From the NCBI GenBank assembly GCA_965613025.1, contig CBFDUE010000001.1:80591-144590 (forward strand): a DNA stretch of 64,000 bases, given 5' to 3'. Source of the stretch: an uncultured bacterium. Its GTDB lineage: Bacteria > Desulfobacterota > DSM-4660 > Desulfatiglandales > JALVMZ01. The notes beneath the pieces were generated by a model, which worked only from the letters and a program-made list of their open reading frames with translations, was not told the DNA's origin and searched no databases. The position numbers and the translations under genes were made by a program. Positions 1 through 64,000 of this stretch are shown piece after piece; within the stretch, counting starts at the first letter, position 1; the number at the start of each line of letters is the position of its first letter.

Positions 1-543
1 GGTTATTCTGCCTTGGGATCTTAATAGGGTCAGGGCATCTAAGGTGACCCCACAGTGGACAGTGATAAAATCCACCCCATCCTTTGCATGCCTTTCTATC
101 ACCTCAAATATCTTATCCTCACTCAGGTGTATCAACCCCCCCTTTTCATTTATGGTCTCAATCACTGCCTGATAGATGGGGACAGTTCCCAGTGGAACAG
201 GGCAATTTTCCAAGATCTTCCGCCTGATATAGTCCAGGTCACCTCCAGTGGATAGATCCATTACAGTATCAGCACCTGCATCCAGTGCGGCCTTTAACTT
301 TTTAAGCTCCTCATCCAGATCAATCCTGTCTGAAGAGGTGCCTATATTGGCATTTACCTTTACGCTCAATCCCTGTCCAATTCCACATGGGACCATATCA
401 GTGTGGTTCTTATTTGATGGAATTACCACCTTACCCTCTGATATCCTTTCCCTTAAAGATTCTAAGGATATACCCTCCTTTTCTGATATGATCTGCATCT
501 GAGGAGTTGTATCTCCAGATCTTGCAACCAAAAGCTGTGTCAT
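1..543 (-). CDS. thiC: Phosphomethylpyrimidine synthase ThiC, N-terminal 181 codons (the rest runs off the window start)
   Basis: Absent from the ORF track. My reverse-strand translation from ATG 543-541 reads MTQLLVARSGDTTPQMQIISEKEGISLESLRERISEGKVVIPSNKNH...KVNANIGTSS...GADTVMDLSTGGDLDYIRRKILENCPVPLGTVPIYQA, which matches conserved ThiC N-terminal motifs. A GGAG sits about 8 nt upstream and the frame stays open to nt 1. Confidence 0.85.
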   Translation of the reverse strand, partial: MTQLLVARSGDTTPQMQIISEKEGISLESLRERISEGKVVIPSNKNHTDMVPCGIGQGLSVKVNANIGTSSDRIDLDEELKKLKAALDAGADTVMDLSTGGDLDYIRRKILENCPVPLGTVPIYQAVIETINEKGGLIHLSEDKIFEVIERHAKDGVDFITVHCGVTLDALTLLRSQGRIT

Positions 544-570
544 GATCATCTATCTCCACTGTAGTTAATT

Positions 571-598
571 AAAAAACAGAGGGTCTTAGAAACCCTCT
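571..598 (-). terminator. Rho-independent terminator/attenuator-like hairpin between thiD and thiC
   Basis: The minus strand reads AGAGGGT-TTCTAAG-ACCCTCT-G-TTTTTT: a 7-bp stem, 7-nt loop and T6 run, lying between the thiD stop (648) and the thiC start (543). Confidence 0.5.
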
Positions 599-647
599 TA
601 AAAAATCTAATTATTTTAATATAGATTGTAAATAGTTTCTTTATCTT

Positions 648-1412
648 TTATGGAAGCACCACACTCCCATATCCCCTATGTATAGAGGATACTGTAAGAT
701 CCCCTGATAACTTTACCGCTTCCTCTTTTTTATAACCCATTGCAATATGGGTGGCAAGGGCAGTGGAAAATACACAGCCGGTTCCGTGTGTAGCAACTGA
801 AGCTATCTTTCCATGTTCAAATCTATGGATCTTTTCTCCATCAAAGAAGATATCCAAACAGAGATCTCCTCTGAGATGTCCGCCGGTTATTACCACATCA
901 GGCCCCATATCTTTGATAATTTTAGCTGCCATTTCCATATCTTCAACACCCTCTATCTTGGTCTCTGAAATGATCTCTGCCTCATAGATATTGGGAGTTA
1001 CAATAGATACCATTGATAAAAGCTCCTCCTTTATAATCTGTATTACCCCCTCTTCCATAAGGGATACACCTGTTGATGAGATTATCACAGGATCTAAGAC
1101 CACATTTTTAAGATTATATCTCCTCAAAATATTCTTAAGTGCCTTGGCATTTTCCACACTATAAATCATGCCTATCTTAACAGAATCCGGCCGAAATTCC
1201 TCTAAGACAGCCTCGATCTGAGTCTCTAAGACTCTGGCAGGTATCTTATAGATATCATATATAGCCTTAGAATTTTGGGAGGTGATGGCAGTAATTGCTG
1301 TTATTGGATAGGCACCCAAGCGGTGAGCCGTCTTAATATCGGCCTGCACCCCTGCCCCCCCACAGCTATCAGAACCTGCGATGATAAGTATCACCTTTAA
1401 CTGTTGACTCAT
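648..1412 (-). CDS. thiD: Hydroxymethylpyrimidine/phosphomethylpyrimidine kinase
   Basis: 254 aa. ThiD-type motifs IAGSDSCGGAGVQADIKT (N-terminal) and THGTGCVFSTALA (C-terminal). Located upstream of thiC on the same strand. Confidence 0.9.
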   Translation of the reverse strand: MSQQLKVILIIAGSDSCGGAGVQADIKTAHRLGAYPITAITAITSQNSKAIYDIYKIPARVLETQIEAVLEEFRPDSVKIGMIYSVENAKALKNILRRYNLKNVVLDPVIISSTGVSLMEEGVIQIIKEELLSMVSIVTPNIYEAEIISETKIEGVEDMEMAAKIIKDMGPDVVITGGHLRGDLCLDIFFDGEKIHRFEHGKIASVATHGTGCVFSTALATHIAMGYKKEEAVKLSGDLTVSSIHRGYGSVVLP

Positions 1413-1442
1413 AAATACTATTTCCTTTAAATAGATCCTATC

Positions 1443-3836
1443 ATGAAATTTACCTTTAAGCGATCCCTATTTTTAAATCCCTATACACTTATCCTGTTCT
1501 GCATAGCGATAATGGTAATTCTCTTTATCTATGGTATCCCCATATTTGAACTGATGGAACTCAAAAGTTATGATCTCCGCTTCCGCTCAAGAGGTATTAA
1601 GAGCCCATCTGGTTATGTCTTAATGGCGGTCATTGATGAAAAGAGTCTTGATAGAGAAGGCAGATGGCCATGGCCGAGGTCCAAGATTGCCCGTCTTGTT
1701 GATATCCTGAGCCGTGAAGGGGCCAGAGTGGTAGGATTTGATATAGGATTCTTTGAACCCGATGAAAACACTAATTTAAAATTTCTAAATTTTATGGAAA
1801 ATAAATTAAAAAAGTTAAATATTAATAATCCATCAATAGTGCAGTTTATTGAGGAACTTAAAGAGACATCTGACCACGATCTTATCCTTGCCCGTTCTAT
1901 AAAAGAGTCCAATTCAAAGGTGGTGCTGGGATATTTCTTTCATATGGACAGGAAATCGCTTCCATTTAAAGTAGGCAAAGAGGAGATAGAGGAGCAACTG
2001 GATAGGATCTCCCATTCCCGCTATCCTTTAGTAATATATGAAGATCCTGAAATGAAGATTAACCCCTTTTTCACCGCATTTATTCCAGAGGGCAATATCC
2101 CAAAGATAAATGATGCCGCACCTTCTTCTGGCTATTTTAATATGTTTCCAGATAGCGATGGCATAGTAAGAAAGATGCCTCTGGTGATTAGATGTGGAGA
2201 GGGCCTCTATATGCCCCTATCTTTGAGGTGCCTTTGGGAATTTGTGGATAGACCCCCCACTATTGTAAAGGTTGCCAGATATGGCATGGAGGGGATAAAG
2301 TTTGGACCCATATTCATACCCACAGATGAAAATGGGCAGATCCTGATTAACTACTTGGGTCCTCAAAAGACCTTCCCCCATATCTCCATAACAGATATCC
2401 TACATGGAAACTATCCTGAAGGGCTGTTTAGGGATAAGATTGTGCTTGTTGGTGCCACTGCAACCGGTATCTATGATCTTAGAAACACACCCCTTGATCC
2501 CGTATTTCCTGGTCTTGAAATCCATGCAACCATTGTGGATAACATCCTGACCGGAAATCTACTAAATAAGCCCCGATGGACGTTCATATATGATCTACTG
2601 GCAATAGTGATATTAGGGCTTATCACGGGTTTAATAGTCTCTAAGGTAAGCCCTGTTAAGGGGATATTCTTTTCCTTCATCCTCTTTTTAATACATATAT
2701 TGGTTGCCAGATATCTGTTTGTTAAATATGGCCTGTGGGTAAATATGGTCTATCCCTTGCTTACCATTGTGCTCATATTTATTACCCTATCCATCTATCA
2801 TTATCTGGTAGAAGAGCGTAGCAAAAAGTTTCTAAGGGCCACCTTTTCTACATATCTTGCTCCTGAAGTGATTGAAGAGATGATAAAAAAGGAAAGCATG
2901 CCAGAGTTGGGAGGAGAAGCCAGGATAATTACCGCCTATTTTACTGATATAGAAAGCTTTTCCACATTTTCTGAACAACTAACTGCCCATCATCTTGTAG
3001 AGCTCTTAAATGAATATCTTACCAAGATGACTGATATACTGATTTCAGAGGGAGGCACACTGGATAAATATGAAGGTGATGCCATAGTTGCTTTCTTAGG
3101 AGCTCCAATGGAGCTCCCTGACCATCCCCTGAGGGCATGCAAAGTGGCACTTAAGATGCAAGAGGCCTTAGGAGAGCTCAGGGAAAAATGGAAAAAGGAA
3201 AAGATCCTGCCCGGAGAACCGATCAGAAATGTAAAATCCCTTCCTCCAGATATCTGGGCACCTGAAGATAGATGGCCTAAGATCGTGCACAGTATGAGGA
3301 TGAGGATTGGGATAAATACCGGAGAGATTGTGGTTGGCAATATGGGTAGCACCCTCAGGATGAACTACACCATGATGGGGGATGCGGTGAATCTGGCCGC
3401 TCGCCTTGAGGCAGCAGGAAAGCAGTATGGGATATATACGTGTGTAAGTGAATTTACCCTGCTTTCTGAAATCCCTACAGATGGGGCAGTTAAAAAGGTG
3501 ATAGATGAGTTTGAGGTGAGATTTATTGACCGAATAACAGTTGTGGGAAAGACTGAACCTGTTCGGATCTATGAACTTATATCAAAGAGAGGAGAACTTA
3601 CTGAGAGTGAAAAGAGATTATTGGAGCTATTCTCTGAGGCCCAACGTCATTATCTCAACATGGACTGGGATAGGGCATTGGAATACTTTTATCAATCAAA
3701 GGAATATGAGAGATTTAAAGATGCAAAGACCACCCCATCCGATGTCTTTATAGAAAGATGTATGCAATTTAAAGAGGAACCGCCTGTACTTCCAGGAGAG
3801 AGATGGGATGGGGTATATAGGCTTACAAAAAAATAG
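1443..3836 (+). CDS. CHASE2-sensor membrane adenylate/guanylate cyclase (class III)
   Basis: 797 aa. N-terminal TM helix, a large extracytoplasmic region, then a TM bundle (about res 380-460). C-terminal cyclase motifs are ITAYFTDIESFSTFSE, KYEGDAIVAFLGAP, RIGINTGEIVVGNMGS and MGDAVNLAARLE. Confidence 0.85.
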   Translation: MKFTFKRSLFLNPYTLILFCIAIMVILFIYGIPIFELMELKSYDLRFRSRGIKSPSGYVLMAVIDEKSLDREGRWPWPRSKIARLVDILSREGARVVGFDIGFFEPDENTNLKFLNFMENKLKKLNINNPSIVQFIEELKETSDHDLILARSIKESNSKVVLGYFFHMDRKSLPFKVGKEEIEEQLDRISHSRYPLVIYEDPEMKINPFFTAFIPEGNIPKINDAAPSSGYFNMFPDSDGIVRKMPLVIRCGEGLYMPLSLRCLWEFVDRPPTIVKVARYGMEGIKFGPIFIPTDENGQILINYLGPQKTFPHISITDILHGNYPEGLFRDKIVLVGATATGIYDLRNTPLDPVFPGLEIHATIVDNILTGNLLNKPRWTFIYDLLAIVILGLITGLIVSKVSPVKGIFFSFILFLIHILVARYLFVKYGLWVNMVYPLLTIVLIFITLSIYHYLVEERSKKFLRATFSTYLAPEVIEEMIKKESMPELGGEARIITAYFTDIESFSTFSEQLTAHHLVELLNEYLTKMTDILISEGGTLDKYEGDAIVAFLGAPMELPDHPLRACKVALKMQEALGELREKWKKEKILPGEPIRNVKSLPPDIWAPEDRWPKIVHSMRMRIGINTGEIVVGNMGSTLRMNYTMMGDAVNLAARLEAAGKQYGIYTCVSEFTLLSEIPTDGAVKKVIDEFEVRFIDRITVVGKTEPVRIYELISKRGELTESEKRLLELFSEAQRHYLNMDWDRALEYFYQSKEYERFKDAKTTPSDVFIERCMQFKEEPPVLPGERWDGVYRLTKK

Positions 3837-3837
3837 G

Positions 3838-5721
3838 CTATCTTACCTTTGAACCAGGGCTTACCTCTCTATCTGGTGAAAGAAGACATATTCCTTCTCT
3901 ATCTTCAGCTGCAAGGATCATCCCTTCTGATTTTACACCCATAATCTCTGCCTCTTGCAGGTTATACACTACCACCACCTGTCTTCCTAAGAGCTCAGAT
4001 GGACTATAGTGCCTTGCAAGCCCTGCTACCATCGTCCTTACCTCACCCACATCCACCTTCAACTTTAAAAGCCTATTTGAGCCTTCAATATTGTCTGCCT
4101 CTATGATCTTACCAATTCTAAGGTCAATCTTTGAAAATTCCTTTATACCGATCTTCTTCAACCCCTCAGCCTTTTTGACCTTGTCTTTTTTAAATCTTAC
4201 CCTTTCAAAGAGATGCAATGGCTCTGACAGCACCGGATTCCTTTCCATATCTTTCCACCTCTTCAACATCTCCAAACGCAAGTGTTTCCCTTTAGCCACT
4301 ATCCCCACTGCCTCCTGCATCCTTTCAGCACTCATGGGCATAAAGGGCCATATCAGCCCTGAAATCACCCTGAGACCACCGATTAGAAAATACATAACGG
4401 TATTTAGTCTTGGATCATCTTCTTTAAATAGATTCCAAGGTGCCTCCTCATCTATATATTTGTTTAAAGAGCCTATGAGCTTCCATATGGAAATTAAGGC
4501 CCTATGAAAGATAAACTCCTTCATATCTCTTTCATATTCTGAAATTAAAGACTCCATCTGTTCATTCAATTCCCTTTCCTTGGCGGTTATCTCAGAAGGG
4601 GCCTTGGGGTCTTTTCCACTTAGATATTTATGTGCCATCGTGAGCACCCTACTTAAAAGATTTCCCAGATCATTTGCCAGATCCGCATTCAATCTTTCAA
4701 CCAGTGCCTTTTCGCTGAATTCCGAGTCCCTTCCAAAGACCATCTCCCGCATCAGGAAATATCTAAAAGGGTCAATTCCATAGATACTTATAAGATCAAG
4801 GGGGCGAACCACATTTCCAAGGCTCTTTGACATCTTTCCTTCCTGCACATTCCAGTATCCATGCACATGGAGCTGTTTATAGATGGGAATATCTGCTGCC
4901 TTAAGCATGCAGGGCCAGTATATGGCATGGGGCTTTAATATATCCTTTGCAATGAGGTGGTGGGAATGGGGCCAAAACTCTCTAAACAGCTCCCCATCAG
5001 GATATCCCAATGCAGATATATAATTTATCAAGGCATCAAACCATACATAGGTAACATAATCTTCATCAAAAGGAAGGGGTATTCCCCAGGATAGCCTCTT
5101 CTTTGGTCTTGAGATGCAAAGATCCTCCAAGGGCTCCTTTAAAAAGGAAAGTACCTCATTTCTGTATCTTTCAGGAGTGATAAATTCGGGATTCTTCTCA
5201 ATATGATCCACAAGCCAGTCCTGATATCTGCTCATCTTAAAGAAATAGTTTGATTCATGCACAAGCTCTGGCCTCTCCTTATGATCCGGGCATTTCCCAT
5301 CCACAAGCTCCCGCTCCGTATAGAATCTTTCACATCCAAAACAATATAGTCCCTCATATTCGCTAAAATATATATCCCCCTTATCATATACGTGCTTAAG
5401 TATCATCTTTACCGTCTCTTTATGCTTTGGGTATGTGGTTCTGATAAAATGGTCATACTCGATATACAGCTTTGGCCACAGCTCTTTAAAAAGACCGCTC
5501 ATTTTCTCCACATATTCTTCAACATCATATCCCCTCTCCATAGCGGCCTTTACCATCTTCTGACCATGCTCATCTGTGCCTGTAAGCATAAAGGTCTTAT
5601 ATCCTGAAAGTATATAAAATCTCTTAATCACATCTGCCACAATAGTGGTATAGGCATGCCCCAAGTGAGGCTCTGCATTTACGTAATATATGGGCGTGGT
5701 AATATAAAATACTCTATCCAT
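3838..5721 (-). CDS. metG: Methionyl-tRNA synthetase with C-terminal tRNA-binding (Trbp111/EMAP-like) domain
   Basis: 627 aa. HIGH motif (PHLGHAYT), KMSKS motif and Cys knuckles (CFGCERF...CPDH). The C-terminal IDLRIGKIIEA...GVKSEGMILAA matches a tRNA-binding domain. Confidence 0.95.
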   Translation of the reverse strand: MDRVFYITTPIYYVNAEPHLGHAYTTIVADVIKRFYILSGYKTFMLTGTDEHGQKMVKAAMERGYDVEEYVEKMSGLFKELWPKLYIEYDHFIRTTYPKHKETVKMILKHVYDKGDIYFSEYEGLYCFGCERFYTERELVDGKCPDHKERPELVHESNYFFKMSRYQDWLVDHIEKNPEFITPERYRNEVLSFLKEPLEDLCISRPKKRLSWGIPLPFDEDYVTYVWFDALINYISALGYPDGELFREFWPHSHHLIAKDILKPHAIYWPCMLKAADIPIYKQLHVHGYWNVQEGKMSKSLGNVVRPLDLISIYGIDPFRYFLMREMVFGRDSEFSEKALVERLNADLANDLGNLLSRVLTMAHKYLSGKDPKAPSEITAKERELNEQMESLISEYERDMKEFIFHRALISIWKLIGSLNKYIDEEAPWNLFKEDDPRLNTVMYFLIGGLRVISGLIWPFMPMSAERMQEAVGIVAKGKHLRLEMLKRWKDMERNPVLSEPLHLFERVRFKKDKVKKAEGLKKIGIKEFSKIDLRIGKIIEADNIEGSNRLLKLKVDVGEVRTMVAGLARHYSPSELLGRQVVVVYNLQEAEIMGVKSEGMILAAEDREGICLLSPDREVSPGSKVR

Positions 5722-5723
5722 AA

Positions 5724-6545
5724 TTAGCCCCCGCTCCTTTCATTTTCTTCCTCTATTATCTCATTCCAAGGGATCTCCTTTTCCCTTCCAGAATCCAAGG
5801 ATACGGTAATAGTCTCCCTAAATATATTATGCCTTATCACCTTGGCCTGTCCATATATGGTATTAATCTTTTCTCCAAGCTTAGGAAGATCTCTCTTTTT
5901 GATCTCATAATATTCGTTTTCAAATGTAAGACAACACATAAGTCTTCCACACACTCCAGAGATCTTAGTAGGATTTAGGGGGAGATTCTGTTCCTTTGCC
6001 ATCTTGATGGATACGGGTTCAAACTGTTTAAGGAACGCCTTACAACATACCTCTCTACCACAGGTTCCAATGCCTCCTACTATCTTTGCCTTATTTCTTA
6101 CTCCAATCTGTCTCATCTCTATTCTGCATCTGAAGTGGTGAGCCAGCTCTCTGACCAATTCCCTGAAATCCACCCTTGTCTCTGAAGTAAAATATATCAT
6201 GAGTTTGTCTTCATCAATTAAGGCCTCCACATCCACTAAGTTCATTGGAAGACCCTTCTCTTCCACCTTAATGGCACAGAGTCTCCTTGCCTCCCTCTCG
6301 ATCCTGGGCTTCTGCCTCAGCCTCTTTTTCTCCTCCTCATTTAAAGGACGGCAAGACCTCTGCCTCTTTACTTCATCAAGAGATGCCCTCTTTACATGGG
6401 AAATTATATGGGCAGGTCTCTTAATCCCATCGCCTGAATCAAAGAGTACCACATCACCTTCCTTGATTTTGGCATCTTCAGGGATAATTTTTACTGACCA
6501 TACAATCTTTCTGTCTTCAGTGATAATATCTACCACTCTTTCCAT
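5724..6545 (-). CDS. PSP1-domain protein (RicT/YaaT-like)
   Basis: 273 aa. Cys-rich PSP1 core GTCGREVCCKAF...GVCGRLMCCLTFE. Occupies the conserved position directly downstream of holB (2-nt gap). Confidence 0.8.
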   Translation of the reverse strand: MERVVDIITEDRKIVWSVKIIPEDAKIKEGDVVLFDSGDGIKRPAHIISHVKRASLDEVKRQRSCRPLNEEEKKRLRQKPRIEREARRLCAIKVEEKGLPMNLVDVEALIDEDKLMIYFTSETRVDFRELVRELAHHFRCRIEMRQIGVRNKAKIVGGIGTCGREVCCKAFLKQFEPVSIKMAKEQNLPLNPTKISGVCGRLMCCLTFENEYYEIKKRDLPKLGEKINTIYGQAKVIRHNIFRETITVSLDSGREKEIPWNEIIEEENERSGG

Positions 6546-6547
6546 GG

Positions 6548-7543
6548 CTATATCTTTCCTATCAATTCCCTTATTCCAAAGATAGCTCTTTCCATTGATA
6601 TCTCCATATTCCTACGCTGATCCATATCCCTTTGAAACTGATCAAGCAATCTTATCATAGAAATAATATCATCCACTGAAACGGTATCTGAAAACCTGTT
6701 AAGGGTATGAAAAAGATCGGAATTTATCAACATATTATCTTCACATCCAAGCCTATATAACATCATATCCCTCAGAAAACATCTCCATATTGTGATCATA
6801 TCATTTAATTCCAGATCATCCCCTTTCCTGCTCTTCTTAGAAAGATCTTCTATCAACCTGAATATCTCCCTAAGAGAGCATTCTTTTAGATCAAACAATA
6901 TCCTTAAAAACCTCTCCCTCTTCTTAGAGATTCCTCTTTCTATAAGATCAAGGGCATCTCTTATACTCCCCTGAGAAATGCGAGAAATAAAGGTTGCATC
7001 AGATTCTGATACTCCTTTCCCTATCAGATAACTCTTAATTGAATCTTCGGATATATCACTCAGATATACACACTGTGCTCTGGAAACAATAGTTGGAAGC
7101 AACATCTCCTTTTGCTGACATATAAGTATAAATAGGTTGTATGGGGAAGGTTCTTCTAAGGTCTTTAAGAATGCATTGGATGCCTCTTCTGTAAGGGACT
7201 CTGCCTCTTCCACTATCACTGTGCGAAATCTCCCCTCTAAAGGTGGATATGATAGAGTGGATGAAAGCTCCCTTATCTGTTGAATCCTAAGACTCTTTTC
7301 CACAGGTCCCATATGTATCACATCAGGGAAAACCCCCTCTTCTATCTTCATGCAGTTAGAACACCTACCACACACATCTCCCATGCCTTCCTTACAATTT
7401 AGCGCCTTTGAAAACCACAAGGCCACTTCCTTTCTTCCCACACCTCTCTTTCCCACAAAGAGATAGAAATGGGATAACCTCCCTTTTTTCATAGCAGCCT
7501 TTAAAAATCCAAGGGCCTTTTTCTGAAATGCCGTAAATTCCAT
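6548..7543 (-). CDS. holB: DNA polymerase III delta-prime subunit
   Basis: 331 aa. AAA+ clamp-loader features: LFVGKRGVGRK, zinc module CGRCSNCMKIEEG and TIVSRAQ (SRC-like). Confidence 0.85.
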   Translation of the reverse strand: MEFTAFQKKALGFLKAAMKKGRLSHFYLFVGKRGVGRKEVALWFSKALNCKEGMGDVCGRCSNCMKIEEGVFPDVIHMGPVEKSLRIQQIRELSSTLSYPPLEGRFRTVIVEEAESLTEEASNAFLKTLEEPSPYNLFILICQQKEMLLPTIVSRAQCVYLSDISEDSIKSYLIGKGVSESDATFISRISQGSIRDALDLIERGISKKRERFLRILFDLKECSLREIFRLIEDLSKKSRKGDDLELNDMITIWRCFLRDMMLYRLGCEDNMLINSDLFHTLNRFSDTVSVDDIISMIRLLDQFQRDMDQRRNMEISMERAIFGIRELIGKI

Positions 7544-7563
7544 ATCTGTCTTTTTTATCCCTA

Positions 7564-7718
7564 TTGAGACCTTTGCATGACCCCTTTTTACACTGGGGGT
7601 TAAACCCCCCTCCAGGTCGGATGACCCTCTGGGTCGGAGACCAGACCCCCAAAAATTAACTTAAAATAACCCATAATTACAGCTTTTTTATGAGAGCTTT
7701 GAAAAATTCAAAGCTCTC
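7564..7718 (-). mobile_element. MITE-like modular repeat, copy 1 (modules A-B-C(2 units)-D)
   Basis: 27-nt palindrome GAGAGCTTTGAAAAATTCAAAGCTCTC at 7692-7718. The other end is TTGAGACCTTTGCATGACCCC. It fills almost the whole HD-GYP/holB spacer and abuts the HD-GYP stop codon. No clear flanking direct repeat. Confidence 0.7.
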
Positions 7719-9343
7719 TAATCAAGAAGATCTGAAAAATCCTCTCTATCTATCTGAGATTCAGAAAGATATCTCTTGGCATAGTCTAAGTAAATCTTTT
7801 CCTTTAAAAATAGGTCAAATAGATCTCTATCAATGTAATTATCCTGTACCATATTGTGAAGTATCTTTAAAGAGGTAGATAACTTCATTGCCTCCTTATA
7901 AGGTCTGTCCTTGGCAGAGAGAGCCTCAAATACATCTGCAAGGGCAATAATTCGGGATTGAAGGGGAAGTTGGTCTGCCTTAAGTCCATTGGGATAGCCA
8001 GAGCCATCTAACCTTTCATGATGGGTTGAGGCATAAAATGGCACGCCCTTTATCTTTTTAGGAAAAGGCAACTGAGATAGCATCTTATAGGTTACAACCA
8101 CATGATTATTTATTATCTCCCTCTCTTTATCTGTAAGCGTTCCCCTTCTCACTGAAAGCCTTTCCAATTCTTCATCGCTTATAAGGGGCTGTATATTGCC
8201 CCCGATCTCTATCTTCCGCTTTGCAATATCTCTCAGCCTATTTAGCTCCTCATCCTTTAAGAAATCTCTACCCCTATTGACTTTCTTAAGAAACTCAAAT
8301 TCCTCATCCATCTCCCCCTCTATCCTTCTAAGCTCCTCTTCATCTTTGGGATCGGATGAAGATCTGAATCCCATCTCATATTGTCTCTTTACTAACTCAT
8401 ATCTGAGCTTTAGTAACTCTATCTTATCCCAGATTCCTTCAAGCTTTGTCCTTTTGTCCACCACATACTCAGGGGTTACAATCTTTCCCACATCATGAAG
8501 CCATGCACTCAGATACAACTCTTTTAGCTGATCTTCACTAAACTCTACCTCTTTAAAGGGCCCCTCTTTTGCCTCATTTATCTTTTCTGCAATCATCTGT
8601 GTAAGTGCTGAAACCCTGCCTATATGGCCGGCAGTATAAGGGGATTTTTCATCAATTGCTGAAGCAATGGTCTTAATGAAGGCATAGAATAGATCTTCCA
8701 GCTCTTTTATGAGCTGTCTGTTGGTTAGGGCAACTGCAGCCTGGGAGGCAAGGGCCTGCCCCATCCTTTCAGATTCATCTGAAAATGGGATCACTTCACC
8801 AGTATCTGGATCCATTGCATTTATTAGCTGTATGACCCCTATAATATCATCTTCATGATTCCTGAGGGGGATGACTAACATGGATTTAGACCTATAACCT
8901 GTCTTCTTATCAAATTCCTTAGTCCCTCTAAAATCAAACTGCTCTGTATTATAGACATCTTCAATATTTACACTCTCACCCTTTATGGCAACATATGCAC
9001 TCACATTGGAAAAATTAGGACTTCCGTCAGCATGCCTTAGTTTCACAGGCTCCCATGTAATCTTTCCACTCTTTCCCCCCATCCTCACATTAAGGGTGTC
9101 ATTCTGAACAATACTGAAATTTAATACCATATTCTCTTCATCCAAAAGATATAGGGTGCCTCCATCTGAATTGGTCATATTTCTGGCCTCTTGGACTATC
9201 ATCTCAAGCAGTCTGTCTATATCCTTTTCCTTAGATAGGGCAAGACAGATATCTGAAAATGCAGATACCCTTTGAACAAGATTATCTACATAGTCTCTTA
9301 GATATTCCGGTATCCCCTCCTTACCTTGACTCTCTAATCCCAT
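7718..9343 (-). CDS. GAF-domain HD-GYP phosphohydrolase (putative c-di-GMP phosphodiesterase)
   Basis: 541 aa. N-terminal GAF-like region. HD-GYP motifs: WLHDVGKIVTP and HHERLDGSGYPNGL. Confidence 0.85.
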   Translation of the reverse strand: MGLESQGKEGIPEYLRDYVDNLVQRVSAFSDICLALSKEKDIDRLLEMIVQEARNMTNSDGGTLYLLDEENMVLNFSIVQNDTLNVRMGGKSGKITWEPVKLRHADGSPNFSNVSAYVAIKGESVNIEDVYNTEQFDFRGTKEFDKKTGYRSKSMLVIPLRNHEDDIIGVIQLINAMDPDTGEVIPFSDESERMGQALASQAAVALTNRQLIKELEDLFYAFIKTIASAIDEKSPYTAGHIGRVSALTQMIAEKINEAKEGPFKEVEFSEDQLKELYLSAWLHDVGKIVTPEYVVDKRTKLEGIWDKIELLKLRYELVKRQYEMGFRSSSDPKDEEELRRIEGEMDEEFEFLKKVNRGRDFLKDEELNRLRDIAKRKIEIGGNIQPLISDEELERLSVRRGTLTDKEREIINNHVVVTYKMLSQLPFPKKIKGVPFYASTHHERLDGSGYPNGLKADQLPLQSRIIALADVFEALSAKDRPYKEAMKLSTSLKILHNMVQDNYIDRDLFDLFLKEKIYLDYAKRYLSESQIDREDFSDLLD

Positions 9344-9351
9344 ATTCTCCT

Positions 9352-9657
9352 CTACGTCTCTTTTAAATCTTCATCCTCTTCTCTGTTAAATCTCTTAAGC
9401 TCCCTCTTAAGCCTCTCAATCTCCTTCTTAAGCCATGGTATCACCTCATCTCTCATCTTCTTATCCATCTTCTGCTCCATCTCTTTAAGCTCTTTAAGCA
9501 GATCTTGGAGCTCTTCTTTAAGATCTCTAAATTGATCCTCAAATCTTATACTCTTTGGAAAAGAAGATATATCTTTGGAATAACAATTGCTTATGTTAAA
9601 GGAGACAAAAAGTGATATTAAAATTAAATAGATTAAAAATCTCTTAATTTTACACAT
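9352..9657 (-). CDS. Small secreted coiled-coil protein, unknown function
   Basis: The track ORF starts at GTG 9663; I prefer ATG 9657 (MCKIKRFLIYLILISLFVSFNISNCYS signal peptide). The rest is K/E-rich heptad-like sequence. The stop lies 8 nt before the HD-GYP start. Confidence 0.5.
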   Translation of the reverse strand: MCKIKRFLIYLILISLFVSFNISNCYSKDISSFPKSIRFEDQFRDLKEELQDLLKELKEMEQKMDKKMRDEVIPWLKKEIERLKRELKRFNREEDEDLKET

Positions 9658-9682
9658 ATTCACATTAACTTATAAATCTTTT

Positions 9683-9801
9683 GAGACCTTTGCATAACCC
9701 CTTTACGCTGGGGGTTACACCCCCAGACCCCCCAAAAATTAACTTAAAATAACCCATAATTACAGCTTTTTTATGAGAGCTTTGAAAAATTCAAAGCTCT
9801 C
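9683..9801 (-). mobile_element. MITE-like modular repeat, copy 2 (A-B-D, no C units)
   Basis: Palindrome at 9775-9801. Flush 11-nt direct repeats ATAAATCTTTT flank it at 9672-9682 and 9802-9812 (candidate target-site duplication). Confidence 0.8.
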
Positions 9802-10328
9802 ATAAATCTTTTAATATCCTCTGGCCTAAAATCAAGATAATTAAAGATCTTCTCTTCTACCTTTCTACATAACATAAAATTCTTCTCAATCCTATCACAT
9901 ATCGCAGGATCATCCTTACCGTATTTGTCAAGGATATAGCTTAGCCTTTCATCCAGGCTCACCACCTCCTCTCCATTTACCCTCTTATCTGCATAATAGA
10001 CTATCTGCACCTCATCTATATCATCATAAGGGTCAAATCTATTAAGGACAATGTGATATCTGACTATCTGAGAGATCTTATCCAGGCCATGCTCTTTGCA
10101 GATCCGAGCACCTTCCTCTGCATGATCCTTTTCAGTTCCAATACATCGGTGTTTTGCAATATCATGAAGCAGTGCCCCGGCGCTGACAAGCGGAAATGAA
10201 AGCCCAAAGTTGAGATTTTTTAATATAAATGTGGCAATCCTTTCTACCACAATTGAATGCCTCATGATATGCAAAGGCATATCATGATATTTCATCAACC
10301 AGATGCACTCTTCAAATGATGGTATCAT
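9771..10328 (-). CDS. HD-domain metal-dependent phosphohydrolase; the last 10 codons and the stop are encoded by repeat copy 2
   Basis: HD motif LLHDIAKH. I prefer ATG 10328 (MIPSFEECIWLMKYH...) over the track's TTG 10364. The C-terminus ...DIKRF-MRALNFSKLS* reads through the 27-nt palindrome. Confidence 0.7.
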   Translation of the reverse strand: MIPSFEECIWLMKYHDMPLHIMRHSIVVERIATFILKNLNFGLSFPLVSAGALLHDIAKHRCIGTEKDHAEEGARICKEHGLDKISQIVRYHIVLNRFDPYDDIDEVQIVYYADKRVNGEEVVSLDERLSYILDKYGKDDPAICDRIEKNFMLCRKVEEKIFNYLDFRPEDIKRFMRALNFSKLS

Positions 10329-10370
10329 GGCAATTAAGATACATTTCTTGAAACTGAGGTTCAATAATTA

Positions 10371-11402
10371 TTAATGATCTTTTTTGCTGTCATTGCTTGG
10401 AAGCTTTATCTTTCCAATAAACATAAGTGATCCCAGATCAGATAAAAGTGATCCCACTGTCTCTATTGCCTTTCTGAATCTGGTATTCCTGATATATCTC
10501 CACCTCTTATCAATGGAAAAGTGCTCAGGGAGAGATAGGTTATGAAAGATGGGCAGTTTTCCTCTTTTAATATCAGAGGAGTGGACCCGAATCCAGCCAT
10601 CTCCAAAAGGAATAACATCCATTACATACTGAATAAAGACCTGCCCCATATCAAATACCCTTCCTATTACCCTGGATGCCCCCCTTCCCAAGGAACCAAT
10701 TGTGGAATCTGGAACCACCTCTAAGAGATTCCAGATTCCCAGCACAAGATCCTTTGTAATATGAACAATACTATTGCATACTCCCTGAAACAGATCATAA
10801 AATAGTGCTTTTTTAAGCTTTCTAAAAGGATAGACAATCCTATCCCATATCCCCTTGATCTTTTTAGAGGAGAATATACCAAAGCTTATTCCATCACCCA
10901 GATCCTTAAAAAAATCCCTGATAGATGCAAAAAGCCCCCTTCTCCTTGATCTGTGTATATTCCCATCCCTGCCCTTCCAGTAAAATTCTGCACCTTGAAT
11001 AAGATCCTTAAGTAAATTTTTAAAATTGAGATACGCATCAGCCAAATCCTTCCAGATTCTTTTACCAAATGTCTTCTGATCCGTATCTTCCATCTCTACC
11101 CTATCTGAGTTAAAGTAATAATCATCTCCTCCTGGTGCACTCAATAGCTGATCTTCCATATAGACCTTTAGACCATAAAGAGGAAGATTGATATTCCCTA
11201 TATGGGAAATTTCTTCCTCTCTTCTGATATACAAATCATAATAACCTATCAGGGTGGGAACCCTTTTGACAGTATAATCTTTTGATGTATCTGAGCCTAT
11301 GGTAGAGTTCAGAATATCTGTAAAAGAATCCTTCTTTACTCTCACTGAGACTCTACCTTCAACCTGGGACTTGATATGAGGATTTAATTCATATATCTTC
11401 AT
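10371..11402 (-). CDS. Hypothetical protein, no recognisable domain (orphan)
   Basis: 343-aa ORF, first gene of the minus-strand string. It has no motif I can place and no clear TM helix or signal peptide. Confidence 0.5.
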   Translation of the reverse strand: MKIYELNPHIKSQVEGRVSVRVKKDSFTDILNSTIGSDTSKDYTVKRVPTLIGYYDLYIRREEEISHIGNINLPLYGLKVYMEDQLLSAPGGDDYYFNSDRVEMEDTDQKTFGKRIWKDLADAYLNFKNLLKDLIQGAEFYWKGRDGNIHRSRRRGLFASIRDFFKDLGDGISFGIFSSKKIKGIWDRIVYPFRKLKKALFYDLFQGVCNSIVHITKDLVLGIWNLLEVVPDSTIGSLGRGASRVIGRVFDMGQVFIQYVMDVIPFGDGWIRVHSSDIKRGKLPIFHNLSLPEHFSIDKRWRYIRNTRFRKAIETVGSLLSDLGSLMFIGKIKLPSNDSKKDH

Positions 11403-11435
11403 GATAAAACAATTTAAAGCAAATTAAGTGCCAAA

Positions 11436-12164
11436 ATGAGATTTCTCTCTGCCTTTATTTCATTCATAATCTTTTTCACATATATAACCCCCTGTTTAGG
11501 AACGTCTTTCCACTATTTAAGGGAAAAGATGGTAAGGGAACAGCTTGAGTTCCCTTTAGATGGAAGAACTCCTATCCGTGATAGACGCGTTCTTTGGGCA
11601 ATGAAGACTGTTCCACGTCACCTCTTTGTGCGAAAAGAGGATATGTTACGTGCCTATGAAGATCATCCTCTTCCCATAGGATGGGGACAGACCATATCCC
11701 AGCCCTATATAGTGGCCCTTATGACAGAGATGCTAAAGCTTGCTCCCCATCACAGAGTGCTTGAAATCGGGACAGGCTCAGGCTATCAGGCAGCAGTACT
11801 TTCTTTGCTTTGCAAAGAGGTGTATAGTATAGAGATAATTGAATCCCTTGCTAAAGAGGCAATCAAAAGGCTTCAAAGATTGGGGTATAAAAATATCAGA
11901 GTAAAGATAGGTGATGGATATTATGGCTGGCCAGAATATGCCCCTTTTGATAGGATCATTTTAACCTGTGCCTTTCCCAAGGTGCCTCCTCCACTTATAA
12001 AACAGTTAAAAAGAGGAGGGTTACTCTGCATGCCCTTAGGGCCAAGATATGGTATCCAGTATCTTACAATTTTATTTAAGATGAAGGATGGAAGTTGCAG
12101 GATTAAAAAGGAAACTCCTGTAAGATTTGTCCCCATGATAAGGAAAAAGAATTTATCTGAATAA
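11436..12164 (+). CDS. pcm: Protein-L-isoaspartate O-methyltransferase with N-terminal signal/TM segment
   Basis: 242 aa. PIGWGQTISQPYIVALMTE and the SAM motif VLEIGTGSGYQAAVLS. Confidence 0.9.
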   Translation: MRFLSAFISFIIFFTYITPCLGTSFHYLREKMVREQLEFPLDGRTPIRDRRVLWAMKTVPRHLFVRKEDMLRAYEDHPLPIGWGQTISQPYIVALMTEMLKLAPHHRVLEIGTGSGYQAAVLSLLCKEVYSIEIIESLAKEAIKRLQRLGYKNIRVKIGDGYYGWPEYAPFDRIILTCAFPKVPPPLIKQLKRGGLLCMPLGPRYGIQYLTILFKMKDGSCRIKKETPVRFVPMIRKKNLSE

Positions 12165-12188
12165 TTTTACAGCCTTATTAATATTAGC

Positions 12189-12216
12189 TTGACATTAAAA
12201 GTTTAAGAAAAATAAT
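12189..12216 (+). promoter_or_regulatory. Candidate sigma70-type promoter upstream of repeat copy 3 and ffh
   Basis: TTGACA (12189-12194), 16-nt spacer, AATAAT (12211-12216). If used, repeat copy 3 lies in the ffh 5' leader. Confidence 0.3.
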
Positions 12217-12233
12217 TTAAAAATTTTAGATTT

Positions 12234-12386
12234 GAGAGCTTTGAAAAATTCAAAGCTCTCAGAAAAGAGTTGTAATTATGGGTTATTTTAAGTAAATCTT
12301 TGGGGGTCTGGTCTCCGACCCAGAGGGTCATCCGACCTGGAGGGGGGTGTAACCCCCAGTGTAAAAGGGGGTTATGCAAAGCTCTC
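12234..12386 (+). mobile_element. MITE-like modular repeat, copy 3 (A-B-C(2 units)-D)
   Basis: Palindrome at 12234-12260. C units at 12311-12343. Ends ...GGGGGTTATGCAAAGCTCTC at 12386. Only a weak AGAT flank repeat. Confidence 0.7.
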
Positions 12387-12410
12387 AGATCTATAAAATA
12401 CGGAAGGAAG

Positions 12411-13727
12411 ATGTTTGAGAGGCTAAGTGATAGGTTAAATCGCACATTTAAGAAATTAAAAGGCCAAGGGAAACTCACTGAAAAGAATATCCAGGATGCT
12501 CTGAAGGAGGTTCGGATTGCCCTTCTTGAGGCAGATGTCCACTATAGGATTGTAAAGAGATTTATAGGAAAGATAAAAGAGAGGGCAATTGGGGAAGAGG
12601 TCTTAGATAGTCTAACCCCTACTCAACAGGTCATAAAGATAGTAAATGAAGAGCTTATAAGATTAATGGGTGGGGAAAGGGAGGATCTGAGATTATTGGG
12701 AAGACCCCCCTTTAAGATAATGCTTGTGGGACTTCAGGGATCAGGAAAGACTACCACAGCAGGTAAATTAGCACTCTTTTTGAGAAAGAGGGGAAGGAAT
12801 CCCATGCTTGTTCCAGCGGATATCTATAGACCTGCAGCAATTGACCAATTAAAGAAGCTTGCTGATAACATCTCCATGCCCATATATCTTCCTGAAGATG
12901 GTATGAAACCTGAAGATATATGTGAAAAGGCGATTTCCATGACCTCCCATTTTGGCTCAGATACGGTCATAATAGACACTGCAGGTAGATTACATATTGA
13001 TCAGGAGCTGATGGAGGAGCTGGTCAGGATTAAACAGAGAATTGATCCTACAGAGATACTGCTTATTGCGGATGCAATGACAGGGCAAGATGCGGTAAAT
13101 GTGGCAAGGGAATTCAATGAAAGGCTAAATATCACAGGGGTCATTCTTACCAAAATGGATGGAGATGCAAGGGGTGGGGCCGCCCTTTCCATAAGGGAGG
13201 TAACCCAAACCCCAATCAAATTTATAGGCACAGGTGAAAAGTTAAGTGCATTAGAGCCATTTCATCCAGATAGAATGGCATCCAGAATACTTGGCATGGG
13301 TGATGTGCTATCCCTGATTGAGAAGGCTCAGGAAGAATTTGATGAAAAGATGGCAATAAGATTTCAAGAAAAGTTAAAGAGAAGGGAGTTTGATCTGGAA
13401 GATTTCAGGGACCAGATACGGCAGATGAAGAAGCTGGGGTCTTTACAGCAGATACTCAGTCTGATTCCTGGACTTGGCCGATTGAAGCAATTGAAGCATA
13501 TGGAAATTGATGATAGAGAGCTTATAAAGATAGAGGCCATTATAAATTCCATGACAAAGGAGGAGAGAAGAAACTATAAGATCATAAATGCCAGTAGAAA
13601 AAAGAGGATCGCAAAGGGAAGTGGCACAAGTGTTCAGGATGTCAACAGATTGTTAAAGAATTTTGCAAAGACAAAGAGAATGATGGAGGAATTTACAAGA
13701 AAAGGGTTGCCAAGTATCTTCAATTAA
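12411..13727 (+). CDS. ffh: Signal recognition particle protein Ffh
   Basis: Start moved to ATG 12411 (MFERLSDRLNRTFKKL) with GGAAGGAAG upstream. The 37 extra codons of the track ORF (TTG 12300) are read-through of the repeat. GTPase motifs GLQGSGKTTT, DTAGR and TKMDGD, plus a Met-rich M domain. Confidence 0.95.
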   Translation: MFERLSDRLNRTFKKLKGQGKLTEKNIQDALKEVRIALLEADVHYRIVKRFIGKIKERAIGEEVLDSLTPTQQVIKIVNEELIRLMGGEREDLRLLGRPPFKIMLVGLQGSGKTTTAGKLALFLRKRGRNPMLVPADIYRPAAIDQLKKLADNISMPIYLPEDGMKPEDICEKAISMTSHFGSDTVIIDTAGRLHIDQELMEELVRIKQRIDPTEILLIADAMTGQDAVNVAREFNERLNITGVILTKMDGDARGGAALSIREVTQTPIKFIGTGEKLSALEPFHPDRMASRILGMGDVLSLIEKAQEEFDEKMAIRFQEKLKRREFDLEDFRDQIRQMKKLGSLQQILSLIPGLGRLKQLKHMEIDDRELIKIEAIINSMTKEERRNYKIINASRKKRIAKGSGTSVQDVNRLLKNFAKTKRMMEEFTRKGLPSIFN

Positions 13728-13761
13728 TTAATACTAATTAAGGAGGTAGAGAAAAGAGGGA

Positions 13762-14004
13762 ATGGCTGTAAGAATAAGATTAACTCGCATGGGCGCTAAA
13801 AAGAGACCGTTTTATAGGATAATAGCAGCGAATTCAGAGTCTCCAAGAGACGGAAAATTTTTAGAGATCTTAGGATATTATGACCCTAAAAAAGATCCTC
13901 CTGAAATTAAGGTAGATGCACAAAAGGTAAAATATTGGCTTGAAAAAGGCGCAAAACTTACAGAAGCAGCAGGGGCAATACTAAAAAGAGAGGGTATAAT
14001 TTAG
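13762..14004 (+). CDS. rpsP: 30S ribosomal protein S16
   Basis: 80 aa, MAVRIRLTRMGAKKRPFYRI... Confidence 0.95.
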   Translation: MAVRIRLTRMGAKKRPFYRIIAANSESPRDGKFLEILGYYDPKKDPPEIKVDAQKVKYWLEKGAKLTEAAGAILKREGII

Positions 14005-14060
14005 ATCAGTTAATTTTAGATGTGGTGTTGAAGTGAATAAAAATAGGTAGGAGGAGGAAT

Positions 14061-14297
14061 ATGGAGATGAAAGATTTAGTGGCTTATATGGCAAAGGCTT
14101 TAGTGGATCATCCGGAACAGGTAAAGGTCACTGAAATTCAAGGGGAGCAGACATCAGTAATTGAGCTCAAAGTGGCCAAAGAGGATCTGGGAAAGATCAT
14201 TGGAAAGCAGGGAAGGACCGCACGGGCTATGAGGACTATTCTGAGTGCAGCCTCTACCAAGATCAATAAGAGGTGTGTCTTAGAGATTATTGAATAG
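14061..14297 (+). CDS. KH-domain RNA-binding protein (YlqC/KhpA-like)
   Basis: 78 aa. [18 protein letters not shown] matches the KH GXXG motif. Occupies the conserved slot between rpsP and rimM. Confidence 0.85.
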
Positions 14298-14835
14298 TCC
14301 TAAACAGCCATCCCCTGAGCGGCTGGTCTTAATAGCTAAGATAACCCGTCCCCATGGTCTGGATGGGTGTGTAAGGATTCAGTCGTTTGCCTGTTCAGAG
14401 GATTCCTTTTTATCCTCAGGAAGTGTCTATATAAGACCAGAGGGAAAGGATTATTATTTTGAATACAGGGTCTTAGATATCAGACCCCATAAAAATGTCT
14501 ATCTTCTTAGACTTGAAGGGGTAGGTTCTCGCACTCAGGCTGAATCGCTCAGAGGTGCTTCCATCTTTGTGGATAAGAGGAATCTTAAAAAGGAAGAAGG
14601 GGAATATTTCTGGTTTGAGATCCTGGGTATGAAGGTCTATCTTCAGGATGGAAAGTATATAGGAACAGTAAAGAATATAATGGAAACGGGCAGCAACGAT
14701 GTATTTGTTATAAGAAGAGGGGAAAAGGAGATCCTTATTCCTGCAATTGAAGATGTAATAAGGAATATAGATCTAAAAGAGGGGAAGATAATTGTAGAAC
14801 TCTTAGAGGGAATGGGCGAGATATATGAGATTTGA
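14290..14835 (+). CDS. rimM: 16S rRNA processing protein RimM
   Basis: 181 aa from a TTG start (start uncertain). [16 protein letters not shown] and a C-terminal PRC barrel. Conserved synteny. Confidence 0.85.
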
Positions 14836-15565
14836 TATATTAACCCTATTTCCAGAAATCTTTTCAGGCCTTATCAGTAGTGGTGTATTGGGAAGGGCTG
14901 TTAAAAAAGGGATCTTGGAGATCAATCTTATAAATATCAGGGATTTTGGCTGTGGGCCTCATAAGATAGTAGATGATAGGCCCTTTGGTGGTGGAGCAGG
15001 GATGGTGATGAAGGTATCGCCCATATATAAGGCACTTAAATCCATAGAGCTGCTTAGTGGTAGATCAGTTGTTATAATGCTAAGCCCTCAGGGAGAGCTG
15101 TTTGATCAGGATATGGCAAGAGAATTGCTTTCATTTAAGCAGATTGTTTTAATATGTGGTAGATATGAAGGAGTGGATGAAAGGGTGAGATTATATTATG
15201 TGGACAGGGAGATATCCATAGGTGACTATATACTGAGTGGGGGTGAATTGGCCGCAATGGTGATAATAGATGTGATTGGAAGGCTGATTCCTGGGGTATT
15301 ACACAGCAAAGATTCTCTGAGTGAAGAGACATTTAGCAATGGCCTTTTAAAATATCCCCAATATACACGTCCCAGAGAATTTGATGGTAAAAAGGTGCCT
15401 GAAGTGCTTCTATCGGGAGATCATGAAAGGATAAAGAGATGGAGGAGGAAGGAGTCCTTAAAGAGGACACTGCTTAGAAGACCTGAATTACTTAAAAAGG
15501 CTCTATTAAGTGATCAAGATAAAAAGGTATTAGAAGAGTTAAAAAGGGAGCTAAATATATCGTGA
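14825..15565 (+). CDS. trmD: tRNA (guanine37-N1)-methyltransferase
   Basis: 246 aa. [23 protein letters not shown] and the SPOUT knot region YILSGGELAAMV. Confidence 0.95.
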   Translation: MRFDILTLFPEIFSGLISSGVLGRAVKKGILEINLINIRDFGCGPHKIVDDRPFGGGAGMVMKVSPIYKALKSIELLSGRSVVIMLSPQGELFDQDMARELLSFKQIVLICGRYEGVDERVRLYYVDREISIGDYILSGGELAAMVIIDVIGRLIPGVLHSKDSLSEETFSNGLLKYPQYTRPREFDGKKVPEVLLSGDHERIKRWRRKESLKRTLLRRPELLKKALLSDQDKKVLEELKRELNIS

Positions 15566-15568
15566 CAA

Positions 15569-15792
15569 GGGCTTTGAATTTTTCAAAGCTCTCATAAAAA
15601 AGCTGTAAATGGAATCTGTCATTGCGAGGGTCTTAAAAGACCCGAAGCAATCTATAAAAGGTATGAGATTGCTTCGCTTCGCTCGCAATGACAGGGGTCT
15701 GGTCTCCGACCTGGAGGGTCATCCGACCCGGAAGGTCTCCGACCCGGAGGGGGGTGTAACCCCCAGTGTAAAAAAGTTATGCAAAAGTCTCG
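15569..15792 (+). mobile_element. MITE-like modular repeat, copy 4 (degenerate A, truncated B with nested foreign repeat, C(3 units), D)
   Basis: Flanked by 8-nt direct repeats CGTGACAA at 15561-15568 and 15793-15800. C units at 15702-15750. The ATG at 15779 lies inside module D. Confidence 0.8.
15611..15693 (+). repeat. Nested palindromic repeat of a second family (TGTCATTGCGAG...CTCGCAATGACA)
   Basis: Outer 12-bp arms at 15617-15628 and 15682-15693. Inner 9-bp arms GAAGCAATC/GATTGCTTC at 15644-15652 and 15667-15675. Mini-hairpin GGTCTT-AA-AAGACC. It replaces about 26 nt of module B, and one frame translates to ...LLRFARNDR. Confidence 0.7.
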
Positions 15793-15793
15793 C

Positions 15794-16357
15794 GTGACAA
15801 ATCTATTTATAGCCCTTCTTCACTATCCTGTATACAATAAGAATTATATAGAGACCGCATCTGCCATTACAACACTGGATATACATGATATTGCACGGGT
15901 TGCAAGGACCTACGGAGTAAGAAGATATTTCATTGTCACACCCCTAAGGGATCAAAGGGAGTTGGCATATAAGGTCATCAAACACTGGACAGATGGATAT
16001 GGATCGGTGTATAATCCTTTAAGAAAAGAGGCACTAAAGCTGGTATCCATTAAATCATCCCTTGACGAGGTCATTGAAGATATAGAGAGGGTGGAGGGCA
16101 AAAGGCCCATTTTAATTGCAACGGATGCCAGAAGATATAATGATAAAAAGATGATTAGTTATGAAGGATTGAGGAAACTCATAATGCAGGAGAGATTAAT
16201 TCTTATCCTATTTGGAACCGCATGGGGTCTAACAGAGGAATTTATAAACAAGATGGATATGTTATTGGAGCCAATTGAAGGTTATACAGATTACAATCAC
16301 CTATCTGTTAGATCAGCGGCTGCTATTATATTAGATAGGCTATTGGGAAAAAATTGA
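15794..16357 (+). CDS. SPOUT-type RNA methyltransferase (Methyltrn_RNA_4/DUF2168-like) of the trmD-rplS locus
   Basis: [18 protein letters not shown]...[16 protein letters not shown] matches my memory of this family. GTG 15794 is the reconstructed ancestral start; the track ORF starts at the repeat-borne ATG 15779 (5 extra codons, MQKSR). Confidence 0.6.
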
Positions 16358-16370
16358 GGAGGATTGGATC

Positions 16371-16712
16371 ATGGATATCATAAGAAAGATTGAAAAAGAG
16401 CAGATGAGGCTTGATATTCCGGATTTCAAGGCAGGAGATACAGTAAGGGTGCATGTTAGGATTAAAGAAGGAGACAAGGAAAGGATTCAGGTATTTGAAG
16501 GCCTGGTTATAAGGAAACGGAGAGGAGGCACTGGAGCCACATTTACGGTAAGGCGTGTCTCTTATGGAATAGGTGTTGAGAGGATATTTCCCCTTCATTC
16601 CCCAGTTATTGAAAAGATAGAGGTGGTGAGCCGAGGAAAGGTAAGAAGGGCTCGTCTCTATTATATCAGAAATCTAAGGGGAAAGGCTGCCAGAATTAAG
16701 GAAAAGAGATAG
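16371..16712 (+). CDS. rplS: 50S ribosomal protein L19
   Basis: 113 aa. [30 protein letters not shown]. Confidence 0.95.
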
Positions 16713-16725
16713 TCTAACGGAATAG

Positions 16726-17334
16726 ATGACCTCTGATAATCTTCTCTTTGAAAAGGAGGCCTTAAATAAGGGTTATAGGCATATTGCCGGGGTGGATGAG
16801 GCGGGAAGGGGGCCCCTTGCAGGCCCTGTGGTTGCTGCAGCTGTCATACTTCCTGAGCTGAAGGAATATCCACGGATAAGGGATTCTAAAAAGATCTCCT
16901 CTTCTGAGAGGGAGAGGCTCTTTTCTCTTATTGTCAATGAGGCCATAGCAATAGGAGTTGGTGTGGTTTCAAAGGAATTTATTGAAAGGGAAAATATCCT
17001 AATTGCAAGCTTAGAGGCAATGAGAAGGGCTATATATTCTTTAGAAATTGTGCCCGATTTCATACTGGTTGATGGAATATATCCCATTCCCATATCCATT
17101 GAGCAGAGATGTATTAAAAAAGGAGATCAAAAGAGCCAATCCATCTCTGCTGCTTCAATTATTGCAAAGGTTTACAGAGACAGGATCATGGATGCCTATG
17201 ATGCAGAGTTTCCTCAATATGGATTTTCTAAAAACAAAGGGTATCCCACCAGAATGCATATTGAGGCACTCAAGATATACGGAGCCTCCCCTATACATAG
17301 GAAAACATTTAAGAGGGTCTGGTCTCAGAAATGA
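16726..17334 (+). CDS. rnhB: Ribonuclease HII
   Basis: 202 aa. GVDEAGRGPLAGPVVAAAV and the DSKK motif. Confidence 0.9.
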   Translation: MTSDNLLFEKEALNKGYRHIAGVDEAGRGPLAGPVVAAAVILPELKEYPRIRDSKKISSSERERLFSLIVNEAIAIGVGVVSKEFIERENILIASLEAMRRAIYSLEIVPDFILVDGIYPIPISIEQRCIKKGDQKSQSISAASIIAKVYRDRIMDAYDAEFPQYGFSKNKGYPTRMHIEALKIYGASPIHRKTFKRVWSQK

Positions 17335-17699
17335 CAATAAATAAAAGGCAACTAGGGAAAAGGGGGGAAGAGATTGCCCTAAGGCAGATAAGACGATTGG
17401 GGCTTAAGTGCATTGAGAAAAATTTTAGATGCCCTCTGGGAGAGATAGATATTATTGCAAGAGATAAGGACTGCATAGTCTTTTTAGAAGTCAGAACCAG
17501 AAGGGGAGTTGGGACAGGAATAATTAAAGAGTCTATAGATAAAAGAAAGAGGAGAAAGCTCTCTTCCTTGGCGCTCTATTATATGAAGAAAGAGAATCTC
17601 AGAGATCTAAGTGCGAGATTTGATGTAATGGTGATCTCCATAGGAGATAAGGGGTTTGATATGGAATACATTAAGGATGCCTTTAATATCTCCTATTGA
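17331..17699 (+). CDS. yraN: YraN/UPF0102 family endonuclease-like protein
   Basis: 122 aa. GEIDIIARD...VFLEVRTR. ATGA overlap with rnhB. Confidence 0.85.
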   Translation: MTINKRQLGKRGEEIALRQIRRLGLKCIEKNFRCPLGEIDIIARDKDCIVFLEVRTRRGVGTGIIKESIDKRKRRKLSSLALYYMKKENLRDLSARFDVMVISIGDKGFDMEYIKDAFNISY

Positions 17700-18394
17700 A
17701 AAAAGCTTTTATTATGGGAAGCTCAGGAAAGGTATATATGGTTGCAACTCCCATTGGAAATCTAAAAGATATTACTCTGAGGGCACTTGACACACTGAAT
17801 GAAGTGGATCTCATTGTCGCAGAAAGCATGAGCTATTCTAAGCGCCTTTTAAATCATTATGGGATAAGAAAGCCATTGCTAAGCCTTAATCAACATAACG
17901 AAAAAAAGAGGGTGTCAAAAATCGTCAAATTATTAAATGAGGGAAAATCAGTAGCCTATATAAGTAACGCCGGATCACCCGGGATATCTGATCCGGGAGC
18001 CTACTTGGTATCAAAGGCATATGAAAATGGGATACAGGTTGTGCCAATTCCAGGTCCTTCTGCAATAACCGCTGCATTGTCTGTATGTGGGATACCATCC
18101 AATTCGTTCATATTCTTGGGATTTCTACCAAGAAGGGGGGGAAAAAGGAAAAGATTGCTTGAAAATATAAGAGGAGAGGATAGGCCTGTTGTCTTATTTG
18201 AATCTCCTAATAGGATCTTAAAACTATTAGAGGAGATAAGGGAGATTTTGGGAAAGGAAACACAACTGGTTATCTTAAGGGAGATGACCAAGGCATTTGA
18301 AGAGATAAGAAGGGGAGATGTGGATAAGATCTTGGACTATCTCTCTAAAAAGGATATAAAAGGAGAGATAACTATCGTATTGTCTTTGCCTTAA
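17696..18394 (+). CDS. rsmI: 16S rRNA (cytidine1402-2'-O)-methyltransferase
   Basis: 232 aa. VATPIGNLKDITLRALDTL...DLIVAE, GSPGISDPG. Confidence 0.9.
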   Translation: MKKAFIMGSSGKVYMVATPIGNLKDITLRALDTLNEVDLIVAESMSYSKRLLNHYGIRKPLLSLNQHNEKKRVSKIVKLLNEGKSVAYISNAGSPGISDPGAYLVSKAYENGIQVVPIPGPSAITAALSVCGIPSNSFIFLGFLPRRGGKRKRLLENIRGEDRPVVLFESPNRILKLLEEIREILGKETQLVILREMTKAFEEIRRGDVDKILDYLSKKDIKGEITIVLSLP

Positions 18395-18398
18395 TGGT

Positions 18399-18698
18399 AT
18401 GAAGATAGAGAAAGAATTTAAGATTATTAACGAATTGGGGATCCATGCAAGGGTGGCAGTTAAGATTGTGGAGATTGCAAACTCATATACATCCTCATTA
18501 CTTATGAGGAAAGGGGATAGGGAGGTAGATGCAAAGAATATCCTATCCATACTCTCTTTGGGATGCCAAAAAGGGGATCTGGTCACATTTAAGGCGAATG
18601 GAGACGATGCAAAGCAGTTGATGGAGAGATTGAACCTATTTTTCAATGAAGAGATCCACAGAATTGAGGAGGACATAAAGAAGGGATGGAAAGACTAA
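18399..18698 (+). CDS. ptsH: Phosphocarrier protein HPr
   Basis: 99 aa. His-15 motif GIHARVA. The Ser-46 position reads AKN (Asn) rather than AKS. Confidence 0.85.
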   Translation: MKIEKEFKIINELGIHARVAVKIVEIANSYTSSLLMRKGDREVDAKNILSILSLGCQKGDLVTFKANGDDAKQLMERLNLFFNEEIHRIEEDIKKGWKD

Positions 18699-20443
18699 AA
18701 GGAATCCCTGCTTCCCAGGGAATAGTTATCGGAAAGGCTCATGTGATAGATAGGTCAAGTATTCACTTCTTCTATCACTATCTTATAAAAGAGGAGCAGG
18801 TAAAGAGGGAGATTGAACGATTTAAAGAGGCAATTGATAAGACCAGAGAGCAGATAGAGAGATTAAAAGAGAACCTTCCAGAAAACCTGAAAAGCTATTC
18901 CTATATCTTAGATAGCCATCTTCTTATCTTAAAAGATAAGATGTTCATAGATGCTGCAGTGGAGACTATAGAAAAGGATAAGATAAATGCAGAATGGGCC
19001 TTGAGCAGAGCAGTAAAGAATATTGAAAAGGTCTTTGATGAGATAAAAGACGAATACATAAAGGAACGCTACTTAGATGTTAAGGCAGTTGCAGATAGGA
19101 TTATGAGGAATCTAAGCGGATATACAGAGGATGATCTTTCCAATATCACTCAGAGAGTAATTATTGTGGCCCATGATCTATCACCTGTGGATACAAGTGA
19201 GATGGATATCGGTAAGGTAATGGGATTTATTACAGATGTGGGAGGTAAGACCTCCCATACCTCCATCATGGCCCAGGCATTAAATATTCCGGCAGTGGTG
19301 GGCCTTAAGGTTGCTACCATAAGAATAAATGATGGGGATCTTATTATCGTAGATGGATATAGCGGTGAGGTGATCATCTCCCCAGATGATAGCACCATAC
19401 TGGCCTATCAGGAAAAGGAACTGAACTATAAGATTTATGAATCACGGGTATTAAAAGAGAGCAAAAAACCTGCCTTTACATTGGATGGTCACAGAATAAA
19501 TGTCATGGCTAATATAGAATTCTTAGAGGAGGTGGTAACAGCAAAGGACTATGGGGCAGAGGGAATTGGACTCTATAGAACAGAGTTCCATTATCTAAGG
19601 AGTAAGGGGCTTCCAAATGAAGAGGAGCTATTTGAGGATTACAGAGAGGTGGCACAGTTAATCTATCCCTCCTCAGTGGTTATAAGAACCTTAGATCTTG
19701 GAGGAGATAAATTTGCATCCCATATCTCTTTTACTGAAGAGATTAATCCTGCGCTGGGACTAAGAGCCATAAGACTATGTCTACAACAACCTCATATATT
19801 CAAGACCCAGCTAAGGGCGATTCTAAGAGCCAGTGCCTATGGCAATATAAAGCTCATGTTCCCAATGATATCAGGAGTAAAGGAGATAATGGGAGCAAGA
19901 GAGATACTTCAAGAGACATCTCAAGAGCTGGAAAGGGAAGGCATAGAATACGACAAAAGCCTTAAAGTGGGAATTATGATAGAAATCCCTTCTGCTGTGA
20001 TGATAGCAGATATCCTTGCAAGATATGTGGATTTCTTTAGTATAGGAACCAATGACCTTATTCAATATGCACTTGCTATTGATAGGATAAATGAACAGAT
20101 ATCCTTTATGTATCAGCCATATCATCCTTCTCTTATAAGGATGCTCTTTGAGGTGGTGCAGGCCGCCTCAAGACAGGGTATAGAGATATCCCTTTGCGGT
20201 GAGATGGCAGGTGATCCTCTGTGCATACCTCTGCTTTTGGGATTGGGAATTACAGATCTAAGTATGAACCCAGCCAATATTCCAATAGTGAAGAGTCTTA
20301 TAAGGGCAATGTCCATGGAAGATGCAAGGCGGGATCTGGAAAACATAATGGATATGGAAACTGCTGAAGAGGTTAAAGACTATCTATATGATAAGATGAG
20401 TCCCCTACTACCCAAACCTGTTTTGGAGAGACTGAATGGATAA
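18686..20443 (+). CDS. ptsI: Phosphoenolpyruvate-protein phosphotransferase (PTS enzyme I)
   Basis: 585 aa. Phospho-His motif GGKTSHTSIMAQAL. PEP-binding barrel FFSIGTNDLIQY. Confidence 0.9.
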   Translation: MERLKGIPASQGIVIGKAHVIDRSSIHFFYHYLIKEEQVKREIERFKEAIDKTREQIERLKENLPENLKSYSYILDSHLLILKDKMFIDAAVETIEKDKINAEWALSRAVKNIEKVFDEIKDEYIKERYLDVKAVADRIMRNLSGYTEDDLSNITQRVIIVAHDLSPVDTSEMDIGKVMGFITDVGGKTSHTSIMAQALNIPAVVGLKVATIRINDGDLIIVDGYSGEVIISPDDSTILAYQEKELNYKIYESRVLKESKKPAFTLDGHRINVMANIEFLEEVVTAKDYGAEGIGLYRTEFHYLRSKGLPNEEELFEDYREVAQLIYPSSVVIRTLDLGGDKFASHISFTEEINPALGLRAIRLCLQQPHIFKTQLRAILRASAYGNIKLMFPMISGVKEIMGAREILQETSQELEREGIEYDKSLKVGIMIEIPSAVMIADILARYVDFFSIGTNDLIQYALAIDRINEQISFMYQPYHPSLIRMLFEVVQAASRQGIEISLCGEMAGDPLCIPLLLGLGITDLSMNPANIPIVKSLIRAMSMEDARRDLENIMDMETAEEVKDYLYDKMSPLLPKPVLERLNG

Positions 20444-20894
20444 TGAAAAGGTCATATGTTATAATAAAAAAGTAGCGCACGACTATGATCTCCATGAGAT
20501 CTATCAGGCAGGCATTGTCTTAAAAGGGCCTGAAGTAAAGAGTCTTAGGCTTGGAAAAGTCTCTCTGGTAGATAGTTACGCTAAGGTTAAAAAAGGTGAA
20601 GTCTTTTTATACAATATGCACATAGGCCCATATCCCTATACCCATCATACACATCTTGACCCCCGCAGACCCAGAAAGCTTCTGCTACATAAAAAAGAGA
20701 TCAAGAGACTGATTGGCAAGACCGAAGAGAGGGGGTTTACACTCATACCGGTGAGGCTCTACTTTAAGAATGGATGGGTAAAGGTGGATATCGCACTTGC
20801 CAAAGGAAAGAGGAAGGTGGACAAGAGAAGGGAGATAAAGGAGAGGGAATTAAAAAGGGAGATGGAATATTATAGAAAGAAGGGTTATTATTGA
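20436..20894 (+). CDS. smpB: SsrA-binding protein SmpB
   Basis: 152 aa. NKKVAHDY...GIVLKGPEVKSLR...RPRKLLLHKKEI. Directly upstream of the tmRNA. Confidence 0.95.
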   Translation: MDNEKVICYNKKVAHDYDLHEIYQAGIVLKGPEVKSLRLGKVSLVDSYAKVKKGEVFLYNMHIGPYPYTHHTHLDPRRPRKLLLHKKEIKRLIGKTEERGFTLIPVRLYFKNGWVKVDIALAKGKRKVDKRREIKERELKREMEYYRKKGYY

Positions 20895-20936
20895 CATAAC
20901 TTATTTGAGAAATTAAAATAAGATATAGATCTTTGA

Positions 20937-21295
20937 GGGGGCGTAACGGGTTCGACGGGGACAATTGAGGTTTAAGCTGCATGCCGAGTGCCATCTCCTC
21001 GTAATGAGATGGGTTTAACACAGATGCCGATGATTATGCATATGCTGTAGCCGCATAAAGAAGACGGCTACCGTCCTTCAGATCTTTCCTGCGGGTCTGA
21101 AAGGGCGTCGTTTAGCAGGATAGTCAACCTGAAATACCTGTGGTTCAGGTTGATGAAGGCTCTTCACAGGTTAGCGTTCGGAATATCCTGCCCGATGGAT
21201 CGTCCGAGCGCGAAAAATTTTAAAATCGGGCTAAGCATGTAGATGCTTAGGCTGAAGGTTCCCGGACGAGGGTTCGACTCCCTCCGCCTCCACCA
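20937..21295 (+). ncRNA. ssrA: tmRNA (SsrA)
   Basis: The 5' end is GGGGGCGTAACGGGTTCGACGGGG. The 3' T-arm is GAGGGTTCGACTCCCTC followed by CGCCTCCACCA. The acceptor stem includes a G3:U pair. The tag frame GCC GAT GAT TAT GCA TAT GCT GTA GCC GCA TAA (21026-21058) encodes ADDYAYAVAA*. Confidence 0.9.
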
Positions 21296-21442
21296 TAAAG
21301 ATGCAATAATTTCAACCTCTCTTCTATTTTCCAAAACTGATATCACAAAGAACCACTTTTTAGCACCGTTTTAAATTTATCTGTATATCTTTTCTCTTTT
21401 ATAGTATAAAAATTAGATTATCTTAATGGTATACTTTAATGT

Positions 21443-21937
21443 ATGGAAGATAAGACACTGATGAGAAGAGCTATTGAACTTATTAATAATTGTTATACAA
21501 TGACACTTGCAGTTTCAAACAAGAGGAAAGCATGGGCAACACCTGTCTATTATCTTTTTCACAAAGGGAATTTTTTCTTTTTCTCATCACCTAAATCCAG
21601 ACATATTGTTGATGGAATGGGTTGTTATGAAGTAGGAGCTTCCATATATCAAGACTCGCATTCCTGGCAAGAGATTAGAGGGATTCAAATGGCAGGAAAA
21701 ATCGAAATGATTAAGAATCCTTTATTAATAAATGAGGTATTTAAAAAATATCTAAAAAAATTTCCAACCACAAAGGAACTTATTCCTCTTTCTGTAAAAG
21801 ATATTACTGCCTTTTTAAAAAATTTTAGGGTCAAACTTTATTGTTTTATACCTATCATCATATATTACTTAGACAATGAGGTATACTTTGGATTCAGAAA
21901 AGAGATTAATCTTAATGAATTTTCATCCTTAAAATAA
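21443..21937 (+). CDS. Possible pyridoxamine-5'-phosphate-oxidase-like (FMN-binding split barrel) protein
   Basis: 164 aa. AIELINNCYTMTLAV...ATPVYYLF...FFFFSSPKSRH resembles the general PNPOx-like pattern. Weak call. Confidence 0.4.
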   Translation: MEDKTLMRRAIELINNCYTMTLAVSNKRKAWATPVYYLFHKGNFFFFSSPKSRHIVDGMGCYEVGASIYQDSHSWQEIRGIQMAGKIEMIKNPLLINEVFKKYLKKFPTTKELIPLSVKDITAFLKNFRVKLYCFIPIIIYYLDNEVYFGFRKEINLNEFSSLK

Positions 21938-22013
21938 TAGCATGAGAAAGATCGAAAAACATATGCTAAAAGGGATATTTATTACCTATAACATGTCATA
22001 AAACAACACAAAT

Positions 22014-22049
22014 TAAAAAGGCCAACCTAAAAGAAGGTTGGCCTTTTTA
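22014..22049. terminator. Bidirectional rho-independent terminator between convergent genes
   Basis: AAAAA-GGCCAACC-TAAAAGAA-GGTTGGCC-TTTTT: a perfect 8-bp GC-rich stem flanked by an A-run and a T-run. Confidence 0.8.
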
Positions 22050-22070
22050 TAAAGATTCTTTTGAGAAATT

Positions 22071-23717
22071 CTATTTAATAGGTTTTTCTTCCAGCTGTTT
22101 TTTAAGGACCTTTTTGTCAATCTTACCAGAGTCACCCACAGTGGGAAGCTGATCCACCACTTCCAATCTCTCTGGAAGCTTATACATGGCAAGCTTTTTA
22201 GACTTTAAAAAATCTACCATCTCATCAAAGGTGAAAGTCTCACCAGGTTTTGGAACCACAAAGGCACACGCTCTCTCTCCCATCTCTTTATCGGGATACC
22301 CCACGATGGCCACACTTGCCACTTTGGGATGTTCATTTAAAAGACCTTCAATTTCTGCAGGATAGATATTCTGCCCTCCCCTTATTATCATATCCTTGGC
22401 TCTTCCCATAATCAGAAGGCATCCCTGCTCCCATCTGACGATATCCCCAGTGGTTGCCCATCCCTCTGGATCAAAGACCGTGCTGGTTAGCTCCTCATCT
22501 CTGTAATATCCGGCAGGACTATGAGGTCCTCTAAACCAAAGTTGACCTGGTTCCCCCTCTGGAACCTCCTTTCCGTCTTCATCTAAAAGTCTGACTCTGT
22601 TACCTGGAAGCGGCCTTCCTACAGTTCTTCTTCTAAGCTCTGGAGGATCTTCCACCCTGCAACCTGATATGGATCCCACATCCTGGGTTCCAAGGTCACT
22701 GGTAATCACAGCACCAAATGCGGCTTCTGCCTCCTGTGCCAATTGGGGAGATAGATATCCACCCGCAGATCTAATAAATCTAAGTGAACTCATATCATAT
22801 TTATCAACCCCTGCATCCAGCATTCTTACAAGATGAGTTGGCACTACTCCGATTGCAGTGGCCTTTTCCTTTTCAATAAGCTCCAATGCCCCTTCAGGAC
22901 TGAACTCTTCGAGCATCACTGTCTTTGCTCCTACCACAGGAGCTGCAAAATAGGTAAGGGTTCCCGCTGCCCCTCCTGCATGGGGTGCGATGGCCATGGT
23001 GATATCATCCTTGGTTAGGCTCCATATATCCACCCTTGCCTTTGAGGTGCAGAGCCTGGGGGCTATAGGCCATTCCACCAGCTTTGGTAGTCCCGTGGTC
23101 CCTGTGGTAGTGGTGAGGATTGCCACATTCCAAAGGGGGTCCAGCCTTCTTTTTTGTAATTCTTCAAGATCTATGTCCTTTTCTGCCCTTTCCTTTGCCA
23201 TGGTGGTAAGGGAATAGGTATCAGATGGGGCACCTTCTGGAACTGTATCATCAAACAGGAATATGTATTTCAAAGACTTAAATCTCTCTTTTAGCCCCCT
23301 ATACATCTCAAGATAGTTGAATTTTCTGTATATACTTGGAATTACAACAGCAGTTGCCTCTGTTCTTTCGACCATATATTCCAGTTCTCTTTCCCTTAGA
23401 TATGGATATACCGTAAGGGAGATGAGGCCTGCTCTTTCTGCTGCTATTCTGGATAAAAACCCATAAACGCTATTAGGAGATTGGATTATTATTCTTGAAA
23501 ATTTAGGTATTCCCATCTCAACCCAGAGCATAGCGATTGCATCTGCAAGCCTCTTCGCCTCGGCCCAGGTGACCCTGTATCGGGAGTCCACCAGCGCCTC
23601 TCTATCTCCCAGCTCTTTTGCATTTCTTTCATAGAAATCAAAAAAGGTCTCCTGGGTCCAATATCCATCCTTTAAAAATTCATTTACCATCTTCTCTGTA
23701 TATCTTATGGGCTTCAT
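22071..23717 (-). CDS. AMP-forming aryl/alicyclic-acid CoA ligase (EntE/AliA-like adenylating enzyme)
   Basis: 548 aa. The N-terminus (EFLKDGYWTQETFFDFYERNA...) is like EntE and cyclohexanecarboxylate-CoA ligase. AMP-binding motif TTTTGTTGLPKLV, plus GWATTGD and a C-terminal lysine region. Confidence 0.8.
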   Translation of the reverse strand: MKPIRYTEKMVNEFLKDGYWTQETFFDFYERNAKELGDREALVDSRYRVTWAEAKRLADAIAMLWVEMGIPKFSRIIIQSPNSVYGFLSRIAAERAGLISLTVYPYLRERELEYMVERTEATAVVIPSIYRKFNYLEMYRGLKERFKSLKYIFLFDDTVPEGAPSDTYSLTTMAKERAEKDIDLEELQKRRLDPLWNVAILTTTTGTTGLPKLVEWPIAPRLCTSKARVDIWSLTKDDITMAIAPHAGGAAGTLTYFAAPVVGAKTVMLEEFSPEGALELIEKEKATAIGVVPTHLVRMLDAGVDKYDMSSLRFIRSAGGYLSPQLAQEAEAAFGAVITSDLGTQDVGSISGCRVEDPPELRRRTVGRPLPGNRVRLLDEDGKEVPEGEPGQLWFRGPHSPAGYYRDEELTSTVFDPEGWATTGDIVRWEQGCLLIMGRAKDMIIRGGQNIYPAEIEGLLNEHPKVASVAIVGYPDKEMGERACAFVVPKPGETFTFDEMVDFLKSKKLAMYKLPERLEVVDQLPTVGDSGKIDKKVLKKQLEEKPIK

Positions 23718-23744
23718 ATAGTGCCTCCCAATGTAATTTTTTTG

Positions 23745-25148
23745 TTAATCAAGGCCAAGCTCCTTCCACCTGCCCTCGATCCTCTTTACAATTTCAGGGT
23801 CAAGTTCTATAGGAATTGGTTTCTCCTTCCATTCATAGGGGATAGTTGCATCAATAAGGAGTCTTCCAGTGATTTCCCTTGCCTCAATGGGTAGAGATGG
23901 GTCAAGGGGGGTAGATCTTCCTCTTCTAATGATCTCACATCTATTAGGTTGAGCCCTGAATGCCAAAGCATATAGGACCCTTGGAATATCCCAAGGATCA
24001 ATATCATCATCAACCACAATTACTGTCTTAAGTCCATAAGCGCCCATCTCTGTGGATATGGCAGCGGTGAGCACCTGATTAGCATGTCCAGGATACATGG
24101 TTTTAACAGATATGATGGCAATAAATCTACCGGCTCCTTCAGGAGGGCAATATACGGCCTTAATCCCTGGAATCTTCATGGCAGTTAGCTGCTGCCAAAG
24201 GGTTGCGCCATAGGTAAGTGCCATGGTCATGTGGGTGTCAGTTACGGCCCTTCCCACGGTTGTTGCCTGAAATATGGGATTATTTCTGAAAGTAACACAC
24301 TTTACCTCAATATAGTTTCGTGGGGTGGTGCCAATTCCTGAATAATAGCCTGTATATTCACCAAAAGGGCCTTCTGGCATCGTCTTTTCAGGATCCACTA
24401 TTCCTTCAACCACAATCTCAGCCGTGGCAGGGACAGGTAGATCACAAGTTTCACATTTTACTACCTCAATGGGCTTCCCCCTTATGGAGCCAGCAAGATC
24501 ATACTCACATTCAAAGGCAGATACTCTGGCCGCGCCCATCAAAAAGAGCAGAGGATCCCCACCAATTACTACTGCCACAGGCATGGGTTTTCCCAATGCC
24601 TGATATTTCTTAAGCATGATATCTGCATGTTTTCCTTTAATAAATTGAGTTCCAAGTGTATTTTTATTTAGCAACTGCAATCTATATGTCCCTAAGTTGA
24701 CCCAATCGCTATCAGGATCTTTTGTCACCACAAAATGGGCAGTTCCAAAATATCTTCCCCCGTCTTTGGGATAGAATTTAGGGACAGGGAACTTGAACAG
24801 ATCCACTTCATCCCCTTCCATCTTGTTCTCCTTACATGGCCCATTATCTACCCAAGCAGGCGGGATCTTCTGCTCATTCTTTTCCACCCACAGTCTCATA
24901 AGATCCACAAGGTTAGAGTCCAATGGAATTCCCATAATAAAAGAGAGTCGCTCAGTGGTAGTATAGACACTAGTTAAAACCGGAGAATTATAGCCCTTAA
25001 CATTCTCAAACAGCAGTGCTGGCCCACCTCTCTCTTCATTGAGTTTGGCAATATGGGAGAGCTCCAGATCCCAGTCTACTTCTGCCTTAATCCTTTTAAG
25101 AAGCCCCCTGCTTTCTGCCTGCTCTATAAACTCCCTCAGGTCCTTCAT
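23745..25148 (-). CDS. UbiD-family (prFMN-dependent) (de)carboxylase
   Basis: 467 aa. MKDLREFIEQAESRGLLKRIKAEVDWDLELSHIAKL...GGPALLFENVKGY is a typical UbiD N-terminus. It lies 27 nt upstream of the ligase gene. Confidence 0.85.
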   Translation of the reverse strand: MKDLREFIEQAESRGLLKRIKAEVDWDLELSHIAKLNEERGGPALLFENVKGYNSPVLTSVYTTTERLSFIMGIPLDSNLVDLMRLWVEKNEQKIPPAWVDNGPCKENKMEGDEVDLFKFPVPKFYPKDGGRYFGTAHFVVTKDPDSDWVNLGTYRLQLLNKNTLGTQFIKGKHADIMLKKYQALGKPMPVAVVIGGDPLLFLMGAARVSAFECEYDLAGSIRGKPIEVVKCETCDLPVPATAEIVVEGIVDPEKTMPEGPFGEYTGYYSGIGTTPRNYIEVKCVTFRNNPIFQATTVGRAVTDTHMTMALTYGATLWQQLTAMKIPGIKAVYCPPEGAGRFIAIISVKTMYPGHANQVLTAAISTEMGAYGLKTVIVVDDDIDPWDIPRVLYALAFRAQPNRCEIIRRGRSTPLDPSLPIEAREITGRLLIDATIPYEWKEKPIPIELDPEIVKRIEGRWKELGLD

Positions 25149-25221
25149 ATATGCCCTCCTTTCTTCAAAAATGATTATACTTTTTGAAATAAAATTTTAT
25201 TGAATTGTCAAAATAAAAAAT

Positions 25222-25250
25222 GTTAATAGCAATTTACAAAAAGTTAATAG
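25222..25250. promoter_or_regulatory. Candidate operator: two GTTAATAG direct repeats 21 nt apart in the UbiD/LysR divergent spacer
   Basis: GTTAATAG at 25222-25229 and 25243-25250. The AT palindrome AATAAAATTTTATT at 25188-25201 is nearby. AT-rich context, so significance is low. Confidence 0.25.
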
Positions 25251-25260
25251 GCAAAAGATC

Positions 25261-26190
25261 ATGATTCTTAATATGAATCAATTAAGGGCATTTTATCTTG
25301 CGGCAAAGCTAAGAAGTATTGCAAAGGCAGCGCAGGAGCTTATGGTAACACCTCCGGCGGTAAGCAAACAGATCAGACAGCTTGAAGAATCCTTGGGGCT
25401 TAAATTACTTTACAGAGATGGGAATTCCATAAAGCTAACGGAGATAGGGAATTCCATATTTAAGAGGAGCAAAGATATATTTGGAAAGATAGAGGAGATG
25501 GAAAGCTACTTTGAGGACCTAACCACTGCAAAGACAGGAGAGCTTAGGATAGGTTGCACACAGACACCTGCAAAGTATATAATGCCAGCGCTGATAGCCA
25601 GATTTAAGGATAACTATCCAGGGATTAAGATAGTGCTGGATCAGGGGACCAGCTCAGAGATGATCCATAATATCTTAAATAATATCAATGAGCTCGCGCT
25701 TATGCGTTATAGGCCCAATGAAAAGAGGCTAAAGGTAAAGGTGATAAGGGAGGAGGAATTGATTCTGATTGCTGCAAGACACAGCAGGCACATAAATACA
25801 AAAGAGATATCCATATCAGAGCTTTCCTACATACCCCTTATTGTCCCCAAGGAAGGTTCAGGGATCAGGGATGCTATCTTTGAATATCTTTCAAAGTTCA
25901 AGATAAGACCCAATGTGGGTATGGAATCAGGAAGTGTGGATCTGATAAAGGAGATGGTTCGTCAGGATAAGGGGGTGAGTTTCCTGGAAAGATATGTGGT
26001 GGAAGAAGAGCTTAAAAGAGGATTTCTTAAGGCAGTGGGGATACTCGAAGGTTCTCCTAAGATTGAACTTGGAGTCGGATACCTTCAAAGGAGACACCTC
26101 TCTCCGCCTGCATGGGCCTTTTTAAGGATGCTTGAAAACCTTAAAAATTCCATCTCCTTAAATTTAGATGAAAAACAGAGGAAGGGATAA
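25261..26190 (+). CDS. LysR-family transcriptional regulator (paralog 1)
   Basis: 309 aa. wHTH N-terminus MNQLRAFYLAAKLRSIAKAAQELMVTPPAVSKQIRQLE. Divergent from the UbiD-ligase operon. Confidence 0.9.
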   Translation: MILNMNQLRAFYLAAKLRSIAKAAQELMVTPPAVSKQIRQLEESLGLKLLYRDGNSIKLTEIGNSIFKRSKDIFGKIEEMESYFEDLTTAKTGELRIGCTQTPAKYIMPALIARFKDNYPGIKIVLDQGTSSEMIHNILNNINELALMRYRPNEKRLKVKVIREEELILIAARHSRHINTKEISISELSYIPLIVPKEGSGIRDAIFEYLSKFKIRPNVGMESGSVDLIKEMVRQDKGVSFLERYVVEEELKRGFLKAVGILEGSPKIELGVGYLQRRHLSPPAWAFLRMLENLKNSISLNLDEKQRKG

Positions 26191-26193
26191 TTT

Positions 26194-27396
26194 ATGAAGA
26201 ATTCAGATAGATTTATAGTGATAATAGGAACATTTGATAGCAAAGGCAGAGAACACCAATTTTTAAAAGAGGCCGTGGAAAAGAGAGGATTTAAAACCTA
26301 CAGCATAAATGTGGGAACAGGTGCACCTTCTACCTTTCCATGTGATAGGGATCTATTTGAAGAACTGTTTAGGAAAAGACCACAAGATCGGGATCTTGCA
26401 ATAAAAAAGAGTATGGAGAAGGCCATAGAGATCCTAAAAGACCTCCAAAAAGAGCAGAGAATTGCCGGGATTATATCCGCTGGAGGAGGAACTGGAACCC
26501 ATATTTCCACAACCATTATGAGTTCCTTACCTGTAGGAGTTCCCAAAGTTATGGTATCCACAGTGGCATCTAAAAATATGAAAGAGATAGTGGGCACAAA
26601 GGACATAACCATGATACACAGTGTGACTGACATACTGGGTATAAACAGTATTCTGGGAAGGATCTTGGATATGGCAGCAGGCGCAGTCTGTGGAATGGCT
26701 GAGCCCAAATGGAATCCCAGATCAGATAAAAAAAGGATTGCGCTTACCATGTTTGGATTTATAGATAGTGGTGCTCATAAGATAAAGGATTGTCTGGAAG
26801 ATATGGAATATGAGGTGGTGGCGTTTCATGCAAATGGAACAGGTGGAATGGCCATGGAAGCACTAGCAAGGGATGGGTTTTTTGATGCCATCTTAGATCT
26901 TGCTACCCATGAGCTTGCTGATGAGCTATTGAAAGGTTATTGTAGTGGCATAGGGCCAGAGAGATTAGATCCTCCCTCAGAAAATCCTATACCAAGGCTT
27001 GTGGTTCCAGGGGGGTTAGATTGTGCTGTGCTTGAATTTACAAGGAAAAATATCCCTTCCATATACAGAGATAGAAAGATATTTTTCTATGATTTTAGAT
27101 CTGGAATCAGATTAAATGAAGATGAGACAAGGGCTGTGGCACAATGGCTTTCAGAAAAATTGAACAAGGCTCCCAATCACACTAAGATTCTTATTCCATT
27201 AAAAGGATGGTCAGAGGCGGATCGTGAAGGAGGCCCATTATATGATCCCAAGATGAGGGATATATTCATCAGCACGCTTAAAGAGAGGCTAAATCCAGTA
27301 ATTGAGATAATTGAGGTTGAATTTCATATAAATGATGATGGATTTGCTCGCCTTGCATCTGATATTATGATCCATATGATGGAAGGGAAGAGATGA
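26194..27396 (+). CDS. UPF0261 family protein (Tm-1-like ATP-binding domain), copy 1
   Basis: 400 aa. FIVIIGTFDSKGREHQFLKEAVEKRG..., GIISAGGGTGTHIST and PKVMVSTVAS fit my memory of UPF0261/PF06792. It starts 3 nt after LysR-1 and overlaps LysR-2 by ATGA. Confidence 0.7.
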   Translation: MKNSDRFIVIIGTFDSKGREHQFLKEAVEKRGFKTYSINVGTGAPSTFPCDRDLFEELFRKRPQDRDLAIKKSMEKAIEILKDLQKEQRIAGIISAGGGTGTHISTTIMSSLPVGVPKVMVSTVASKNMKEIVGTKDITMIHSVTDILGINSILGRILDMAAGAVCGMAEPKWNPRSDKKRIALTMFGFIDSGAHKIKDCLEDMEYEVVAFHANGTGGMAMEALARDGFFDAILDLATHELADELLKGYCSGIGPERLDPPSENPIPRLVVPGGLDCAVLEFTRKNIPSIYRDRKIFFYDFRSGIRLNEDETRAVAQWLSEKLNKAPNHTKILIPLKGWSEADREGGPLYDPKMRDIFISTLKERLNPVIEIIEVEFHINDDGFARLASDIMIHMMEGKR

Positions 27397-28298
27397 TAAA
27401 TCTGAATCAGCTTAGAGCATTTTATTGGAGCGCAAGGCATCTAAGCTTTACTAAGGCTGCAAAAGAACTATATGTATCTCAGCCTGCCATTACCACACAG
27501 ATCAGGCTCTTTGAGAAAGATCTGCAACTACAGCTTTTTAGAAGAAAGAGAGGAGGGAAGCTAATTCTTACAAGGGAAGGTGCGAGGCTATTTGAGTATG
27601 CGAAAAAGATATTTGAATATGAAGAGAGGCTGGAAGAGGTGATTGAAGATATAAGAAAATTAAAAGATAGAATTCTTCATATTGGAAGCGGAAGGAGCTA
27701 TGCCCATTATTTTGTTCCTTCCCTTATAGAATATTTCCATAAGGACCATCCTGAAATAAAGATAAAGGTTGAGGAAGGGAATTCACAAGATCTCATAAAT
27801 GGCCTCATTGAGATGAAAAATGAGGTGGCAATAGTATCTAAGGTGCTCGAACTTCCTGATATTAGATATGAGCTATTTAGTATGAAGGAGATCATTCCCA
27901 TTGTTCATATTTCACATCCCCTATTGAAGAAGAGATTCGTTAGCTTTCATGAGCTGGCACAAGAACCTATAATAATGAAAGAATCAGGGTCTGGGACAAG
28001 ATGGGTTGTGGAGGACCTTTTTAAGAGATATGGCTATGTGCCAAAGATAATAATGGAGGCAAGTGATGTGGAGATCATTAAGAGCATGGTGGAGCAGGGA
28101 AATGGGATTTCCTTTTTATTGTATGAGGCAGTAAAGAAAGATATCCAAAATAAGAGGATTGCAAGACTTCCCCTTAAAGGGCAAAAGATATATCTGGATA
28201 TAACCATTGCCTACCTCAAGGATCAGATTACCTTTCCTACCAAAGCGTTTCTTGACTGTATTAAAAGGATAAAAGAGGTCTCTGATTTCCATGTTTAA
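27393..28298 (+). CDS. LysR-family transcriptional regulator (paralog 2)
   Basis: 301 aa. MINLNQLRAFYWSARHLSFTKAAKELYVSQPAITTQIRLFE. Its start overlaps the UPF0261 stop (ATGA, 27393-27396). Confidence 0.9.
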   Translation: MINLNQLRAFYWSARHLSFTKAAKELYVSQPAITTQIRLFEKDLQLQLFRRKRGGKLILTREGARLFEYAKKIFEYEERLEEVIEDIRKLKDRILHIGSGRSYAHYFVPSLIEYFHKDHPEIKIKVEEGNSQDLINGLIEMKNEVAIVSKVLELPDIRYELFSMKEIIPIVHISHPLLKKRFVSFHELAQEPIIMKESGSGTRWVVEDLFKRYGYVPKIIMEASDVEIIKSMVEQGNGISFLLYEAVKKDIQNKRIARLPLKGQKIYLDITIAYLKDQITFPTKAFLDCIKRIKEVSDFHV

Positions 28299-28334
28299 TA
28301 ATAGAAGACATTACCATAAAAAGTTATAAAAAAT

Positions 28335-28349
28335 TCTTATTTCTTAAGA
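28335..28349. promoter_or_regulatory. Candidate LysR-type box TCTTA-N5-TAAGA upstream of the bis-MGD enzyme gene
   Basis: 15-nt dyad TCTTATTTCTTAAGA about 80-90 nt upstream of ATG 28428. Confidence 0.3.
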
Positions 28350-28427
28350 CAATTTATTTTCCTTGAATAATCCTTGATTGAAGCTCTAAAGTGTAAAATA
28401 TATCTACATCCTTAAAGGAGGATTATT

Positions 28428-30647
28428 ATGGAAAGGGAATATAAAGATGCAGAGGTAAAGAGATCCATGTGTTTCTGGTGCAAGCCCAGATGTATTTTGG
28501 ATGTGTATGTTAAGGATGGAAGGCTGCTTGGTGTAAGCAAATCCCCTATAAAAGGATGTCCCAGATGGAAGATAGCAAAGGAGATATTTTATAGTCCTAC
28601 CAGAACCACCTTTCCTATGAAGAGAGTTGGAGAGAGAGGAGAAAATAGATGGAAACAGATATCCTGGGATCAGGCCTTAGATGAGATAGCGGAGAGGCTT
28701 TCATCCATAAGGGATAGATATGGTGCAGAGGCTGTGGCACATCAGCACGGAACCAGCAGATCTTATGAAGAACTCCGAACTCGCTTTTTCAACCTCTTTG
28801 GAAGTCCAAATCACTTCGGCCAGGCACACATCTGTCATGGAAATTCCGCAGTGGTGGCATGTATGGTGTTGGGATGGTGGCCATATTGGATGAATGTGGA
28901 AAAGCTGGAGAAGGCAAATTGTATCTTCTTTGTAGGTCGAAATCCTATTCCGAGTCATCAGACAATAAGGGATGGCGTAGAGCAGGCCAGGAAGAGGGGG
29001 GCGACAGTTATTGTGGCAGATCCCAGACCATCTGATATAGTGAAGCATGCAGACATCTGGTTGAGATTGAGACCAGGTACAGATGCTGCACTTCTGCTTT
29101 CAATGATGAATGTAATTGTGAACGAGGATCTTTATGATAAAGAGTTTGTAAATAATTGGACATATGGTTTTGATAAGTTAAGCGATAGGCTAAAGGAATA
29201 TCCCCCAAGTAGAGGTGCTGAGATAACTGGTTTAAAAGAAGAAGATATTATAAAGGCAGCCAGGATTTATGCAACAAAAAGACCCTCATGTATGATGGAA
29301 GGAATGGGTGTTGCACATCAGCCCAATTCTCTAAATGCGCTACTCTGTCGCTATCTTATGCCTGCTTTAGTTGGCATGATAGATGTGGAAGGGGGAGAGG
29401 AGCTAATGGGCCCAGCTCCCATAATTACAGAACATGAGATTGAGCTTCCCGATATCCTTCCTGCTGAGCAGGCACAAAAAATGATAGGAAGTCAATATAG
29501 GCTATATTCCCATGAGGGATATGAGCTGATCCAGAAAAATGTGGAAAGGGTATGGGGTAAAAGATGTGATCTTCAGGTGTATATGAGATGTGCATCTGCC
29601 CCCCTTATCTTTCATGCGATGGCATATGGGGAGCCCTACCCTATAAAGGGTCTGATATGTGTCGCATGTAATCCCATGCTTACCATGCCAAATATAAAAC
29701 TGGTATATAAGGCATTAAAAAATTTAGAGCTTTTAGTGGTAGTGGATAAGGTCTGGACTCCCACTGCTCAGCTTGCAGACTATGTGCTACCAGCAGCAGA
29801 CTGGTTAGAGAGGGATTTTATATTTAATTACCATAATACCACTCCATTGATTATTGCAGGAGAGGCGGCCCTTCCAAAGACCATCACAGGGGAGTATGAC
29901 AGAAGGGATGATTTTGACTTCTGGAGAGGATTGGGAATAAGGCTTGGACAAAAGGAATATTGGCCTTGGGAAAGTGTTCGGGAATATTATGATTATAGAC
30001 TAAGGCCCATAGGACTGAGTTTTAAAGAGCTGGTTCAAATGGGCAAGTGGTTTCCTGAAAAGAGAGAATTTAAAAAATACATAAATAAAGGTTTTGGAAC
30101 ACCTACGGGCAAGGTGGAATTCTATTCTACAATACTAGAAAAACTGGGGTATGATCCACTTCCCAAGTTTGAGGAACCACCTGAAAGTCCCATAAGCAGT
30201 CCAGAACTTGCGAAGGAATATCCTCTTATTCTTATTACAGGTGGTAGATTTTTACCCTATTTCCATTCAGAATTCAGGAATATCCAGACCTTCAGAAAGG
30301 CCTATCCCTATCCCCAGGTGGAGATACATCCTGAAACTGCTAAAAACTATGGAATAGAAGAGGGAGACTGGGTCTGGATTGAGACACCACGAGGTAGGAT
30401 AGTTCAGAGATGCAGATTGGTGGACGAGATAGACCCAAAAGTTGTCCATGCCCAGCATGGCTGGTGGTATCCTGAACTTCCTCCAGAGGAGCCTTGGCTT
30501 CATGGAGTCTGGATATCCAATGTGAATGTGCTGACTGAAAAGGATCCAGATAAGGGTATAGATAAGGCATTAGGATCTTGGCCACTCAGGACCATGCTAT
30601 GCAGGATATATAAGGCCCGGGTATCAGATATTCCATTATTTTATTAA
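28428..30647 (+). CDS. Cytoplasmic bis-MGD (Mo/W) enzyme of the acetylene-hydratase-like clade, unknown substrate
   Basis: 739 aa. N-terminal [4Fe-4S] motif C15-x2-C18-x3-C22...C44 and no twin-arginine signal. Long stretches match my recollection of Pelobacter acetylenicus acetylene hydratase (RWKQISWDQALDEIAERL; ADIWLRLRPGTDAALLLSMMNVIVNEDLYDKEFVNNW; TPTAQLADYVLPAADWLER; GKVEFYSTILEKLGYDPLP...PELAKEYPLILITG). The metal-ligand Cys (C136 in HICHGNS) is conserved, but the catalytic Asp after the second Cys is Lys19. Confidence 0.75.
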   Translation: MEREYKDAEVKRSMCFWCKPRCILDVYVKDGRLLGVSKSPIKGCPRWKIAKEIFYSPTRTTFPMKRVGERGENRWKQISWDQALDEIAERLSSIRDRYGAEAVAHQHGTSRSYEELRTRFFNLFGSPNHFGQAHICHGNSAVVACMVLGWWPYWMNVEKLEKANCIFFVGRNPIPSHQTIRDGVEQARKRGATVIVADPRPSDIVKHADIWLRLRPGTDAALLLSMMNVIVNEDLYDKEFVNNWTYGFDKLSDRLKEYPPSRGAEITGLKEEDIIKAARIYATKRPSCMMEGMGVAHQPNSLNALLCRYLMPALVGMIDVEGGEELMGPAPIITEHEIELPDILPAEQAQKMIGSQYRLYSHEGYELIQKNVERVWGKRCDLQVYMRCASAPLIFHAMAYGEPYPIKGLICVACNPMLTMPNIKLVYKALKNLELLVVVDKVWTPTAQLADYVLPAADWLERDFIFNYHNTTPLIIAGEAALPKTITGEYDRRDDFDFWRGLGIRLGQKEYWPWESVREYYDYRLRPIGLSFKELVQMGKWFPEKREFKKYINKGFGTPTGKVEFYSTILEKLGYDPLPKFEEPPESPISSPELAKEYPLILITGGRFLPYFHSEFRNIQTFRKAYPYPQVEIHPETAKNYGIEEGDWVWIETPRGRIVQRCRLVDEIDPKVVHAQHGWWYPELPPEEPWLHGVWISNVNVLTEKDPDKGIDKALGSWPLRTMLCRIYKARVSDIPLFY

Positions 30648-31606
30648 GGGATGGAAACGGCAGGGAGGTTATTATCTAAATAGGATATAAGTTCACGAAT
30701 GCCATAGCCAGGTCTGAGTCCCTGGGCCATCTGTTTTAGCATTTCTAAGAATCTGGTTGCAGCAATAGAGAGGGGTTGGGTCTTTAGATAGGCAATGGAT
30801 ATATCTAAAAACAGCCTTTTACCCTCTAGGGGTCTGCTCTTTAAGACCCCTTTTTTTAACTCCTTATAAACTGCATCTTTCACCACAAAGGATATCCCAT
30901 TTCCTTGCTTTACAAGCTGTTTTATAAACTCAGTGTTACTGGTTTCCATAAGTATATTAGGGGTTATCCCTTTTTCGCTAAAGAGCCTGTCCACAATCTT
31001 TCTGGTTCCTGAACCTTCCTCCTTCATAATCAGGGGATAATCCATAAGCTCTTCAATCGATACCTCCTTTTCCTTTGTAAGAGGATGTCCTGGAGGAAGT
31101 ATAAGGATCAACTCTTCATGGGCAAAAGGGATGACCTCGATATCAGGATAGTTTTCAACCATTGCAATTATCCCAATCTCATTTTTTAAATCAAGGAGAC
31201 TGAGAAGGATATCTTTTGAGCTTCCTTCATTTAGAAAGATCTTTATCCCTGGATATCTACATCTAAAGTTCTGAACAATGTATGGCATAAAAAACCTGGC
31301 ATATGTTTTGGTGGTTCCTATTCTTAGAAGCCCTCTTTTTAACTTTTGAAGCTCTTCAATGGTATTTTCAATCTCTCTTTCAAATTCAAATACCTTTTTT
31401 GCAAGGTCAAAGAGAACCCTTCCTTCATCAGTAAGATGAATCCTTCTGCCCCTCTTTTTAAATAGCTTAAAACCACAGAATTTTTCAAATATCTTCAATT
31501 GGGCTGTAACAGCAGGCTGGGTAATAAAGAGATTTTTAGCGGCCTTGGTGCAGCTCATATACCTTGCGGTTTCATAAAAGATCCTGAGATGATTAAAGTT
31601 GATCAT
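30644..31606 (-). CDS. LysR-family transcriptional regulator (paralog 3)
   Basis: 320 aa. MINFNHLRIFYETARYMSCTKAAKNLFITQPAVTAQLKIFE, closest to paralog 2. Its stop codon overlaps the stop of the convergent bis-MGD gene. Divergent from the Pps-like operon. Confidence 0.9.
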   Translation of the reverse strand: MINFNHLRIFYETARYMSCTKAAKNLFITQPAVTAQLKIFEKFCGFKLFKKRGRRIHLTDEGRVLFDLAKKVFEFEREIENTIEELQKLKRGLLRIGTTKTYARFFMPYIVQNFRCRYPGIKIFLNEGSSKDILLSLLDLKNEIGIIAMVENYPDIEVIPFAHEELILILPPGHPLTKEKEVSIEELMDYPLIMKEEGSGTRKIVDRLFSEKGITPNILMETSNTEFIKQLVKQGNGISFVVKDAVYKELKKGVLKSRPLEGKRLFLDISIAYLKTQPLSIAATRFLEMLKQMAQGLRPGYGIRELISYLDNNLPAVSIP

Positions 31607-31636
31607 CCTAAATTACTCAATTCTTAACAATTTTAA

Positions 31637-31651
31637 TTATCTATAAGATAA
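31637..31651. promoter_or_regulatory. Candidate LysR operator: perfect 15-nt palindrome TTATCTATAAGATAA
   Basis: Located 31 nt upstream of the LysR-3 start, in the 216-nt divergent spacer. ATAAATAAAAT direct repeats at 31648-31658 and 31693-31703. A weak TTGACA-17-TTATGT at 31708-31736 faces the Pps-like operon. Confidence 0.35.
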
Positions 31652-31822
31652 ATAAAATAAATAATTTTCCATAATCTCAATTTATAAATAGCATAAATAA
31701 AATGCAATTGACAAGATCTTTTATGCATCTTTATGTTTCTTAAAAAATATCTTAAAAGGTCCTAATAAATCCTGTTCAAATGTTGGTCAAACCATTAACC
31801 CATCAAAAGAAAGGAGGAAGAG

Positions 31823-33676
31823 ATGAAAGAAAGAGGCAAATTCCCTGACCCCCACGAATTTAAAACTCCCCCAGAGCTGGATGGATGGGAGGAGATGTAT
31901 CCTTCCCATTACCTCTTTTCAAAGGACAGGGAGGAGTGGGAAAAGAGACAATTCTGGTATCAGGATAAGATCCATGATCCTGAGCCCTTGCCTCCTTTAG
32001 ATCTCATATTTCAAGAGGCATGGCAGATATCCCTTTCTCAGTATACCACAAGGGTATTCTGTATCCCTCCGGCACAGGGAATAGCACAGCGTATGGTAGG
32101 ATGTTACATGTATATCTGTGCTATAAACCCTCCACCAGAAGAGGTAATCGGTAAAAAGGCTCAGCTATTTGAAAAGAGGGTATTTCATGTCTTTAAGAAC
32201 TATGATGAGCTGTGGGACAAGTGGTTAGAGAAGTTCAAGAAATTGGGAGAGGAGATGGACAGCCTCCCTGTTCCCAAAGAGTTGCCTGAATTTGTTCCAG
32301 AAGATCAGGTCCTTCCTGCTCCCACTGGCTGCTATGTATCCTACGACCTTATGGAGGCATTTGATAAACTGGTAAATATGATGTTTAAGGGATGGCAATA
32401 TCACTTTGAAATGCTCAATCTCTCCTATCTTGCATACCTTATGTTTGCAGATGTGGCCAGAAGGCTCTTCCCTGGAATTAGTGAAAGTGCCATAGGAAAG
32501 ATGGTGGCAGGTGCCTATGTTGCCATGTTTAAACCAGAAGAAGAGCTATGCAGGCTCTCCCGTCTTGCCACATCCCTTAAAGGTGTCGCTGATATATTGA
32601 AATCAGACATGAAAGTGGAAGAGAAGATCTCTCAGCTTCAGCAGAGTGATGATGGAAAACAGTGGCTTGAGGAATATGAAAAGGCAAAGGATCCATGGTT
32701 CTATGTTTCCAATGGAAGCGGATGGTTTCATTATGAAGGAAGCTGGATCACACATCCTGAAATCCCCTTTGGCTATATCAAGAGCTACATAGAGAGATTG
32801 GGAAAAGGTGAAAAGATAGAAAGATCACTGGAAGATATAGAAAAGGAAAGGGAAAGGGTGCTGGAGGAGTATAGAAAACTCATAAAGAATGAGGAAGATA
32901 GAAAATCTTTTGATGACTCATACAATATCATAAGGACCATATATCGATTTGCAGAGGATCATCTGTTCTGGGTTGAGCACTGGTTCCACACCATCTGGTT
33001 TAAGAAGGTCAGGGAATTTGGCCAGCTACTTGTAAAATATGACATGTTAAATGAGGTGGACGATATCTTTATGTTCAACAGGTATGAGATCCCACAGCTA
33101 CTCACTGAGCTTTCCACTGCCTGGGCACTTGGAGTGGATGTTCCTGTAAGAGCAAGCTACTATAAAGGAAAGGCGGAAAAGAGAAGGAGGATCCTGGAAG
33201 CTGCCAGGCAATGGAATCCACCGCCTGCCCTGGGTGTTCCACCTGAAGAGGTGGCAGAACCTTTCACTGTGATGCTATGGGGAATCACGACAGAGAAAGT
33301 AAAGGAATGGCTAAAAGGTGTGGAAGTTCCTGAAGGTGAAGAGGTAAGTGAACTTAAGGGATTTGCGTCCTCCTCTGGTGTTACAGAAGGAAAGGCAAGG
33401 GTGCTCAAGTCCTTAGCAGATCTGGACAAACTTCAGGCAGGAGAGATTATGGTATGTCCTACCACTAACCCATCCTGGGCACCGGTATTTACAAAGATAA
33501 AGGCAGCTGTGACAGACATAGGGGGGCTTACAAGCCATGCTGCTATTGTGTGTCGTGAATATGGGCTTCCAGCTGTTACAGGCTGTGGGATTGCCACATC
33601 TGTTATAAAGACAGGAGATATCATAAAAGTAAATGGTGATGAAGGAGTGGTAACTATTTTGAAGAGAGCCGAGTAG
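31823..33676 (+). CDS. PpsA-like subunit: PEP-utilising-enzyme swivel phospho-His domain protein (phenylphosphate-synthase alpha-like)
   Basis: 617 aa (about 70 kDa). The C-terminus GEIMVCPTTNPSWAPVFTKIKAAVTDIGGLTSHAAIVCREYGLPAV carries the catalytic His (His572, codon 33536-33538). No ATP-grasp/PPDK_N domain in this chain. Confidence 0.7.
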   Translation: MKERGKFPDPHEFKTPPELDGWEEMYPSHYLFSKDREEWEKRQFWYQDKIHDPEPLPPLDLIFQEAWQISLSQYTTRVFCIPPAQGIAQRMVGCYMYICAINPPPEEVIGKKAQLFEKRVFHVFKNYDELWDKWLEKFKKLGEEMDSLPVPKELPEFVPEDQVLPAPTGCYVSYDLMEAFDKLVNMMFKGWQYHFEMLNLSYLAYLMFADVARRLFPGISESAIGKMVAGAYVAMFKPEEELCRLSRLATSLKGVADILKSDMKVEEKISQLQQSDDGKQWLEEYEKAKDPWFYVSNGSGWFHYEGSWITHPEIPFGYIKSYIERLGKGEKIERSLEDIEKERERVLEEYRKLIKNEEDRKSFDDSYNIIRTIYRFAEDHLFWVEHWFHTIWFKKVREFGQLLVKYDMLNEVDDIFMFNRYEIPQLLTELSTAWALGVDVPVRASYYKGKAEKRRRILEAARQWNPPPALGVPPEEVAEPFTVMLWGITTEKVKEWLKGVEVPEGEEVSELKGFASSSGVTEGKARVLKSLADLDKLQAGEIMVCPTTNPSWAPVFTKIKAAVTDIGGLTSHAAIVCREYGLPAVTGCGIATSVIKTGDIIKVNGDEGVVTILKRAE

Positions 33677-33691
33677 GAGGTAAAAGGTGTA

Positions 33692-34759
33692 ATGGAATAT
33701 GTAAAGGACTTTAAGGAACTTCGCAGGGATTCAATTCTTGAAGCAGGGGGGAAAAATGCATCTCTTGGAGAGATGATAGGAGCGGGTATCAGGGTCCCCC
33801 CTGGTTTTGCTGTTACCACAAAGGCATATCTGGATTTTTTGGAGAAGGGCGGAATCAGGGATGAAATATTTTCCATATTATCACAGATTTCCCCTGAAGA
33901 TGTGGAAGATCTCAACAATAAAAGCCTGAAGATAAGGGATCATATAAGATCCATAGATATTCCACAGGAAATAAAGAGTGCTATAGAAAAAAGATATGTA
34001 GATCTCTGCGATGTATGTGGTGTGGAGGATCTTCCGGTGGCAGTGCGTTCCAGTGCCACTGCAGAGGATCTTCCCACTGCAAGCTTTGCAGGGCAGCAGG
34101 AGACATATCTCTGGATCAGGGGGGTAGAAGAGGTGGCATCTAAGGTGAGGGACTGCTGGGCCAGCCTCTTTACTCCCCGTGCTATAAGTTACAGGATAAA
34201 GAACAGGTTTTCCCATGAAAAGGTCTTAATCAGCGTGGGTGTTCAAAAGATGGTAAATTCAAGGACCGCTGGCGTAATGTTTACTCTTAACCCTATAGAT
34301 GGGGATCTATCCAAGGTGGTGATTGAAGGTAGCTGGGGATTGGGTGAAAGTGTGGTCTCTGGTTCAGTTACTCCTGATAAATTCGTGGTGGACAAGGTGG
34401 TGCTTGAGATAACAGAGAGAACCATATCCAGAAAACATATACAGTGTGTATATGATCCTTTGGAGGGAAAAGTGGTGGAGAAGGATATGGAAGAGGATAT
34501 GCAAAATATGTGCTGTCTTCAGGACGAAGAGATCAAGGAGCTGGTTAAGATGGCAAAGAGGATTGAAGATCACTATGGCACTCCCATGGACATAGAATGG
34601 GCAATAGACAATGATCTGGAATTCCCAGAGAATATCTTTATTGTCCAGGCAAGGCCGGAAACAGTGTGGAGTCAGAAGAAAAAGGGCCCCGTGATCGGTA
34701 AAAAGAGCGGATTTGAACTTCTTATGGAGCAGGCAATGAAGAGGATAAAACTGTCTTGA
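33692..34759 (+). CDS. PpsB-like subunit: PPDK_N ATP-grasp (nucleotide-binding) protein
   Basis: 355 aa (about 40 kDa). GGKNASLGEMIGAGIRVPPGFAVTT and VAVRSSATAEDLPTASFAGQQETYL are PEP synthase/PPDK N-terminal domain motifs. Confidence 0.7.
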   Translation: MEYVKDFKELRRDSILEAGGKNASLGEMIGAGIRVPPGFAVTTKAYLDFLEKGGIRDEIFSILSQISPEDVEDLNNKSLKIRDHIRSIDIPQEIKSAIEKRYVDLCDVCGVEDLPVAVRSSATAEDLPTASFAGQQETYLWIRGVEEVASKVRDCWASLFTPRAISYRIKNRFSHEKVLISVGVQKMVNSRTAGVMFTLNPIDGDLSKVVIEGSWGLGESVVSGSVTPDKFVVDKVVLEITERTISRKHIQCVYDPLEGKVVEKDMEEDMQNMCCLQDEEIKELVKMAKRIEDHYGTPMDIEWAIDNDLEFPENIFIVQARPETVWSQKKKGPVIGKKSGFELLMEQAMKRIKLS

Positions 34760-34780
34760 TATAGGAGGAAATTTTCTAAG

Positions 34781-36010
34781 ATGCCTTCAATATTGCTTAT
34801 TTCCACTTTAAATACAAAAGGAGAGGAGACTGCATATCTAAGAGATAGATTAAAGGCCCTGGGATCTGAGATCATAACAATGGATCTATCCATGCAGGAA
34901 GGAAGCCTCTGGAAGGCAGAGATACCACCAAGGAATGTGGCAGAGGCAGGAGGAGGGAAGTGGGAGGAGATCCTCTCTTCTACTGATAGGGCAAAGAGCA
35001 CTGAGGTGATGATCAGGGGAGCAATTAAGAAGGCAAAGGAGTTATGGGAAAGGGGAGAAATCCAGGGTGTTATAGGAATCGGGGGCTCCACTGGATCATT
35101 GATGGCAACAGAGGTTATGAGGGCGCTTCCTTTTGGAGTTCCAAAATTGATGATCTCCTCCACTGCGGCTCTTCCTGGGCTTTCCACAAGATACATAGGA
35201 ACTGGCGATATAATGCTCTTTCATTCAGTTATTGAGATATCTGGTCTGAGTGATCTCTTAAAAAATGTGCTTGATCGTGCAGCCCTTTCAATGCATGAGA
35301 TGGCAAGGGGCCAGATGTCATCCATAAGAACAGATACAGATAGAAAGAGAATTGCCATGACTATGCTTGGGCCATGTGAGGGCTGTGCGCACAGGGTGAG
35401 AGAAGCACTTGAAAGAGAAGGTCTTCAGGTAATAGGATTTTCAGCGGCAGGAATTGGGGATAGGGCTATGGATGAGATGATTCTTCAGGGCCTGTTTCAT
35501 GGTGTGGTGGATCTTGCACCAGGCGGAATAGGTGAGCATATGTTTGGGGGAATGAGAGACGCAGGGCCTCAGAGGATTGAGGCTGCATGTTCAGTGGGTA
35601 TCCCTCAAGTTATTACGCTCTGCAGTGTTAATCATCTGACCATTAGAAAGAGTAAATATAAACCTTCTGATTATCAACGTCCCATGTATCATCTGGATAG
35701 ATACAGAACCTGGCTCAGGACCACAGAAGAGGAATTATACAATATTGGAAAGGAATTTGGCAAAAAACTCAATAGGGCGAAAGCAGAAGTGGTTATCCTT
35801 TTTCCCCAAAAAGGATGGTCATCTGTGGATAGACCAGGAAATCCAACCTATAATCCAGAACAGGATAGGATCTTCTTAAAAGGTCTTGAGGAAAACCTGA
35901 CAAATAATAATATTGAGATAATAGAGGTGGATGCTAATCTGGAAGATAAGGAATTTTCAGATGCGCTTATCTCAGCCGCAAAGAGACTCTTTTTAAATAG
36001 AAAGGAGTGA
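34781..36010 (+). CDS. UPF0261 family protein (Tm-1-like ATP-binding domain), copy 2
   Basis: 409 aa. Paralog of 26194-27396 (ILLISTLNTKGEETAYLRDRLKALG; GVIGIGGSTGSLMAT; PKLMISSTAA). It starts 21 nt after the PpsB-like gene. Confidence 0.7.
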   Translation: MPSILLISTLNTKGEETAYLRDRLKALGSEIITMDLSMQEGSLWKAEIPPRNVAEAGGGKWEEILSSTDRAKSTEVMIRGAIKKAKELWERGEIQGVIGIGGSTGSLMATEVMRALPFGVPKLMISSTAALPGLSTRYIGTGDIMLFHSVIEISGLSDLLKNVLDRAALSMHEMARGQMSSIRTDTDRKRIAMTMLGPCEGCAHRVREALEREGLQVIGFSAAGIGDRAMDEMILQGLFHGVVDLAPGGIGEHMFGGMRDAGPQRIEAACSVGIPQVITLCSVNHLTIRKSKYKPSDYQRPMYHLDRYRTWLRTTEEELYNIGKEFGKKLNRAKAEVVILFPQKGWSSVDRPGNPTYNPEQDRIFLKGLEENLTNNNIEIIEVDANLEDKEFSDALISAAKRLFLNRKE

Positions 36011-36017
36011 GGGATTT

Positions 36018-36518
36018 ATGGAAAAGGCTGATATCTTAAAAGGAAAAAGGGTTCTTGTTGTTGATGATGAAAAAGACGTACTTAATACTGTAAAGGATAT
36101 CCTTTACATGTGTGAACTTGACCTTGCATCAAGCTTTGAAGAGGCAAAAGAGCGGCTTGAATCAAGACACTATGATTTAGTGGTATTGGATATCATGGGG
36201 GTAGATGGATACAGACTACTTGAGATATCAAAAAGAAAGAATATTCCTGCAGCCATGTTCACTGCCCATGCATTTAGTGCGGATAACCTTAAAAGATCAA
36301 TTAATGAAGGCGCTTGTGCCTATATACCTAAGGAGGAGATGAGTTCCCTTCCAGATTTTCTATCAGATATCTTTAAGGCAATAGAGGAAAGAAAAGATCC
36401 ATGGGAATCATGGAGAGAGAGGCTTCCCTCCTCCTATTTTGAGACAAGATGGGGTGCCGCCTGGAAGGATCAGGACAGAGACTTTTGGGAGAGATTCTGG
36501 TCAAGCAGAAAGAAGTAA
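36018..36518 (+). CDS. Stand-alone response-regulator receiver domain with Trp-rich C-terminal tail
   Basis: 166 aa. Complete acceptor set D16/D17 (VVDDE), D58 (VVLDIMG), T82 (MFTAH) and K105 (YIPKE). The 45-aa tail contains six Trp. No output domain. Confidence 0.8.
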   Translation: MEKADILKGKRVLVVDDEKDVLNTVKDILYMCELDLASSFEEAKERLESRHYDLVVLDIMGVDGYRLLEISKRKNIPAAMFTAHAFSADNLKRSINEGACAYIPKEEMSSLPDFLSDIFKAIEERKDPWESWRERLPSSYFETRWGAAWKDQDRDFWERFWSSRKK

Positions 36519-36530
36519 TAGTTACTGCGA

Positions 36531-37121
36531 ATGATGAAAAAAAGAATAGTAATTGGGATATCGGGTGCAAGTGGTGTAATTTATGGAATAAGGCTACTTG
36601 AAATTCTAAAAAAGATGGGCTCTTGGGAAACCCATCTTGTAATTACAGAGGCGGCAAAGAAAAATATAGAAATTGAAACAGATTATAGGTTAGAAGATGT
36701 GGAAGAGATGGCATCCTTTTCATACGCCCAGGATGACATGACAGCCCCCATATCCAGTGGTTCCTTTTTAACCGAAGGAATGGTGGTAATACCCTGTGCC
36801 ATAAAGAGTCTATCTGGAATCGCAAACTCCTTTAATACCAATCTGCTGGTGCGTGCAGCAGATGTGACTTTAAAAGAGAAAAGAAGACTGATTCTGGTGG
36901 TAAGAGAGACCCCTCTTCATATGGGACATTTAGAGCTTATGAAGAAGGCCGCTTTAATGGGAGCCATAATCCTGCCTCCCATTCCTTCCTTTTATCATCA
37001 ACCTAAAAGCATACAGGACATAATAGATCATATTATTGGGAAGATTTTGGATCATTTTAAAATAGAGCATCAACTCTATAAGAGATGGTCTGGTGTTAAA
37101 CAGAATAGGTTATCTTCTTAG
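36531..37121 (+). CDS. ubiX: Flavin prenyltransferase UbiX (prFMN synthase)
   Basis: 196 aa. KRIVIGISGASGVIYGIRLLEIL and VIPCAIKSLSGIANSF. Confidence 0.9.
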   Translation: MMKKRIVIGISGASGVIYGIRLLEILKKMGSWETHLVITEAAKKNIEIETDYRLEDVEEMASFSYAQDDMTAPISSGSFLTEGMVVIPCAIKSLSGIANSFNTNLLVRAADVTLKEKRRLILVVRETPLHMGHLELMKKAALMGAIILPPIPSFYHQPKSIQDIIDHIIGKILDHFKIEHQLYKRWSGVKQNRLSS

Positions 37122-37860
37122 ATATCTTATAAGAGGCCTTTTTTATCTCTCTTTTTAACAGCTCCATCTTATTATCATCAAGTGTTCTTTTAAAACCCAC
37201 AACCCATAAGGCAAAAGGAACACCTCTAATGATCTTTATAGGAGATGCCACTGCTCTAACCCCTATGAGATATTCTTCATAATCTGTGGCATAGTCCTTT
37301 TTGCGGACCTCTTTTAAGATCTGGATATAATGATCAGGATCAGTTATAGAATTGTCAGTAAATCTGGGTAGCCCCTTTCTATTAATAATATCTCTTGCTC
37401 TATTTTCATCCATCATGGAAAGGAAGACCTTCCCCACTGCGCCTGCAAATAGGGGAATACTTGTTCCTTTTGGTGAGATTATCCTTATATCCTGATCTGA
37501 CTCCACCACATCCACAATGGTGACCCTTTCCCCATTTAAGAAACCCAAAAATACCGTTTCCTGAACCTTTTCCATTAGCTCTTCCATAATGGGTCGTGCC
37601 ATATCTCTGATATCCATAAAGGCAAGGGTGGATCTGCTGAGTTCCATTAAGGCCATGCCCAGATAGAACTTCCTCTTTATGGGATCCTTATATAGAGCCC
37701 CCACTTCCTCCAAGGCATGGGTTATTCCATAAACTGTCCCCTTACTCATATTCAGTTCCCTTGCAATTTCACTTATACCTCTTCCATTCCTGCTTGTTCC
37801 AATATATCTCAATATCTCAAATGCCTTTCTTACTGAAGGGGCTCTATATCTTTTAGCCAT
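37096..37860 (-). CDS. IclR-family transcriptional regulator
   Basis: 254 aa. N-terminal wHTH (SVRKAFEILRYIGTS...GISEIARELNMSKGTVYGITHAL) and a C-terminal IclR effector domain. Its 3' end overlaps ubiX by 26 nt (convergent). Confidence 0.85.
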   Translation of the reverse strand: MAKRYRAPSVRKAFEILRYIGTSRNGRGISEIARELNMSKGTVYGITHALEEVGALYKDPIKRKFYLGMALMELSRSTLAFMDIRDMARPIMEELMEKVQETVFLGFLNGERVTIVDVVESDQDIRIISPKGTSIPLFAGAVGKVFLSMMDENRARDIINRKGLPRFTDNSITDPDHYIQILKEVRKKDYATDYEEYLIGVRAVASPIKIIRGVPFALWVVGFKRTLDDNKMELLKREIKKASYKISKKITYSV

Positions 37861-37928
37861 CGTTCTTTATGCTGAACAATAATTTAATCTGTATTTATTA
37901 TTAATTTACAAATATTGCAATATTTTTC

Positions 37929-37976
37929 TTGACAAAAGAAATATCAACTTTTATAGGTCAGTTCATAATAATGAAC
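37929..37976 (+). promoter_or_regulatory. Candidate promoter (TTGACA-17-TATAGG) followed by inverted repeat GTTCAT-AATA-ATGAAC
   Basis: -35 at 37929-37934 and -10 at 37952-37957. The dyad at 37961-37976 lies just before ATG 37981 and is a possible IclR operator. Confidence 0.35.
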
Positions 37977-37980
37977 TAAT

Positions 37981-38508
37981 ATGGATCGAGATATATTAAG
38001 AACAGAGATTCAACGACTCATTGAGGAAAACAGGCTCAATTACTGTCTTGAATGTGGCAAATGTTCAGCAATATGCCCGATGAATCAGTTCTACGAAGGA
38101 CTTGAATACAGATATTCACCCAGAGGGGTCATAGAAAAAGTGCTTTTTAACCCTGAAAGTGTATATGATAATGAGGATATCTGGTTCTGTCTGGCATGCA
38201 ACAGATGCACAGAGAAGTGCCCCTGTGGTATAGATTTTCATTCATTTATGACTTCCCTTAGAACCCTTCTCATTTCAAATGGATTTGATAAATATGGACA
38301 CTTCTGTTATAGATGTAAAAGCTATATTATGCCAAAGACAGAATATGAAATCTTGATCCAAGGAGATAAAGGCCGAATCTTAACGCCCTTATTACAGCTA
38401 TGTGATAGATGCAAAAAAGAGGAGTTTATAGAAAGTCTCTATATCTATAGCTCATGGCCAAAGAAAAATAAAAGAGAGGTGAAGGGATATGAAAAAGAAA
38501 AAGGTTAA
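37981..38508 (+). CDS. HdrC-like 2x[4Fe-4S] protein with C-terminal Zn-ribbon
   Basis: 175 aa. Two CX2CX2CX3CP motifs (CLECGKCSAICP, CLACNRCTEKCP) plus CYRC...CDRC. Confidence 0.6.
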   Translation: MDRDILRTEIQRLIEENRLNYCLECGKCSAICPMNQFYEGLEYRYSPRGVIEKVLFNPESVYDNEDIWFCLACNRCTEKCPCGIDFHSFMTSLRTLLISNGFDKYGHFCYRCKSYIMPKTEYEILIQGDKGRILTPLLQLCDRCKKEEFIESLYIYSSWPKKNKREVKGYEKEKG

Positions 38509-38764
38509 AGAAACCCTTTCATCATCACAAGAATTGAGTAAATCCAGGACCTTTGGAAAGGTCAGGTGTCACAATCCAAGCTGTATGGACAGGATTGAGC
38601 CTCCTCCTGGTGCAGATAGGGTAAAATGTCCCCGATGTGGAATGGAATATAGGCTTGTATGGGTTAATCCACAACTTCCCCGCATTAGGGGTCCTGTCTG
38701 GGAGGTAAATAGGAGGCTTGCAGAGGAGCGTATAAAACAGCTTCAGTCAGAGGGGCAGCTATAA
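38489..38764 (+). CDS. Small Zn-ribbon protein, unknown function
   Basis: 91 aa. CHNPSC...CPRCG four-Cys motif. Overlaps the upstream gene by 20 nt. Confidence 0.45.
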   Translation: MKKKKVKETLSSSQELSKSRTFGKVRCHNPSCMDRIEPPPGADRVKCPRCGMEYRLVWVNPQLPRIRGPVWEVNRRLAEERIKQLQSEGQL

Positions 38765-38790
38765 TTAGGAGGTTTAAAGGAGGAAATGCT

Positions 38791-40731
38791 ATGGCACTAA
38801 ATAGAAAGATAGCATATATCGATTTGAGTAAAGGAAGTGTGGAGATAAGATCCATCCCATTGGGAGTGAGAAGGAAGTTTCTGGGGGGAAGAGGCCTTGA
38901 TGCATATCTACTCTATAATCATACAGAAAAGGGATGCGATCCATTGGGACCAGATAATGTTCTCATAGTGAGTGCAGGATTACTTGCAGGGACATGTGCA
39001 TCTGCAACCGCTCGCAGCCATTTTATGGCCAAATCTCCATTGACCGGACTTATTGGAAGTGCAAATATGGGTGGATTTTTTGCACCAGAGCTTGCATGGG
39101 CAGGATTTCATCATTTAGTGATAAAGGGAAAGGCAAAGAAACCGGTATTTTTATGGATTCATAACGGAGAGATTGAGATAAGGGATGCCGAGTTCCTCTG
39201 GGGAAAGACCACGACTGAGACCCAATGGGCCATTAGGGATGCACTTGGAGATGAAGAGATCAAGAGTGCAGTGATTGGACCTGCTGGAGAAAATCTGGTC
39301 CGTTTTGCTAATGTCATGACGGGCTTTAAAAACGCTGCAGGCAGAACTGGTATGGGATGTGTGATGGGTTCAAAGAATCTTAAGGCCATTGCAGTAAGAG
39401 GCACAATGGATATAAAGATTGCCCATCCCATGGATGCCTTAGGATACAATAAGAAGTTTATTGAACAGATCACTAAGGCAAAGGTAAGTCAGACCCAGGG
39501 AAAACTTGGAACTCCTTTTATTTGGGGTGCAACTAATTGCTGGGGAGGAGTAAGAAACAGGAACTTTCAATATAATCAATTGGAATATGCTGATGAGGTA
39601 GAACCAGAGGCCATTGATGAAGCGGCCACTAAGACAATTGGCCCCTATCATATGACAGGCTGTTTTGCGTGTCAGGTGCACTGTCGTGGCCAATATCGTA
39701 TTCCGAGCGGCCCTTATAAAGGTGTCTATGATGAAGGACCTGAATATACCTCCATAGGTGCATTTTGTTCAGAGCCAGATTGTAGAAGTATTGAGACATT
39801 GCTTACAGGAAATCATTTAGTAAATCAATATGGTGTGGATAATCTCGAAATCGGAAGCCTTATCTCCTGGGCAATGGAGCTCTATGAAAAGGGAATTATT
39901 ACGGATAAAGAGACTGAGGGGCTGGATCTTCGCTTTGGAAATGATGAGGCTCTGTTGGAGATGGTCCACAGGATATGTAATCGTAAGGGATGGTTGGGCA
40001 ATGTCCTTGCAGATGGAGGTATTCCAGCAGCCAAAAAGATAGGAAAAGATTCCATCAAATACCTTGTCCATGTAAAAGGAATGCAGAATCTGCACTCAGA
40101 TGAAAGACCCACTCCTGCACTTGCCTTAGGAATTGCAACTGCAACAAGAGGTTCGGATCATTTAAGGAGCAGACCTGCAATAGACCTCTATCATCTTCCT
40201 GAACCGGTGCTCAGAAAGATCTATAGTAACCCCATCCCCTATGAAGGACCGCTCAGCTCTGAGCATACCTCTTATGAAGGGAAGGCATGGATGGTGTTTT
40301 GGCAGGAAAACTGCTATATGGCAGTAGATTGCTTAGGTATATGTAAATATCATACGGTATTCTTAGGTGCAACCCTTCCCAATTTTGAAGAGTGGACAAA
40401 GGTGATCTATTATAATACTGGTCTTGAATTTACTCCTCAAGAACTCTGGGAGATTGCTGAAAGATGTTATAATATTGAACGGCTCTTTAATCTCAGGGAA
40501 GGTCAGCGAAATGATGATCCTGCAAAGTGTGATTGGCTTGTGGATAGATATTTTGATGAACCATGTCTAAGGGGAGCCCCTGATGTAATTGGTGCCAAGA
40601 TTGATAGAGATAAATTTAAGAAGATGCTGGATGAATATTACCAGCATCATGGATGGGATGAAAACGGTGTGCCTACTGAAGAGACCCTTAAGAGATTGGG
40701 AATAGATAATGAACCCTCTCATCTTCTTTAA
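38791..40731 (+). CDS. Tungsten-type aldehyde:ferredoxin oxidoreductase family enzyme
   Basis: 646 aa. AOR N-terminal domain (FLGGRGLDAYLLY, SPLTGLIGSANMGGFFAPELAWAGF, GPAGENLVRFANV, GSKNLKAIAVRG). Middle and C-terminal regions GPEYTSIGAF and ATATRGSDHLRS. Confidence 0.85.
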   Translation: MALNRKIAYIDLSKGSVEIRSIPLGVRRKFLGGRGLDAYLLYNHTEKGCDPLGPDNVLIVSAGLLAGTCASATARSHFMAKSPLTGLIGSANMGGFFAPELAWAGFHHLVIKGKAKKPVFLWIHNGEIEIRDAEFLWGKTTTETQWAIRDALGDEEIKSAVIGPAGENLVRFANVMTGFKNAAGRTGMGCVMGSKNLKAIAVRGTMDIKIAHPMDALGYNKKFIEQITKAKVSQTQGKLGTPFIWGATNCWGGVRNRNFQYNQLEYADEVEPEAIDEAATKTIGPYHMTGCFACQVHCRGQYRIPSGPYKGVYDEGPEYTSIGAFCSEPDCRSIETLLTGNHLVNQYGVDNLEIGSLISWAMELYEKGIITDKETEGLDLRFGNDEALLEMVHRICNRKGWLGNVLADGGIPAAKKIGKDSIKYLVHVKGMQNLHSDERPTPALALGIATATRGSDHLRSRPAIDLYHLPEPVLRKIYSNPIPYEGPLSSEHTSYEGKAWMVFWQENCYMAVDCLGICKYHTVFLGATLPNFEEWTKVIYYNTGLEFTPQELWEIAERCYNIERLFNLREGQRNDDPAKCDWLVDRYFDEPCLRGAPDVIGAKIDRDKFKKMLDEYYQHHGWDENGVPTEETLKRLGIDNEPSHLL

Positions 40732-40743
40732 GGAGGAAAAGAA

Positions 40744-41247
40744 ATGGAAAAGGTGCTATTGATAGACTATGAAAAGTGTACAGGTTGCAGACTGTGTGAG
40801 CTTGTCTGCTCTGTGGTTCATGATGGAGTATCCAATCCAGAGAGGAGCAGAATAAGGATTATAAAGAAGGAAGAGGAAGGCCTGTATATCCCGGTAACCT
40901 GCAGGCAGTGTGAAGATGCCCCCTGTATGAATGTATGTCCTGTAAAGGCCATATCCAGAGACGAAGACTATGACTTTGTAAAGATTGACTATGACCTCTG
41001 TATTGGTTGTAGAAGCTGTGTAATGGTGTGTCCTTTTGGGGGTATGAACTATAATCCCATAGAGAGAAAGGTATTTAAGTGTGATCTTTGTGGTGGGGAT
41101 CCCCAGTGTGTAAGATTCTGTGAGGTAAAGGCGATTGATTTTGTAGATGCTGATAGAGTTAGCCTGCTCAAAAAACGAAAGACTGCAGATAAGGTGCTTA
41201 TCTCAAGGAAGGAAATCATTCCCTCCTCTCAAGAGATGTATATATAA
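40744..41247 (+). CDS. Polyferredoxin (multiple [4Fe-4S]) electron-transfer partner
   Basis: 167 aa. CTGCRLCELVC, CRQCEDAPCMNVCP, CIGCRSCVMVCP and CDLCGGDPQCVRFC cluster motifs. Confidence 0.8.
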   Translation: MEKVLLIDYEKCTGCRLCELVCSVVHDGVSNPERSRIRIIKKEEEGLYIPVTCRQCEDAPCMNVCPVKAISRDEDYDFVKIDYDLCIGCRSCVMVCPFGGMNYNPIERKVFKCDLCGGDPQCVRFCEVKAIDFVDADRVSLLKKRKTADKVLISRKEIIPSSQEMYI

Positions 41248-41268
41248 AAAATCCCCCTCCTTAACTAA

Positions 41269-41306
41269 AAGGGATGAAGAGCTTCCATTTCTTCATCCCT
41301 TTTAGA
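41269..41306 (+). terminator. Rho-independent terminator after the AOR operon
   Basis: AAGGGATGAAGA (41269-41280), 9-nt loop, TCTTCATCCCTT (41290-41301), then TTAGATT. A-run upstream. Confidence 0.65.
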
Positions 41307-41330
41307 TTATAATTGAAGGAGAAGATACCT

Positions 41331-42341
41331 ATGGGAAGTGTAAAAGATATGGTAAGGGTAAAAGGCAAGATAGGGAGATTTATCTTCTCTGATAGATACT
41401 CGGTCTTTGATTGGGGACAGATGCCAGATCTTATTGAAGACAAAGGGAAGTCTCTCTGTCTAAGTGCAGCATATTTCTTTGAAAGGCTGGAAGAGAGAGG
41501 ATTTAAGACACATTATATGGGGATTGTTGAAGATGGAAAGCCAAAGAGACTAAATGAGCTAAAAGCTCCACAGAGTATCATGCAATTTAGGCTATTTGAT
41601 GTGATAAAGCCGCTTAGGAATGATTCAGGATATGACTATTCTGTATTTAAGGATCTAAAAGGCGGTTTTCTTATCCCCTTGGAGATCATATACAGAAATG
41701 CCCTACCCCCTGGATCATCTGTATTTAAGAGGCTGAGAGAGGGAAAGCTTACTCCTCAAGATCTGGGTCTTACTGAGATGCCCAAAGAGGGGCAGATTCT
41801 GGAAAGTCCCATACTGGATGTATCCACCAAGCTGGAGGAGACCGATAGATACCTGAGTTGGGAGGAGGCAAAGTCCATAAGTGGTCTTACTGATAAGGAG
41901 ATGGATCAGATAAGGGAACTCACATTAAGCGCAAATTCCCTTATAAGTGAGTCTGTCTCCAGGATAGGACTCTTTAATGAAGATGGCAAATTTGAATTTG
42001 CGATGGATCAAGATAGATCCCTTGTATTTGTGGATGCCTTAGGAACCTTAGATGAATGTAGATTTACATTTAAGGGAATACCTGTTAGCAAAGAGATTGC
42101 AAGGATATATTATAGAAAGACCAATTGGTTTCAGGATGTGGAAAATGCTAAGAAAAGAGATATGATAAGATGGAAGAAATTGGTAAATTCTTCTCCCCCT
42201 CCCCTTCCAAGGGAACTTTACAATACCCTATGTGATATATATAGGGGATTTGTAAATGAATTAACCCAGAGAGAGTGGTTTAAGGTGCCTCCATTAAAAG
42301 ACAGCCTTAAAATAATAAAGGATTTTTTTACATCCCTATAA
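41331..42341 (+). CDS. purC: SAICAR-synthase-family protein (PurC-like, long form)
   Basis: Start moved to ATG 41331 (GGAG upstream). RFIFSDRYSVFDWG, IPLEIIYRN and EDGKFEFAM...VFVDALGTLDECRF fit the SAICAR_synt pattern. Confidence 0.65.
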   Translation: MGSVKDMVRVKGKIGRFIFSDRYSVFDWGQMPDLIEDKGKSLCLSAAYFFERLEERGFKTHYMGIVEDGKPKRLNELKAPQSIMQFRLFDVIKPLRNDSGYDYSVFKDLKGGFLIPLEIIYRNALPPGSSVFKRLREGKLTPQDLGLTEMPKEGQILESPILDVSTKLEETDRYLSWEEAKSISGLTDKEMDQIRELTLSANSLISESVSRIGLFNEDGKFEFAMDQDRSLVFVDALGTLDECRFTFKGIPVSKEIARIYYRKTNWFQDVENAKKRDMIRWKKLVNSSPPPLPRELYNTLCDIYRGFVNELTQREWFKVPPLKDSLKIIKDFFTSL

Positions 42342-42350
42342 CATTTTGCC

Positions 42351-42821
42351 TTACTTCGTTTGTAAGATACCCTCCAATTCATCAATTAAAGGGACCTGAT
42401 AAGAATGGATCTTTTCTCTTGCCATATCAAGTGTAAACCAATCAGCCCTATCTATCTCTGGAAATCTCTTGATCTTTCCTGACCTTGGAGGCCATTCCAT
42501 CTCAAAGGTATTGCTCTTAATGGCGTTAGGATCCACATCTCCTTCAAATGCCCAGGCATAGACTATCTTGCCTCCTTTTTGTCTTATAGGTGATAGGGGA
42601 ACAGGGTCTTTAAGCAACATATCCAGACCTGTCTCTTCCTTAAACTCCCTTATGGCAGCATTCAAAGGATCTTCACCCTCTTCAATCAGTCCCTTAGGGA
42701 TGGACCATGCTCCTCTATCTTTGTTTTTCCAAAAAGGCCCTCCAGGGTGCACCAATAAGACCTCTATTCCCTTGCCCTCTCTCTTTCTATAAAGCATAAT
42801 ACCTGCACTCTTTTTAGCCAT
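42351..42821 (-). CDS. NUDIX hydrolase
   Basis: Start moved to ATG 42821 (MAKKSAGIMLY..., AGGAGGGC upstream). NUDIX box GLIEEGEDPLNAAIREFKEETG. Confidence 0.85.
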   Translation of the reverse strand: MAKKSAGIMLYRKREGKGIEVLLVHPGGPFWKNKDRGAWSIPKGLIEEGEDPLNAAIREFKEETGLDMLLKDPVPLSPIRQKGGKIVYAWAFEGDVDPNAIKSNTFEMEWPPRSGKIKRFPEIDRADWFTLDMAREKIHSYQVPLIDELEGILQTK

Positions 42822-42908
42822 ATAAGCCCTCCTAAGGGATCTTGTAAAAATATAATACTTGACAACGATAATAAAACGATAATAAAAAGAACACAAAATA
42901 CTATAGGA

Positions 42909-42972
42909 GAGAGTTTCGAATTTTTCAGAGGGGTATAACCTCCAGTGTAAAAAGGGGTTATGTAAAGCTCTC
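42909..42972 (+). mobile_element. MITE-like repeat, copy 5 (short form: degenerate A fused to D)
   Basis: GAGAGTTTCGAATTTTTCAGAG-GGGTATAACCTCCAGTGTAAAAAGGGGTTATGTAAAGCTCTC. Flush 7-nt direct repeats TATAGGA at 42902-42908 and 42973-42979 (9 nt, CTATAGGAG, if the end bases are included). Confidence 0.7.
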
Positions 42973-43062
42973 TATAGGAGTATTTGAAGAGGGTTAATTA
43001 AATTAAGAGATTAGAATTTTTTATTAGTTAAATTTTAAAATCTAAACTTACGGGAGGGTGAT

Positions 43063-44370
43063 ATGAAGAATCGTTACTTTTTATTGGGAATGGGTCTTGT
43101 GGTGATCTTTTCATTTATCACATTAGCATTGGCTCAGGGAAATCCTCAGCTTACTCCTCCTGGTATGCCCCAGAAGATGAAAGCGGCCATTGAAAAGAGC
43201 CTGAAGGTAGAAAAGCAGGCGGAAAAGACAAAAAAGATAATAAAACCTGGGGCAAAACAGGGTTATTTGGGGATTCCTGGAGCCCCAAAGCCTAATCCCA
43301 TCGTTGGGCTTCTATGGGCTATATGGGTAGGATGGATATTTTCTACAGTGGGTGCATTTGGTGGAATAATGGCAGGAGTTGGACACATCACCATATTTGG
43401 TCTGGGAGACTATGCCAAGTCATTTGGTAAGGGGCACCCCGTAAATAAATTGTTAACAGATTCCATCAGGGTATCTAATCAATGGCTTGTGGGTCTAAGC
43501 GGTCTAATATCTTCCATAAATTATTACAGAATGGGAAGACTTGTGGCTCCTTTAGGTCTCTGCTTAGCTGTTGGTGGTATTGGTGGTTCCTGGCTTGTGC
43601 CTGTGATTACCGCAGGGAAGATATCCCTTAAGACCTATATAGGATGGTTTGGAATTGCAGTTTTTGCTATAGGCGCATATCTGATTTATCAATTAACCCC
43701 CGCATGGGCAGCCAAGAAAAAGGAGAGTCAGGCAGCTGCACAGGCATATGAAAAGGCCGTGAAAGAGAAGGCAGATACTAGGGAAAAGGGGGTTAGAATT
43801 ATAAAAGGCTCCTGGAGTTTAATGATAATTGCAATTTGCTGTGTCGTTGCCTCTACCCTCTGGATTAATCTTATAGGTGCTGCAAAATGGGTGGCCTTTA
43901 TCCTGCTACTAATTGGATGGGCTCTGACATTCTTCATGGGTAAGATAAGATTTACATTTTATGGGCAAGAGTGGGAATTCAGTCCCTGGGTTCCTATGCT
44001 TGGTGGAATCTTTATTGCCGCAATAGCTTCTTTCCTTGGAATTGGCGGTGGTTTCCTTTATGTGCCTTTCCTTACCTCTGTTACTGCAATTCCCATGTTT
44101 TTAGTGGCAGGGACCTCTGCCCTTGTGGTGCTGATTGGAATGATCATCTCTATTTTTACCTATATGGTGGGTAAAGGAGTGATTGTCTCCTGGGGTCTTA
44201 TTGGTGCAGAGCTTATCGGAATCTTTATAGGCTCCATGATAGGGCCAAGGACTTCCAAATATATCCCTGATAAGGTCCTCAGGATCATATTTATTGTCCT
44301 TGCCTTCTATGTCGGATTGCGTTACACCACAAAGGGATTCTTGGGACGTAGTATTGTTCCTCCATTTTAA
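43063..44370 (+). CDS. TauE/SafE-family (sulfite exporter-like) membrane protein with N-terminal signal peptide
   Basis: 435 aa, polytopic. GIGGGFLYVPFL-type motif. Long N-terminal extension. Confidence 0.65.
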   Translation: MKNRYFLLGMGLVVIFSFITLALAQGNPQLTPPGMPQKMKAAIEKSLKVEKQAEKTKKIIKPGAKQGYLGIPGAPKPNPIVGLLWAIWVGWIFSTVGAFGGIMAGVGHITIFGLGDYAKSFGKGHPVNKLLTDSIRVSNQWLVGLSGLISSINYYRMGRLVAPLGLCLAVGGIGGSWLVPVITAGKISLKTYIGWFGIAVFAIGAYLIYQLTPAWAAKKKESQAAAQAYEKAVKEKADTREKGVRIIKGSWSLMIIAICCVVASTLWINLIGAAKWVAFILLLIGWALTFFMGKIRFTFYGQEWEFSPWVPMLGGIFIAAIASFLGIGGGFLYVPFLTSVTAIPMFLVAGTSALVVLIGMIISIFTYMVGKGVIVSWGLIGAELIGIFIGSMIGPRTSKYIPDKVLRIIFIVLAFYVGLRYTTKGFLGRSIVPPF

Positions 44371-44378
44371 TAGACTCT

Positions 44379-44495
44379 GAGAGCTTTGAGTTTTTCAAAG
44401 CTCTCAGAAAAAAGGTAATTATGGGTTATTTAAAATTAATTCTGGGGGTCTGGGGGTGTAACCCCCAGTGTAAAAAGGGGTTATGCAAAGCTCTC
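44379..44495 (+). mobile_element. MITE-like repeat, copy 6 (A-B-D, no C units)
   Basis: Palindrome GAGAGCTTTGAGTTTTTCAAAGCTCTC at 44379-44405. Ends ...GGGGTTATGCAAAGCTCTC. 5-nt flank repeats ACTCT at 44374-44378 and 44496-44500. Confidence 0.75.
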
Positions 44496-44511
44496 ACTCT
44501 AATAGAGGCTC

Positions 44512-44553
44512 AGACCCAACTCCCTTGAGTGCAATATCTGGGGAGTTGGGTCT
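44512..44553 (+). terminator. 13-bp stem-loop (possible terminator) after the TauE gene and repeat copy 6
   Basis: AGACCCAACTCCC (44512-44524), 16-nt loop, GGGAGTTGGGTCT (44541-44553), followed by TAAAAGGTTTT. Confidence 0.45.
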
Positions 44554-44574
44554 TAAAAGGTTTTAAATTAATAT

Positions 44575-45078
44575 ATGTGGGTCTTTTTAGGTATTATTGA
44601 TAAGATACTTATTGAGCCTTATAGGTGGCTACACGATCCCATCTTGGGATGGTTGTTTGGAACCTTTATACTGTGTATCTGGGCTGTTATCCTGGGAGAG
44701 CTTACTCTAAATCTCGCCTTTTGGATAAATAAGAGATATGTGAAGGAGAATCTGACAAAGACAGATTACTATTTCCAGCAGTCCCTTAAGGCAAAGGAGG
44801 CAGGGGATGAAGATGCCTACAAAAAGATAAATCGTCTTGCAAATGAAGAATTCGGAAAGTCCTTCTTTCTTCTTATGGCAATGGGAATGGGCTTCATTTG
44901 GCCTGCATTTTTTGCAGCAGCATGGTTAAATATCAGGTTTGGAGATATTACATTTCTCATCCTGCCTCATTGGATGGGAGGATATCAGATTAACTTTATT
45001 GGACCGTTTATTATCCTCTATATTATAGCACGATTTGTGGTTTCAAAATTAAGATATCTGCTGAAGAGGCTAATTTAG
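44575..45078 (+). CDS. Hypothetical integral membrane protein
   Basis: 167 aa with about 4 hydrophobic helices. No recognisable motif. Confidence 0.5.
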   Translation: MWVFLGIIDKILIEPYRWLHDPILGWLFGTFILCIWAVILGELTLNLAFWINKRYVKENLTKTDYYFQQSLKAKEAGDEDAYKKINRLANEEFGKSFFLLMAMGMGFIWPAFFAAAWLNIRFGDITFLILPHWMGGYQINFIGPFIILYIIARFVVSKLRYLLKRLI

Positions 45079-45150
45079 CCTTGAAAGAAAGGATTCCAAT
45101 ATAGAGATCTACATCTGGTGCAGACCTCACATCTAATACCTTGGCCACTT

Positions 45151-45193
45151 AATTCCCACGCACTTACAAACAGGATGCGTAGGGAATTTTTTT
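45151..45193 (+). terminator. Rho-independent terminator
   Basis: AATTCCCACGCA...TGCGTAGGGAATT stem (one bulge) followed by T7. Confidence 0.7.
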
Positions 45194-45268
45194 AAATATA
45201 TAATTTTTATTTGACTTAGGATTTCTAATCTGCTTTTCAATTTCAAAAAATAGACCCAAGGAGGCAAT

Positions 45269-45649
45269 ATGAATGAAGAGATAAAAAATGATGAAGAAAA
45301 GCAGGAAGAGGCAAAAAAAGAGTTAAAATTGGAAAGGCCTTTGGAGAAGATGACAGCCCCAGAGCTCAGAGAGATTGCAAAGGAGATACCTGGAGTAACC
45401 GGTGTCCATGCCATGAAAAAGGAAGAGCTTATAAAGATAATCAAAGAGGCAAAAGGGATAAAAGATGAAAAGGCAACGAAGGGAGAGATTGAAAAGGCAA
45501 CGATTAAAGAATTAAAGCAAAAGATTAAGGTGTTAAAGGCCCAAAAAGAAGAGGCAAGAAGCAATAGAGACAGAAAAAAGGTGGAGATACTGAGGCGTAG
45601 AATAAATAGGCTAAAAAAGAGGACAAGAAAGCTTGCAAAAGGCATGTAA
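45269..45649 (+). CDS. Lys/Glu-rich protein with Rho_N (SAP-like) domain
   Basis: 126 aa. MTAPELREIAKEIPGVTGVHAMKKEELIKIIKEAKG fits the Rho N-terminal helical motif. Confidence 0.6.
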   Translation: MNEEIKNDEEKQEEAKKELKLERPLEKMTAPELREIAKEIPGVTGVHAMKKEELIKIIKEAKGIKDEKATKGEIEKATIKELKQKIKVLKAQKEEARSNRDRKKVEILRRRINRLKKRTRKLAKGM

Positions 45650-45650
45650 T

Positions 45651-46346
45651 GTGAAGCTGGCCTCCCTTGTAGTGGGTGGAGGAAGAGGTGAAAGGATGGG
45701 GGCAGATGTGCCCAAGCAGTTTTTAAGATTGAAAGAGAGATCCATTCTGTATGAAACCCTATGCAGACTGGAAAGATCTGATAAGATAGATGCCTTATAT
45801 CTTATTGTTCCTAAGGAAAGAGTCTTACAGGTTAAAGAGGAATTAAAGAGGTTTAAAAAGTTAAAAGGGATATCCCAAGGGGGTATAAAAAGGCAGGACT
45901 CTGTGCGAATCGGCTTAGAGATGATAGACCCCGTTTATGAATATGTGCTTATACACGATGCTGTAAGACCCTTTATAGACACTCAACTTATAGACAGATT
46001 GGTGAATGCAGCGGCAGAATATGGGGCTGCGTGTGCAGGTATTCCCATAAAGGAGAGTATAGGAGTAATTGACACAGAAGGATACCTTAAAGAGTGGCCT
46101 GATCGTAGATACATCTGGATTATACAGACCCCCCAGATCTTTAGACTAAAGGAGATACTTGAAGCCCACCAAAAGGCGCAAAAGGAGAAATGGGGCACAT
46201 TCCATGATGATACATCCCTTGCTCATATGGCCGGAATACGGGTAAAGATGGTCTTGGGAGATGAAAAGAATATAAAGATCACCACCCCTTTTGATCTTGA
46301 GCTTGCAAGATCTTTATACAATATATCTTCTGGCAAAACACTATGA
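45651..46346 (+). CDS. ispD: 2-C-methyl-D-erythritol 4-phosphate cytidylyltransferase
   Basis: I prefer GTG 45651 (VKLASLVVGGGRGERMG...) over the track's TTG 45633. GGGRGERMG, VLIHDAVRP and KITTPFDLELA motifs. Confidence 0.85.
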   Translation: MKLASLVVGGGRGERMGADVPKQFLRLKERSILYETLCRLERSDKIDALYLIVPKERVLQVKEELKRFKKLKGISQGGIKRQDSVRIGLEMIDPVYEYVLIHDAVRPFIDTQLIDRLVNAAAEYGAACAGIPIKESIGVIDTEGYLKEWPDRRYIWIIQTPQIFRLKEILEAHQKAQKEKWGTFHDDTSLAHMAGIRVKMVLGDEKNIKITTPFDLELARSLYNISSGKTL

Positions 46347-47287
46347 AAGCAAAGCTACTTAGACTTGGAACACGGGGTAGCAGACTGGCATTGGCACAAA
46401 GTCAGTGGGTAAAAGAGGCAATTGAAAAGAGATATGATAATATCAGGGTTGAGATAGTTAAGATAAAGACAAAGGGTGATAAGATCTTAGATGCACCCCT
46501 TAGCAAGATAGGTGGTAAGGGGCTGTTTGTAAAGGAGATAGAAGAGGCCCTTTTAAATAGAGAGATCGATATTGCAGTTCATAGCGCAAAGGATATCCCC
46601 ATTAAGATTCCTGACCCTTTAGATATAATTGTATATACCAGAAGGGAAGATCCAAGGGATGTCTTCATATCCCATAGGTTTAATAAGATTGAAGAGATGC
46701 AAAATGGGTCAACTGTAGGAACAAGCAGTCTAAGAAGAAGGGTTCAGATATTAAATAAGATGCCAGGCATAACGGTTGCTCCTCTGAGGGGAAATGTGGA
46801 TACCAGATTAAAAAGACTGAAAGAGGGCTCCTTTGATGCCATCCTAATTGCAAAGGCAGGGCTTATTAGACTGGGGCTTGAACATCTTATCACCCAGACC
46901 CTTTCCATTGACTTTATGATCCCTGCAATTGGTCAGGGGATCTTAGGTGTTGAGGCAAGGAGGGATGACAGAAGTATAAAAGAGATGGTAACATTTCTGG
47001 ATGATCCTAAAAGCAGGACCTGTGTAAGTGCGGAAAGGAGTTTTCTTAAAGAATTTGGAGGGAGCTGTCAGATCCCCATAGCCGCACATTGCAATATAAG
47101 AGACAAAGGGCTCTATATGAGATGCATGATTGCATCCATAGATGGTAGAGAGATGATTCGGAAAGAGGGAATAGGACTAATTGAAGATCCCGAAAGTCTT
47201 GGAAAGAGGCTTGCAGAAGAGATGCGGAGAAGCGGAGCATCAGATATCCTAAATGGAATTGCGGAGGCCTATGAAGATACACTCTAA
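46343..47287 (+). CDS. hemC: Hydroxymethylbilane synthase (porphobilinogen deaminase)
   Basis: 314 aa. LRLGTRGSRLALAQ, GGKGLFVKEIE, GNVDTRLKRL. ATGA overlap with ispD. Confidence 0.9.
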   Translation: MKAKLLRLGTRGSRLALAQSQWVKEAIEKRYDNIRVEIVKIKTKGDKILDAPLSKIGGKGLFVKEIEEALLNREIDIAVHSAKDIPIKIPDPLDIIVYTRREDPRDVFISHRFNKIEEMQNGSTVGTSSLRRRVQILNKMPGITVAPLRGNVDTRLKRLKEGSFDAILIAKAGLIRLGLEHLITQTLSIDFMIPAIGQGILGVEARRDDRSIKEMVTFLDDPKSRTCVSAERSFLKEFGGSCQIPIAAHCNIRDKGLYMRCMIASIDGREMIRKEGIGLIEDPESLGKRLAEEMRRSGASDILNGIAEAYEDTL

Positions 47288-48797
47288 GGGAAAGGTCATT
47301 CTTGTAGGAGCTGGACCGGGAGATCCAGGACTTATAACATTGAAAGCATTTAATGCCATAAGGCAGGCAGATGTTATCATATATGATAATCTATCAAATA
47401 GGAATCTCCTCAGTGGCGCAAAGGAAGGTGCAGAGATCATATATGCTGGCAAAGAGGCAGGCAGGCATACCATGAGACAGGATGAAATAAATACTCTTAT
47501 GATAGATAAGGCCAATGCCGGGTTGATGGTGGTAAGGCTTAAAGGGGGAGATCCCTTTATATTTGGAAGAGGAGGGGAGGAAGCAGAGGAATTGAGTAAG
47601 GCTGGAATTGAATTTGAAATTATCCCTGGAATCAGCTCTGCCATAGCTGTTCCTGCATATGCAGGAATCCCTCTTACCCACAGAGAATATGCATCCACTG
47701 TTACCTTTATAACCGGTCATGAAGATCCCCAAAAAGAGCATAGCATGATATCCTGGAAAGCATTGGTAAAGAGTGGTGGAACACTTGTATTCCTTATGGG
47801 AGTGGGAAGATTAAAAGAGATCTGCCAGAGACTTATGGAAGAAGGGATGTCCCCAGATACACCTGCTGCTGTAATTGAAAAGGGAACACTGCCAGAGCAG
47901 AGATGCATAGCTGGTTCACTTAAAGATATATCCAAAAAGGCAGAGAGCTCTCACATAATGCCTCCTGCAATAATCGTTATAGGAGATGTGGTTCAATTGA
48001 GGGATAAGATAAGGTGGTTTGAAGATAGACCACTCTTTGGAAAGACCATAGTTGTTACAAGGCCAAAGGATCAGATAGAGGAATTGGCCACTCCCTTAGA
48101 AGAGCTTGGTGCAAGATGTATAAGATTTCCATTAATAGAGATAAGGCCCATTGATAGATGGGAGGGATTGGATAGGATCATAAGAAGAATTGATAGATAT
48201 AACTGGATAATATTTACAAGTGTAAATGGAGTTAAGATCTTCTTTGATAGGCTATATTATAATGGTTTTGATATCCGTGAACTTTCAGACGCAAAAATTG
48301 CAGCGATTGGCCCTGCAACAGCAAAGGGATTAAGAGATGTGGGAATCATTGCAGATCTTATCCCATCTGAACACACCGCAGAAGGTCTTCTTAAAGAGAT
48401 GGAAAGTCTGGATCTCAGAGGACTGAGAGTGCTTCTTCCCAGAGCAAAAGAGGCAAGGGAGATACTTCCCCTTGAACTTGTAAACATGGGGGCCATTGTA
48501 GATGAAATTCCCCTCTATGACACAGTAATGCCCCATATTAATGAAGAAGAATTCCAGCAGATTCTAACTTCTGAAAAGATAGATATGATAATATTTACAA
48601 GCTCCTCTGCGGTTAAAAACTTCTTTTATCTTATTGGTGATAATAGGGATTTAATAAAAGGGATCCATTTTGCATGTATCGGCCCCATATGTGCAGAGAG
48701 TGTCTATAGCCTTGGTATCAAGGTGGATCTTATACCTGATAGATACTCAATTCCTTCACTTATAGAGAGCATTATTAAGTTTTTTAAGGAGAGGTAG
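47271..48797 (+). CDS. Fused uroporphyrinogen-III C-methyltransferase / uroporphyrinogen-III synthase
   Basis: N-terminal KVILVGAGPGDPGLITLKA...RLKGGDPFIFGRGGEE (CobA/SUMT) and a C-terminal HemD-like half. Start is either ATG 47271 or the track's 47253. Confidence 0.85.
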   Translation: MKIHSKGKVILVGAGPGDPGLITLKAFNAIRQADVIIYDNLSNRNLLSGAKEGAEIIYAGKEAGRHTMRQDEINTLMIDKANAGLMVVRLKGGDPFIFGRGGEEAEELSKAGIEFEIIPGISSAIAVPAYAGIPLTHREYASTVTFITGHEDPQKEHSMISWKALVKSGGTLVFLMGVGRLKEICQRLMEEGMSPDTPAAVIEKGTLPEQRCIAGSLKDISKKAESSHIMPPAIIVIGDVVQLRDKIRWFEDRPLFGKTIVVTRPKDQIEELATPLEELGARCIRFPLIEIRPIDRWEGLDRIIRRIDRYNWIIFTSVNGVKIFFDRLYYNGFDIRELSDAKIAAIGPATAKGLRDVGIIADLIPSEHTAEGLLKEMESLDLRGLRVLLPRAKEAREILPLELVNMGAIVDEIPLYDTVMPHINEEEFQQILTSEKIDMIIFTSSSAVKNFFYLIGDNRDLIKGIHFACIGPICAESVYSLGIKVDLIPDRYSIPSLIESIIKFFKER

Positions 48798-48800
48798 AAG

Positions 48801-49952
48801 ATGGCACAATCCAGACCCCTTGATGGGATAAAGGTATTGGAGATGCAGGGGCTTGCCCCATCTCCATTTTGTGGGATGATACTTGCAGACTTTGGTGCAG
48901 AAGTGGTGGTGGTAGAAAGGGTAACAAAGGATATGGTCCAGATCCCAGACAGAATGAAAAAGAACCCATTTTATAGGGGAAAGCGGATAATCAGGATTGA
49001 TCTAAAGGATAGAAAAGGAAAAGAGATACTTAGAAAGATGATAAAGCACTCAGATGTGCTCATAGAGCCATATAGACCTGGGGTTATGGAGAGGATGGGA
49101 TTTGGCCCGGATGAGGTATTTAAGATAAATGAAAAGATAGTGTATGCAAGGCTTACAGGCTGGGGGCAAGATGGCCCCTATAGCCGGAGGGCAGGACATG
49201 ATATAAACTATATTGCTCTATCAGGTGCACTTTCCCTCTTTAAGAGAAAAGGGGAGAAGCCCCTTCCTCCCTGTAATCTGCTCGGTGACTTTGCAGGGGG
49301 TGGAATGCTCTGTGCTTTGGGAATCATGATGGCACTTTTTGAAAGGACAAGATCTGGAAAGGGTCAGATAGTGGATAGTGCCATGCTGGATGGAGCAGCA
49401 TATCTTTCTTCCATGTTTTTTGGACTATTCTATAATGGACTTATGAGCAGGGATATAGGCACAAACAGGCTTGATGGAGGTGCCCCATATTATCAGGTAT
49501 ATGAGAGCAAAGATGGGAAATACGTGGCAGTAGGTGCAATTGAAAGTAAATTTTATTCAGAACTTTTAAAGGGACTTGATCTCAGATCCCAGGACCTCCC
49601 CTTACAGGAAGATACCTCCTCATGGGAAGAGATGAAGCAGAGGTTTCAGGAGATATTCAGAAAGAGGAGCCGTGATGAGTGGGAAGAGGTATTTAAGGGA
49701 AGAGATGCATGTGTATCCCCTATCTTAGATATCTGGGAAGTAAAGGATCATCCGCAAAACAGGGAAAGGAAATTGGTCTATGAGGAAGAGGGTATCATAC
49801 AGCCCTCTCCTGCTCCGAGGCTATCCAGAACACCGGCAAATCCTGGAAAGATCCCCAACATGGATCATACCCACACAAAAGAGATCTTAGCCTCTTTGGG
49901 ATATGGCAAGGAACAGATAGAGAAGCTCTTTAAAGATGGGGTAGTAGAGTAA
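48801..49952 (+). CDS. Family III CoA-transferase fold protein, alpha-methylacyl-CoA racemase-like
   Basis: 383 aa. GIKVLEMQGLAPSPFCGMILADFGAEVVVVER, GHDINYIALSG and LLGDFAGGGMLCALGIMMALFERTRSGKGQ closely follow the AMACR pattern as I recall it. Confidence 0.75.
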   Translation: MAQSRPLDGIKVLEMQGLAPSPFCGMILADFGAEVVVVERVTKDMVQIPDRMKKNPFYRGKRIIRIDLKDRKGKEILRKMIKHSDVLIEPYRPGVMERMGFGPDEVFKINEKIVYARLTGWGQDGPYSRRAGHDINYIALSGALSLFKRKGEKPLPPCNLLGDFAGGGMLCALGIMMALFERTRSGKGQIVDSAMLDGAAYLSSMFFGLFYNGLMSRDIGTNRLDGGAPYYQVYESKDGKYVAVGAIESKFYSELLKGLDLRSQDLPLQEDTSSWEEMKQRFQEIFRKRSRDEWEEVFKGRDACVSPILDIWEVKDHPQNRERKLVYEEEGIIQPSPAPRLSRTPANPGKIPNMDHTHTKEILASLGYGKEQIEKLFKDGVVE

Positions 49953-49967
49953 AGCTCAACAAAGCAT

Positions 49968-51647
49968 ATGAAGATCCTTCTCATATATCCCTTCTTTATT
50001 GATCCAAGAATTGATGATGAAGATATAAGGCCAATGCCAATGGGCCTTTACTGGATAGGTGCGGTGCTAAAAGAGGCAGGATATAAGGTAGAGATCCTGA
50101 ACCTATACGATTTCTCCCAGAGAAAAGATGAAATAAGAGATATATTAAGATCCTTTAAGCCTCAAGCTATAGGATTTTCTGTGCTTCATGGAAACAGATG
50201 GGGGGCAGTGGAGATAGCAAGGATCACAAAGGAGCTCTTTCCTGACACCAAAGTGATATTTGGAGGGGTGGGTGCCACCTTTTTATGGAGACATCTTCTA
50301 AGACACTTCCCTGAAATAGACTTTATTGTATTAAGGGAAGGCGAAAAGAGCTTCCCTCAGTTATTAGATGTCATAAAAGAAGACTCAGAAGACTATAAGA
50401 GTGTGCCAGGTATTGCATATAGATCTGGTAACAAGTTATATAGAACTAAGGAGTCAGGTTTCATAGATGATCTTGACTCCCTTCCCATCCCATCAAAATA
50501 TTTCACATATCAACATGTATCCATTTCAAGGGGATGCCCCTGGAACTGCAATTTTTGTGGCTCTCCCCAATTCTGGAACAGAAGAGTGAGATTCAGATCC
50601 CCTGAACATTTCCTTGAAGAGATTGAAATTCTTTACAAAAAGGGGATCAGAATGTTCTATTTTTCAGATGATACCTTTACACTAAATAAGTCAAAGGTTC
50701 TTGAGATATGCGATCTGATCCTTAAAAAGGGATTAAAGATAAATTGGAATGCCATATCCAGGGTGGATCAGGTAGATGAAGAAATGCTCTATTGGATGAG
50801 AAAGGCAGGATGCATCCAGATAAGCTATGGGGTGGAAAGCGGCTCTGAAAAGATACGAAAAGCGCTCAACAAACCCATCAAATCAGAGGATATCATTAAG
50901 GCATTTGAAATTACCAAAAGGTATGGAATACTTCCAAGGCTCTATCTCATTTATGGATCACCTGGAGAGGATGAAGATACCATTGATGAAAGTATTAAGC
51001 TTATGCACACTATAAAACCCCTTGCTCTCATTACCTATATCTTGGATCTATTTCCGGGTACAAGATTCTGGAATGAGATAAAAAAAAGACAGAGTATTTC
51101 AGATGATATATGGCTCAATAAGATTGAAGGAATCATGTATTTCCAGCTGGACAGTTTAATCTCTCAGGAGATGGTGCTTAGTTGGGGGAATAGGCTGAGA
51201 AAGGAATTTTACAGCCATCTTCCCCAATATGTCAGAGCCATTAGATTTGAACACATAGAAGATATGAAGGTAGAGTATTCAGATTTTCTCTCCAGGCTGG
51301 GCATGACATTTTCACATGGACTGTATTCTAAAAATCCAGATATTCCTGAAAAAGAGAAGCTTTCAGAATGGCTATTTAAGCAATCTTTAAGATATCTTAA
51401 CGACAGAAGGGCATATTTAGGGCTTTCCATGCTGAAACAGAAACAGGGTAATATAAAAGAGGCTGAAAAGATTCTAAAAAAAGCACTTTCCATTTATCCA
51501 GAAGATAAAGACCTAAGCCTTTGCCTTGCCATAAATTTTATGAATCAGAGTGATTTTAAGGAGGCATTAAAGATTCTTGAGCGACTTCCGCCTTCTGAAG
51601 GCATTCAACCATATATTGATGAATGTAAAAAGAGGATCAATCATTAA
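49968..51647 (+). CDS. B12-binding-domain radical SAM protein with C-terminal TPR-like repeats
   Basis: 559 aa. N-terminal cobalamin-binding-like domain, CPWNCNFC (CX3CX2C) and a helical-repeat C-terminus. Confidence 0.75.
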   Translation: MKILLIYPFFIDPRIDDEDIRPMPMGLYWIGAVLKEAGYKVEILNLYDFSQRKDEIRDILRSFKPQAIGFSVLHGNRWGAVEIARITKELFPDTKVIFGGVGATFLWRHLLRHFPEIDFIVLREGEKSFPQLLDVIKEDSEDYKSVPGIAYRSGNKLYRTKESGFIDDLDSLPIPSKYFTYQHVSISRGCPWNCNFCGSPQFWNRRVRFRSPEHFLEEIEILYKKGIRMFYFSDDTFTLNKSKVLEICDLILKKGLKINWNAISRVDQVDEEMLYWMRKAGCIQISYGVESGSEKIRKALNKPIKSEDIIKAFEITKRYGILPRLYLIYGSPGEDEDTIDESIKLMHTIKPLALITYILDLFPGTRFWNEIKKRQSISDDIWLNKIEGIMYFQLDSLISQEMVLSWGNRLRKEFYSHLPQYVRAIRFEHIEDMKVEYSDFLSRLGMTFSHGLYSKNPDIPEKEKLSEWLFKQSLRYLNDRRAYLGLSMLKQKQGNIKEAEKILKKALSIYPEDKDLSLCLAINFMNQSDFKEALKILERLPPSEGIQPYIDECKKRINH

Positions 51648-51653
51648 AAGGAG

Positions 51654-53588
51654 TTGGATATGGGGAAAGGTATAGTTGAAAAGATTCTTGAAAACCACCT
51701 GATTGAAAGCACTAAGGAAGAGATCGCAATCAGGATTGATCAGACCTTGCTTCAGGATGCAACAGGCACAATGGCAATGCTTGAATTTGAATCTTTTGAA
51801 ATACCCAAGGTAAAGACAGAACTTTCTGTCCAGTATGTGGATCACAATCTTCTTCAGATGGATAACCGCAACCGTGATGACCACGAATATCTACGCACCG
51901 CATCTTCAAGATATGGCATATTTTTTAGTGCACCTGGAAACGGTATATGCCACCAGGTGCATCTTGAAAGATTCGCTGTTCCAGCAAAAACCCTGCTCGG
52001 CTCTGATAGCCACACACCTGCGGCAGGAGGTATAGGTATGCTTGCAATGGGAGCAGGGGGGATGGATGTGGCAATGGCAATGGCTGGCATTCCCTATTAT
52101 CTTCCACGCCCAAAGATAGTTAAAGTAGAGCTAAAAGGGAGACTATCCCCTATGGTAAGTGCAAAGGATGTGGTGCTGGAGCTGCTGAGAAGATTTGGAG
52201 TTAAAGGATTCCTGCGAAAAATTCTGGAATATTGCGGAGAGGGAATAAAGACACTATCAGTTCCTGAAAGAGCCACTATATGTAATATGGGAACAGAGCT
52301 GGGTGCTACAAGTTCAATCTTTCCATCTGATGAGATCACACTCAAGTTCTTAAATGCACAGGGTAGAAAAGGAGATTGGAAAGAGCTATTACCTGATATG
52401 GATGCCGAATATGATGAATCTCTTGAACTGGACCTAAGCGAGCTTGAACCCTTAATAGCATGTCCTTCTTCCCCTGGGAATGTGGTTCCAGTCAGGGAGA
52501 TTGAAGGATTGAGGGTATCGCAGGTGATAGTGGGTAGCTGCGGGAATTCCTCATTTGTAGATCTTATGAAGGTAAGAGCTATCTTAAAAGAGAGAAAGAT
52601 CAAGGAGTGGGTATCCTTTCACATAAATCCAGGAAGCAGACAGATACTTGAAGAGATAATAGAAAACAGGGCCCTATCCGATCTTATAAAGGCAGGTGCA
52701 AGGATACATGAACCAGGATGTCATGGATGCATAGGAATGGGGCAGGCACCAGGTATGGATGAGGTAAGTCTCAGGACATTTCCCAGGAATTTTCCTGGAA
52801 GATCTGGCACACCCAATGACAAAGTATATCTATGCTCTCCAGAGACAGCAACTGCCTCTGCCTTAAAGGGTGAGATTACAGATCCAAGAGCCCTCTTAAA
52901 AGAGATGGAATTCCCACAGATCTTAGAGCCTGATAGATATATTGTGGATACCTCCTTTATATACCCACCTTCTGACAGGGCTTCTGAGGTCAATGTCATA
53001 AAAAGGGGCAATATAAAGAGTATTCCTCCTATGCAAAGACTGGAAGATAATCTGGTTGTCCGTGTGGGTATCAAACTTGGAGATAATATATCTACAGATG
53101 AGATAATCCCGGGGGGCTCCAAGGTATTACCCTTGCGGTCAGATATCCATGCAATAAGCAGATATGTATTTAGCCAGATAGACCCTGAATTTGTAAACAG
53201 ATGTGAGAAGATGAAGAATGTGGCAGTAGTGGGTGGGGAAAACTATGGTCAAGGCTCAAGCAGGGAACATGCCGCCCTTGCACCACGCTATCTGGGTGTC
53301 AGGGTTAAGTTGGCAAAAGGGTTTGCCCGTATCCATAAGGCAAACCTCTGCAATTTTGGTATTATCCCCCTTGTATTTGAAGACCCTTCTGACTACGAGC
53401 TTCTTGAACCTGGAATGAAATTGATATTTCCAGATATTAAAGGACTTATAGAGAGTGGAAAAGAGAAGATACCTGTTAAATTGGAAGATGGAAGATTAAT
53501 ATATGCCCTGCTAAATGTATCTGAAAGGCAGAGGAGATATCTGATCCATGGAAGTGCCTTAAATTATGTAAGATATACAGATCATTAA
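51654..53588 (+). CDS. Aconitase-family hydro-lyase (single-chain, about 640-aa type)
   Basis: 644 aa. GSDSHTPAAGG, Cys ligand motifs GSCGNSS and GCHGCIGMG, swivel domain GENYGQGSSREHAA. Confidence 0.75.
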   Translation: MDMGKGIVEKILENHLIESTKEEIAIRIDQTLLQDATGTMAMLEFESFEIPKVKTELSVQYVDHNLLQMDNRNRDDHEYLRTASSRYGIFFSAPGNGICHQVHLERFAVPAKTLLGSDSHTPAAGGIGMLAMGAGGMDVAMAMAGIPYYLPRPKIVKVELKGRLSPMVSAKDVVLELLRRFGVKGFLRKILEYCGEGIKTLSVPERATICNMGTELGATSSIFPSDEITLKFLNAQGRKGDWKELLPDMDAEYDESLELDLSELEPLIACPSSPGNVVPVREIEGLRVSQVIVGSCGNSSFVDLMKVRAILKERKIKEWVSFHINPGSRQILEEIIENRALSDLIKAGARIHEPGCHGCIGMGQAPGMDEVSLRTFPRNFPGRSGTPNDKVYLCSPETATASALKGEITDPRALLKEMEFPQILEPDRYIVDTSFIYPPSDRASEVNVIKRGNIKSIPPMQRLEDNLVVRVGIKLGDNISTDEIIPGGSKVLPLRSDIHAISRYVFSQIDPEFVNRCEKMKNVAVVGGENYGQGSSREHAALAPRYLGVRVKLAKGFARIHKANLCNFGIIPLVFEDPSDYELLEPGMKLIFPDIKGLIESGKEKIPVKLEDGRLIYALLNVSERQRRYLIHGSALNYVRYTDH

Positions 53589-53605
53589 TCTCTTTATGAT
53601 TATGA

Positions 53606-53627
53606 GGGGAGGATAAAGATCCTCCCC
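53606..53627. terminator. GC-rich hairpin between convergent genes (weak terminator candidate)
   Basis: GGGGAGGAT-AAAG-ATCCTCCCC. No strong T-run. Confidence 0.35.
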
Positions 53628-53635
53628 CTTCTGTA

Positions 53636-55660
53636 CTACTTTTTGAAATTGGGCCTTCGCTTTTCAAGAAATGCACTTATTCCCTCTTTTGCGGCCTCAG
53701 TGCATGCAATCTCTCCAAATCCCCTGTAACCTATCTCAAGTGCATCTTCCAAGGTATCTGCCTTAGCACCCTCTTCTATGGTCTTGGCTGCAATACTCAC
53801 CGCCTCTTTGCTCAATGGCTGCTTTCCTGCCATAGGCTCATCGGGAATCTGGACAGGTGGGATATCAACCTTTCCATCTGGAATCCTGGGGATATTATCC
53901 CTAATCTTTTTGATCTGATCCATTGCCTTGGAGATAAGGTCCTGAAAATCACCTGCCAGTGCATCCACCATTCCGATATTTAGTGCCTCATCCATGCTAA
54001 GCGGTCTTGCAAGGCAGATCATCTGGTGAAATATCTCTGCTCCCTTTGGCCATCTACGGTATGGAACAATGCAACCTCCTATACCAGGAAGTATTCCCAA
54101 GGTTATCTCTGGAAACTGGAATGTGGCACCTTTCAATGCCACAATGGAATGGCATCTTATAGCTATCTCCAGTCCTCCTCCTAAGGCAAGGCCATTTATT
54201 GCAGCCACTACTGGCTTTTTCATCTTGTCCATATACATCTGAACCTTGGCACAGCTTCTGGAGTATTCAATGGATGCCTCCTTATTGCCCAGCATCTCAG
54301 GGAATTTTCCAATATCTGCACCTGCACTAAATGCCCTGGTTCCATAACCAGTTATGATAAATCCGGAGGTCTGTGGGTCGTCTTCAAATCTCTGAAGCAC
54401 ATCCAATATCTCCATGTTGAGCTCATCATTAAGTGCATTTAATGCCTGAGGCCTTCGTATGGTAATTATCTTAACCCCATCCATCTCATCTACCAATATA
54501 TAGCGGTAGAAGTCCTGATAATAGGAAAAGGGCTCCTTAGGAGTAGGGAATCCCGGTCTATCTGAAAGAAATCTATCCATCACTCTCTTTACCTCATCCT
54601 CTCCAAGCTCTTTCATTATATCCATGGGCCCCTTTTTAAAACCCAATGCTATCTGGCATCCAAAGTTAAGATCCGCCTTTGTGCCTATGCCTCTGTCAAT
54701 AATATCAAAGCTCTGAGAAAAAAGGATTCCCAGAAGTCTATCCCTTATCTTCCTTCTGTTTGCCTCATCCACCTCCACCTTGGCCCCTGGTCTATGGGTC
54801 TTCCATCTCTCAACTGAGGCAAGGATCTTGGCGGGTCTGTAGTGCTCCCCCTCTTCCATCTGTAGGGTATTGGTCTCTATGATTATGGGATTTCCGTTTG
54901 CAAGATTTAGCACATAAAATGGGCCTGCTGCCACAAACTCCTCAGCCACCTTATCTATCTCAGAGCAGGTGGAATCTGGAAGAAGATATGCCGCCTCGTT
55001 GCACCAGTTATCAAACACCCTGTCCAGCATAAAACATATGGCATTGTCTGTTATAAGGGGCACTTTTCCCGTATTTACAAAAAACCAGCAGAGATAATCC
55101 ACCACATCCCTGTCTACCTTATCCCATACTATCACCTCAACGGGCAGACTTCTCCACGCTGGTGCAAAGAAATGGGTAATGGTTGTCCTCTGCGGCCTTT
55201 TCATCTTATTGAAGATCCTGTCTGCAGGTATGGAACTGGTGTTGGAAGTTATTATGGTTTCGTCTGATACAATTGCCTCTATCTTTTCAAATATCTGCTG
55301 CTTTAAAGGGATGTTTTCTGTTGCTGCCTCAATTACAAGATCGCACCTTGAGATCTCATTATAATCCAGAGTATACACAATATTTTCCAACACCCTTTTT
55401 GCCTTATCCTCCTTCATCTTTCTCTTCTCTACTGCCTTCTTAGCATAACCTTCAAGTCGTGCCTTTGCCGCATTGAGCTGACTTTCAACCACATCCACAA
55501 GATAGAGCCTTATCTCAGGGAGTGCACTCTTAATATAATATCCGATATCTGGTCCAATAGTCCCTGCGCCAATAATTGCCACTTCCTTTGGCATGGGCCT
55601 GTCTATCTTTAAGAGCAATGGGTTTTGAAACTTGGGATATAATCTCTTAATGGTATCCAT
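53636..55660 (-). CDS. Fused 3-hydroxyacyl-CoA dehydrogenase (N-terminal) / enoyl-CoA hydratase (C-terminal)
   Basis: 674 aa. Rossmann IIGAGTIGPDIG, SNTSS and HFFAPA. The crotonase half has FSAGADI and INGLALGGGLEIA. Domain order is the reverse of FadB. Confidence 0.85.
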   Translation of the reverse strand: MDTIKRLYPKFQNPLLLKIDRPMPKEVAIIGAGTIGPDIGYYIKSALPEIRLYLVDVVESQLNAAKARLEGYAKKAVEKRKMKEDKAKRVLENIVYTLDYNEISRCDLVIEAATENIPLKQQIFEKIEAIVSDETIITSNTSSIPADRIFNKMKRPQRTTITHFFAPAWRSLPVEVIVWDKVDRDVVDYLCWFFVNTGKVPLITDNAICFMLDRVFDNWCNEAAYLLPDSTCSEIDKVAEEFVAAGPFYVLNLANGNPIIIETNTLQMEEGEHYRPAKILASVERWKTHRPGAKVEVDEANRRKIRDRLLGILFSQSFDIIDRGIGTKADLNFGCQIALGFKKGPMDIMKELGEDEVKRVMDRFLSDRPGFPTPKEPFSYYQDFYRYILVDEMDGVKIITIRRPQALNALNDELNMEILDVLQRFEDDPQTSGFIITGYGTRAFSAGADIGKFPEMLGNKEASIEYSRSCAKVQMYMDKMKKPVVAAINGLALGGGLEIAIRCHSIVALKGATFQFPEITLGILPGIGGCIVPYRRWPKGAEIFHQMICLARPLSMDEALNIGMVDALAGDFQDLISKAMDQIKKIRDNIPRIPDGKVDIPPVQIPDEPMAGKQPLSKEAVSIAAKTIEEGAKADTLEDALEIGYRGFGEIACTEAAKEGISAFLEKRRPNFKK

Positions 55661-55683
55661 AATTCTGCCTCCTTCTTGAATTT

Positions 55684-55989
55684 TTACTCTTGAGATCTTT
55701 TAACCCTGTCTTTCCAATGATCAGGTTTTCTATGCAAATGAGCAATTGCGATAATAAGAACTTCATCTTCCAATTTTTGGTAGATAATACCATAAGGAAA
55801 ACGGTGAAGTTGACATCTTCTAACATCCTTATCAAAGGGATGCCATGCATATGGAAATCTTTGTATCCGCTCTAATGTATTCAGTGCTTCCAATAAAAAT
55901 TTATATCCTAACCCAGGAGACTTTAAATTATAATATTCTATTGCTTCATCAAGCTCTATCTGAGCAATTTCTAAGAATCTAATTTTCAT
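55684..55989 (-). CDS. Type II toxin, ParE/RelE superfamily
   Basis: 101 aa. MKIRFLEIAQIELDEAIEYY...RFPYGIIYQ...VLIIAIAHLHRKP is a typical plasmid-stabilisation toxin pattern. Overlaps the antitoxin gene by 11 nt. Confidence 0.75.
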   Translation of the reverse strand: MKIRFLEIAQIELDEAIEYYNLKSPGLGYKFLLEALNTLERIQRFPYAWHPFDKDVRRCQLHRFPYGIIYQKLEDEVLIIAIAHLHRKPDHWKDRVKRSQE

Positions 55990-56203
55990 CTAAATAGCGA
56001 GAGAGGACCTCCTTAAGTGGGACAGCCTTTATCTTCCCTTGTTGATAGGCCTTTAATCTATCTTCCACCTCTTTACGCCATAGTGCATCAATTTCTCTAT
56101 CTGGTTGATCAAGACTGGAAAGCAGACGATCTACAATTTTAGCCCTTTCTATTGCAGGAAGCCCTAATGCATTTTTCAATATCTGATTACTGTCTCCTGA
56201 CAT
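55979..56203 (-). CDS. Antitoxin, putative addiction-module component
   Basis: I prefer ATG 56203 (GGAGGG upstream; MSGDSNQILKNALGLPAIERAKIVDRLLSSL...ALWRKEVEDRL). The alternative ATG 56221 would form an ATGA overlap with the upstream molybdoenzyme gene. Confidence 0.7.
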   Translation of the reverse strand: MSGDSNQILKNALGLPAIERAKIVDRLLSSLDQPDREIDALWRKEVEDRLKAYQQGKIKAVPLKEVLSRYLDEN

Positions 56204-56217
56204 AGGATACCCTCCGA

Positions 56218-58617
56218 TCATCTTTTATCCCTAAGGGCAGAAAAGATCTTCTCTGGAGTAATTGGTAATGATGTAATTCTAACTCCAATGGCATCATATA
56301 TGGCATTTGCAATTGCAGGAGCTGCTGGCACCAGTCCTGGCTCACCCACCCCTTTTGCACCAAATGGGCCTTTCTCCTCATCACTTTCAATGAATTCCAC
56401 ATCAATGGGAAAGTCCATATCTGCGCTTGAAAATATCTTATAGTCTAAGAGATCAGGATTAATATTTCTTCCCTGCTCCCTCTTGTAGTCCTCACTCAAT
56501 GCATATCCTAAGCCCATCACCAGCCCTCCAATTACCTGCCCCCTGAGGGTCTGTCTGTTTATCACCCTTCCCACATCATGTGCTGCCACAAAGTGGAGGA
56601 CCCTTACTTTACCCGTTTCCAGATCCACCTCCACCTCTGCTCCTTGAGATCCAAATATGTATGCCTCAGAGAGATTTCCCCTGGAAGTCTTCATGTCAAT
56701 CATCTCATTTTCAGGGTCAAAGAAGGCCTCCACAGTAATCATCTTTCCATTACTTCTATAATGCGCTTCTCTGAGGATCTCATCCAGCCTAACCCTCAAT
56801 AACCTATTTTCCGGCTCTTCTTTCAGATATATATAGTTTTCCTTTAGATCAAATTCTGAAGGATCGCAAACCCTTTCATAGTCAAGTTCAGGGATCTGAA
56901 AATCAGGATCCCTTTTCTTCTGTTTTTGAAGATTTCTATATACCCTTTTCATAAAGTGTGCAGATGCAAGCTCAAATATCTGCTCCCTTGCCTTCTGTGA
57001 AGCCATAATAACTGCCTTACATGAGGTATATGCCCCCCTGCTTGCATGGGTTCCCACATCCCAGGGGCATATATCGGTATCTCCTGTAACTATCCTGACC
57101 TTATCAGGAGTTACTCCCAATGCCTCTGCAGTCGCCACCACAAGTGCTGCTTCAAATCCCTGCCCCATCTCCACTCCTCCGGATATAACCGATACATTTC
57201 CAAAGTCATCCAGCTTGAGTATCACACCTGTGGCATCAGATCTATATACCCTTGCACCTCCTCCAGTGTGAATCAGAGATGCCATCCCCACTCCCCTTGC
57301 CTTTCCGTCTGAGATCCTCTTCTTGCCCCTCTTCTCTTTCCAGTTAAGCCTTTCTGCGACCTTTTCCATACACTCTTTCAGTCCACATGAACCTATCTTC
57401 AAACCCATAGGTGTCTCTTCACCTGGCTCATTTCTGTTTATCATCCTCAGTTCCAGAGGATCTATCCCCGCCTCTTCTGCCAGTTGATCCAAGTTGCTCT
57501 CCACAAAAAATGTGGCCTGGGGATTACCATATCCCCTCATGGCCTGGCAAAAGGTATTATTTGTATATACACATCGGGCATCAAAAAATACATTTGGGAC
57601 CCTGTAAAGGGAGGTAATCGGAAGCATCATAACTGAAGGGGTGGTAGCACCCCAAGAGGTATATGCACCATTGTCAAGGACCATTCTCACCTCTCTGAAA
57701 AGCAGCCTTCCATTTTCATCACACCCCTGAACCACCGTGCCTTTAACAGGTTGTCTTGGAGAGGTCGCACTGAATTCTTCCTCTCTTGTAAATACGATCT
57801 TAACAGGCCTTCCTGTCCTATATGCAAGCAATATGGCAATATATTCATATGCATGGGTATCCAGGCCAGAGCCAAAACCTCCTCCTAAGGTAGGGACCAG
57901 AACCCTTACATTCTTTCCTCTGAGGCCCATTAACTCAAGGGCCCTTTTAAAATCATTTTGAGCAAGAAAGGGAATCTGGGTCTTGGTAATAATCCTCAGA
58001 TTATTATTAAGATCAAACTCTGCAATACACCCTGCTGTTCCCATACAGACATGGTGCATGATCTGGGTCTCATAACTTCCTTCAGCTATATACTTTGCCC
58101 TCCTCTTTGCCTCATCCAGATTGCCGCTACTAAATCTCCATCTTATGGGAAGATAGTTATCCTTCTTAGGTTTCCCCCTTGGATCCAATTCATGCACTAA
58201 TGGAGCACCTTCCTTCAATGCATCTTCAGGGCTAAATACCCCCGGGAGCTCCTCATATTCAACCTCTATCAATTCCACCGCCTCTTCAGCAATCTCTGGA
58301 TCCAATGCAGCAACCGCTGCCACTTCATCCCTGAATTGTCTCACCTTGTCCTTTTTAAGAACAGGATTGTCCTTCAAAAACCCTATCCTTATCTCAGGTG
58401 TATTAAACCCTGTAATAACCGCCTTAACTCCAGGAAGCCTCTCTGCCTTTGAGGTATCTACCCTGACTATCCTTGCATGTGCATAATCACTAAACTTTAT
58501 CTTTCCATAAAGCATTCCAGGCCTTTCCATATCATGGATATACTGTGCCCTTCCTGCCACCTTATCTATGGCATCTGGTCTGGGAATCTCTTTACCTACA
58601 AAGGAAAACTGGCTCAT
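56218..58617 (-). CDS. XDH/CODH-family molybdopterin-binding large subunit
   Basis: 799 aa. Aldehyde oxidase/xanthine dehydrogenase a/b-hammerhead and Mo-binding domains (GKIKFSDYAHARIV, GGGFGSG, GVGEPGLVPAAPAIANAI). Confidence 0.8.
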   Translation of the reverse strand: MSQFSFVGKEIPRPDAIDKVAGRAQYIHDMERPGMLYGKIKFSDYAHARIVRVDTSKAERLPGVKAVITGFNTPEIRIGFLKDNPVLKKDKVRQFRDEVAAVAALDPEIAEEAVELIEVEYEELPGVFSPEDALKEGAPLVHELDPRGKPKKDNYLPIRWRFSSGNLDEAKRRAKYIAEGSYETQIMHHVCMGTAGCIAEFDLNNNLRIITKTQIPFLAQNDFKRALELMGLRGKNVRVLVPTLGGGFGSGLDTHAYEYIAILLAYRTGRPVKIVFTREEEFSATSPRQPVKGTVVQGCDENGRLLFREVRMVLDNGAYTSWGATTPSVMMLPITSLYRVPNVFFDARCVYTNNTFCQAMRGYGNPQATFFVESNLDQLAEEAGIDPLELRMINRNEPGEETPMGLKIGSCGLKECMEKVAERLNWKEKRGKKRISDGKARGVGMASLIHTGGGARVYRSDATGVILKLDDFGNVSVISGGVEMGQGFEAALVVATAEALGVTPDKVRIVTGDTDICPWDVGTHASRGAYTSCKAVIMASQKAREQIFELASAHFMKRVYRNLQKQKKRDPDFQIPELDYERVCDPSEFDLKENYIYLKEEPENRLLRVRLDEILREAHYRSNGKMITVEAFFDPENEMIDMKTSRGNLSEAYIFGSQGAEVEVDLETGKVRVLHFVAAHDVGRVINRQTLRGQVIGGLVMGLGYALSEDYKREQGRNINPDLLDYKIFSSADMDFPIDVEFIESDEEKGPFGAKGVGEPGLVPAAPAIANAIYDAIGVRITSLPITPEKIFSALRDKR

Positions 58618-58622
58618 AGCAC

Positions 58623-59108
58623 CTACTCCTCTTCTTTTTCTTTAATCTTTTCTGAAGCGGCCTTAATGGATTCCACAATCTGAACATATCCCGTACATCT
58701 ACACAGATTCCCTGATATTCCTCTACGAATCTCCTCTTCACTGGGATCTGGATTTTCCTCTAAAAGGGCATATGCTGACATGATCATTCCAGGTGTGCAA
58801 AATCCACATTGAACCCCACCATGCTTTACAAATGCCTCCTGAATAGGATGCATCCTGTTATTCTCCCCTATAAGACCTTCGATGGTAAGCACTCTCTTTC
58901 CCTCAACTTCAAAGGCAGGATAGAGGCATGAACTGACACTTACTCCATCCACAATCACCGTGCATGCCCCACACTCCCCATGACCACACCCTATCTTTGT
59001 CCCTGTTAGCTTCAAGGTGTCTCTTAGAACATCCACAAGCATCTGGTGAGATTCCACCTCAACCCTTATATCCTGCCCATTGAGATTAAAGCTTATCTCC
59101 TTTTTCAT
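58623..59108 (-). CDS. XDH/CODH-family small subunit, 2x[2Fe-2S]
   Basis: Start moved to ATG 59108 (GGGAGG upstream). [19 protein letters not shown] and CRCTGY motifs. Confidence 0.85.
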
Positions 59109-59113
59109 CCCAC

Positions 59114-59977
59114 TTACCTCCCTGAAGCTGCCTTTTTCCATGCATCTTCTATAACCCTTTTAACAAGCACTCCTGCCATATGCCTTCTATACTCTTCAGT
59201 GGCTCTCACATCAGTTATAGGGCTTACAAGCCCTTCCACTTTCTCCCCTATGGCTTCCAGTAGATCCCTATCTATCTTATTGCCCAGAAGCATCTCTTCC
59301 ACCTCCCGGAGCCTTAAAGGGGTTGGAGCTACAGCACCCACTGAGATTCTACATTCTTTGCAGATATTATCTTCCACCCTCATCCACGAAGCCGCATTTA
59401 CTATGGCAATGTCCATGGAAAGCCTTCCCAGTTTAAAGAAACTACTCACCCCCCTTGCCTTATCTTTTCTTATAACTAAAGAGTAAATTATCTCACCCTC
59501 CTGTAGGGCAGTAACTCCAGGACCTTTAAAGAAATCAGAGATAGATATTACCCTCTTTCCACCCTTTCCCAAAATTTCAAGCTCTGCATCCAAGACCATC
59601 AACGGAGGGGCAGAATCTGCAGAGGGTGCTGCATTTCCAATATTACCCCCTATGGTTGCCATATTTCTTATCTGGGGATTGGCAAGCTGATACACCGCAT
59701 TCCAGAGGCATGGATATCTCTCTTTAATGCCACTGTGTCTTTCAAGCTCCCTAAGGGTGGTCATACTTCCAATTACGAGCTCTCCATTTTCCTTTATCCC
59801 TCCGAGTTCATCTATGTTTCTAAGGGATATGAGCGCTGATGGAGAGATCGCCCTCTTCTTTATCTTGATCAATATATCAGTTCCCCCTGCAATATACTCT
59901 GCCTCCTTACCATATCTCTCTTTTAACTCAAATGCCTCTTCAATCGCTCTGGGCCTTAGATATTCAAATCTCTTCAT
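59114..59977 (-). CDS. XDH/CODH-family FAD-binding medium subunit
   Basis: 287 aa. AGGTDIL and [16 protein letters not shown] motifs. No Cys-rich insertion. Confidence 0.8.
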
Positions 59978-59986
59978 GGCATTCTC

Positions 59987-61291
59987 CTATTCCTCTCTGT
60001 GGTCAAATACCCTTTTACTCTTTCTCTCTGAACGGGGAAGGCTTCCATAGTCCACAATCTCTACATCCGCACTTACAAGGATAGCCTTCTTTATCTCCTC
60101 CTTGATCAATCCTGAAATCTCCCTGTCCCTTGAAGGATCCCCCCCTTCAATTCTTTCCACCTTAATGGTCATAAAGTCCTTTCCATCCTGCCTGTATAGG
60201 TGGATCTGATACTCACTTCCAATTCCATTAATCTGTGATAGAACATGATCCACCTGGCCAGGGTATATATTTACCGCCCTGAATATGATCATATCATCTG
60301 ATCTTCCAAGTATCCTGTCATGCCGTGGAAAGATAGAGCCACATTCACATCTTCCAGGAATCAGGCGACTTAGATCCCTGGTTCTGTATCTAATAAGAGG
60401 AGCTGCCTCTTTTCTGAGGGTAGTTACTACCATCTCACCGGTCTCTCCCTCTGACACAGGCTCAAGGGTTTCTGGATCCACAATCTCAAGGATATAGTAG
60501 TCTGCCCAGTAGTGGATCCCAGTGTGATACACACAGTCAAGCCCGGTTCCAGGGCCATATAGCTCTGTCATTCCAGGAATATCAAACATATGCTCTAAGC
60601 CGAGCAACTCTTTTATTCTCCTTCTCATTGCGTCACTGGATCTTTCAGATCCAAAGATCATCTTCTTAAGTGCAATCTTATCCCTTATTCCACGTCTGTT
60701 AACCTCTTCTGCCATCAAAAGTCCCATGGATGCAGTGCAACAAAGCACCGTAGATTGAAAATCCATCAAAAATTCACACTGCATGTCCATATTTCCTGGT
60801 CCAATGGGAATGGCCATTGCACCAAATCTTTCGCATGCCATCTGAAACCCTGCTCCTGCTGTCCAAACCCCATATCCCACAGCTATCTGAACCCTGTCTT
60901 CTTCCGTGAGCTCTGCCATCTCATAGCAACGTGCAAAGAAATTCATCCAATCATCAATATCCTTCTGTGTGTAACATAGCACCTTTCTCTTTCCTGTGGT
61001 TCCAGAGGATGCATGAATTCTTACCACATCCTTAAGTGGCACAGAGAGCAGTGGATAGGGATACCCGGCCCTCAGATCATCTGCCGTGGTAAAGGGAAGC
61101 CTGCGAATGTCATCCAGACTCTTTATATCCTCAGGTCTCACTCCAGCCTTATCCAGCTTTTCCCTATAAAACTCACTTCCCCTATATGCATGCTCAACAG
61201 TCCACCTGAGCCCCTGAAGCTGTATCTCCTTAAGCTCCTCTTCGTCCTTTATATCTGGCATAAAGCTCCTCTTCATAACATATCCCCCCAT
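59987..61291 (-). CDS. Phenylacetate-CoA-ligase-like (PaaK/F390 synthetase family) aryl-acetate CoA ligase
   Basis: 434 aa (start uncertain: 61291, 61276 or 61261). LRWTVEHAYRGSEFYREKLDKAGV...IRRLPFTTADDLR, HASSGTTGKRKV, and a C-terminal pattern typical of PaaK. Confidence 0.8.
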   Translation of the reverse strand: MGGYVMKRSFMPDIKDEEELKEIQLQGLRWTVEHAYRGSEFYREKLDKAGVRPEDIKSLDDIRRLPFTTADDLRAGYPYPLLSVPLKDVVRIHASSGTTGKRKVLCYTQKDIDDWMNFFARCYEMAELTEEDRVQIAVGYGVWTAGAGFQMACERFGAMAIPIGPGNMDMQCEFLMDFQSTVLCCTASMGLLMAEEVNRRGIRDKIALKKMIFGSERSSDAMRRRIKELLGLEHMFDIPGMTELYGPGTGLDCVYHTGIHYWADYYILEIVDPETLEPVSEGETGEMVVTTLRKEAAPLIRYRTRDLSRLIPGRCECGSIFPRHDRILGRSDDMIIFRAVNIYPGQVDHVLSQINGIGSEYQIHLYRQDGKDFMTIKVERIEGGDPSRDREISGLIKEEIKKAILVSADVEIVDYGSLPRSERKSKRVFDHREE

Positions 61292-61297
61292 AAGATC

Positions 61298-62605
61298 TTA
61301 TTTATATGCCATCTTAGGAATTAAGAGCACGATATCTGGCACCAGGATTATGATCAGTATGGCCACAATGCATGCAATGAGAAAGAAGCTGGCACTCTTA
61401 AATATGGTAGAGAGCTCTATCTCCGGTGCCAAGGCCTTTACCACATATATGTTTACACCCACAGGAGGGGTGATTGCACCCACCGTGGTAATCATTGTCA
61501 AAATCACTGAATACCATAGAGGGTCAAATCCCAGCCTCATGCCTAAGGGGAAAAATATGGGAATGGTTAGCACTAAGAAACCCAATGCATCCATAAAACA
61601 GCCACCAATAAGGTATATAAATAGTATCCCGGACAAAATTATATAGGGATGCACAGGCAGAGATGCCACAAACTCAGCCACATGGAAGGGAAGCCTGGTT
61701 ACTGCCAAAAACCTTCCAAATATAATGGCACCTGTAACCAAGAAAAATACCATGCTGGATATCTTCAATGTATCCATAATCCCTTTTAAAAAGCCATTCC
61801 ATGTAAATCTACCTGTAACGATTGTGGCAATCAGGGCAAAAAAGACCCCCGCAGCACCTGCCTCTGTGGGTGTGAATATCCCCTTATAAAGTCCACCGAT
61901 AATCAGCACAAATATACACACCGCCTCTATGACATTGGTAAGAGATCTTATCTTCTCTTTAAATGAAAATTTAGGCCCTGCTGGCCCAAAGGAGGGATTA
62001 ATTCTACACATAAGCACAATGGTAATTACAAATAGGAACCCCATCAAAATTCCTGGAAGTATCCCTCCTAAGAACAGCTTTATTATGGACTGCTCAGTCT
62101 GAAGTCCAATAATGATCATAACCACACTGGGAGGCATAACAGTGCCAATGGTCCCACCAGTTACAATGGTCCCGCTGCTGAGTCTATTATCGTAGTTATA
62201 TTTTATCATCTGAGGGAGTGCCACAGCACCCATAGTGGCAGCAGTGGCAGTGTTGGAACCACAGATTGCGGCAAAGAGCTCATCTGCACCAATTGTTGCA
62301 ATTGCAAGCCCCCCTCTCCAGTGTCCAAACCATTTATATGCAGCCTCATATAGTCTTTCAGCAAGTCCTGAATAAAAGGCGATATATCCCAAAAGCACAA
62401 AGAGGGGAATCACAGTAAGACCATAGGATGAAAAGGTGCTCCAGATATCAGCTCCCACCATGGTGATTGCAGCCTTAAAAGAGGTTACATACCAAAAGCC
62501 ACAAAATCCCACCAGTCCCATAGCAAAACCAACTGGCATACCCAATAAAAACAGTATCAGAAGCAGGATCAAAATTCCAAGTATCCCAACTACTGTTGCA
62601 CTCAC
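61298..62605 (-). CDS. dctM: TRAP transporter large permease
   Basis: 435 aa, about 12 TM helices, typical DctM composition. 4-nt overlap with dctQ. Confidence 0.85.
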   Translation of the reverse strand: MSATVVGILGILILLLILFLLGMPVGFAMGLVGFCGFWYVTSFKAAITMVGADIWSTFSSYGLTVIPLFVLLGYIAFYSGLAERLYEAAYKWFGHWRGGLAIATIGADELFAAICGSNTATAATMGAVALPQMIKYNYDNRLSSGTIVTGGTIGTVMPPSVVMIIIGLQTEQSIIKLFLGGILPGILMGFLFVITIVLMCRINPSFGPAGPKFSFKEKIRSLTNVIEAVCIFVLIIGGLYKGIFTPTEAGAAGVFFALIATIVTGRFTWNGFLKGIMDTLKISSMVFFLVTGAIIFGRFLAVTRLPFHVAEFVASLPVHPYIILSGILFIYLIGGCFMDALGFLVLTIPIFFPLGMRLGFDPLWYSVILTMITTVGAITPPVGVNIYVVKALAPEIELSTIFKSASFFLIACIVAILIIILVPDIVLLIPKMAYK

Positions 62606-63093
62606 CTGGCATTCTCCTTTTGAAAGATACTTTTAAGGAGCTCCACAAAAAACACAAATGCCAATGCCCCGCAGCCAAAGGCCGTGGCATAGGAAAAGGG
62701 ATAGTATATGATCCGCAGAGTCTCAGATACCTCACCGGTATCTTTTAGATTGGTTGCAAATCTTGCTATCTGATATGTGGCAAAAGAAAAGAATATGAAA
62801 AGCAATATGGAATTAATCGCATCTGTAACCCTCTTTAATCCTTTTGGAAATCTCATTACCACAATATCTACCGCAATATGCCCCTTGCTTAGCTGGGTAT
62901 ATCCCAATGCAAATGCAGTAACTACAGCACCAAAATATCCCATCAGTTCAAATGTTCCCCTTATGGGAAACCAAACAGTCCTCAGAAATATATTTGCACA
63001 GGTAAGCAGTATCATAAGACATAGAAATACTCCACCTATCCATACAAGCACCCTGTTTAAGAGGTTGGAGAATCTATCTAATAGCTTCAACAT
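62602..63093 (-). CDS. dctQ: TRAP transporter small permease
   Basis: 163 aa, 4 TM helices, adjacent to dctM and dctP. Confidence 0.8.
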   Translation of the reverse strand: MLKLLDRFSNLLNRVLVWIGGVFLCLMILLTCANIFLRTVWFPIRGTFELMGYFGAVVTAFALGYTQLSKGHIAVDIVVMRFPKGLKRVTDAINSILLFIFFSFATYQIARFATNLKDTGEVSETLRIIYYPFSYATAFGCGALAFVFFVELLKSIFQKENAR

Positions 63094-63153
63094 CTTATAT
63101 CTTCCTCTTTTCTCCCCAGGCCATATGGCCTGGGGAGAATCTAATTATACAGA

Positions 63154-64000
63154 CTATCTATATTTTGCGATTAGGGCCTTTATATCATCCACAATCTGCT
63201 TTGCAGGAAGCCCTTTTTTGCTCATCTTTTCAATCCAGCTATCCACAATGGGTTTAAGACGTGCATCCCACTTGGCCTTCTCTTCAGGACTCAGCTTAAT
63301 AACAGTTACTCCCTGAGTCTTTACTGACCAATCCATTGACTCATTTACATGTCTATCCATATACTCGCCTGTCCATCTGGCCTGCTCAACCCTCATATCA
63401 TCCATCACCTTCTGAACCTTCTTAGGAAGCTTATTCCAGGAGTCCCAATTCATTACCACTGCAAAGGGATAGACCACGGTGTCAGTAATGGTCACATATT
63501 TGCAAAGCTCTGCAAACTTAAAATCCTTCATCACCTCCAAGGAGGAAAATAGCCCTTTAACTACACCCTTCTGCAGTGCCTCAGGTGTAGCAGGCATAGG
63601 CATACCCACCTGATTTGCACCCCATGCCTTGAGGATCTGTGCAGCACCTCCAGATGCCCTAAGCGGCACACCCTTTATATCCGCAAGGGTTCTGATGGGG
63701 ATCTTACTCATGATATTGGAAGGTGCAGTGGTAAACATGGTGAGCACCTTTACCTTCTTAAATTCCTTAGGCTGATACTTTGCATACAGATCCCAAAGCA
63801 CCAAGCTTCCAACCGTGGCATTGGGGATTCCAAGGGGGAGACTCACTGCATTGGTTACCACAAATCTTCCAGGCTGATATGCCATACAGAGGCATCCAAT
63901 ATCAGCGGTCCCTGCAATAACTCCATCCATCATATTCTTTGCCTTAAGAAGGGTTCCACCAGGAAATGTGGCAATAGAGACCGCTCCACCTGTCCTCTTT
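63154..64000 (-). CDS. dctP: TRAP transporter substrate-binding protein (N-terminus beyond the window end)
   Basis: The frame stays open upstream of the track's Met 63933 (...KRTGGAVSIATFPGGTLLKAKNMMDGV...). DctP-like SBP pattern. Confidence 0.8.
   Translation of the reverse strand, partial: KRTGGAVSIATFPGGTLLKAKNMMDGVIAGTADIGCLCMAYQPGRFVVTNAVSLPLGIPNATVGSLVLWDLYAKYQPKEFKKVKVLTMFTTAPSNIMSKIPIRTLADIKGVPLRASGGAAQILKAWGANQVGMPMPATPEALQKGVVKGLFSSLEVMKDFKFAELCKYVTITDTVVYPFAVVMNWDSWNKLPKKVQKVMDDMRVEQARWTGEYMDRHVNESMDWSVKTQGVTVIKLSPEEKAKWDARLKPIVDSWIEKMSKKGLPAKQIVDDIKALIAKYR

Follow-up and report, generated by a model that had tools for sequence, protein, structure and literature searches.

What does a UPF0261 gene do between two lysR genes, and is its product a regulatory partner of the flanking LysRs or a metabolic enzyme? 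The gene in question (copy 1) lies within a window of 64,000 nucleotides, the whole stretch of DNA analysed here, together with a second UPF0261 gene (copy 2) and a set of genes for aromatic degradation (Table 1). The reading frames of lysR-1, copy 1 and lysR-2 are intact and co-directional. Read directly from the sequence, the first junction is TAA-TTT-ATG, with a 3-nt gap, and the second is an ATGA at 27393-27396, where copy 1 and lysR-2 overlap by 4 nt, exactly as in a preliminary description of this DNA. The Shine-Dalgarno-like sequence GGAAGGGA precedes each of the two junctions, and no terminator-like site lies between the trio genes on the plus strand from 25261 to 28298. A consensus scan returned 18 promoter-like matches in the trio region compared with 18.6 expected from shuffled sequence, an absence of enrichment that still leaves room for internal promoters. 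One match precedes copy 1 (26163-26191, 9 of 12 positions); its -10 hexamer ends 2 nt before the ATG, so that a transcript from it would be without a ribosome-binding site. We infer co-transcription from the gene spacing, and the trio apparently constitutes a single, translationally coupled operon. The identical lysR-UPF0261-lysR order is seen in three other, independently assembled contigs (L001, JGI 3300028891; L002, SRR14699971; L124, ENA ERZ27227314, a 90%-cluster relative) and is therefore not an assembly artefact.

Table 1 Features of the trio and the surrounding island, numbered from the first nucleotide of the window.
Feature	Position	Strand	Length	Domains and remarks
Aryl-acid AMP/CoA ligase	22071-23717	-	548 aa	AMP-binding domains (Pfam)
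UbiD-family carboxylase, phenylphosphate carboxylase beta-type	23745-25148	-		Divergent from lysR-1
Divergent control region	25149-25260		112 bp	Between ubiD (-) and lysR-1 (+)
lysR-1	25261-26190	+	309 aa	HTH_1 and LysR_substrate (Pfam)
UPF0261 copy 1	26194-27396	+	400 aa	PF06792 and PF23189
lysR-2	27393-28298	+	301 aa	HTH_1 and LysR_substrate (Pfam)
Acetylene-hydratase-like Mo/W bis-MGD enzyme	28428-30647	+	739 aa	
lysR-3	30644-31606	-	320 aa	HTH_1 and LysR_substrate (Pfam); divergent from ppsA
ppsA-like dikinase subunit	31823-33676	+		PEP-utilizers mobile domain/PPDK_N (Pfam)
ppsB-like dikinase subunit	33692-34759	+		PEP-utilizers mobile domain/PPDK_N (Pfam)
UPF0261 copy 2	34781-36010	+	409 aa	Pfam; distinct subfamily
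Single-domain receiver	36018-36518	+		Response_reg; 53% identity to D. anilini 02050
UbiX flavin prenyltransferase	36531-37121	+		Flavoprotein/UbiX; 66% identity to D. anilini 02056

Copy 1 comprises an N-terminal PF06792 domain (E = 6e-51, 173.5 bits) and a C-terminal PF23189 domain (E = 3e-63, 213.4 bits), each with a Pfam gathering threshold of 27, and scores 369 with NCBIfam NF002674, whose cut-off of 335 is also exceeded by copy 2. Among PDB sequences, its best match is Tm-1 (E = 2e-50), and MarK (PDB 9MPY) matches at E = 2e-41. The AlphaFold2 model of copy 1 (pLDDT 76, pTM 0.68) consists of two alpha-beta-alpha subdomains. In a Foldseek search of the PDB it matched Tm-1 chains at E = 2e-29 and 9MPY at E = 4e-26 (TM 0.60), with the next full-length matches at E >5e-4; by this model, Tm-1 and MarK would be its only full-length fold relatives. 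MarK (Saro_1862 of Novosphingobium aromaticivorans) is a UPF0261 phenolic O-kinase that converts ATP to ADP, is needed for aromatic catabolism and was assayed solely in its E16K form (PMC12624787). In its structure, K16 touches ATP, G195 and H219 bind the phenolic oxygen, and H348 binds the acetyl/ketone substituent, accounting for acetovanillone specificity; G195, H219 and H304 are reported to be >90% conserved in MarK homologues (PMC12624787).

The ATP-contact lysine is kept in copy 1 (D15-S16-K17, corresponding to MarK K16 and Tm-1 K20 in the D-T-K loop). At the phenol-binding positions, G188 and H212 are identical to MarK, and H304 is replaced by Y299, a still aromatic residue at the stacking position. 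K17, G188 and H212 are invariant in 40 of 40 members of the copy-1 subfamily; MarK-type tandem paralogues elsewhere keep the equivalents of G195, H219 and H304, all three. The H348 position is occupied by Ala (A342) in copy 1 and by Val in copy 2, so that neither copy is expected to phosphorylate acetovanillone, and with H348 lost and Tyr in place of H304 the substrate of copy 1 must differ from that of MarK. Copy 1 can most plausibly be assigned to the ATP-dependent phenolic kinases of the MarK/Tm-1 family, as an ordinary catabolic enzyme under LysR control in an unusual gene order, its kinase activity being predicted from sequence.

The neighbourhoods of copy-1-type genes were surveyed in 80 genomes, with 62 loci assessable upstream and 64 downstream. 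A co-directional LysR gene adjoins the UPF0261 gene in 0/62 upstream and 0/64 downstream loci; the co-linear LysR-UPF0261-LysR architecture is unusual, a point on which the preliminary description was right. In 10 of the 64 downstream loci, a convergent LysR gene lies directly 3' of the copy-1-type gene. Genes for PpsA/B, UbiD, UbiX, a CoA ligase or a Mo/W enzyme occur in the available flank of 39 of the 80. The commonest upstream neighbour is a flavin-reductase-like protein (14 of 30 scanned), and the 32 downstream neighbours scanned include eight ARMT1-like proteins and six HD phosphohydrolases. Orthologues of the Mo/W enzyme (61-64% identity) are located 3' of copy-1-type genes in L016, L024, L072 and L081; L076 carries a truncated 64% match upstream, and in L006/L007 a 736-aa enzyme is encoded divergently from UPF0261.

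The 112-bp control region contains a candidate operator of the LysR-1 subfamily, TTAATAGCAATTTA at 25223-25236, which is a dyad of the TTAAT-N4-ATTAA type. Two copies of GTTAATAG, 21 bp apart (25222-25229 and 25243-25250), are found in the same region and nowhere else in the window. The TTGACA..TTAATAnCAATTAAG..nTnAATAG architecture also aligns 5' of LysR-1 relatives, and the operator box, with up to two mismatches, is present in 12 of 18 regions upstream of them (background 0.016 per kb). Of 34 metagenomic loci with LysR-1 relatives (52-69% identity), 10 have the regulator next to a UPF0261 gene, seven pairs being divergent and three co-directional, and in two more loci the regulator is divergent from ubiD or ppsA. 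Some of these pairs form isolated two-gene modules amid unrelated genes, with ubiD and ubiX absent nearby. The mostly divergent arrangement together with the conserved operator points to a regulator-target layout, and we propose that regulators of the LysR-1 subfamily are specialised for UPF0261, pps and ubiD genes.

LysR regulators are usually divergent from the adjoining genes under their control. The earlier view that the LysRs of this locus depart from that pattern does not hold for lysR-1: the ubiD-ligase operon, its likely target, begins on the opposite strand at a distance of 112 bp and is divergent from it. Similarly, lysR-3 is divergent from ppsA across 216 bp; LysR-2 is without a divergent partner. 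LysR-1 is 31% identical to LysR-2 and 35% to LysR-3, and the promoters assigned to each of the three are putative.

From 22 to 42 kb, the island matches the phe cluster of Desulfatiglans anilini gene for gene at 44-79% identity, and the proteins of that cluster are phenol-induced (PMC6114531; PMC7500099 table). The window encodes a phenylphosphate-pathway set of PpsA, PpsB, UbiD-type PpcB, UbiX, an aryl-acid ligase and a 4-hydroxybenzoyl-CoA-reductase-like enzyme (Pfam, NCBIfam). The UbiD protein scores 489.6 with TIGR02724 (cut-off 468.95) and is 74% identical to D. anilini ppc-beta 02059, and the ligase is 79% identical to 02058 (552 aa). The ppsA- and ppsB-like products share 64% and 44% identity with D. 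anilini Pps-alpha and Pps-beta, and 73-80% and 64-69% with proteins in most pps-carrying Desulfobacterota loci. The Mo/W enzyme matches PDB 2E7Z over its full length (E = 8e-136) and keeps the FeS cysteines and the metal-ligand Cys; in its C-x2-C-K-x2-C motif, the Lys presumably replaces the catalytic Asp of acetylene hydratase.

LysR-3 is the counterpart of the D. anilini cluster regulator, LysR 02060 (322 aa, 55% identity), and is 50-60% identical to a LysR whose gene, in many loci, converges with UPF0261 and diverges from ppsA. LysR-2 is 45% identical to 02060. Its nearest relatives are 315-aa LysRs of Desulfobacterales (~50% identity); relatives adjoin either a pps cluster (L126) or a 736-aa molybdopterin oxidoreductase (L125) whose size and Pfam domains match the acetylene-hydratase-like gene. 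LysR-2 is paralogous to the regulator found with pps/ubiD clusters. The trio represents a rearrangement, confined to one lineage, of a widespread cluster for anaerobic phenol degradation.

Copy 1 has its counterpart in D. anilini H567DRAFT_02061 (404 aa, 53% identity) and copy 2 in 02057 (403 aa, 61%); neither protein is discussed in PMC6114531 or PMC7500099. The copies share only 32% identity and fall into two ancient subfamilies, both of which have a counterpart in D. anilini, and the earlier wording that UPF0261 is duplicated in the locus is misleading. Copy 2 scores 169.1 (PF06792) and 223.1 bits (PF23189) and matches MarK 9MPY at E = 8e-58. Its residues are N11-T12-K13 (containing the ATP-contact Lys), G197, S221 and D306, so that the Gly alone is kept of the phenol-binding three. 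This non-MarK pocket, in which Ser replaces H219 and Asp replaces H304, recurs in 02057 and in 10 of 10 sampled subfamily relatives.

These features bear on a distinctly unlikely alternative, in which UPF0261 proteins support UbiD instead of activating a substrate. They would act in prFMN supply or maturation (phosphorylating a prenyl alcohol for UbiX, or together with a flavin reductase), or as a phosphoryl-transfer partner replacing the missing gamma and delta subunits of phenylphosphate carboxylase, possibly in the reverse direction with ATP recovered from phenylphosphate. Copy 2 and 02057, with their non-MarK pocket, lie in operons next to or near ubiX, and copy-1-type genes adjoin or overlap ubiX (L044, L053) or lie beside ubiD (L003, L009, L029, L040). 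The frequent flavin-reductase-like genes upstream and phosphohydrolase genes downstream would fit, as would the situation in D. anilini, which is without an obvious ppc-gamma homologue and whose investigators raise the question of how the cost of the dikinase can be met by a sulfate reducer (PMC6114531). However, this reading is drawn purely from gene context, no family member is known to have such an activity, the isolated LysR-UPF0261 modules have neither ubiD nor ubiX nearby, and copy 1 keeps the phenol-binding Gly and His.

Directly 3' of copy 2 lies the receiver gene, as previously described, and its product keeps D16, D17, D58, T82 and K105. In D. anilini and Desulfobacterota loci, the receiver gene is instead found 3' of ppsB or ubiD, and the copy-2 counterpart between the ligase gene and ubiX. 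The repeated pairing of UPF0261 with regulators emphasized in the preliminary description, for which it suggested co-occurrence with LysR and receiver genes as a check, is thus borne out in part: LysR adjacency is conserved (10/34 loci of LysR-1 relatives, mostly divergent; 10/64 copy-1-type loci, convergent), but other genomes do not preserve the pairing of copy 2 with the receiver. The same description took this pairing to suggest a sensor or co-regulator and not a pathway enzyme. Against this stand MarK, a catabolic kinase, together with the kept contact residues, the enzymes among the conserved neighbours and the mostly divergent layout; at the family level, MarK supplies the defined catabolic enzyme that the description itself had set against its proposal (PMC12624787).

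A non-catalytic version, in which UPF0261 binds a nucleotide or ligand and partners physically with the LysRs (copy 2 with the receiver) in a Tm-1-like manner, is very improbable. Its precedent is Tm-1, which binds its partner protein through an ATP bridge (summary in PMC12624787); tight coupling of three genes would favour stoichiometric co-production, and LysR-UPF0261 adjacency is conserved. Yet the residues with which MarK contacts ATP and the phenolic oxygen do not vary within the copy-1 subfamily, co-directional LysR coupling is absent from the surveyed loci, and the receiver is placed elsewhere in other genomes. Furthermore, the copy-2-type protein 02057 is phenol-induced and abundant (~2.5e9 area units; PMC7500099), which is untypical of a regulator.

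The best explanation overall, which we consider reasonably probable, is a small operon with a LysR-type promoter in which copy 1 is a catabolic kinase of a rearranged phe-type island. The trio would be read as one operon from a promoter/operator in the 112-bp region, which would also serve the divergent ubiD-ligase operon. Acting as an enzyme and not as a regulator, copy 1 would phosphorylate the hydroxyl of a phenolic compound with formation of ADP, and the aryl phosphate would feed the UbiD-type carboxylase and/or the downstream acetylene-hydratase-like Mo/W enzyme. The LysR-1-type regulator, mostly divergent from the kinase gene in other genomes, would here have been turned co-directional to share one transcript. 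LysR-2 would be a paralogue of the cluster regulator, occupying a slot between the kinase and Mo/W enzyme genes that holds a phosphatase gene in several other genomes.

In D. anilini, 02061 is low and about equal on 4-aminobenzoate, aniline, benzoate and phenol in one replicate, and the operon next to it is induced 10- to 50-fold (PMC7500099). This flat, low level, unlike that of a bulk phenol-pathway enzyme, is an observation against the explanation above; the pattern fits a kinase for another substrate, or a regulatory role. One such role is that of an active kinase, made constitutively at a low level with the LysRs, that would turn the incoming phenolic compound into an aryl phosphate; this product would be the effector of LysR-1, LysR-2 or LysR-3, which would then switch on the ubiD-ligase, Mo/W and pps operons. 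We regard this as unlikely. It would agree with the apparent co-transcription of copy 1 with two LysRs in this lineage, with the recurrence of LysR-1-type/UPF0261 pairs, some without another catabolic gene nearby, with the copy-1-type genes directly beside the cluster LysR (10/64 loci), and with the contrast between 02061 and its adjoining operon. But a divergent arrangement is expected equally for an ordinary regulated enzyme, many copy-1-type genes lie in pathway-like arrays with flavin-reductase-like, phosphatase and Mo/W genes, and constitutive expression rests on the single replicate. That the trio is a self-contained sensory module, with the phosphate ester and not the phenolic itself read by the flanking LysRs, has in our view a similarly small chance of being correct. 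If true, LysR-UPF0261 pairs elsewhere would represent a widespread enzyme-makes-inducer switch for anaerobic aromatic catabolism.

For copy 1 as a predicted catabolic kinase, MarK offers a direct comparison. Both have the two Pfam domains, the two-subdomain fold, the D-(T/S)-K motif of the ATP loop and the Gly/His pair for hydrogen bonding to the phenolic oxygen, and both belong to gene clusters for phosphorylating and then carboxylating an aromatic compound. Identity to MarK is low (28% for copy 1, 32% for copy 2), and the pockets differ at H304 and H348 in copy 1 and at H219 and H304 in copy 2. MarK works with the biotin-dependent AcvCDE; the carboxylase here is of the UbiD/prFMN kind in a strictly anaerobic setting, the cluster additionally encodes a PpsAB-type dikinase, and the copy 1 gene lies between two LysR genes. 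Tm-1, the tomato ToMV resistance protein (PDB 3WRV-3WRY), shares the two-subdomain fold and the ATP-contact Lys and is the best sequence match of copy 1, but carries a fused C-terminal TIM-barrel domain and binds a viral helicase. As stated previously, no such PEP-hydrolase-like TIM barrel (PF09370) occurs among the 40 window proteins scanned with Pfam; it is likewise absent from the Pfam tallies of 62 immediate neighbours of copy-1-type genes, in the survey of 80 relatives.

PpsAB and the acetovanillone dikinases HpeHI/AcvAB resemble copy 1 in the proposed outcome, an ATP-dependent O-phosphorylation that activates a phenolic compound ahead of carboxylation, with the genes in the same cluster. 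In contrast to copy 1, they have an unrelated PEP-synthase-type fold with a phospho-histidine swivel domain, and they yield AMP and phosphate at the cost of two ATP equivalents, where a MarK-type enzyme yields ADP. With a PpsAB-type phenol dikinase already encoded, a second kinase needs explaining, which weighs against our explanation.

The D. anilini phe cluster (H567DRAFT_02049-02061; PMC6114531, PMC7500099) has both UPF0261 subfamilies (403 and 404 aa), ppc-beta, the 552-aa ligase, ubiX, ppsA/B, a REC-only protein and a LysR. It differs in that 02061 is convergent with this single LysR and does not belong to the induced operon. In the window there are three LysRs, ubiD-ligase moved to the other side, an inserted acetylene-hydratase-like gene and the copy-1 gene between two LysR genes.

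In classical LysR systems, such as BenM/CatM, CatR and ClcR, the target operon is transcribed divergently from the regulator. LysR-1 and LysR-3 are each divergent from a catabolic operon in the same way, the short intergenic region here contains a candidate dyad operator, and LysR-1 relatives have UPF0261 as the divergent gene. Unlike in these systems, an enzyme gene and a second lysR are apparently translationally coupled 3' of the regulator here, so that the enzyme would be made from the same transcript as the regulator, one that is typically autorepressed.

The window is chromosomal, flanked by genes for MetRS, Ffh, TrmD, SmpB, PtsI and HemC/D, and carries a catabolic island from about 22 to 42 kb that belongs to the known anaerobic phenylphosphate-type clusters. 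Within the island, a UPF0261 gene (copy 1) lies between two LysR genes (LysR-1 and LysR-2); a second UPF0261 gene (copy 2) and a third LysR gene (LysR-3) follow further downstream. Counterparts of most of these proteins were found by BLASTP in Desulfatiglans anilini, whose genes are named here by their H567DRAFT_ locus numbers.

Features of the window and their counterparts in D. anilini (BLASTP identity)
Feature	Position	Strand	Domains or match	D. anilini counterpart
164-aa ORF (island edge)	21443-21937			
Aryl-acid ligase	22071-23717	-		02058 (552 aa), 79%
UbiD carboxylase	23745-25148	-	NCBIfam 'phenylphosphate carboxylase subunit beta', 489.6 bits (cut-off 468.95)	02059 (468 aa), 74%
Predicted operator box	25223-25236			
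LysR-1	25261-26190	+	Complete HTH_1 plus LysR_substrate	
UPF0261 copy 1	26194-27396	+	Both UPF0261 domains, E = 6e-51 and 3e-63	02061 (404 aa), 53%
LysR-2	27393-28298	+	Complete HTH_1 plus LysR_substrate	
Acetylene-hydratase-like Mo/W enzyme	28428-30647	+	PDB 2E7Z, E = 8e-136	
LysR-3	30644-31606	-		02060 (322 aa), 55%
PpsA-like and PpsB-like dikinase subunits	31823-34759	+		02052 (615 aa), 64%; 02051 (358 aa), 44%
UPF0261 copy 2	34781-36010	+		02057 (403 aa; L127 10001-11212), 61%
Single-domain receiver (REC)	36018-36518	+		02050 (175 aa; L127 19042-19569), 53%
UbiX	36531-37121	+		02056 (193 aa), 66%
IclR regulator (-), ferredoxin, 91-aa ORF, aldehyde:ferredoxin oxidoreductase, ferredoxin	37096-41247	mixed		
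91-aa ORF (within the preceding group)	38489-38764			
Second catabolic block	56218-62605	-		

The trio of LysR-1, copy 1 and LysR-2 is tightly packed, and its order recurs on three independently assembled contigs (loci L001, L002 and L124 of our numbered set of related loci). LysR-1 and copy 1 are separated by a 3-nt gap (TAA-TTT-ATG), copy 1 and LysR-2 overlap by 4 nt (ATGA), and a Shine-Dalgarno-like GGAAGGGA precedes both junctions. No terminator-like hairpin was found between the trio genes, and promoter-like matches in the trio are not enriched over shuffled sequence. The -10 hexamer of the sole promoter-like match ahead of copy 1 ends 2 nt 5' of the ATG, so that a transcript from this site would lack a ribosome-binding site. 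The ORFs, strand and junctions of the preliminary description are confirmed, as is its remark that a PEP-hydrolase-like TIM barrel is absent, none being found in the window proteins scanned. Its view of LysR-1 as an exception to the rule of divergent targets does not hold, since 112 bp separate it from the start of the ubiD-ligase operon on the other strand.

Elsewhere in the window, neither the 164-aa ORF, which is kept in the close relative L124, nor the 91-aa ORF has a Pfam match. The second catabolic block encodes a 4-hydroxybenzoyl-CoA-reductase-like MoCoBD subunit (799 aa) and contains a tandem pair of ORFs, one of 434 aa that is phenylacetate-CoA-ligase-like and one of 435 aa. The sizes of its 172- and 287-aa ORFs would suit the Fer2 and FAD subunits, and the block would complete a route from phenol to benzoyl-CoA.

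UPF0261 can no longer be called an uncharacterised family. Novosphingobium aromaticivorans has a stand-alone UPF0261 protein, MarK (Saro_1862), that uses ATP to phosphorylate phenolic compounds, acetovanillone among them, and forms ADP; it is needed for growth on keto-substituted aromatics, and its operon also encodes a carboxylase and a phosphatase (JBC 2025, PMC12624787). Copy 1 matches the tomato UPF0261 protein Tm-1 (2e-50) and MarK (2e-41), which are also the only full-length fold relatives of its predicted structure (pLDDT 76); copy 2 likewise matches both in sequence, with 8e-58 for MarK. We compared both copies with the contacts in the MarK structure (PDB 9MPY; PMC12624787) after checking the numbering against the residues named in that paper; positions 283 and 285 were left out, as two alignments place them differently.

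Residues of copies 1 and 2 at MarK contact positions
MarK residue	Role in MarK	Copy 1	Copy 2
K16	ATP contact	K17	K13
G195	Hydrogen bond to phenolic oxygen	G188	G197
H219	Hydrogen bond to phenolic oxygen ('critical')	H212	S221
H304	Stacking on the ring	Y299	D306
H348	Ketone oxygen	A342	V349

Judged from these alignments, copy 1 appears to retain the machinery for ATP and the phenolic hydroxyl group without the contact to the acetyl group, and the pocket of copy 2 appears to be built differently from that of MarK. The equivalents of K16, G195 and H219 are invariant in 40 of 40 members of the copy-1 subfamily, while the copy-2 pattern of Ser for H219 and Asp for H304 is shared by D. anilini 02057 and all ten subfamily relatives sampled. 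The two copies had been described as a duplication within the locus. Local duplication is ruled out, because they are only 32% identical and belong to old separate subfamilies, each copy being closer to its own D. anilini counterpart.

One protein retrieved by a search with copy 2 is annotated as D. anilini, and the contig encoding it (L127) is the published phe (phenol) cluster of this organism. The genes run in the order 404-aa UPF0261 (+) and 322-aa LysR (-), followed divergently by ppc-beta, 552-aa ligase, 403-aa UPF0261, ubiX, three hcr-like genes, ppsA, ppsB, 175-aa REC-only protein and 443-aa ligase; position and the lengths in the proteome table identify these genes as 02061 down to 02049. 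At the MarK contact positions, copy 1 has the residues of 02061, and copy 2 has those of 02057, whose gene sits in the operon between the ligase gene and ubiX. Published proteome data cover four growth conditions.

Peak areas of D. anilini proteins, from the raw table (Table_1) of PMC7500099
Protein	Replicate	4-Aminobenzoate	Aniline	Benzoate	Phenol
02057 (copy-2 type)	1	0	5.0e7	5.3e7	2.5e9
02057	2, 3	<=3e8	<=3e8	<=3e8	4.2e9, 6.7e8
02061 (copy-1 type)	1 only	2.7e8	8.8e7	1.3e8	1.2e8
03869 (third UPF0261)		5.4e9	6.5e8	0	0
02050 (REC-only)	1	1.1e9	8.8e8	6.9e8	6.0e9
02050	2, 3	0.5-1.0e9	0.5-1.0e9	0.5-1.0e9	8.1e9, 3.7e9

The strongly phenol-induced copy-2-type protein 02057 is a product of an induced operon with a conserved pocket unlike that of MarK, which suggests a different substrate or reaction. 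In replicate 1 of this table (PMC7500099), 02061 is low and roughly even over the four conditions; this suggests either a main substrate other than phenol or activity at a low level. The gene for the third D. anilini UPF0261 protein, 03869 (411 aa), belongs to the aniline (ani) cluster, where Pas-beta and the acyl-CoA synthetase are encoded on either side of it. The text of the D. anilini papers (PMC6114531, PMC7500099) mentions none of 02057, 02061, 03869 and 02050.

The neighbourhood of copy 1 was surveyed in the best 80 of 256 relatives from reference-genome loci (57-64% identical, almost all from Desulfobacterota metagenome-assembled genomes), with neighbours classified by tblastn against the window proteins, ORF calling and a LysR HMM. 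PpsA/B, UbiD, UbiX, a CoA ligase or the Mo/W enzyme occurs within the available flank in 39 of the 80. One recurrent layout consists of UPF0261 (+), a LysR-3 orthologue (-) and a divergent PpsA-PpsB-UbiD-REC-ligase array, with proteins 51-84% identical to those of the window. A second (L016, L024, L072, L081) reads flavin-reductase-like protein, UPF0261, ARMT1-like phosphatase, Mo/W enzyme and LysR (-); the window follows this order, except that LysR-2 takes the place of the phosphatase. By Pfam tally, Flavin_Reduct accounts for 14 of 30 upstream neighbours, and ARMT1-like proteins and HD phosphohydrolases for 8 and 6 of 32 downstream neighbours; none of these immediate neighbours carries the PF09370 TIM barrel. 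From such gene context one might argue that UPF0261 supports the UbiD carboxylase or its prFMN cofactor, a role that we regard as quite unlikely. In five loci (L026 4837-7302; L050, L067, L070, L071), a MarK-type paralogue directly follows the copy-1-type gene in tandem; these paralogues are 40-44% identical to MarK and keep every pocket residue. As MarK is a homodimer, the tandem pairs might form heterodimers.

Among the best 80 loci with enough flank, a co-directional LysR gene stands beside UPF0261 in 0 of 62 upstream and 0 of 64 downstream. The preliminary description had proposed that UPF0261 may act as a sensor or co-regulator rather than as an enzyme of the pathway. A non-catalytic co-regulator is highly unlikely: it is at odds with the conserved catalytic residues, and the sandwich arrangement was seen in none of the assessable copy-1-type loci.

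A metagenome scan with LysR-1 yielded 34 relatives (52-69% identical), of which 10 adjoin a UPF0261 gene. Seven of these pairs are divergent (UPF0261 -, LysR +); in the other three, the LysR gene is followed about 107 nt further on by a MarK-type UPF0261 gene. Two further relatives are divergent from ubiD or ppsA, and L119 has the exact ubiD-lysR layout of the window. Upstream of LysR-1-type genes we found a common architecture, TTGACA..TTAATAnCAATTAAG..nTnAATAG, and the operator box (<=2 mismatches) is present in 12 of 18 upstream regions of LysR-1 relatives, against a background of 0.016 hits/kb. In the window the box lies at 25223-25236, and this region also holds both copies of GTTAATAG, 21 bp apart; two copies equal the chance expectation for 64 kb, and only their joint position within 29 bp stands out. 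Ahead of copy-1-type genes elsewhere, the LysR-1 operator gave four weak AT-rich matches in 73 upstream regions, with no clear enrichment.

The nearest relatives of LysR-2 (about 50% identical) are 315-aa cluster LysRs of Desulfobacterales; one example adjoins a 736-aa molybdopterin oxidoreductase gene, and another a pps cluster with a further LysR gene of its own. In L125 (9006-10520), an IS66 transposase gene adjoins the 736-aa oxidoreductase gene, which hints at how such clusters rearrange. In L126 (7001-8965, Desulfobacula), two adjacent convergent LysR genes precede ppsA-ppsB-ubiD-ligase, so the window is not alone in having several LysRs in one cluster. A compact module in L113 (5403-9123; also L115 and L117) consists of a 143-aa protein with only a PEP-utilizers mobile (phospho-histidine) domain (-), a divergent LysR-1-type gene (+), a MarK-type UPF0261 gene (+) and a convergent ARMT1-like phosphatase gene (-), followed by FAD-oxidase and CCG/Fe-S genes.

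In L100, L114 and L116, the LysR/UPF0261 pair stands amid unrelated genes (ExbB/ExbD/TonB, CysRS and others) and is therefore an isolated two-gene module. Such modules, the constitutive level of 02061 and the apparent co-transcription of the trio would all be accounted for if the kinase served a regulatory purpose, making an aryl phosphate that the LysRs sense; this is the main alternative, though an unlikely one. We consider it probable that the trio arose when, in this lineage, a regulator gene was joined to its target gene, which encodes a kinase of a phenolic compound other than acetovanillone. A LysR-1-type regulator, normally divergent from a UPF0261 kinase gene or ubiD, would have come to precede the kinase gene in the same orientation, and a paralogue of the cluster regulator, LysR-2, would then have its place ahead of the Mo/W-enzyme gene. 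Copy 1 would most likely phosphorylate a phenolic compound, and the missing ketone contact argues against acetovanillone as its substrate.

Two further proteins of the island deserve attention. The Mo/W enzyme, a close full-length relative of acetylene hydratase, retains the four FeS cysteines and the metal-ligand Cys, and has Lys in place of an acetylene hydratase Asp (C-x2-C-K-x2-C) that we take to be catalytic. Its orthologues (61-64% identical) recur beside copy-1-type UPF0261 genes, often with ARMT1-like phosphatase and flavin-reductase-like genes. All five canonical residues (D16, D17, D58, T82, K105) are kept in the receiver, whose C-terminal tail, some 45 aa long, is rich in Trp; receiver orthologues come after ppsB or ubiD in many clusters. 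D. anilini 02050 is very abundant and phenol-induced (3.7-8.1e9 versus about 0.5-1e9), unusual for a signalling protein, which raises the question of whether the receiver takes part in phosphoryl transfer with the phospho-histidine domain of PpsA.

These observations concern a very large family for which a catalytic activity was first described only in 2025, from an aerobe. Anaerobic phenylphosphate-type clusters for phenol and aniline, in sulfate reducers and related organisms, contain two distinct and conserved UPF0261 subfamilies as integral components. Of the two, one is phenol-induced and the other adjoins a LysR regulator, and neither is discussed in the papers on these clusters. A literature search combining 'Tm-1-like' with 'phenylphosphate' returned nothing, and neither of two 2026 papers on anaerobic benzene activation mentions UPF0261, LysR, flavin reductase or molybdopterin genes. 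Furthermore, a dedicated LysR subfamily with a recognisable predicted operator accompanies the UPF0261 genes, and in the lineage of the window a LysR gene stands on each side of the predicted kinase gene, to which both seem to be coupled. This order is a curiosity of one lineage, valuable mainly as a pointer to a LysR subfamily that would control UPF0261 genes. Should the UPF0261 proteins phosphorylate phenolic compounds with formation of ADP, or serve UbiD as partners in phosphoryl transfer, they would bear on how energy-limited anaerobes afford the two-ATP phenylphosphate synthase, and on what replaces the missing phenylphosphate carboxylase subunits. Their place in anaerobic phenol metabolism is thus a lead worth biochemical follow-up. 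As a whole, the two copies share with MarK the UPF0261 domains and the ATP lysine; copy 1 also has the fold in its predicted structure, and the Gly and His at the positions that contact the phenolic hydroxyl group, with Tyr at that of H304. Both depart from MarK at the acetovanillone-specific H348, and copy 2 departs from it at H219 and H304 as well.

Follow-up and report, generated by a model that had tools for sequence, protein, structure and literature searches.

An acetylene hydratase-related molybdenum or tungsten enzyme with a predicted polar active site, encoded among putative genes for phenol phosphorylation and carboxylation

The locus and its predicted product

The window, by which we mean the whole stretch of 64,000 nucleotides that was analysed, contains a gene with an ATG start at position 28428, preceded at a distance of 7 nt by an AAGGAGG ribosome-binding site, and its 739-residue product is a predicted bis-MGD (Mo or W) enzyme. 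The genes considered here are:

22071..23717, minus strand: AMP-forming aryl/acyl-CoA ligase (Pfam AMP-binding; all NCBIfam matches below cut-offs)
23745..25148, minus strand: UbiD-family carboxylase, phenylphosphate carboxylase beta-type (TIGR02724, 489.5 bits against a cut-off of 468.95; Pfam UbiD)
25261..26190, plus strand: third LysR-type regulator (Pfam), divergent from the UbiD/CoA-ligase pair
26194..27396, plus strand: UPF0261 protein of the MarK/Tm-1 family (Pfam UPF0261 and UPF0261_C; PDB matches Tm-1, 2e-50, and MarK 9MPY, 2e-41)
27393..28298, plus strand: LysR-type regulator directly upstream of the enzyme gene (Pfam HTH_1 and LysR_substrate)
28428..30647, plus strand: the 739-aa bis-MGD enzyme (open reading frame and translation)
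30644..31606, minus strand: LysR-type regulator (Pfam), convergent with the enzyme gene and divergent from the ppsA-like gene
31823..34759, plus strand: phenylphosphate-synthase-like dikinase pair (Pfam PEP-utilizers and PPDK_N; NF006153, 886.7 bits against a cut-off of 578)
31823-33676, plus strand: PpsA-like member of the pair, 617 aa, with the His-carrying mobile domain
33692-34759, plus strand: PpsB-like member of the pair, 355 aa, with the ATP-grasp domain
34781..36010, plus strand: second UPF0261 (MarK-like) protein (Pfam; full-length match to MarK 9MPY, E 7.6e-58)
36531..37121, plus strand: UbiX flavin prenyltransferase, source of the prFMN cofactor of UbiD (NF004685, 265.5 bits against a cut-off of 188)
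56218-59977: xanthine-dehydrogenase-type three-subunit enzyme, a candidate 4-hydroxybenzoyl-CoA reductase, adjoining a PaaK-like ligase

As an earlier note on this DNA had stated, the enzyme gene is flanked by two LysR genes; the upstream one (27393-28298) lies on the same strand beyond a 129-bp AT-rich spacer, and the downstream one (30644-31606), on the opposite strand, overlaps the stop codon of the enzyme gene by 4 nt. A scan for promoters and terminators around the enzyme gene returned sites no more commonly than in shuffled sequence. No adjacent gene for a 4Fe-4S subunit, membrane anchor, chaperone, beta-subunit or PsrB/PsrC partner of the enzyme was found in the window, nor any gene for an electron-acceptor subunit or a haem or quinone-linked partner near the enzyme gene. 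With respect to the two UPF0261 genes, the sole characterised catalytic member of that family is MarK, an ATP-dependent kinase of aromatic phenols that acts on phenolic hydroxyl groups (PMC12624787).

The 739-aa protein contains the domains PF00384 (Molybdopterin, 5.8e-38) and PF01568 (Molydop_binding, 9.1e-22), both above the Pfam gathering score, and these two domains, together with a Cys4 site and an aligned Cys ligand, place it in the MopB/DMSO reductase superfamily. Its AF2 model (pLDDT 84, with low-confidence regions at residues 606-611 and 681-691) matches the fold of many bis-MGD family structures, the top match being acetylene hydratase (AH; 2e7z, TM 0.89). The NCBIfam scan returned no model at its cut-off, all matches, among them weak similarity to PhsA and formate dehydrogenase, being far below. 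The first cluster Cys is residue 15, which leaves too short an N-terminus (14 residues) for a Tat or Sec signal. Judged from its sequence, the gene product acts as a single soluble subunit that holds bis-MGD with Mo or W and one predicted [4Fe-4S] cluster.

Active site and family placement

The best sequence match in the PDB is likewise AH (E 8.2e-136), followed by PsrA (2vpw, 2.6e-69), and phmmer scored AH at 457 bits as compared to 237 bits for the next solved family, which bears out the description of the enzyme as AH-like by sequence and fold. The long near-identical stretches claimed in the earlier note were overstated, as identity to AH is 36% (431 bits) by BLASTP and 38.6% in global alignment, with only short blocks of high similarity. 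The residues predicted to form the cluster and metal sites are:

28470..28493, plus strand: [4Fe-4S] motif Cys15-x2-Cys18-Lys19-Pro20-Arg21-Cys22 (ungapped alignment to AH)
28482-28484, plus strand: codon of Lys19, at the position of AH Asp13 (AH alignment); Pro20 follows in place of AH Ile14
28557-28559, plus strand: Cys44, the fourth cluster ligand (AH alignment)
28830..28847, plus strand: Ile135-Cys136-His137-Gly138-Asn139-Ser140, Cys136 being the predicted metal ligand (AH Cys141)

The N-terminal alignment to AH is ungapped and pairs C15, C18, K19, P20, C22 and C44 with AH C9, C12, D13, I14, C16 and C46, while C136-H137 falls on AH C141-I142. The cluster cysteines and the metal-ligand Cys are kept, and the positional equivalence of Lys19 with Asp13 and of His137 with Ile142, on which the earlier note had relied, held; the Asp that follows the second cluster Cys in AH is therefore Lys in this enzyme. 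The hydrophobic substrate ring of AH, which we take to consist of Ile14, Ile113, Ile142, Trp179, Trp293 and Trp472 in 2e7z, is likewise gone, as these positions are occupied by P20, S110, H137, T179, E291 and a gap, respectively, with the alignment at the W179 and I113 positions uncertain by 1-2 residues and H177 lying near T179. With all six ring positions changed, an acetylene pocket is implausible, in agreement with the earlier prediction of a non-acetylene substrate. As opposed to Asp13 and the hydrophobic ring of AH, the active site of the subfamily to which the enzyme belongs is, by alignment, polar and basic (Lys19, His137, Ser110/Arg111, His177/Gln178 and Glu291). In AH itself, an Asp-to-Ala exchange almost abolishes activity and a pocket Ile-to-Ala exchange reduces it (PMC6013536).

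These substitutions are not noise, since 24 orthologues of 57-83% identity all carry K19, P20, C136, H137, G138, N139 and S140 unchanged; the cluster cysteines C15, C18, C22 and C44 are also invariant, and Ile135 is usual rather than invariant. The survey of the Lys/His variant proposed in the earlier note thus uncovered a conserved subfamily with the signature C-K-P-x-C/I-C-H-G-N-S, which is monophyletic (40/40 neighbour-joining bootstraps) and has members in Desulfobacterota, Chloroflexota and Thermoproteota MAGs. The clade is widely distributed among Desulfobacterota and Chloroflexota of sediments and aquifers. One member, P0044 (58% identical to the window's enzyme, with CKPRC and ICHGNS), carries an N-terminal Fer4_20 and Pyr_redox_2 fusion, that is, a GltD-like NAD(P)H/FAD module, and more distant relatives are fused to Fer4_20 and Pyr_redox_2, to Fer4_11 or to an [FeFe]-hydrogenase domain. 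Such fusions belong to relatives, the window's protein itself being unfused.

The enzyme has matches at E < 1e-30 in more than 1,900 clusters built at 50% identity, a number that will also take in other bis-MGD families, and a single Dehalococcoidia genome encodes at least ten paralogues with differing pocket residues. Across this large AH/catechol-dehydroxylase radiation His or Lys is usual after the second cluster Cys, and Asp is essentially limited to a few scattered sequences and the small AH clade (AH, P0137 and P0130), all members of which have C-D-I and Trp at the 179 and 293 positions. Lys19 therefore follows the general pattern, and the enzyme is not the unusual AH variant for which it had been taken. 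Among characterised enzymes the catechol dehydroxylases are nearest AH, with homologues in anaerobic aromatic degraders, the criterion of those authors for a homologue being that it is nearer to AH and the Eggerthella/Gordonibacter dehydroxylases than to any other characterised bis-MGD family (PMC7028382); by phmmer, BLASTP and common motifs the window's enzyme is such a homologue. It matches Cldh at 32% (337 bits) and Dodh at 31% (317 bits) over the full length by BLASTP, and an unnamed sequence of the eLife alignment that clusters with these two at 34% (384 bits). The motifs GTxR, FHSExR and HGWW[YF]PE are common to the window's enzyme and Cldh/Dodh and absent from AH, and FHSEHRQ and WW[YF]PE segments also occur in the Dadh and Cadh sequences of E. 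lenta in that alignment.

All trees were constructed by neighbour-joining alone with Eggerthella-type dehydroxylase sequences left out, and in them the AH clade and the subfamily form separate groups (40/40 each), the Cldh/Dodh clade (40/40) leaves the subfamily outside, no clade with an experimentally linked dehydroxylase includes the window's enzyme, and no firm branching order emerges among the three groups. The tree and alignment check that the earlier note had called for upheld a separation from AH, and pyrogallol transhydroxylase proved remote by sequence search and fold; that note had overlooked the catechol dehydroxylases, with which the enzyme shares motifs absent from AH. Taken by sequence relationship, the enzyme lies within a radiation that comprises AH and the gut catechol dehydroxylases, AH being a small clade inside it, and it is not predicted to be an acetylene hydratase. 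The literature gave nothing specific on AH homologues without Asp13 or on 'acetylene hydratase-like' enzymes, and a MopB phylogeny paper merely counts the 'AH' family (452 hits).

Gene neighbourhoods and possible function

We compared the surroundings of 33 subfamily genes, the window's included, with those of 70 other family members within a radius of 8 kb. PpsA, PpsB or UPF0261 was found near 17 of the subfamily genes as compared to 7 of the others (Fisher p 9e-6, the loci being phylogenetically non-independent), and a LysR gene near 12 as compared to 2. A neighbouring 4Fe-4S partner accompanied none of the 33 and 12 of the 70, in keeping with the earlier description of a cytoplasmic protein without an adjacent Fe-S, membrane or chaperone gene. 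UPF0261 occurs at 10 of the 33 subfamily loci, the PpsA/PpsB pair recurs beside subfamily members, and genes for a DUF89 phosphatase and UbiD carboxylases are also recurrent. The aryl-kinase association appears in varied gene orders across two phyla: a Chloroflexota locus (L009) has PpsA, PpsB, UbiD, UPF0261 and the enzyme in that order on a single strand, two Desulfobacterales loci (L012 and L021) have UPF0261, DUF89 and the enzyme, and UPF0261 lies directly upstream of the enzyme gene in L088 (gap 13 nt) and in L086/L087, where L086 reads HcrBCA-like, UPF0261, enzyme. At three loci (L001, L002 and L085) a LysR gene directly adjoins the enzyme gene, and no aromatic genes lie within 10 kb. The literature gave nothing specific on co-occurrence of Pps, molybdopterin enzymes and UPF0261.

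Since the clade adjoins phenol-phosphorylating kinases, phenolic redox chemistry in anaerobic aromatic breakdown is probable, and the anionic or phenolic substrate proposed earlier fits the neighbouring aryl kinases. The reading we prefer, at a probability of roughly 0.45, is that the protein carries out redox chemistry on an intermediate that is phenolic or an aryl phosphate, reductive dehydroxylation being its likeliest reaction. What the analysis shows directly is the family placement, the active-site exchanges, the conservation within the subfamily, the gene neighbourhood and the redox fusions of relatives; that the window's protein is itself redox-active, that it removes a hydroxyl, that it takes an aryl phosphate and which donor serves it are what we infer. 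A soluble donor such as ferredoxin would supply electrons to the metal through the [4Fe-4S] cluster; alternatively they would come from NAD(P)H via a GltD-like module of the kind fused in some relatives. The metal would carry out a two-electron reaction at a C-O bond of a phenolic intermediate, the likeliest being removal of a ring hydroxyl as in the catechol dehydroxylases; a MarK-like UPF0261 kinase may phosphorylate the hydroxyl first, such that phosphate would be the leaving group and the basic pocket would bind it. The product would then enter the LysR-controlled route of phenylphosphate synthase, UbiD carboxylase and CoA-ligase encoded around the gene.

A bolder proposal, to which we attach a low probability, is that the UPF0261 kinase, the Mo/W enzyme and the DUF89 phosphatase seen at many loci form an unrecognised ATP-activated system for reductive dehydroxylation of simple phenols, in which the kinase would make a phosphate ester, the Lys/His/Arg pocket would bind it and the reduced metal would cleave the aryl C-O bond with loss of phosphate; strict anaerobes could in this way dehydroxylate phenols other than catechols. 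We know of no precedent for a Mo/W enzyme that reductively cleaves an aryl phosphate, and the only enzyme known to us by which strict anaerobes remove the hydroxyl from non-catechol phenols is the unrelated 4-hydroxybenzoyl-CoA reductase.

The other readings share some of this evidence. An AH-like hydratase or hydroxyl transferase without net redox chemistry, acting on a polar substrate other than acetylene, was the role favoured in the earlier note; AH is the nearest solved structure, the protein is monomeric with no redox partner gene in the window, and the [4Fe-4S] cluster is no proof of a redox role, as AH keeps it without net redox chemistry. However, the general acid/base Asp has become Lys, the substrate ring is gone, dehydroxylase-type motifs replace those specific to AH, pyrogallol transhydroxylase is only remotely related, and the subfamily member P0044 and more distant relatives carry redox modules, which makes such a role rather improbable. 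A genuine acetylene hydratase that relies on another catalytic residue is extremely improbable: the top PDB match and the same fold would be expected of one, but the Asp required for activity is Lys, every ring residue is changed and the enzyme lies outside the AH clade in 40 of 40 bootstraps.

The same kinases and carboxylase adjoining the enzyme gene would also suit an oxidative hydroxylase that introduces a water-derived hydroxyl into a ring or side chain (arene to phenol, for example), whereupon UPF0261 and PpsAB would phosphorylate and UbiD carboxylate. The GltD-like fusion could run in either direction, and hydroxylation with water is established for bis-MGD enzymes in ethylbenzene dehydrogenase and pyrogallol transhydroxylase. 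We nevertheless consider this quite unlikely, as its nearest redox relatives of known function are reductive dehydroxylases, no acceptor subunit or haem or quinone-linked partner is encoded nearby, NAD(P)+ would by thermodynamic estimate be too weak an oxidant for benzene hydroxylation, and omics of two anaerobic benzene degraders point to other clusters or to a flavoprotein. Finally, the LysR-enzyme pairs without aromatic genes, the weak similarity to PhsA and formate dehydrogenase and a basic pocket suited to an anion would agree with a stand-alone, LysR-controlled cytoplasmic reductase of a small oxidised compound (an S- or N-oxide, an oxyanion or a sulfur compound), the aromatic neighbourhood being coincidental; against this unlikely reading stand the subfamily-specific association with aryl kinases in varied gene orders and two phyla, and NCBIfam scores that all lie far under the cut-offs.

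Two further roles were considered. Replacement of 4-hydroxybenzoyl-CoA reductase was weakened by the xanthine-dehydrogenase-type enzyme in the window, a counterpart of which shares one operon with the orthologue in L086/L087. As to anaerobic benzene activation, AH occurs alongside phenylphosphate in recent papers solely within the reference lists, and the gene considered here is described in none of them. The published description of the Desulfatiglans anilini phenol cluster and the aniline paper mention no molybdopterin enzyme of this kind, and, as the window has its own 4-hydroxybenzoyl-CoA reductase candidate, the enzyme appears dispensable for the canonical phenol route.

AH has so far been treated as a curiosity among Mo/W enzymes; the analysis presented here shows it to be a minor offshoot of a very large radiation of cytoplasmic enzymes, most of them uncharacterised, in which one clade is specifically linked to phenol-phosphorylating kinases and UbiD carboxylase. 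If a role as dehydroxylase or hydroxylase of phenolics is borne out, the enzyme would account for steps now missing from the anaerobic degradation of phenols that derive from lignin or are pollutants (catechol, hydroquinone, hydroxybenzoates). It would also tie the gut catechol dehydroxylases to carbon cycling in the environment and supply a physiological partner for the UPF0261 kinases, for which a catalytic activity was first reported as recently as 2025. Source annotations call such genes acetylene hydratase, 'thiosulfate reductase' or 'anaerobic selenocysteine-containing dehydrogenase', and caution is advised with all three names.

Comparison with known systems

AH of Pelobacter (Syntrophotalea) acetylenicus resembles the window's enzyme in fold, in its similar size, in being a single cytoplasmic subunit, and in the N-terminal Cys4 [4Fe-4S] site and Cys metal ligand; it differs in that identity is only 36-39%, Asp13 and the ring are replaced, the GTxR, FHSExR and HGWW segments differ and the two fall into separate clades. 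The Gordonibacter-type enzymes Cldh and Dodh are also AH-related bis-MGD proteins without a Tat signal, they act on phenolic hydroxyls, and aromatic substrates regulate members of their family (PMC7028382). Unlike the window's enzyme, they are about 790-800 aa long with insertions, lack the first cluster Cys, carry His rather than Lys after the second Cys and the motif G-C-H-x-G-C, and have an adjacent small 4Fe-4S partner (PMC7028382) of the kind that is absent beside the subfamily. The Eggerthella-type Dadh, Cadh and Hcdh (PMC7028382) belong to the same superfamily branch, as is visible in the FHSEHRQ and WW[YF]PE segments, yet they are membrane-bound, with a Tat signal and 4Fe-4S and membrane-anchor subunits, and much larger, Hcdh being predicted at ~134 kDa; the window's enzyme has none of these traits.

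PsrA/PhsA, the second-best solved relative (E 2.6e-69, TM 0.78), shares the Cys ligand. PsrA is periplasmic, Tat-exported and partnered by PsrB and PsrC, whereas the window's enzyme is without signal peptide or partner genes and scores 270.5 against a cut-off of 694 with the PhsA model NF012032, outside PsrA/PhsA. Pyrogallol transhydroxylase gave a partial match (E 2.2e-7, residues 74-258) and ranked 38th by fold (TM 0.69); with no beta-subunit gene in the window, the enzyme falls outside the pyrogallol-phloroglucinol transhydroxylases and resorcinol hydroxylases. The analogy to 4-hydroxybenzoyl-CoA reductase (HcrABC/PcmRST, xanthine oxidase family) is one of function alone, namely the reductive loss of a phenolic hydroxyl during anaerobic phenol degradation, as that enzyme belongs to an unrelated Mo-enzyme family and has its own candidate at 56218-59977; since an Hcr-type enzyme and an orthologue of the window's enzyme are encoded in the same operon in L086, the two would appear to coexist rather than to substitute for each other.

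Active-site residues and family placement

The ORF at 28428-30647 (+) was confirmed as a real gene, with an ATG start, an AAGGAGG ribosome-binding site 7 nt upstream and a product of 739 aa that carries both Pfam domains of bis-MGD enzymes, while an NCBIfam scan of this protein returned no model at or above its own cut-off. Searching of all PDB sequences identified acetylene hydratase (AH; 2e7z) as by far the best match (E 8.2e-136), followed by polysulfide reductase PsrA (2.6e-69) and then formate dehydrogenases. An AlphaFold2 model computed from 24 orthologues (pLDDT 84, pTM 0.87) likewise superposes best on 2e7z (TM 0.89-0.90, rmsd 3.1 Å), with PsrA second (TM 0.78) and pyrogallol transhydroxylase 38th (TM 0.69) among the fold matches. 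The N-terminal alignment with AH contains no gaps, and the equivalent positions are as follows.

Residues of AH and their equivalents in the enzyme
C9, C12, C16, C46: C15, C18, C22, C44
D13: K19
I14: P20
K48: R46
I113: S110
C141: C136
I142: H137
W179: T179, with H177 close by
W293: E291
W472: gap

This mapping bears out the residue-level claims of the earlier note, namely that Asp13 is replaced by Lys19 and Ile142 by His137 with the cysteines kept, while the 'long near-identical stretches' shared with AH were overstated, global identity being 38.6%. Replacement of the aspartate of AH by alanine almost abolished activity, and an Ile to Ala change in the pocket lowered it (review PMC6013536); acetylene hydration by the enzyme is therefore very unlikely.

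Within its own family the Lys/His pocket is nothing out of the ordinary, as a survey of relatives established. When 5.8 billion proteins were searched by word index, 3,803 relatives were obtained, the best 120 of which are 49-100% identical to the query; among these 120 the second Cys is followed by Lys in 53, by His in 46, by Asn in 5 and by Asp in none, and C-K-P-[R/K/H]-C is found in about 50 of the clusters (identity at least 57%), which almost always carry I-C-H-G-N-S and have Glu at the W293 position. Across 24 full-length orthologues K19, P20, R111, C136, H137, G138, N139, S140, E291, H613, S614 and E615 are invariant. When 1.84 billion cluster representatives were searched exhaustively with HMMER, 1,946 clusters had E below 1e-30, a count expected to take in other bis-MGD families, and more than 40 representatives outscored AH against the query. 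Neighbour-joining of 164 sequences recovered, each in 40/40 bootstrap replicates, the subfamily with C-K-P-x-C and I-C-H-G-N-S, the AH clade (three members, which have C-D-I as well as Trp at positions 179 and 293) and a clade to which Cldh and Dodh, the catechol dehydroxylases of Gordonibacter, belong, a topology indicating that AH is a small, derived twig and the query another, well-conserved twig of the same radiation.

The catechol dehydroxylases of gut bacteria belong to the bis-MGD enzymes, and among characterised proteins AH is closest to them; those of the Gordonibacter type are soluble and lack a Tat signal, and homologues are present in anaerobic aromatic degraders (Maini Rekdal et al., eLife 2020, PMC7028382). 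The Cldh and Dodh sequences were taken from the alignment file of that study, and the query was compared by BLASTP with these and with AH.

BLASTP comparison of the query (identity, score)
AH: 36%, 431 bits
Unnamed sequence of the same eLife alignment, clustering with Cldh/Dodh: 34%, 384 bits
Cldh: 32%, 337 bits
Dodh: 31%, 317 bits

As the identities to AH and to Cldh and Dodh all exceed the mere 26% between Cldh and AH (PMC7028382), the query, as judged from sequence, is a bridge between AH and the dehydroxylases. At three conserved motifs it departs from AH and agrees with the dehydroxylases, as does most of the radiation.

Conserved motifs (query positions; query and dehydroxylases; AH)
108-111; G-T-x-R; T-E-I-N
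612-617; F-H-S-E-x-R; F-Q-S-C-Y-H
677-683; H-G-W-W-[Y/F]-P-E; H-G-R-W-C-P-E

The residue after the second cluster Cys is Lys19 in the query and His in Cldh and Dodh, the latter being the commonest residue there across the radiation.

Gene neighbourhood in the window

Genes around the enzyme
22071-23717 (-): CoA ligase
23745-25148 (-): UbiD carboxylase, above the NCBIfam equivalog cut-off for phenylphosphate carboxylase beta
25261-26190 (+): LysR
26194-27396 (+): UPF0261, first copy
27393-28298 (+): LysR
28428-30647 (+): AH-like enzyme
30644-31606 (-): LysR
31823-33676 (+): PpsA-like (phenylphosphate-synthase-like)
33692-34759 (+): PpsB-like (phenylphosphate-synthase-like)
34781-36010 (+): UPF0261, second copy
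36018-36518 (+): putative response regulator, assigned from sequence
36531-37121 (+): UbiX
37096-37860 (-): putative IclR, assigned from sequence
38791-40731 (+): AOR-type enzyme
40744-41247 (+): Fe-S protein

MarK, of the UPF0261 family, was shown in 2025 to be an ATP-dependent kinase of the phenolic hydroxyl groups of several aromatic monomers (PMC12624787). Both copies in the window have matches to the MarK structure 9MPY, at 2e-41 (26194-27396) and 7.6e-58 (34781-36010), and in both the ATP-site Lys (MarK Lys16) is apparently conserved; the substrate-binding His219 is kept in the first copy and is Ser in the second, and the two paralogues may act on different substrates. Phenols are also phosphorylated by PpsAB-type dikinases, which together with a UbiD-type carboxylase, a CoA ligase and a xanthine-oxidase-type 4-hydroxybenzoyl-CoA reductase (HCR) make up the canonical phenol route.

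An HCR-like three-subunit enzyme and a PaaK-like ligase are present at 56218-61291. The stretch 56218-63999 (-) encodes this xanthine-dehydrogenase-family molybdenum enzyme (alpha subunit, 799 aa; [2Fe-2S] subunit, 172 aa; FAD subunit, 287 aa), then the PaaK-like CoA ligase and ORFs which by size and sequence are putatively of a TRAP transporter. With the alpha subunit neither the XdhA model nor that for the 4-hydroxybenzoyl-CoA reductase alpha subunit reached its cut-off, and the two scores were almost equal, at 544 and 540 bits respectively. This stretch is likely an HCR-type dehydroxylase module and is similar to the phenol and aniline clusters of Desulfatiglans anilini, and the published description of the D. 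anilini phenol cluster mentions no AH-like molybdopterin enzyme. As the canonical phenol route appears to be complete without it, the enzyme, together with its UPF0261 partner and a dedicated LysR, seems to form an extra module that feeds or complements this route.

The three LysR paralogues lie within 6.4 kb, each placed to control another unit, these being the UbiD/ligase pair, the AH-like gene and ppsAB-UPF0261-ubiX. Within the 129 bp of spacer that precede the enzyme gene there is an ATA-N9-TAT element (approximately 28326-28340), which in such AT-rich DNA may be due to chance. Next to the IclR-like gene, 37981-41247 (+) encodes an HdrC-like Fe-S protein, a small ORF, the 646-aa AOR-family (tungsten) enzyme and a 4Fe-4S protein; AOR-family genes are also close to AH-like genes in L005, L016, L038, L045 and L083, which are loci from other genomes. 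A BchE/methyltransferase-like B12-binding radical-SAM protein of 559 aa (49968-51647, +) is flanked by a CoA-transferase (48801-49952) and an aconitase-family hydratase (51654-53588).

Neighbourhoods in other genomes

A scan of GTDB species genomes provided 80 loci, all from MAGs, of Desulfobacterales, Syntrophaceae, Chloroflexota classes, Bathyarchaeia and Thermoproteota. ORFs were called in all loci and clustered, and neighbours were counted within 8 kb of 33 subfamily genes and 70 other family members.

Neighbours within 8 kb (subfamily; other members)
PpsA, PpsB or UPF0261: 17/33; 7/70
LysR: 12/33; 2/70
DUF89/ARMT1-like phosphatase: 8/33; 2/70

Fisher's exact test gave p = 9e-6 for the kinase row, the loci being phylogenetically non-independent.

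Gene order at subfamily loci
L009 (Chloroflexota): PpsA, PpsB, UbiD, UPF0261, enzyme, CoA-transferase, UPF0261, UPF0261
L012, L021, L022 (Desulfobacterales): UPF0261, DUF89, enzyme
L016: AOR, PpsA, PpsB, x, DUF89, enzyme
L026 (Dehalococcoidia): hydantoinase A/B, enzyme, PpsA-like
L086, L087: HcrBCA-like, UPF0261, enzyme
L088: PaaK-like, carboxyltransferase, UPF0261, enzyme (13-nt gap), SDR, PpsB-like

The arrangements vary by lineage, which argues against simple inherited synteny; for the orthologues of L001, L002 and L085 LysR is the sole neighbour. In L005 (6736-12241), from a Syntrophaceae MAG, the C-K-P-R-C subfamily gene occurs as two tandem copies on one strand, 70-71% identical to the window protein, followed by the AOR-family gene. 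In L026 (5731-13983) the hydantoinase A and B genes, of the acetone/acetophenone-carboxylase type, lie directly upstream of a C-K-P-H-C member and the PpsA-like gene, which may point to a connection with the carboxylation of aromatic ketones at the expense of ATP. The Dehalococcoidia MAG W31_65 (DAOULY01) harbours at least 10 AH-like paralogues (L003, L026, L034, L036, L038, L041, L047, L055, L058 and L059), which differ in the residues after the second cluster Cys and beside the ligand Cys, and several of which adjoin PpsA-like genes; by analogy, this pattern resembles the substrate-range expansion of reductive dehalogenases or gut dehydroxylases.

Redox wiring and probable reaction

Electron-transfer domains are fused to several relatives. 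The subfamily member P0044 (58% identity, CKPRC, ICHGNS) has an N-terminal Fer4_20 plus Pyr_redox_2 module, a GltD-like unit of the NAD(P)H:ferredoxin type; P0122 (50% identity) and P0248 share this architecture, and P0196 has an N-terminal Fer4_11 domain. In P0187 (1158 aa) the AH-like catalytic domain is followed by a pair of ferredoxin-type domains and the large-subunit domain of an [FeFe]-hydrogenase, a fusion that suggests a hydrogen-linked reductase. Taken together, these fusions argue that the radiation, the subfamily included, is wired for electron transfer. An adjacent 4Fe-4S gene accompanies Dodh, Cldh and 12 of the 70 non-subfamily relatives in the GTDB loci, whereas at the 33 subfamily loci none was found.

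It is possible that the enzyme performs a non-redox reaction, and AH itself keeps a [4Fe-4S] cluster while catalysing no net redox reaction, so that the cluster alone decides nothing on this point; the fused redox domains point the other way. Also possible are the reverse direction, with the enzyme acting as a hydroxylase, and a reductase of unrelated function. Given that the family has the precedent of catechol dehydroxylation, that redox domains are fused to relatives, that the pocket is basic and polar, and that there is a tight link to enzymes making and removing aryl phosphates, the enzyme would catalyse a two-electron reaction at a C-O bond of a phenolic intermediate, most probably a reductive dehydroxylation; its substrate may be a phosphate ester made by UPF0261.

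In the searchable literature we found no account of a conserved subfamily with the C-K-P-x-C / I-C-H-G-N-S pocket, of its absence of an Fe-S partner, or of its specific tie to UPF0261/Pps kinases, DUF89 phosphatase and UbiD carboxylase across two bacterial phyla. The subfamily yields a directly testable hypothesis for an unassigned step of anaerobic phenolic metabolism, and the broad class to which it belongs, that of AH and the catechol dehydroxylases, is already known and has been described as 'widely distributed'.

Follow-up and report, generated by a model that had tools for sequence, protein, structure and literature searches.

The closest described counterpart of the locus analysed here is the phenol (phe) cluster of Desulfatiglans anilini, a sulfate reducer whose cell extracts turn phenol into phenylphosphate and in which the proteins of the cluster are phenol-induced (PMC6114531). 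Its published gene set, H567DRAFT_02049-02059 (PMC6114531, PMC7500099), has the same inventory as the window (the whole 64,000-nucleotide stretch of DNA from an uncultured bacterium that was analysed), namely Pps-alpha, Pps-beta, one PpcB-type UbiD, a DHB-AMP-ligase-like enzyme, a UPF0261 protein, UbiX and a receiver, and likewise has no PpsC, PpcC or PpcD. The PpsABC/PpcABCD system of Thauera aromatica shares with the window the dikinase chemistry (predicted for the window), the domain split, the catalytic histidine of the swivel domain and a PpcB-type UbiD with UbiX, the identities being 43% for PpsA, 53% for PpsB and 48% for PpcB. Thauera-type loci lack the UPF0261, receiver and extra ligase genes that are present in the window, whereas the window lacks PpsC, PpcA, PpcC and PpcD. 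In Geobacter-type operons (Gmet_2100-2102 in G. metallireducens; the gene comparison rests on the Geobacter MAG loci L046 and L050), a lone PpcB-type UbiD directly follows PpsAB, UPF0261 and UbiX genes come after UbiD, and PpcA, PpcC and PpcD are absent, as in the window; these loci differ in having a Thauera-like PpsA (43% identity to that of the window), a type-C UPF0261 (36-37% identity, motif NLDTRG) and, behind UbiX, a PpsC gene, and in lacking the receiver and the DHB-AMP-ligase-like gene. The HpeHI, AcvAB and CreHI enzymes of aerobes (PMC12167813, PMC9618137) are similarly two-component, with a substrate-binding domain like that of rifampin phosphotransferase (RPH) and conversion of ATP to AMP and Pi, but they belong to a different clade, are encoded in loci with no nearby UbiD, and have a biotin carboxylase or an oxidase as the downstream partner in place of UbiD/UbiX. 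Finally, MarK (Saro_1862) has been known since 2025 as a UPF0261-family phenol kinase that converts ATP to ADP (PMC12624787).

The earlier note on this DNA suggested an undescribed system; the gene set is instead that of the published, phenol-induced D. anilini cluster, and UPF0261, the receiver, UbiX, the lone PpcB-type UbiD and the ligase, all found there, are not peculiar to the window genome. With a probability of about 0.7, the following five genes represent the kinase half, with accessories, of a D. anilini-type anaerobic pathway from phenol or a close analogue to hydroxybenzoyl-CoA:

31823-33676, + strand: PpsA-like alpha subunit, 617 aa, RPH-type substrate-binding domain and C-terminal swivel domain with the predicted catalytic His572
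33692-34759, + strand: PpsB-like beta subunit, 355 aa, stand-alone ATP-grasp (PPDK_N), predicted ATP donor to alpha
34781-36010, + strand: type-A UPF0261 protein, 409 aa, both UPF0261 domains (N and C), conserved accessory protein of the carboxylase module
36018-36518, + strand: stand-alone receiver (REC), 166 aa, no output domain, Response_reg match of 45.9 bits
36531-37121, + strand: UbiX flavin prenyltransferase, 196 aa, predicted prFMN supply for UbiD, Flavoprotein domain, NF004685 match of 265 bits

The genes are separated by 15, 21, 7 and 12 nt, and GGAGG-type ribosome-binding sites are present at four of the five. Judged by sequence, the family matches of the five proteins are strong and chance is excluded. 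ORF and domain searches confirmed the five reading frames of the earlier note together with the domains, the position of His572 and the spacings of 7 and 12 nt given there.

The only domain match in alpha is the PEP-utilizers mobile domain (residues 538-608), and the motif GGLTSHAAIV places the histidine at residue 572. The family profile NF006153 covers the full length of the protein at 886 bits; the profile of the Thauera PpsA equivalog (NF006152) scores 622 bits, under its 723-bit cutoff. In a Foldseek search with the AF2 model of alpha (pLDDT 89.8), RPH, a single-chain antibiotic-resistance enzyme with a fused ATP-grasp and 19% identity, was the only solved structure to align over the whole length (TM-score on query 0.62, E = 3e-18), and PPDK, Enzyme I and pyruvate kinase aligned over the swivel domain only. 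The whole-length fold match of HpeH is likewise confined to RPH (PMC12167813). For residues 1-500 of alpha, PRK08296 is the only matching family and the rifampin-binding domain of RPH the only matching fold. In beta, the only domain match is PPDK_N (410 bits); this protein also matches, at 266 bits, the 387-aa stand-alone chain 9goj, which we take to be HpeI. A natural PpsB-PpsA fusion protein (P0125) was found as well. The full-length match to NF006153 and the whole-length fold match to RPH alone bear out the split PpsA/PpsB-type dikinase proposed earlier; profiles and the structural model make the pair a small-molecule dikinase of two components and exclude a PEP synthase. Homologues of the pair are labelled 'pyruvate, water dikinase' by JGI, the PPDK_N and swivel domains are common to the pair and PEP synthase, and Thr570 of alpha is similar to the regulatory Thr of PEP synthase; nevertheless, a split PEP synthase or PPDK of central metabolism that lies near aromatic genes by chance is an extremely improbable reading, refuted by the domain, fold and linkage tests. 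Domain, family and fold searches found no PEP/pyruvate-binding domain in the pair, which falls outside both PEP synthase and PPDK by profile and by fold. Moreover, of 61 loci with 5 kb or more of downstream sequence, 50 link the pair to UbiD (17/21 in clade W, the clade that unites alpha with D. anilini Pps-alpha, and 33/40 among more distant loci).

Clade W has 100% NJ bootstrap support and is placed in the tree outside the group of Thauera PpsA and actinobacterial CreH/HpeH-like proteins. Its private motif is GGxT(S/C)H, with Thr570, at position -2 from the catalytic His, diagnostic of the clade; the corresponding residue in Thauera is Met. The window proteins are 63-64% (PpsA), 74% (UbiD, to Ppc-beta2), 79% (ligase, to H567DRAFT_02058), 61% (UPF0261, to the phenol-induced H567DRAFT_02057) and 65% (UbiX) identical to those of D. 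anilini, but beta is only 44% identical, the two beta subunits representing different lineages. Among the surveyed loci, L097 was identified as the phe cluster of D. anilini, seven of eight monoisotopic masses matching Table_1 of PMC7500099 to four decimals. It has the gene order UbiD-ligase-UPF0261-UbiX-XDHbca-PpsA-PpsB-REC on a single strand. The window departs from this order: its UbiD and ligase genes lie 7 kb from the operon on the other strand, its XDH trio is found 19 kb downstream, and genes for an acetylene-hydratase-like (Ahy-like) enzyme and for three LysR proteins have been inserted. In the public D. anilini proteome, the areas for UPF0261 (H567DRAFT_02057) are 0 with 4-aminobenzoate, 5.0e7 with aniline, 5.3e7 with benzoate and 2.5e9 with phenol, that is, about 50-fold higher with phenol; the receiver H567DRAFT_02050 (175 aa) is 6-9-fold up with phenol, and the ligase is also phenol-induced. 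A second D. anilini UPF0261 protein (03869) is specific to aniline and 4-aminobenzoate.

The carboxylase side of the window consists of two adjacent genes:

22071-23717, - strand: DHB-AMP/salicylate-AMP-ligase-like aryl-acid adenylating enzyme
23745-25148, - strand: PpcB-type UbiD (phenylphosphate carboxylase beta-like catalytic subunit), TIGR02724

The UbiD protein matches TIGR02724, the PpcB equivalog, at 489.6 bits, over the 468.95 cutoff. It is the sole UbiD of the 64-kb window and is encoded 6.7 kb upstream of the operon, displaced from the position directly after PpsB that it has in relatives. The earlier observation of one UbiD, about 7 kb off on the other strand and paired with a ligase, thus stands, as does the proposed coupling of the kinase pair to a prFMN-dependent UbiD/UbiX carboxylase. 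Queries with Thauera PpsC, PpcC and PpcD and with LpdD gave no tblastn match in the 64-kb window; the reported absence of gamma and delta carboxylase subunits is therefore correct for PpcC and PpcD, but it is not a departure, since it is known in D. anilini and Geobacter metallireducens.

Among 160 related loci surveyed, the usual operon is PpsA-PpsB-UbiD-(REC)-ligase-UPF0261-(LpdD)-UbiX. In the PpsA-anchored loci of clade W that extend 5 kb or more downstream, UPF0261 is present in 16/21, REC in 13/21 and UbiX in 12/21, so that the linkage of these genes with the Pps pair recurs beyond the window genome; the objection of uniqueness, raised in the earlier note, therefore fails, in favour of a real module. 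In UPF0261-anchored loci, type-A UPF0261 directly follows the ligase in 40 of 47, UbiD is upstream in 37 of 38, PpsA is present in 26 of 26, and PpcC or PpcD in none of 80; UbiX is within 1.6 kb downstream in 43 of 51. UPF0261 is present in 32 of 39 PpcD-negative loci vs 1 of 11 PpcD-positive ones (Fisher test, p = 1.8e-5, loci taken as independent of kinship), and also anticorrelates with PpcC and PpcA. Closely related PpsA sequences of betaproteobacteria come from PpcD-type and UPF0261-type loci in an interleaved pattern, and the UbiD-ligase-UPF0261 module is also joined to PpsA proteins with 65% identity to that of Thauera. Some single-UbiD loci have the ligase without UPF0261 (L044, L070, L077 and L081) or neither gene (L005). 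UPF0261 is not, as had been implied, a substitute for PpsC: the two occur together in 12 of 24 PpsC-positive loci, and it is PpcD with which UPF0261 anticorrelates.

In the proposed pathway, whose dikinase mechanism is inferred by homology to Thauera PpsAB and HpeHI, PpsB would present ATP to PpsA through its ATP-grasp domain; His572 of the swivel domain would be pyrophosphorylated and lose the gamma-phosphate, and the beta-phosphate would then pass to the phenolic OH in the RPH-like domain, for a net conversion of ATP to AMP and Pi. The aryl phosphate would be carboxylated by the lone UbiD with prFMN from UbiX, and the DHB-AMP-ligase-like enzyme probably traps the hydroxybenzoate product as a CoA thioester. 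The UbiD and ligase genes, part of one operon in relatives, have been relocated 7 kb upstream onto the opposite strand in the window genome. The receiver may be a clade-specific modulator or a phospho-acceptor.

By analogy with D. anilini, the substrate is probably phenol, although the 64% identity of alpha leaves space for another phenolic compound. The same architecture could serve cresol, catechol, hydroquinone, hydroxybenzaldehyde or aniline, with clade W as a specificity variant, a distinctly less probable reading. The position of clade W outside the Thauera PpsA and CreH/HpeH-like group and its private Thr are compatible with it, as are the promiscuity of HpeHI and PasAB and the nearby Ahy-like enzyme and AOR. 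Furthermore, some Desulfobacterales loci pair the same carboxylase module with a Thauera-like PpsA, which would allow different substrates for the two kinase lineages. However, the one clade-W member with an experimental anchor is Pps-alpha of D. anilini, a phenol-induced protein from an organism whose extracts form phenylphosphate; UbiD scores over the PpcB cutoff, and its identity across both kinase lineages is 71-79%; and the aniline kinase Pas-alpha is just 27% identical to Pps-alpha.

The role of UPF0261 is the least certain part of the pathway. The idea of an accessory component stands, and we found no published study or discussion of the role of UPF0261 in such clusters. The window protein aligns with MarK (9mpy) over the full length (199 bits, 32% identity), shares its fold family, and retains the nucleotide-site motif TLNTKG with Lys13; the equivalents of MarK Lys16 and Gly195 are conserved. 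As MarK is a phenol kinase, the family is capable of ATP-dependent phosphoryl transfer to phenols. Tentatively, type-A UPF0261 might be a nucleotide-dependent, phosphoryl-handling partner of the lone UbiD in carboxylation, replacing the PpcD phosphatase and the PpcA/C roles of Thauera. Against this proposal count the replacement of the phenol-binding His219 and His304 of MarK by Ser and Asp, and of Asp14 by Asn, in the window protein, and the single-UbiD loci that have no UPF0261. An independent MarK-type ATP-to-ADP kinase acting on phenol or a second phenolic compound, parallel to or cheaper than PpsAB, is unlikely: MarK, the only characterised member, does phosphorylate phenolic OH groups, and both MarK histidines are retained by the type-E copies that come after PpsB in loci of Syntrophorhabdus, but the window copy lacks them, type A goes with the UbiD-ligase pair (AcvCDEF carboxylase being the genomic partner of MarK) and not with PpsAB, and the anticorrelation with PpcD, PpcC and PpcA is unexpected for a redundant kinase. 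Still more doubtful is a function of UPF0261, possibly with a nearby NUDIX protein, in prFMN supply or maturation for UbiX/UbiD (e.g., via dimethylallyl monophosphate). The frequent proximity to UbiX and the NUDIX genes found at 42351-42896 in the window and directly upstream of PpsA in L005 would fit, but Thauera-type clusters have UbiD and UbiX and never UPF0261, many of these operons already contain a gene for an LpdD-type prFMN chaperone, and a prenol-acting UPF0261 is not known.

The receiver, which has all canonical residues (DD16/17, D58, T82 and K105) and ends in a conserved tail of about 40 aa rich in Trp, is missing from Geobacter-type and most other loci. The surrounding features are as follows:

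26194-27396, + strand: second UPF0261 paralogue, type B, keeping DSKG and the His219 equivalent
30644-31606, - strand: divergent LysR-type regulator (domain match), the direct upstream neighbour of PpsA in most loci of clade W
31607-31822: AT-rich divergent control region, 216 bp
37096-37860, - strand: IclR-type regulator, convergent with UbiX, with a 26-nt overlap at the 3' end of the latter
37981-41247, + strand: HdrC-like Fe-S protein, 91-aa ORF, AOR-type tungsten aldehyde:ferredoxin oxidoreductase and poly-ferredoxin, recurring beside the phenol module
56218-61291, - strand: xanthine-dehydrogenase-family trio and PaaK-like CoA ligase, with scores under equivalog cutoffs

The control region shows no enrichment of promoter-like sites and contains one sigma-70-like match, by consensus only, at 31708-31737. 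The 91-aa ORF, AOR and Fe-S protein also follow UbiX in L131, L135, L141 and L148 (AOR identity 76-77%). The XDH-family trio, which follows UbiX in D. anilini and many other loci as well, and the PaaK-like ligase are candidates for 4-hydroxybenzoyl-CoA reductase and 4-hydroxybenzoate-CoA ligase of the downstream steps. The Ahy-like enzyme is encoded near the operon. The type-B UPF0261 gene, overlooked in the earlier note, has a LysR gene on either side (25261-26190 and 27393-28298), and other type-B copies are found at the margins of related operons, that of D. anilini among them.

The five genes of the operon at 31823-37121 (+) lie exactly where the earlier note had placed them, and its domain assignments, active-site histidine and spacings were reproduced by ORF calling, domain searches and measurement of the gaps. 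The relevant features are:

617-aa protein (PpsA-like, alpha subunit): PEP-utilizers mobile domain at residues 538-608, no other domain in the domain search
355-aa protein (PpsB-like, beta subunit): PPDK_N alone in the domain search, residues 18-333 of 355, 410 bits
409-aa protein: UPF0261 N and C domains, both found in the domain search (the type-A copy)
166-aa protein: receiver by domain search
196-aa protein: UbiX by domain and family search
Upstream of the operon: control region, 216 bp, AT-rich, one sigma-70-like match, divergent LysR gene adjoining
23745-25148 (-): UbiD, the only one in the window, with an AMP-ligase gene adjoining
26194-27396 (+): second UPF0261 protein (type B), 34% identical to type A, between two LysR genes (cluster 25261-28298); missed by the earlier note

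The catalytic-site histidine is His572 of 617, inside GGLTSHAAIV. A single transcription unit for all five genes is consistent with the intergenic gaps (15, 21, 7 and 12 nt) and with the Shine-Dalgarno sites found. In the promoter and terminator scan, matches were no more frequent than in shuffled sequence, and a single sigma-70-like site was plausible. Regulators are unusually dense in this region: the two LysR genes around the type-B UPF0261 gene, a LysR gene at 30644-31606 and an IclR gene at 37096-37860 make four transcription-factor genes in 13 kb.

The 617-aa protein belongs to the NCBIfam family NF006153 (PRK08296.1-5; residues 6-615, 886 bits, cutoff 578), and its motif TDIGGLTSH fits the dikinase pattern T/SxxGGxxxH, with His572 within ~50 residues of the C terminus. 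The beta subunit, whose gene begins 15 nt past the alpha gene, consists of the ATP-grasp (PPDK_N) domain alone. Against the Thauera PpsA equivalog NF006152 the window alpha subunit scores 622.6 bits, below the cutoff of 723, whereas Thauera PpsA itself passes with 1324. The domain search detected no PEP-utilizers_C domain, that is, no PEP/pyruvate-binding TIM-barrel, in either the 617-aa or the 355-aa protein. By sequence, PDB relatives of the alpha subunit match only its last ~100-130 residues. The AF2 model (pLDDT 89.8, pTM 0.88) produced a single full-length Foldseek alignment, to rifampin phosphotransferase (RPH; E about 1e-18, TM-score 0.62), and the alignments of PPDK, Enzyme I and pyruvate kinase are limited to the swivel domain (~120-130 residues for PPDK and PEP synthase). 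The same picture, RPH-like over the full length, has been published for HpeH, a subunit of the two-component phenolic dikinase HpeHI (PMC12167813). Identification of the pair as a PEP synthase is refuted by this pattern of fold matches; family membership, fold search and the missing TIM-barrel together uphold the original assignment to split dikinases of the PpsA/PpsB type, outside the PEP synthase/PPDK lineage. As judged from the sequences and the modelled fold, the pair is a two-component small-molecule dikinase of the PpsAB/CreHI/HpeHI type in which the 355-aa protein supplies the ATP-grasp part. Natural PpsB-PpsA fusions exist; the Rosetta-stone fusion search gave only these, and none involves UPF0261. 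By analogy, the predicted activity is ATP-dependent phosphorylation of a phenolic hydroxyl group yielding AMP and Pi: Desulfatiglans anilini, whose orthologue is 64% identical to the window alpha subunit, has a phenol-induced phe cluster, and its extracts phosphorylate phenol (PMC6114531).

Desulfobacterales metagenomes contain hundreds of homologs that share 76-80% identity with the alpha subunit; at 50% clustering the subunit is in a cluster of its own, and the next full-length relatives are 35-45% identical. Neighbor-joining (200 bootstraps) unites the PpsA proteins of the window and D. anilini with 100% support in a clade, hereafter clade W, that excludes the Thauera, Geobacter and CreH/HpeH-like proteins; the window protein is 63-64% identical to that of D. 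anilini vs 43% to Thauera PpsA. The other shared components show 44% (PpsB), 74% (UbiD), 79% (ligase), 61% (UPF0261) and 65% (UbiX) identity between the window and D. anilini. Among the related loci recovered in our scans (designated by L numbers), L097, from metagenome contig Ga0209164_1000190, is the D. anilini phe cluster, because its protein lengths equal those of D. anilini, seven of eight proteins agree in monoisotopic mass to the fourth decimal, and its identities to Thauera PpsA/PpsB/PpcB (42%/38%/49%) are the published D. anilini values. The L097 UPF0261 protein, of equal length, is 72 Da off its D. anilini counterpart, consistent with one Gly/Glu substitution. Placing D. anilini Pps-alpha by histidine position and length gave no discrimination, His569 being common to many lineages, and the exact masses decided.

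Given the fully supported clade and the shared gene set, the locus is a rearranged cluster for phenol activation and carboxylation of the D. anilini type found in strict anaerobes, otherwise of published type, in an uncultured bacterium of the Desulfobacterales. The observation in the earlier note thus stands and its interpretation survives in part: the split dikinase, the coupling to a carboxylase and the gene linkage hold, and the proposals of an undescribed system and of UPF0261 in place of PpsC do not.

All clade-W sequences carry the motif GGxT(S/C)H, whose Thr stands at -2 from the catalytic histidine, and this Thr is shared by their nearest outlier, L036 (Halobellus sp.); every other PpsA/CreH/HpeH-like sequence has Met at this position and none has Thr. 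In the 617-aa protein this residue is Thr570 (about nt 33530-33532), and the clade-W Thr matches that of PEP synthase/PPDK, where it is a regulatory phosphorylation site. The -2 Thr co-varies with presence of the stand-alone receiver. Archaeal dikinases are also found here: PpsA of Archaeoglobus sp. (L028) lies inside clade W at 66% identity, with UbiD and UbiX nearby, and the Halobellus protein is 47% identical, with no UbiD nearby. These two loci point to horizontal movement of the module across domains.

The gene neighborhoods were surveyed in two scans. For the GTDB species genomes, an 8-sequence alignment served as seed (a 28-sequence one was too diverse) and yielded 80 loci, the neighborhoods of which were read by mapping the window proteins and Thauera reference proteins onto them. 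Some 30 of the 80 show 61-78% identity and come from Desulfobacterales, Desulfatiglandales and Syntrophaceae, also from Archaeoglobus, Caldilineae and Acidobacteriota; the remainder, at 41-47%, include Thauera aromatica, Azoarcus, Geobacter, Syntrophorhabdus and Desulfobacula. The usual operon of the close clade starts next to a LysR gene on the minus strand and runs PpsA, PpsB, UbiD, receiver, ligase, UPF0261, (LpdD), UbiX, and a second UPF0261 gene is frequent; one variant (L006) has the order PpsA, PpsB, UbiD, UPF0261, LpdD, UbiX, receiver, UPF0261, ligase. Twenty-one clade-W loci have 5 kb or more of downstream sequence; of these, 16 contain UPF0261, 13 the receiver and 12 UbiX, and none contains PpsC or PpcD (0/21 each). 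The second scan, an independent one of metagenomes anchored on the UPF0261 protein, found the ligase immediately upstream in 40/47 loci, UbiD upstream in 37/38, UbiX at most 1.6 kb downstream in 43/51, PpsA in the locus in 26/26, and PpcC or PpcD anywhere in 0/80. The linkage of UPF0261, receiver and UbiX is therefore real and widespread, and not unique to this genome. The oddity of the window is a rearrangement, in which UbiD and the ligase have been shifted 7 kb upstream to the other strand.

The UbiD-ligase-UPF0261 module also occurs together with PpsC and a Thauera-like PpsA (63-66% identical to Thauera PpsA) in nine loci (L115, L122, L123, L131, L135, L136, L140, L141 and L160), the UbiD proteins of which are 71-76% identical to that of the window; the kinase module and the carboxylase module are therefore exchanged independently of each other.

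The window UbiD passes the PpcB model TIGR02724 (489.6 bits, cutoff 468.95), and no second, PpcA-like UbiD is present in the window. Thauera phenylphosphate carboxylase PpcABCD contains, in addition to PpcB, an alpha subunit (the second UbiD), a 10-kDa gamma subunit and a delta subunit (a HAD phosphatase), whereas the window lacks all three; its synthase PpsABC has a CBS-domain gamma subunit, PpsC, for which tblastn gave nothing in the window. Homologs of PpcC, PpcD and LpdD were likewise not detected by tblastn in the 64 kb. A single UbiD on the other strand, paired with a ligase and without gamma or delta subunits, was thus described correctly at the outset. As in the clade-W relatives, UbiD, the DHB-AMP-ligase-like enzyme, UPF0261 and UbiX are all present in the window. 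The ligase of the D. anilini phe cluster has been called 'function unknown'. D. anilini extracts showed no demonstrable carboxylase activity in the assay conditions chosen, and the phenol pathway of sulfate reducers is believed to consume as many as four ATP equivalents; the mechanism and energy cost of phenylphosphate carboxylation by a lone PpcB in strict anaerobes is the question posed in that study (PMC6114531).

A function for UPF0261 is suggested by MarK, a member of this family characterized in 2025, which phosphorylates phenolic hydroxyl groups with ATP, yielding ADP, and in whose homologs the phenol-binding residues G195, H219 and H304 are more than 90% conserved (PMC12624787). The window type-A protein is 32% identical to MarK. 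In the nucleotide site, it keeps T12 and K13 (MarK T15 and K16) and has Asn11 for MarK Asp14, a position occupied by Asp in most type-A orthologs; in the phenol site, the Gly195 equivalent is kept (G197), and H219 and H304 are replaced by S221 and D306. All type-A sequences contain GPSAAG. Five UPF0261 subtypes are distinguishable across the related loci, and one alone keeps both MarK histidines (L039, L042, L043, L060, L029 and L011); in the first four of these, which are Syntrophorhabdus-type loci, it directly follows PpsB. Going by these residues, a true MarK-like phenol kinase working alongside PpsAB is more likely to be found among the proteins with both histidines.

The phyletic pattern bears on several possible roles. 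The contrast drawn in the earlier note, UPF0261 rather than PpsC, fails, and with it substitution for PpsC, since the two co-occur in Geobacter-type and several betaproteobacterial loci (PpsA, PpsB, UbiD, UPF0261, UbiX, PpsC). The anticorrelation is instead with PpcD: UPF0261 is found in 32/39 PpcD-negative vs 1/11 PpcD-positive loci (Fisher p = 1.8e-5, loci counted regardless of kinship). Close relatives among the betaproteobacterial PpsA sequences carry one or the other architecture, UPF0261 or PpcD, in an interleaved pattern, which suggests that the two types of carboxylase modules are interchangeable. Thauera-type loci possess UbiD and UbiX and lack UPF0261, which argues against a general role in prFMN supply. 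UPF0261 appears where Thauera PpcA, PpcC and PpcD are missing, and the family has been known since 2025 to move phosphate between ATP and phenols; this combination of pattern and chemistry turns the question posed for D. anilini into a direct experiment. The main reading assigns UPF0261 to phosphoryl handling during carboxylation by a lone PpcB-type UbiD; it is tentative, with a probability of roughly 0.3. Against it stand the in vitro work on aniline, in which PasAB and two UbiD subunits were enough, and some single-UbiD loci that hold the ligase but no UPF0261.

A more specific and rather improbable version of phosphoryl handling by UPF0261 is that the type-A protein, possibly with the receiver Asp, would be the subunit for this task that the single-UbiD carboxylase lacks, passing the phosphoryl group of the aryl phosphate to ADP with recovery of ATP. 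Such a step would be the MarK reaction in reverse: the phosphoryl group would be taken off the aryl phosphate, as Thauera PpcD does, with ADP as the acceptor. If so, one ATP would be recovered, which would account for how sulfate reducers afford the phenol pathway, as well as for the undemonstrated carboxylase activity in D. anilini extracts.

The receiver has the canonical residues DD16/17, D58, T82 and K105, invariant in 18 orthologs that are 40-64% identical to the window protein; VDDE, LDIMGV, LTAHA and Y(I/L)PK are likewise invariant, and the Trp-rich tail PWxxWxxRLPSSYFExRWGAAWxDxDxxFW is conserved. It has no output domain, and no histidine-kinase domain was detected among the window ORFs scanned; a cognate kinase may be encoded elsewhere. 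The receiver is nearly limited to clade W (13/21 loci vs 1/40 others). Its phosphodonor could, speculatively, be the phospho-His swivel domain or an aryl phosphate. In the D. anilini proteomes (supplementary table of PMC7500099; peak areas on 4-aminobenzoate, aniline, benzoate and phenol, respectively), the 403-aa 'UPF0261 family' protein H567DRAFT_02057 reaches 0, 5.0e7, 5.3e7 and 2.5e9, and the 175-aa stand-alone CheY-like protein H567DRAFT_02050 reaches 1.1e9, 8.8e8, 6.9e8 and 6.0e9; the UPF0261 protein 03869 of the aniline cluster, encoded beside an acyl-CoA synthetase, was detected only on aniline or 4-aminobenzoate (PMC7500099). The roles of UPF0261 and the receiver are discussed in neither PMC6114531 nor PMC7500099. 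Two papers on anaerobic benzene degradation concern other genes.

The value of the locus lies in comparison. UPF0261, the stand-alone receiver and the DHB-AMP-ligase-like enzyme, drawn as blank arrows in the phenol literature, are conserved across many phyla, in over 100 loci, and are all phenol- or aniline-induced in the single organism with proteomes, D. anilini. The remaining novelty is in the roles of these three proteins, which bear on the mechanism and energy cost of phenylphosphate carboxylation.

Several neighboring genes recur in related loci. Directly upstream of the operon, between LysR genes, 28428-30647 (+) encodes a 739-aa Mo/W-bis-PGD enzyme that matches acetylene hydratase 2e7z over its full length (457 bits; next best 237) and is a putative hydratase-like enzyme beside the phenol genes; L005 and L010 (62% identity) show the same order of this gene, LysR and PpsA, and in L151 a copy follows UbiX. 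At 37981-41247 (+) lie genes for an AOR-type tungsten aldehyde:ferredoxin oxidoreductase, a 91-aa ORF, an HdrC-like protein and a poly-ferredoxin. In several related phenol operons (L131, L135, L141, L148, L022 and L038) this set comes after UbiX, which hints at an aldehyde intermediate or a role in electron supply; a BamB-type benzoyl-CoA reductase was rejected (340 bits to Pyrococcus furiosus AOR vs 225 to BamB). At 56218-63933 (-), genes for a xanthine-dehydrogenase-family trio, a TRAP transporter and a PaaK-like CoA ligase lie together; the same trio stands after UbiX in the D. anilini cluster and in numerous further loci. Trio and ligase are probably 4-hydroxybenzoyl-CoA reductase and its ligase, with scores below the equivalog cutoffs and a short FAD subunit (287 aa). 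Downstream of the AOR module, 41313-42896 contains a long SAICAR-synthetase-like gene and a NUDIX hydrolase gene, and in L005 a NUDIX gene (8185-8598) lies directly upstream of PpsA; the NUDIX enzyme could produce DMAP from DMAPP for UbiX.
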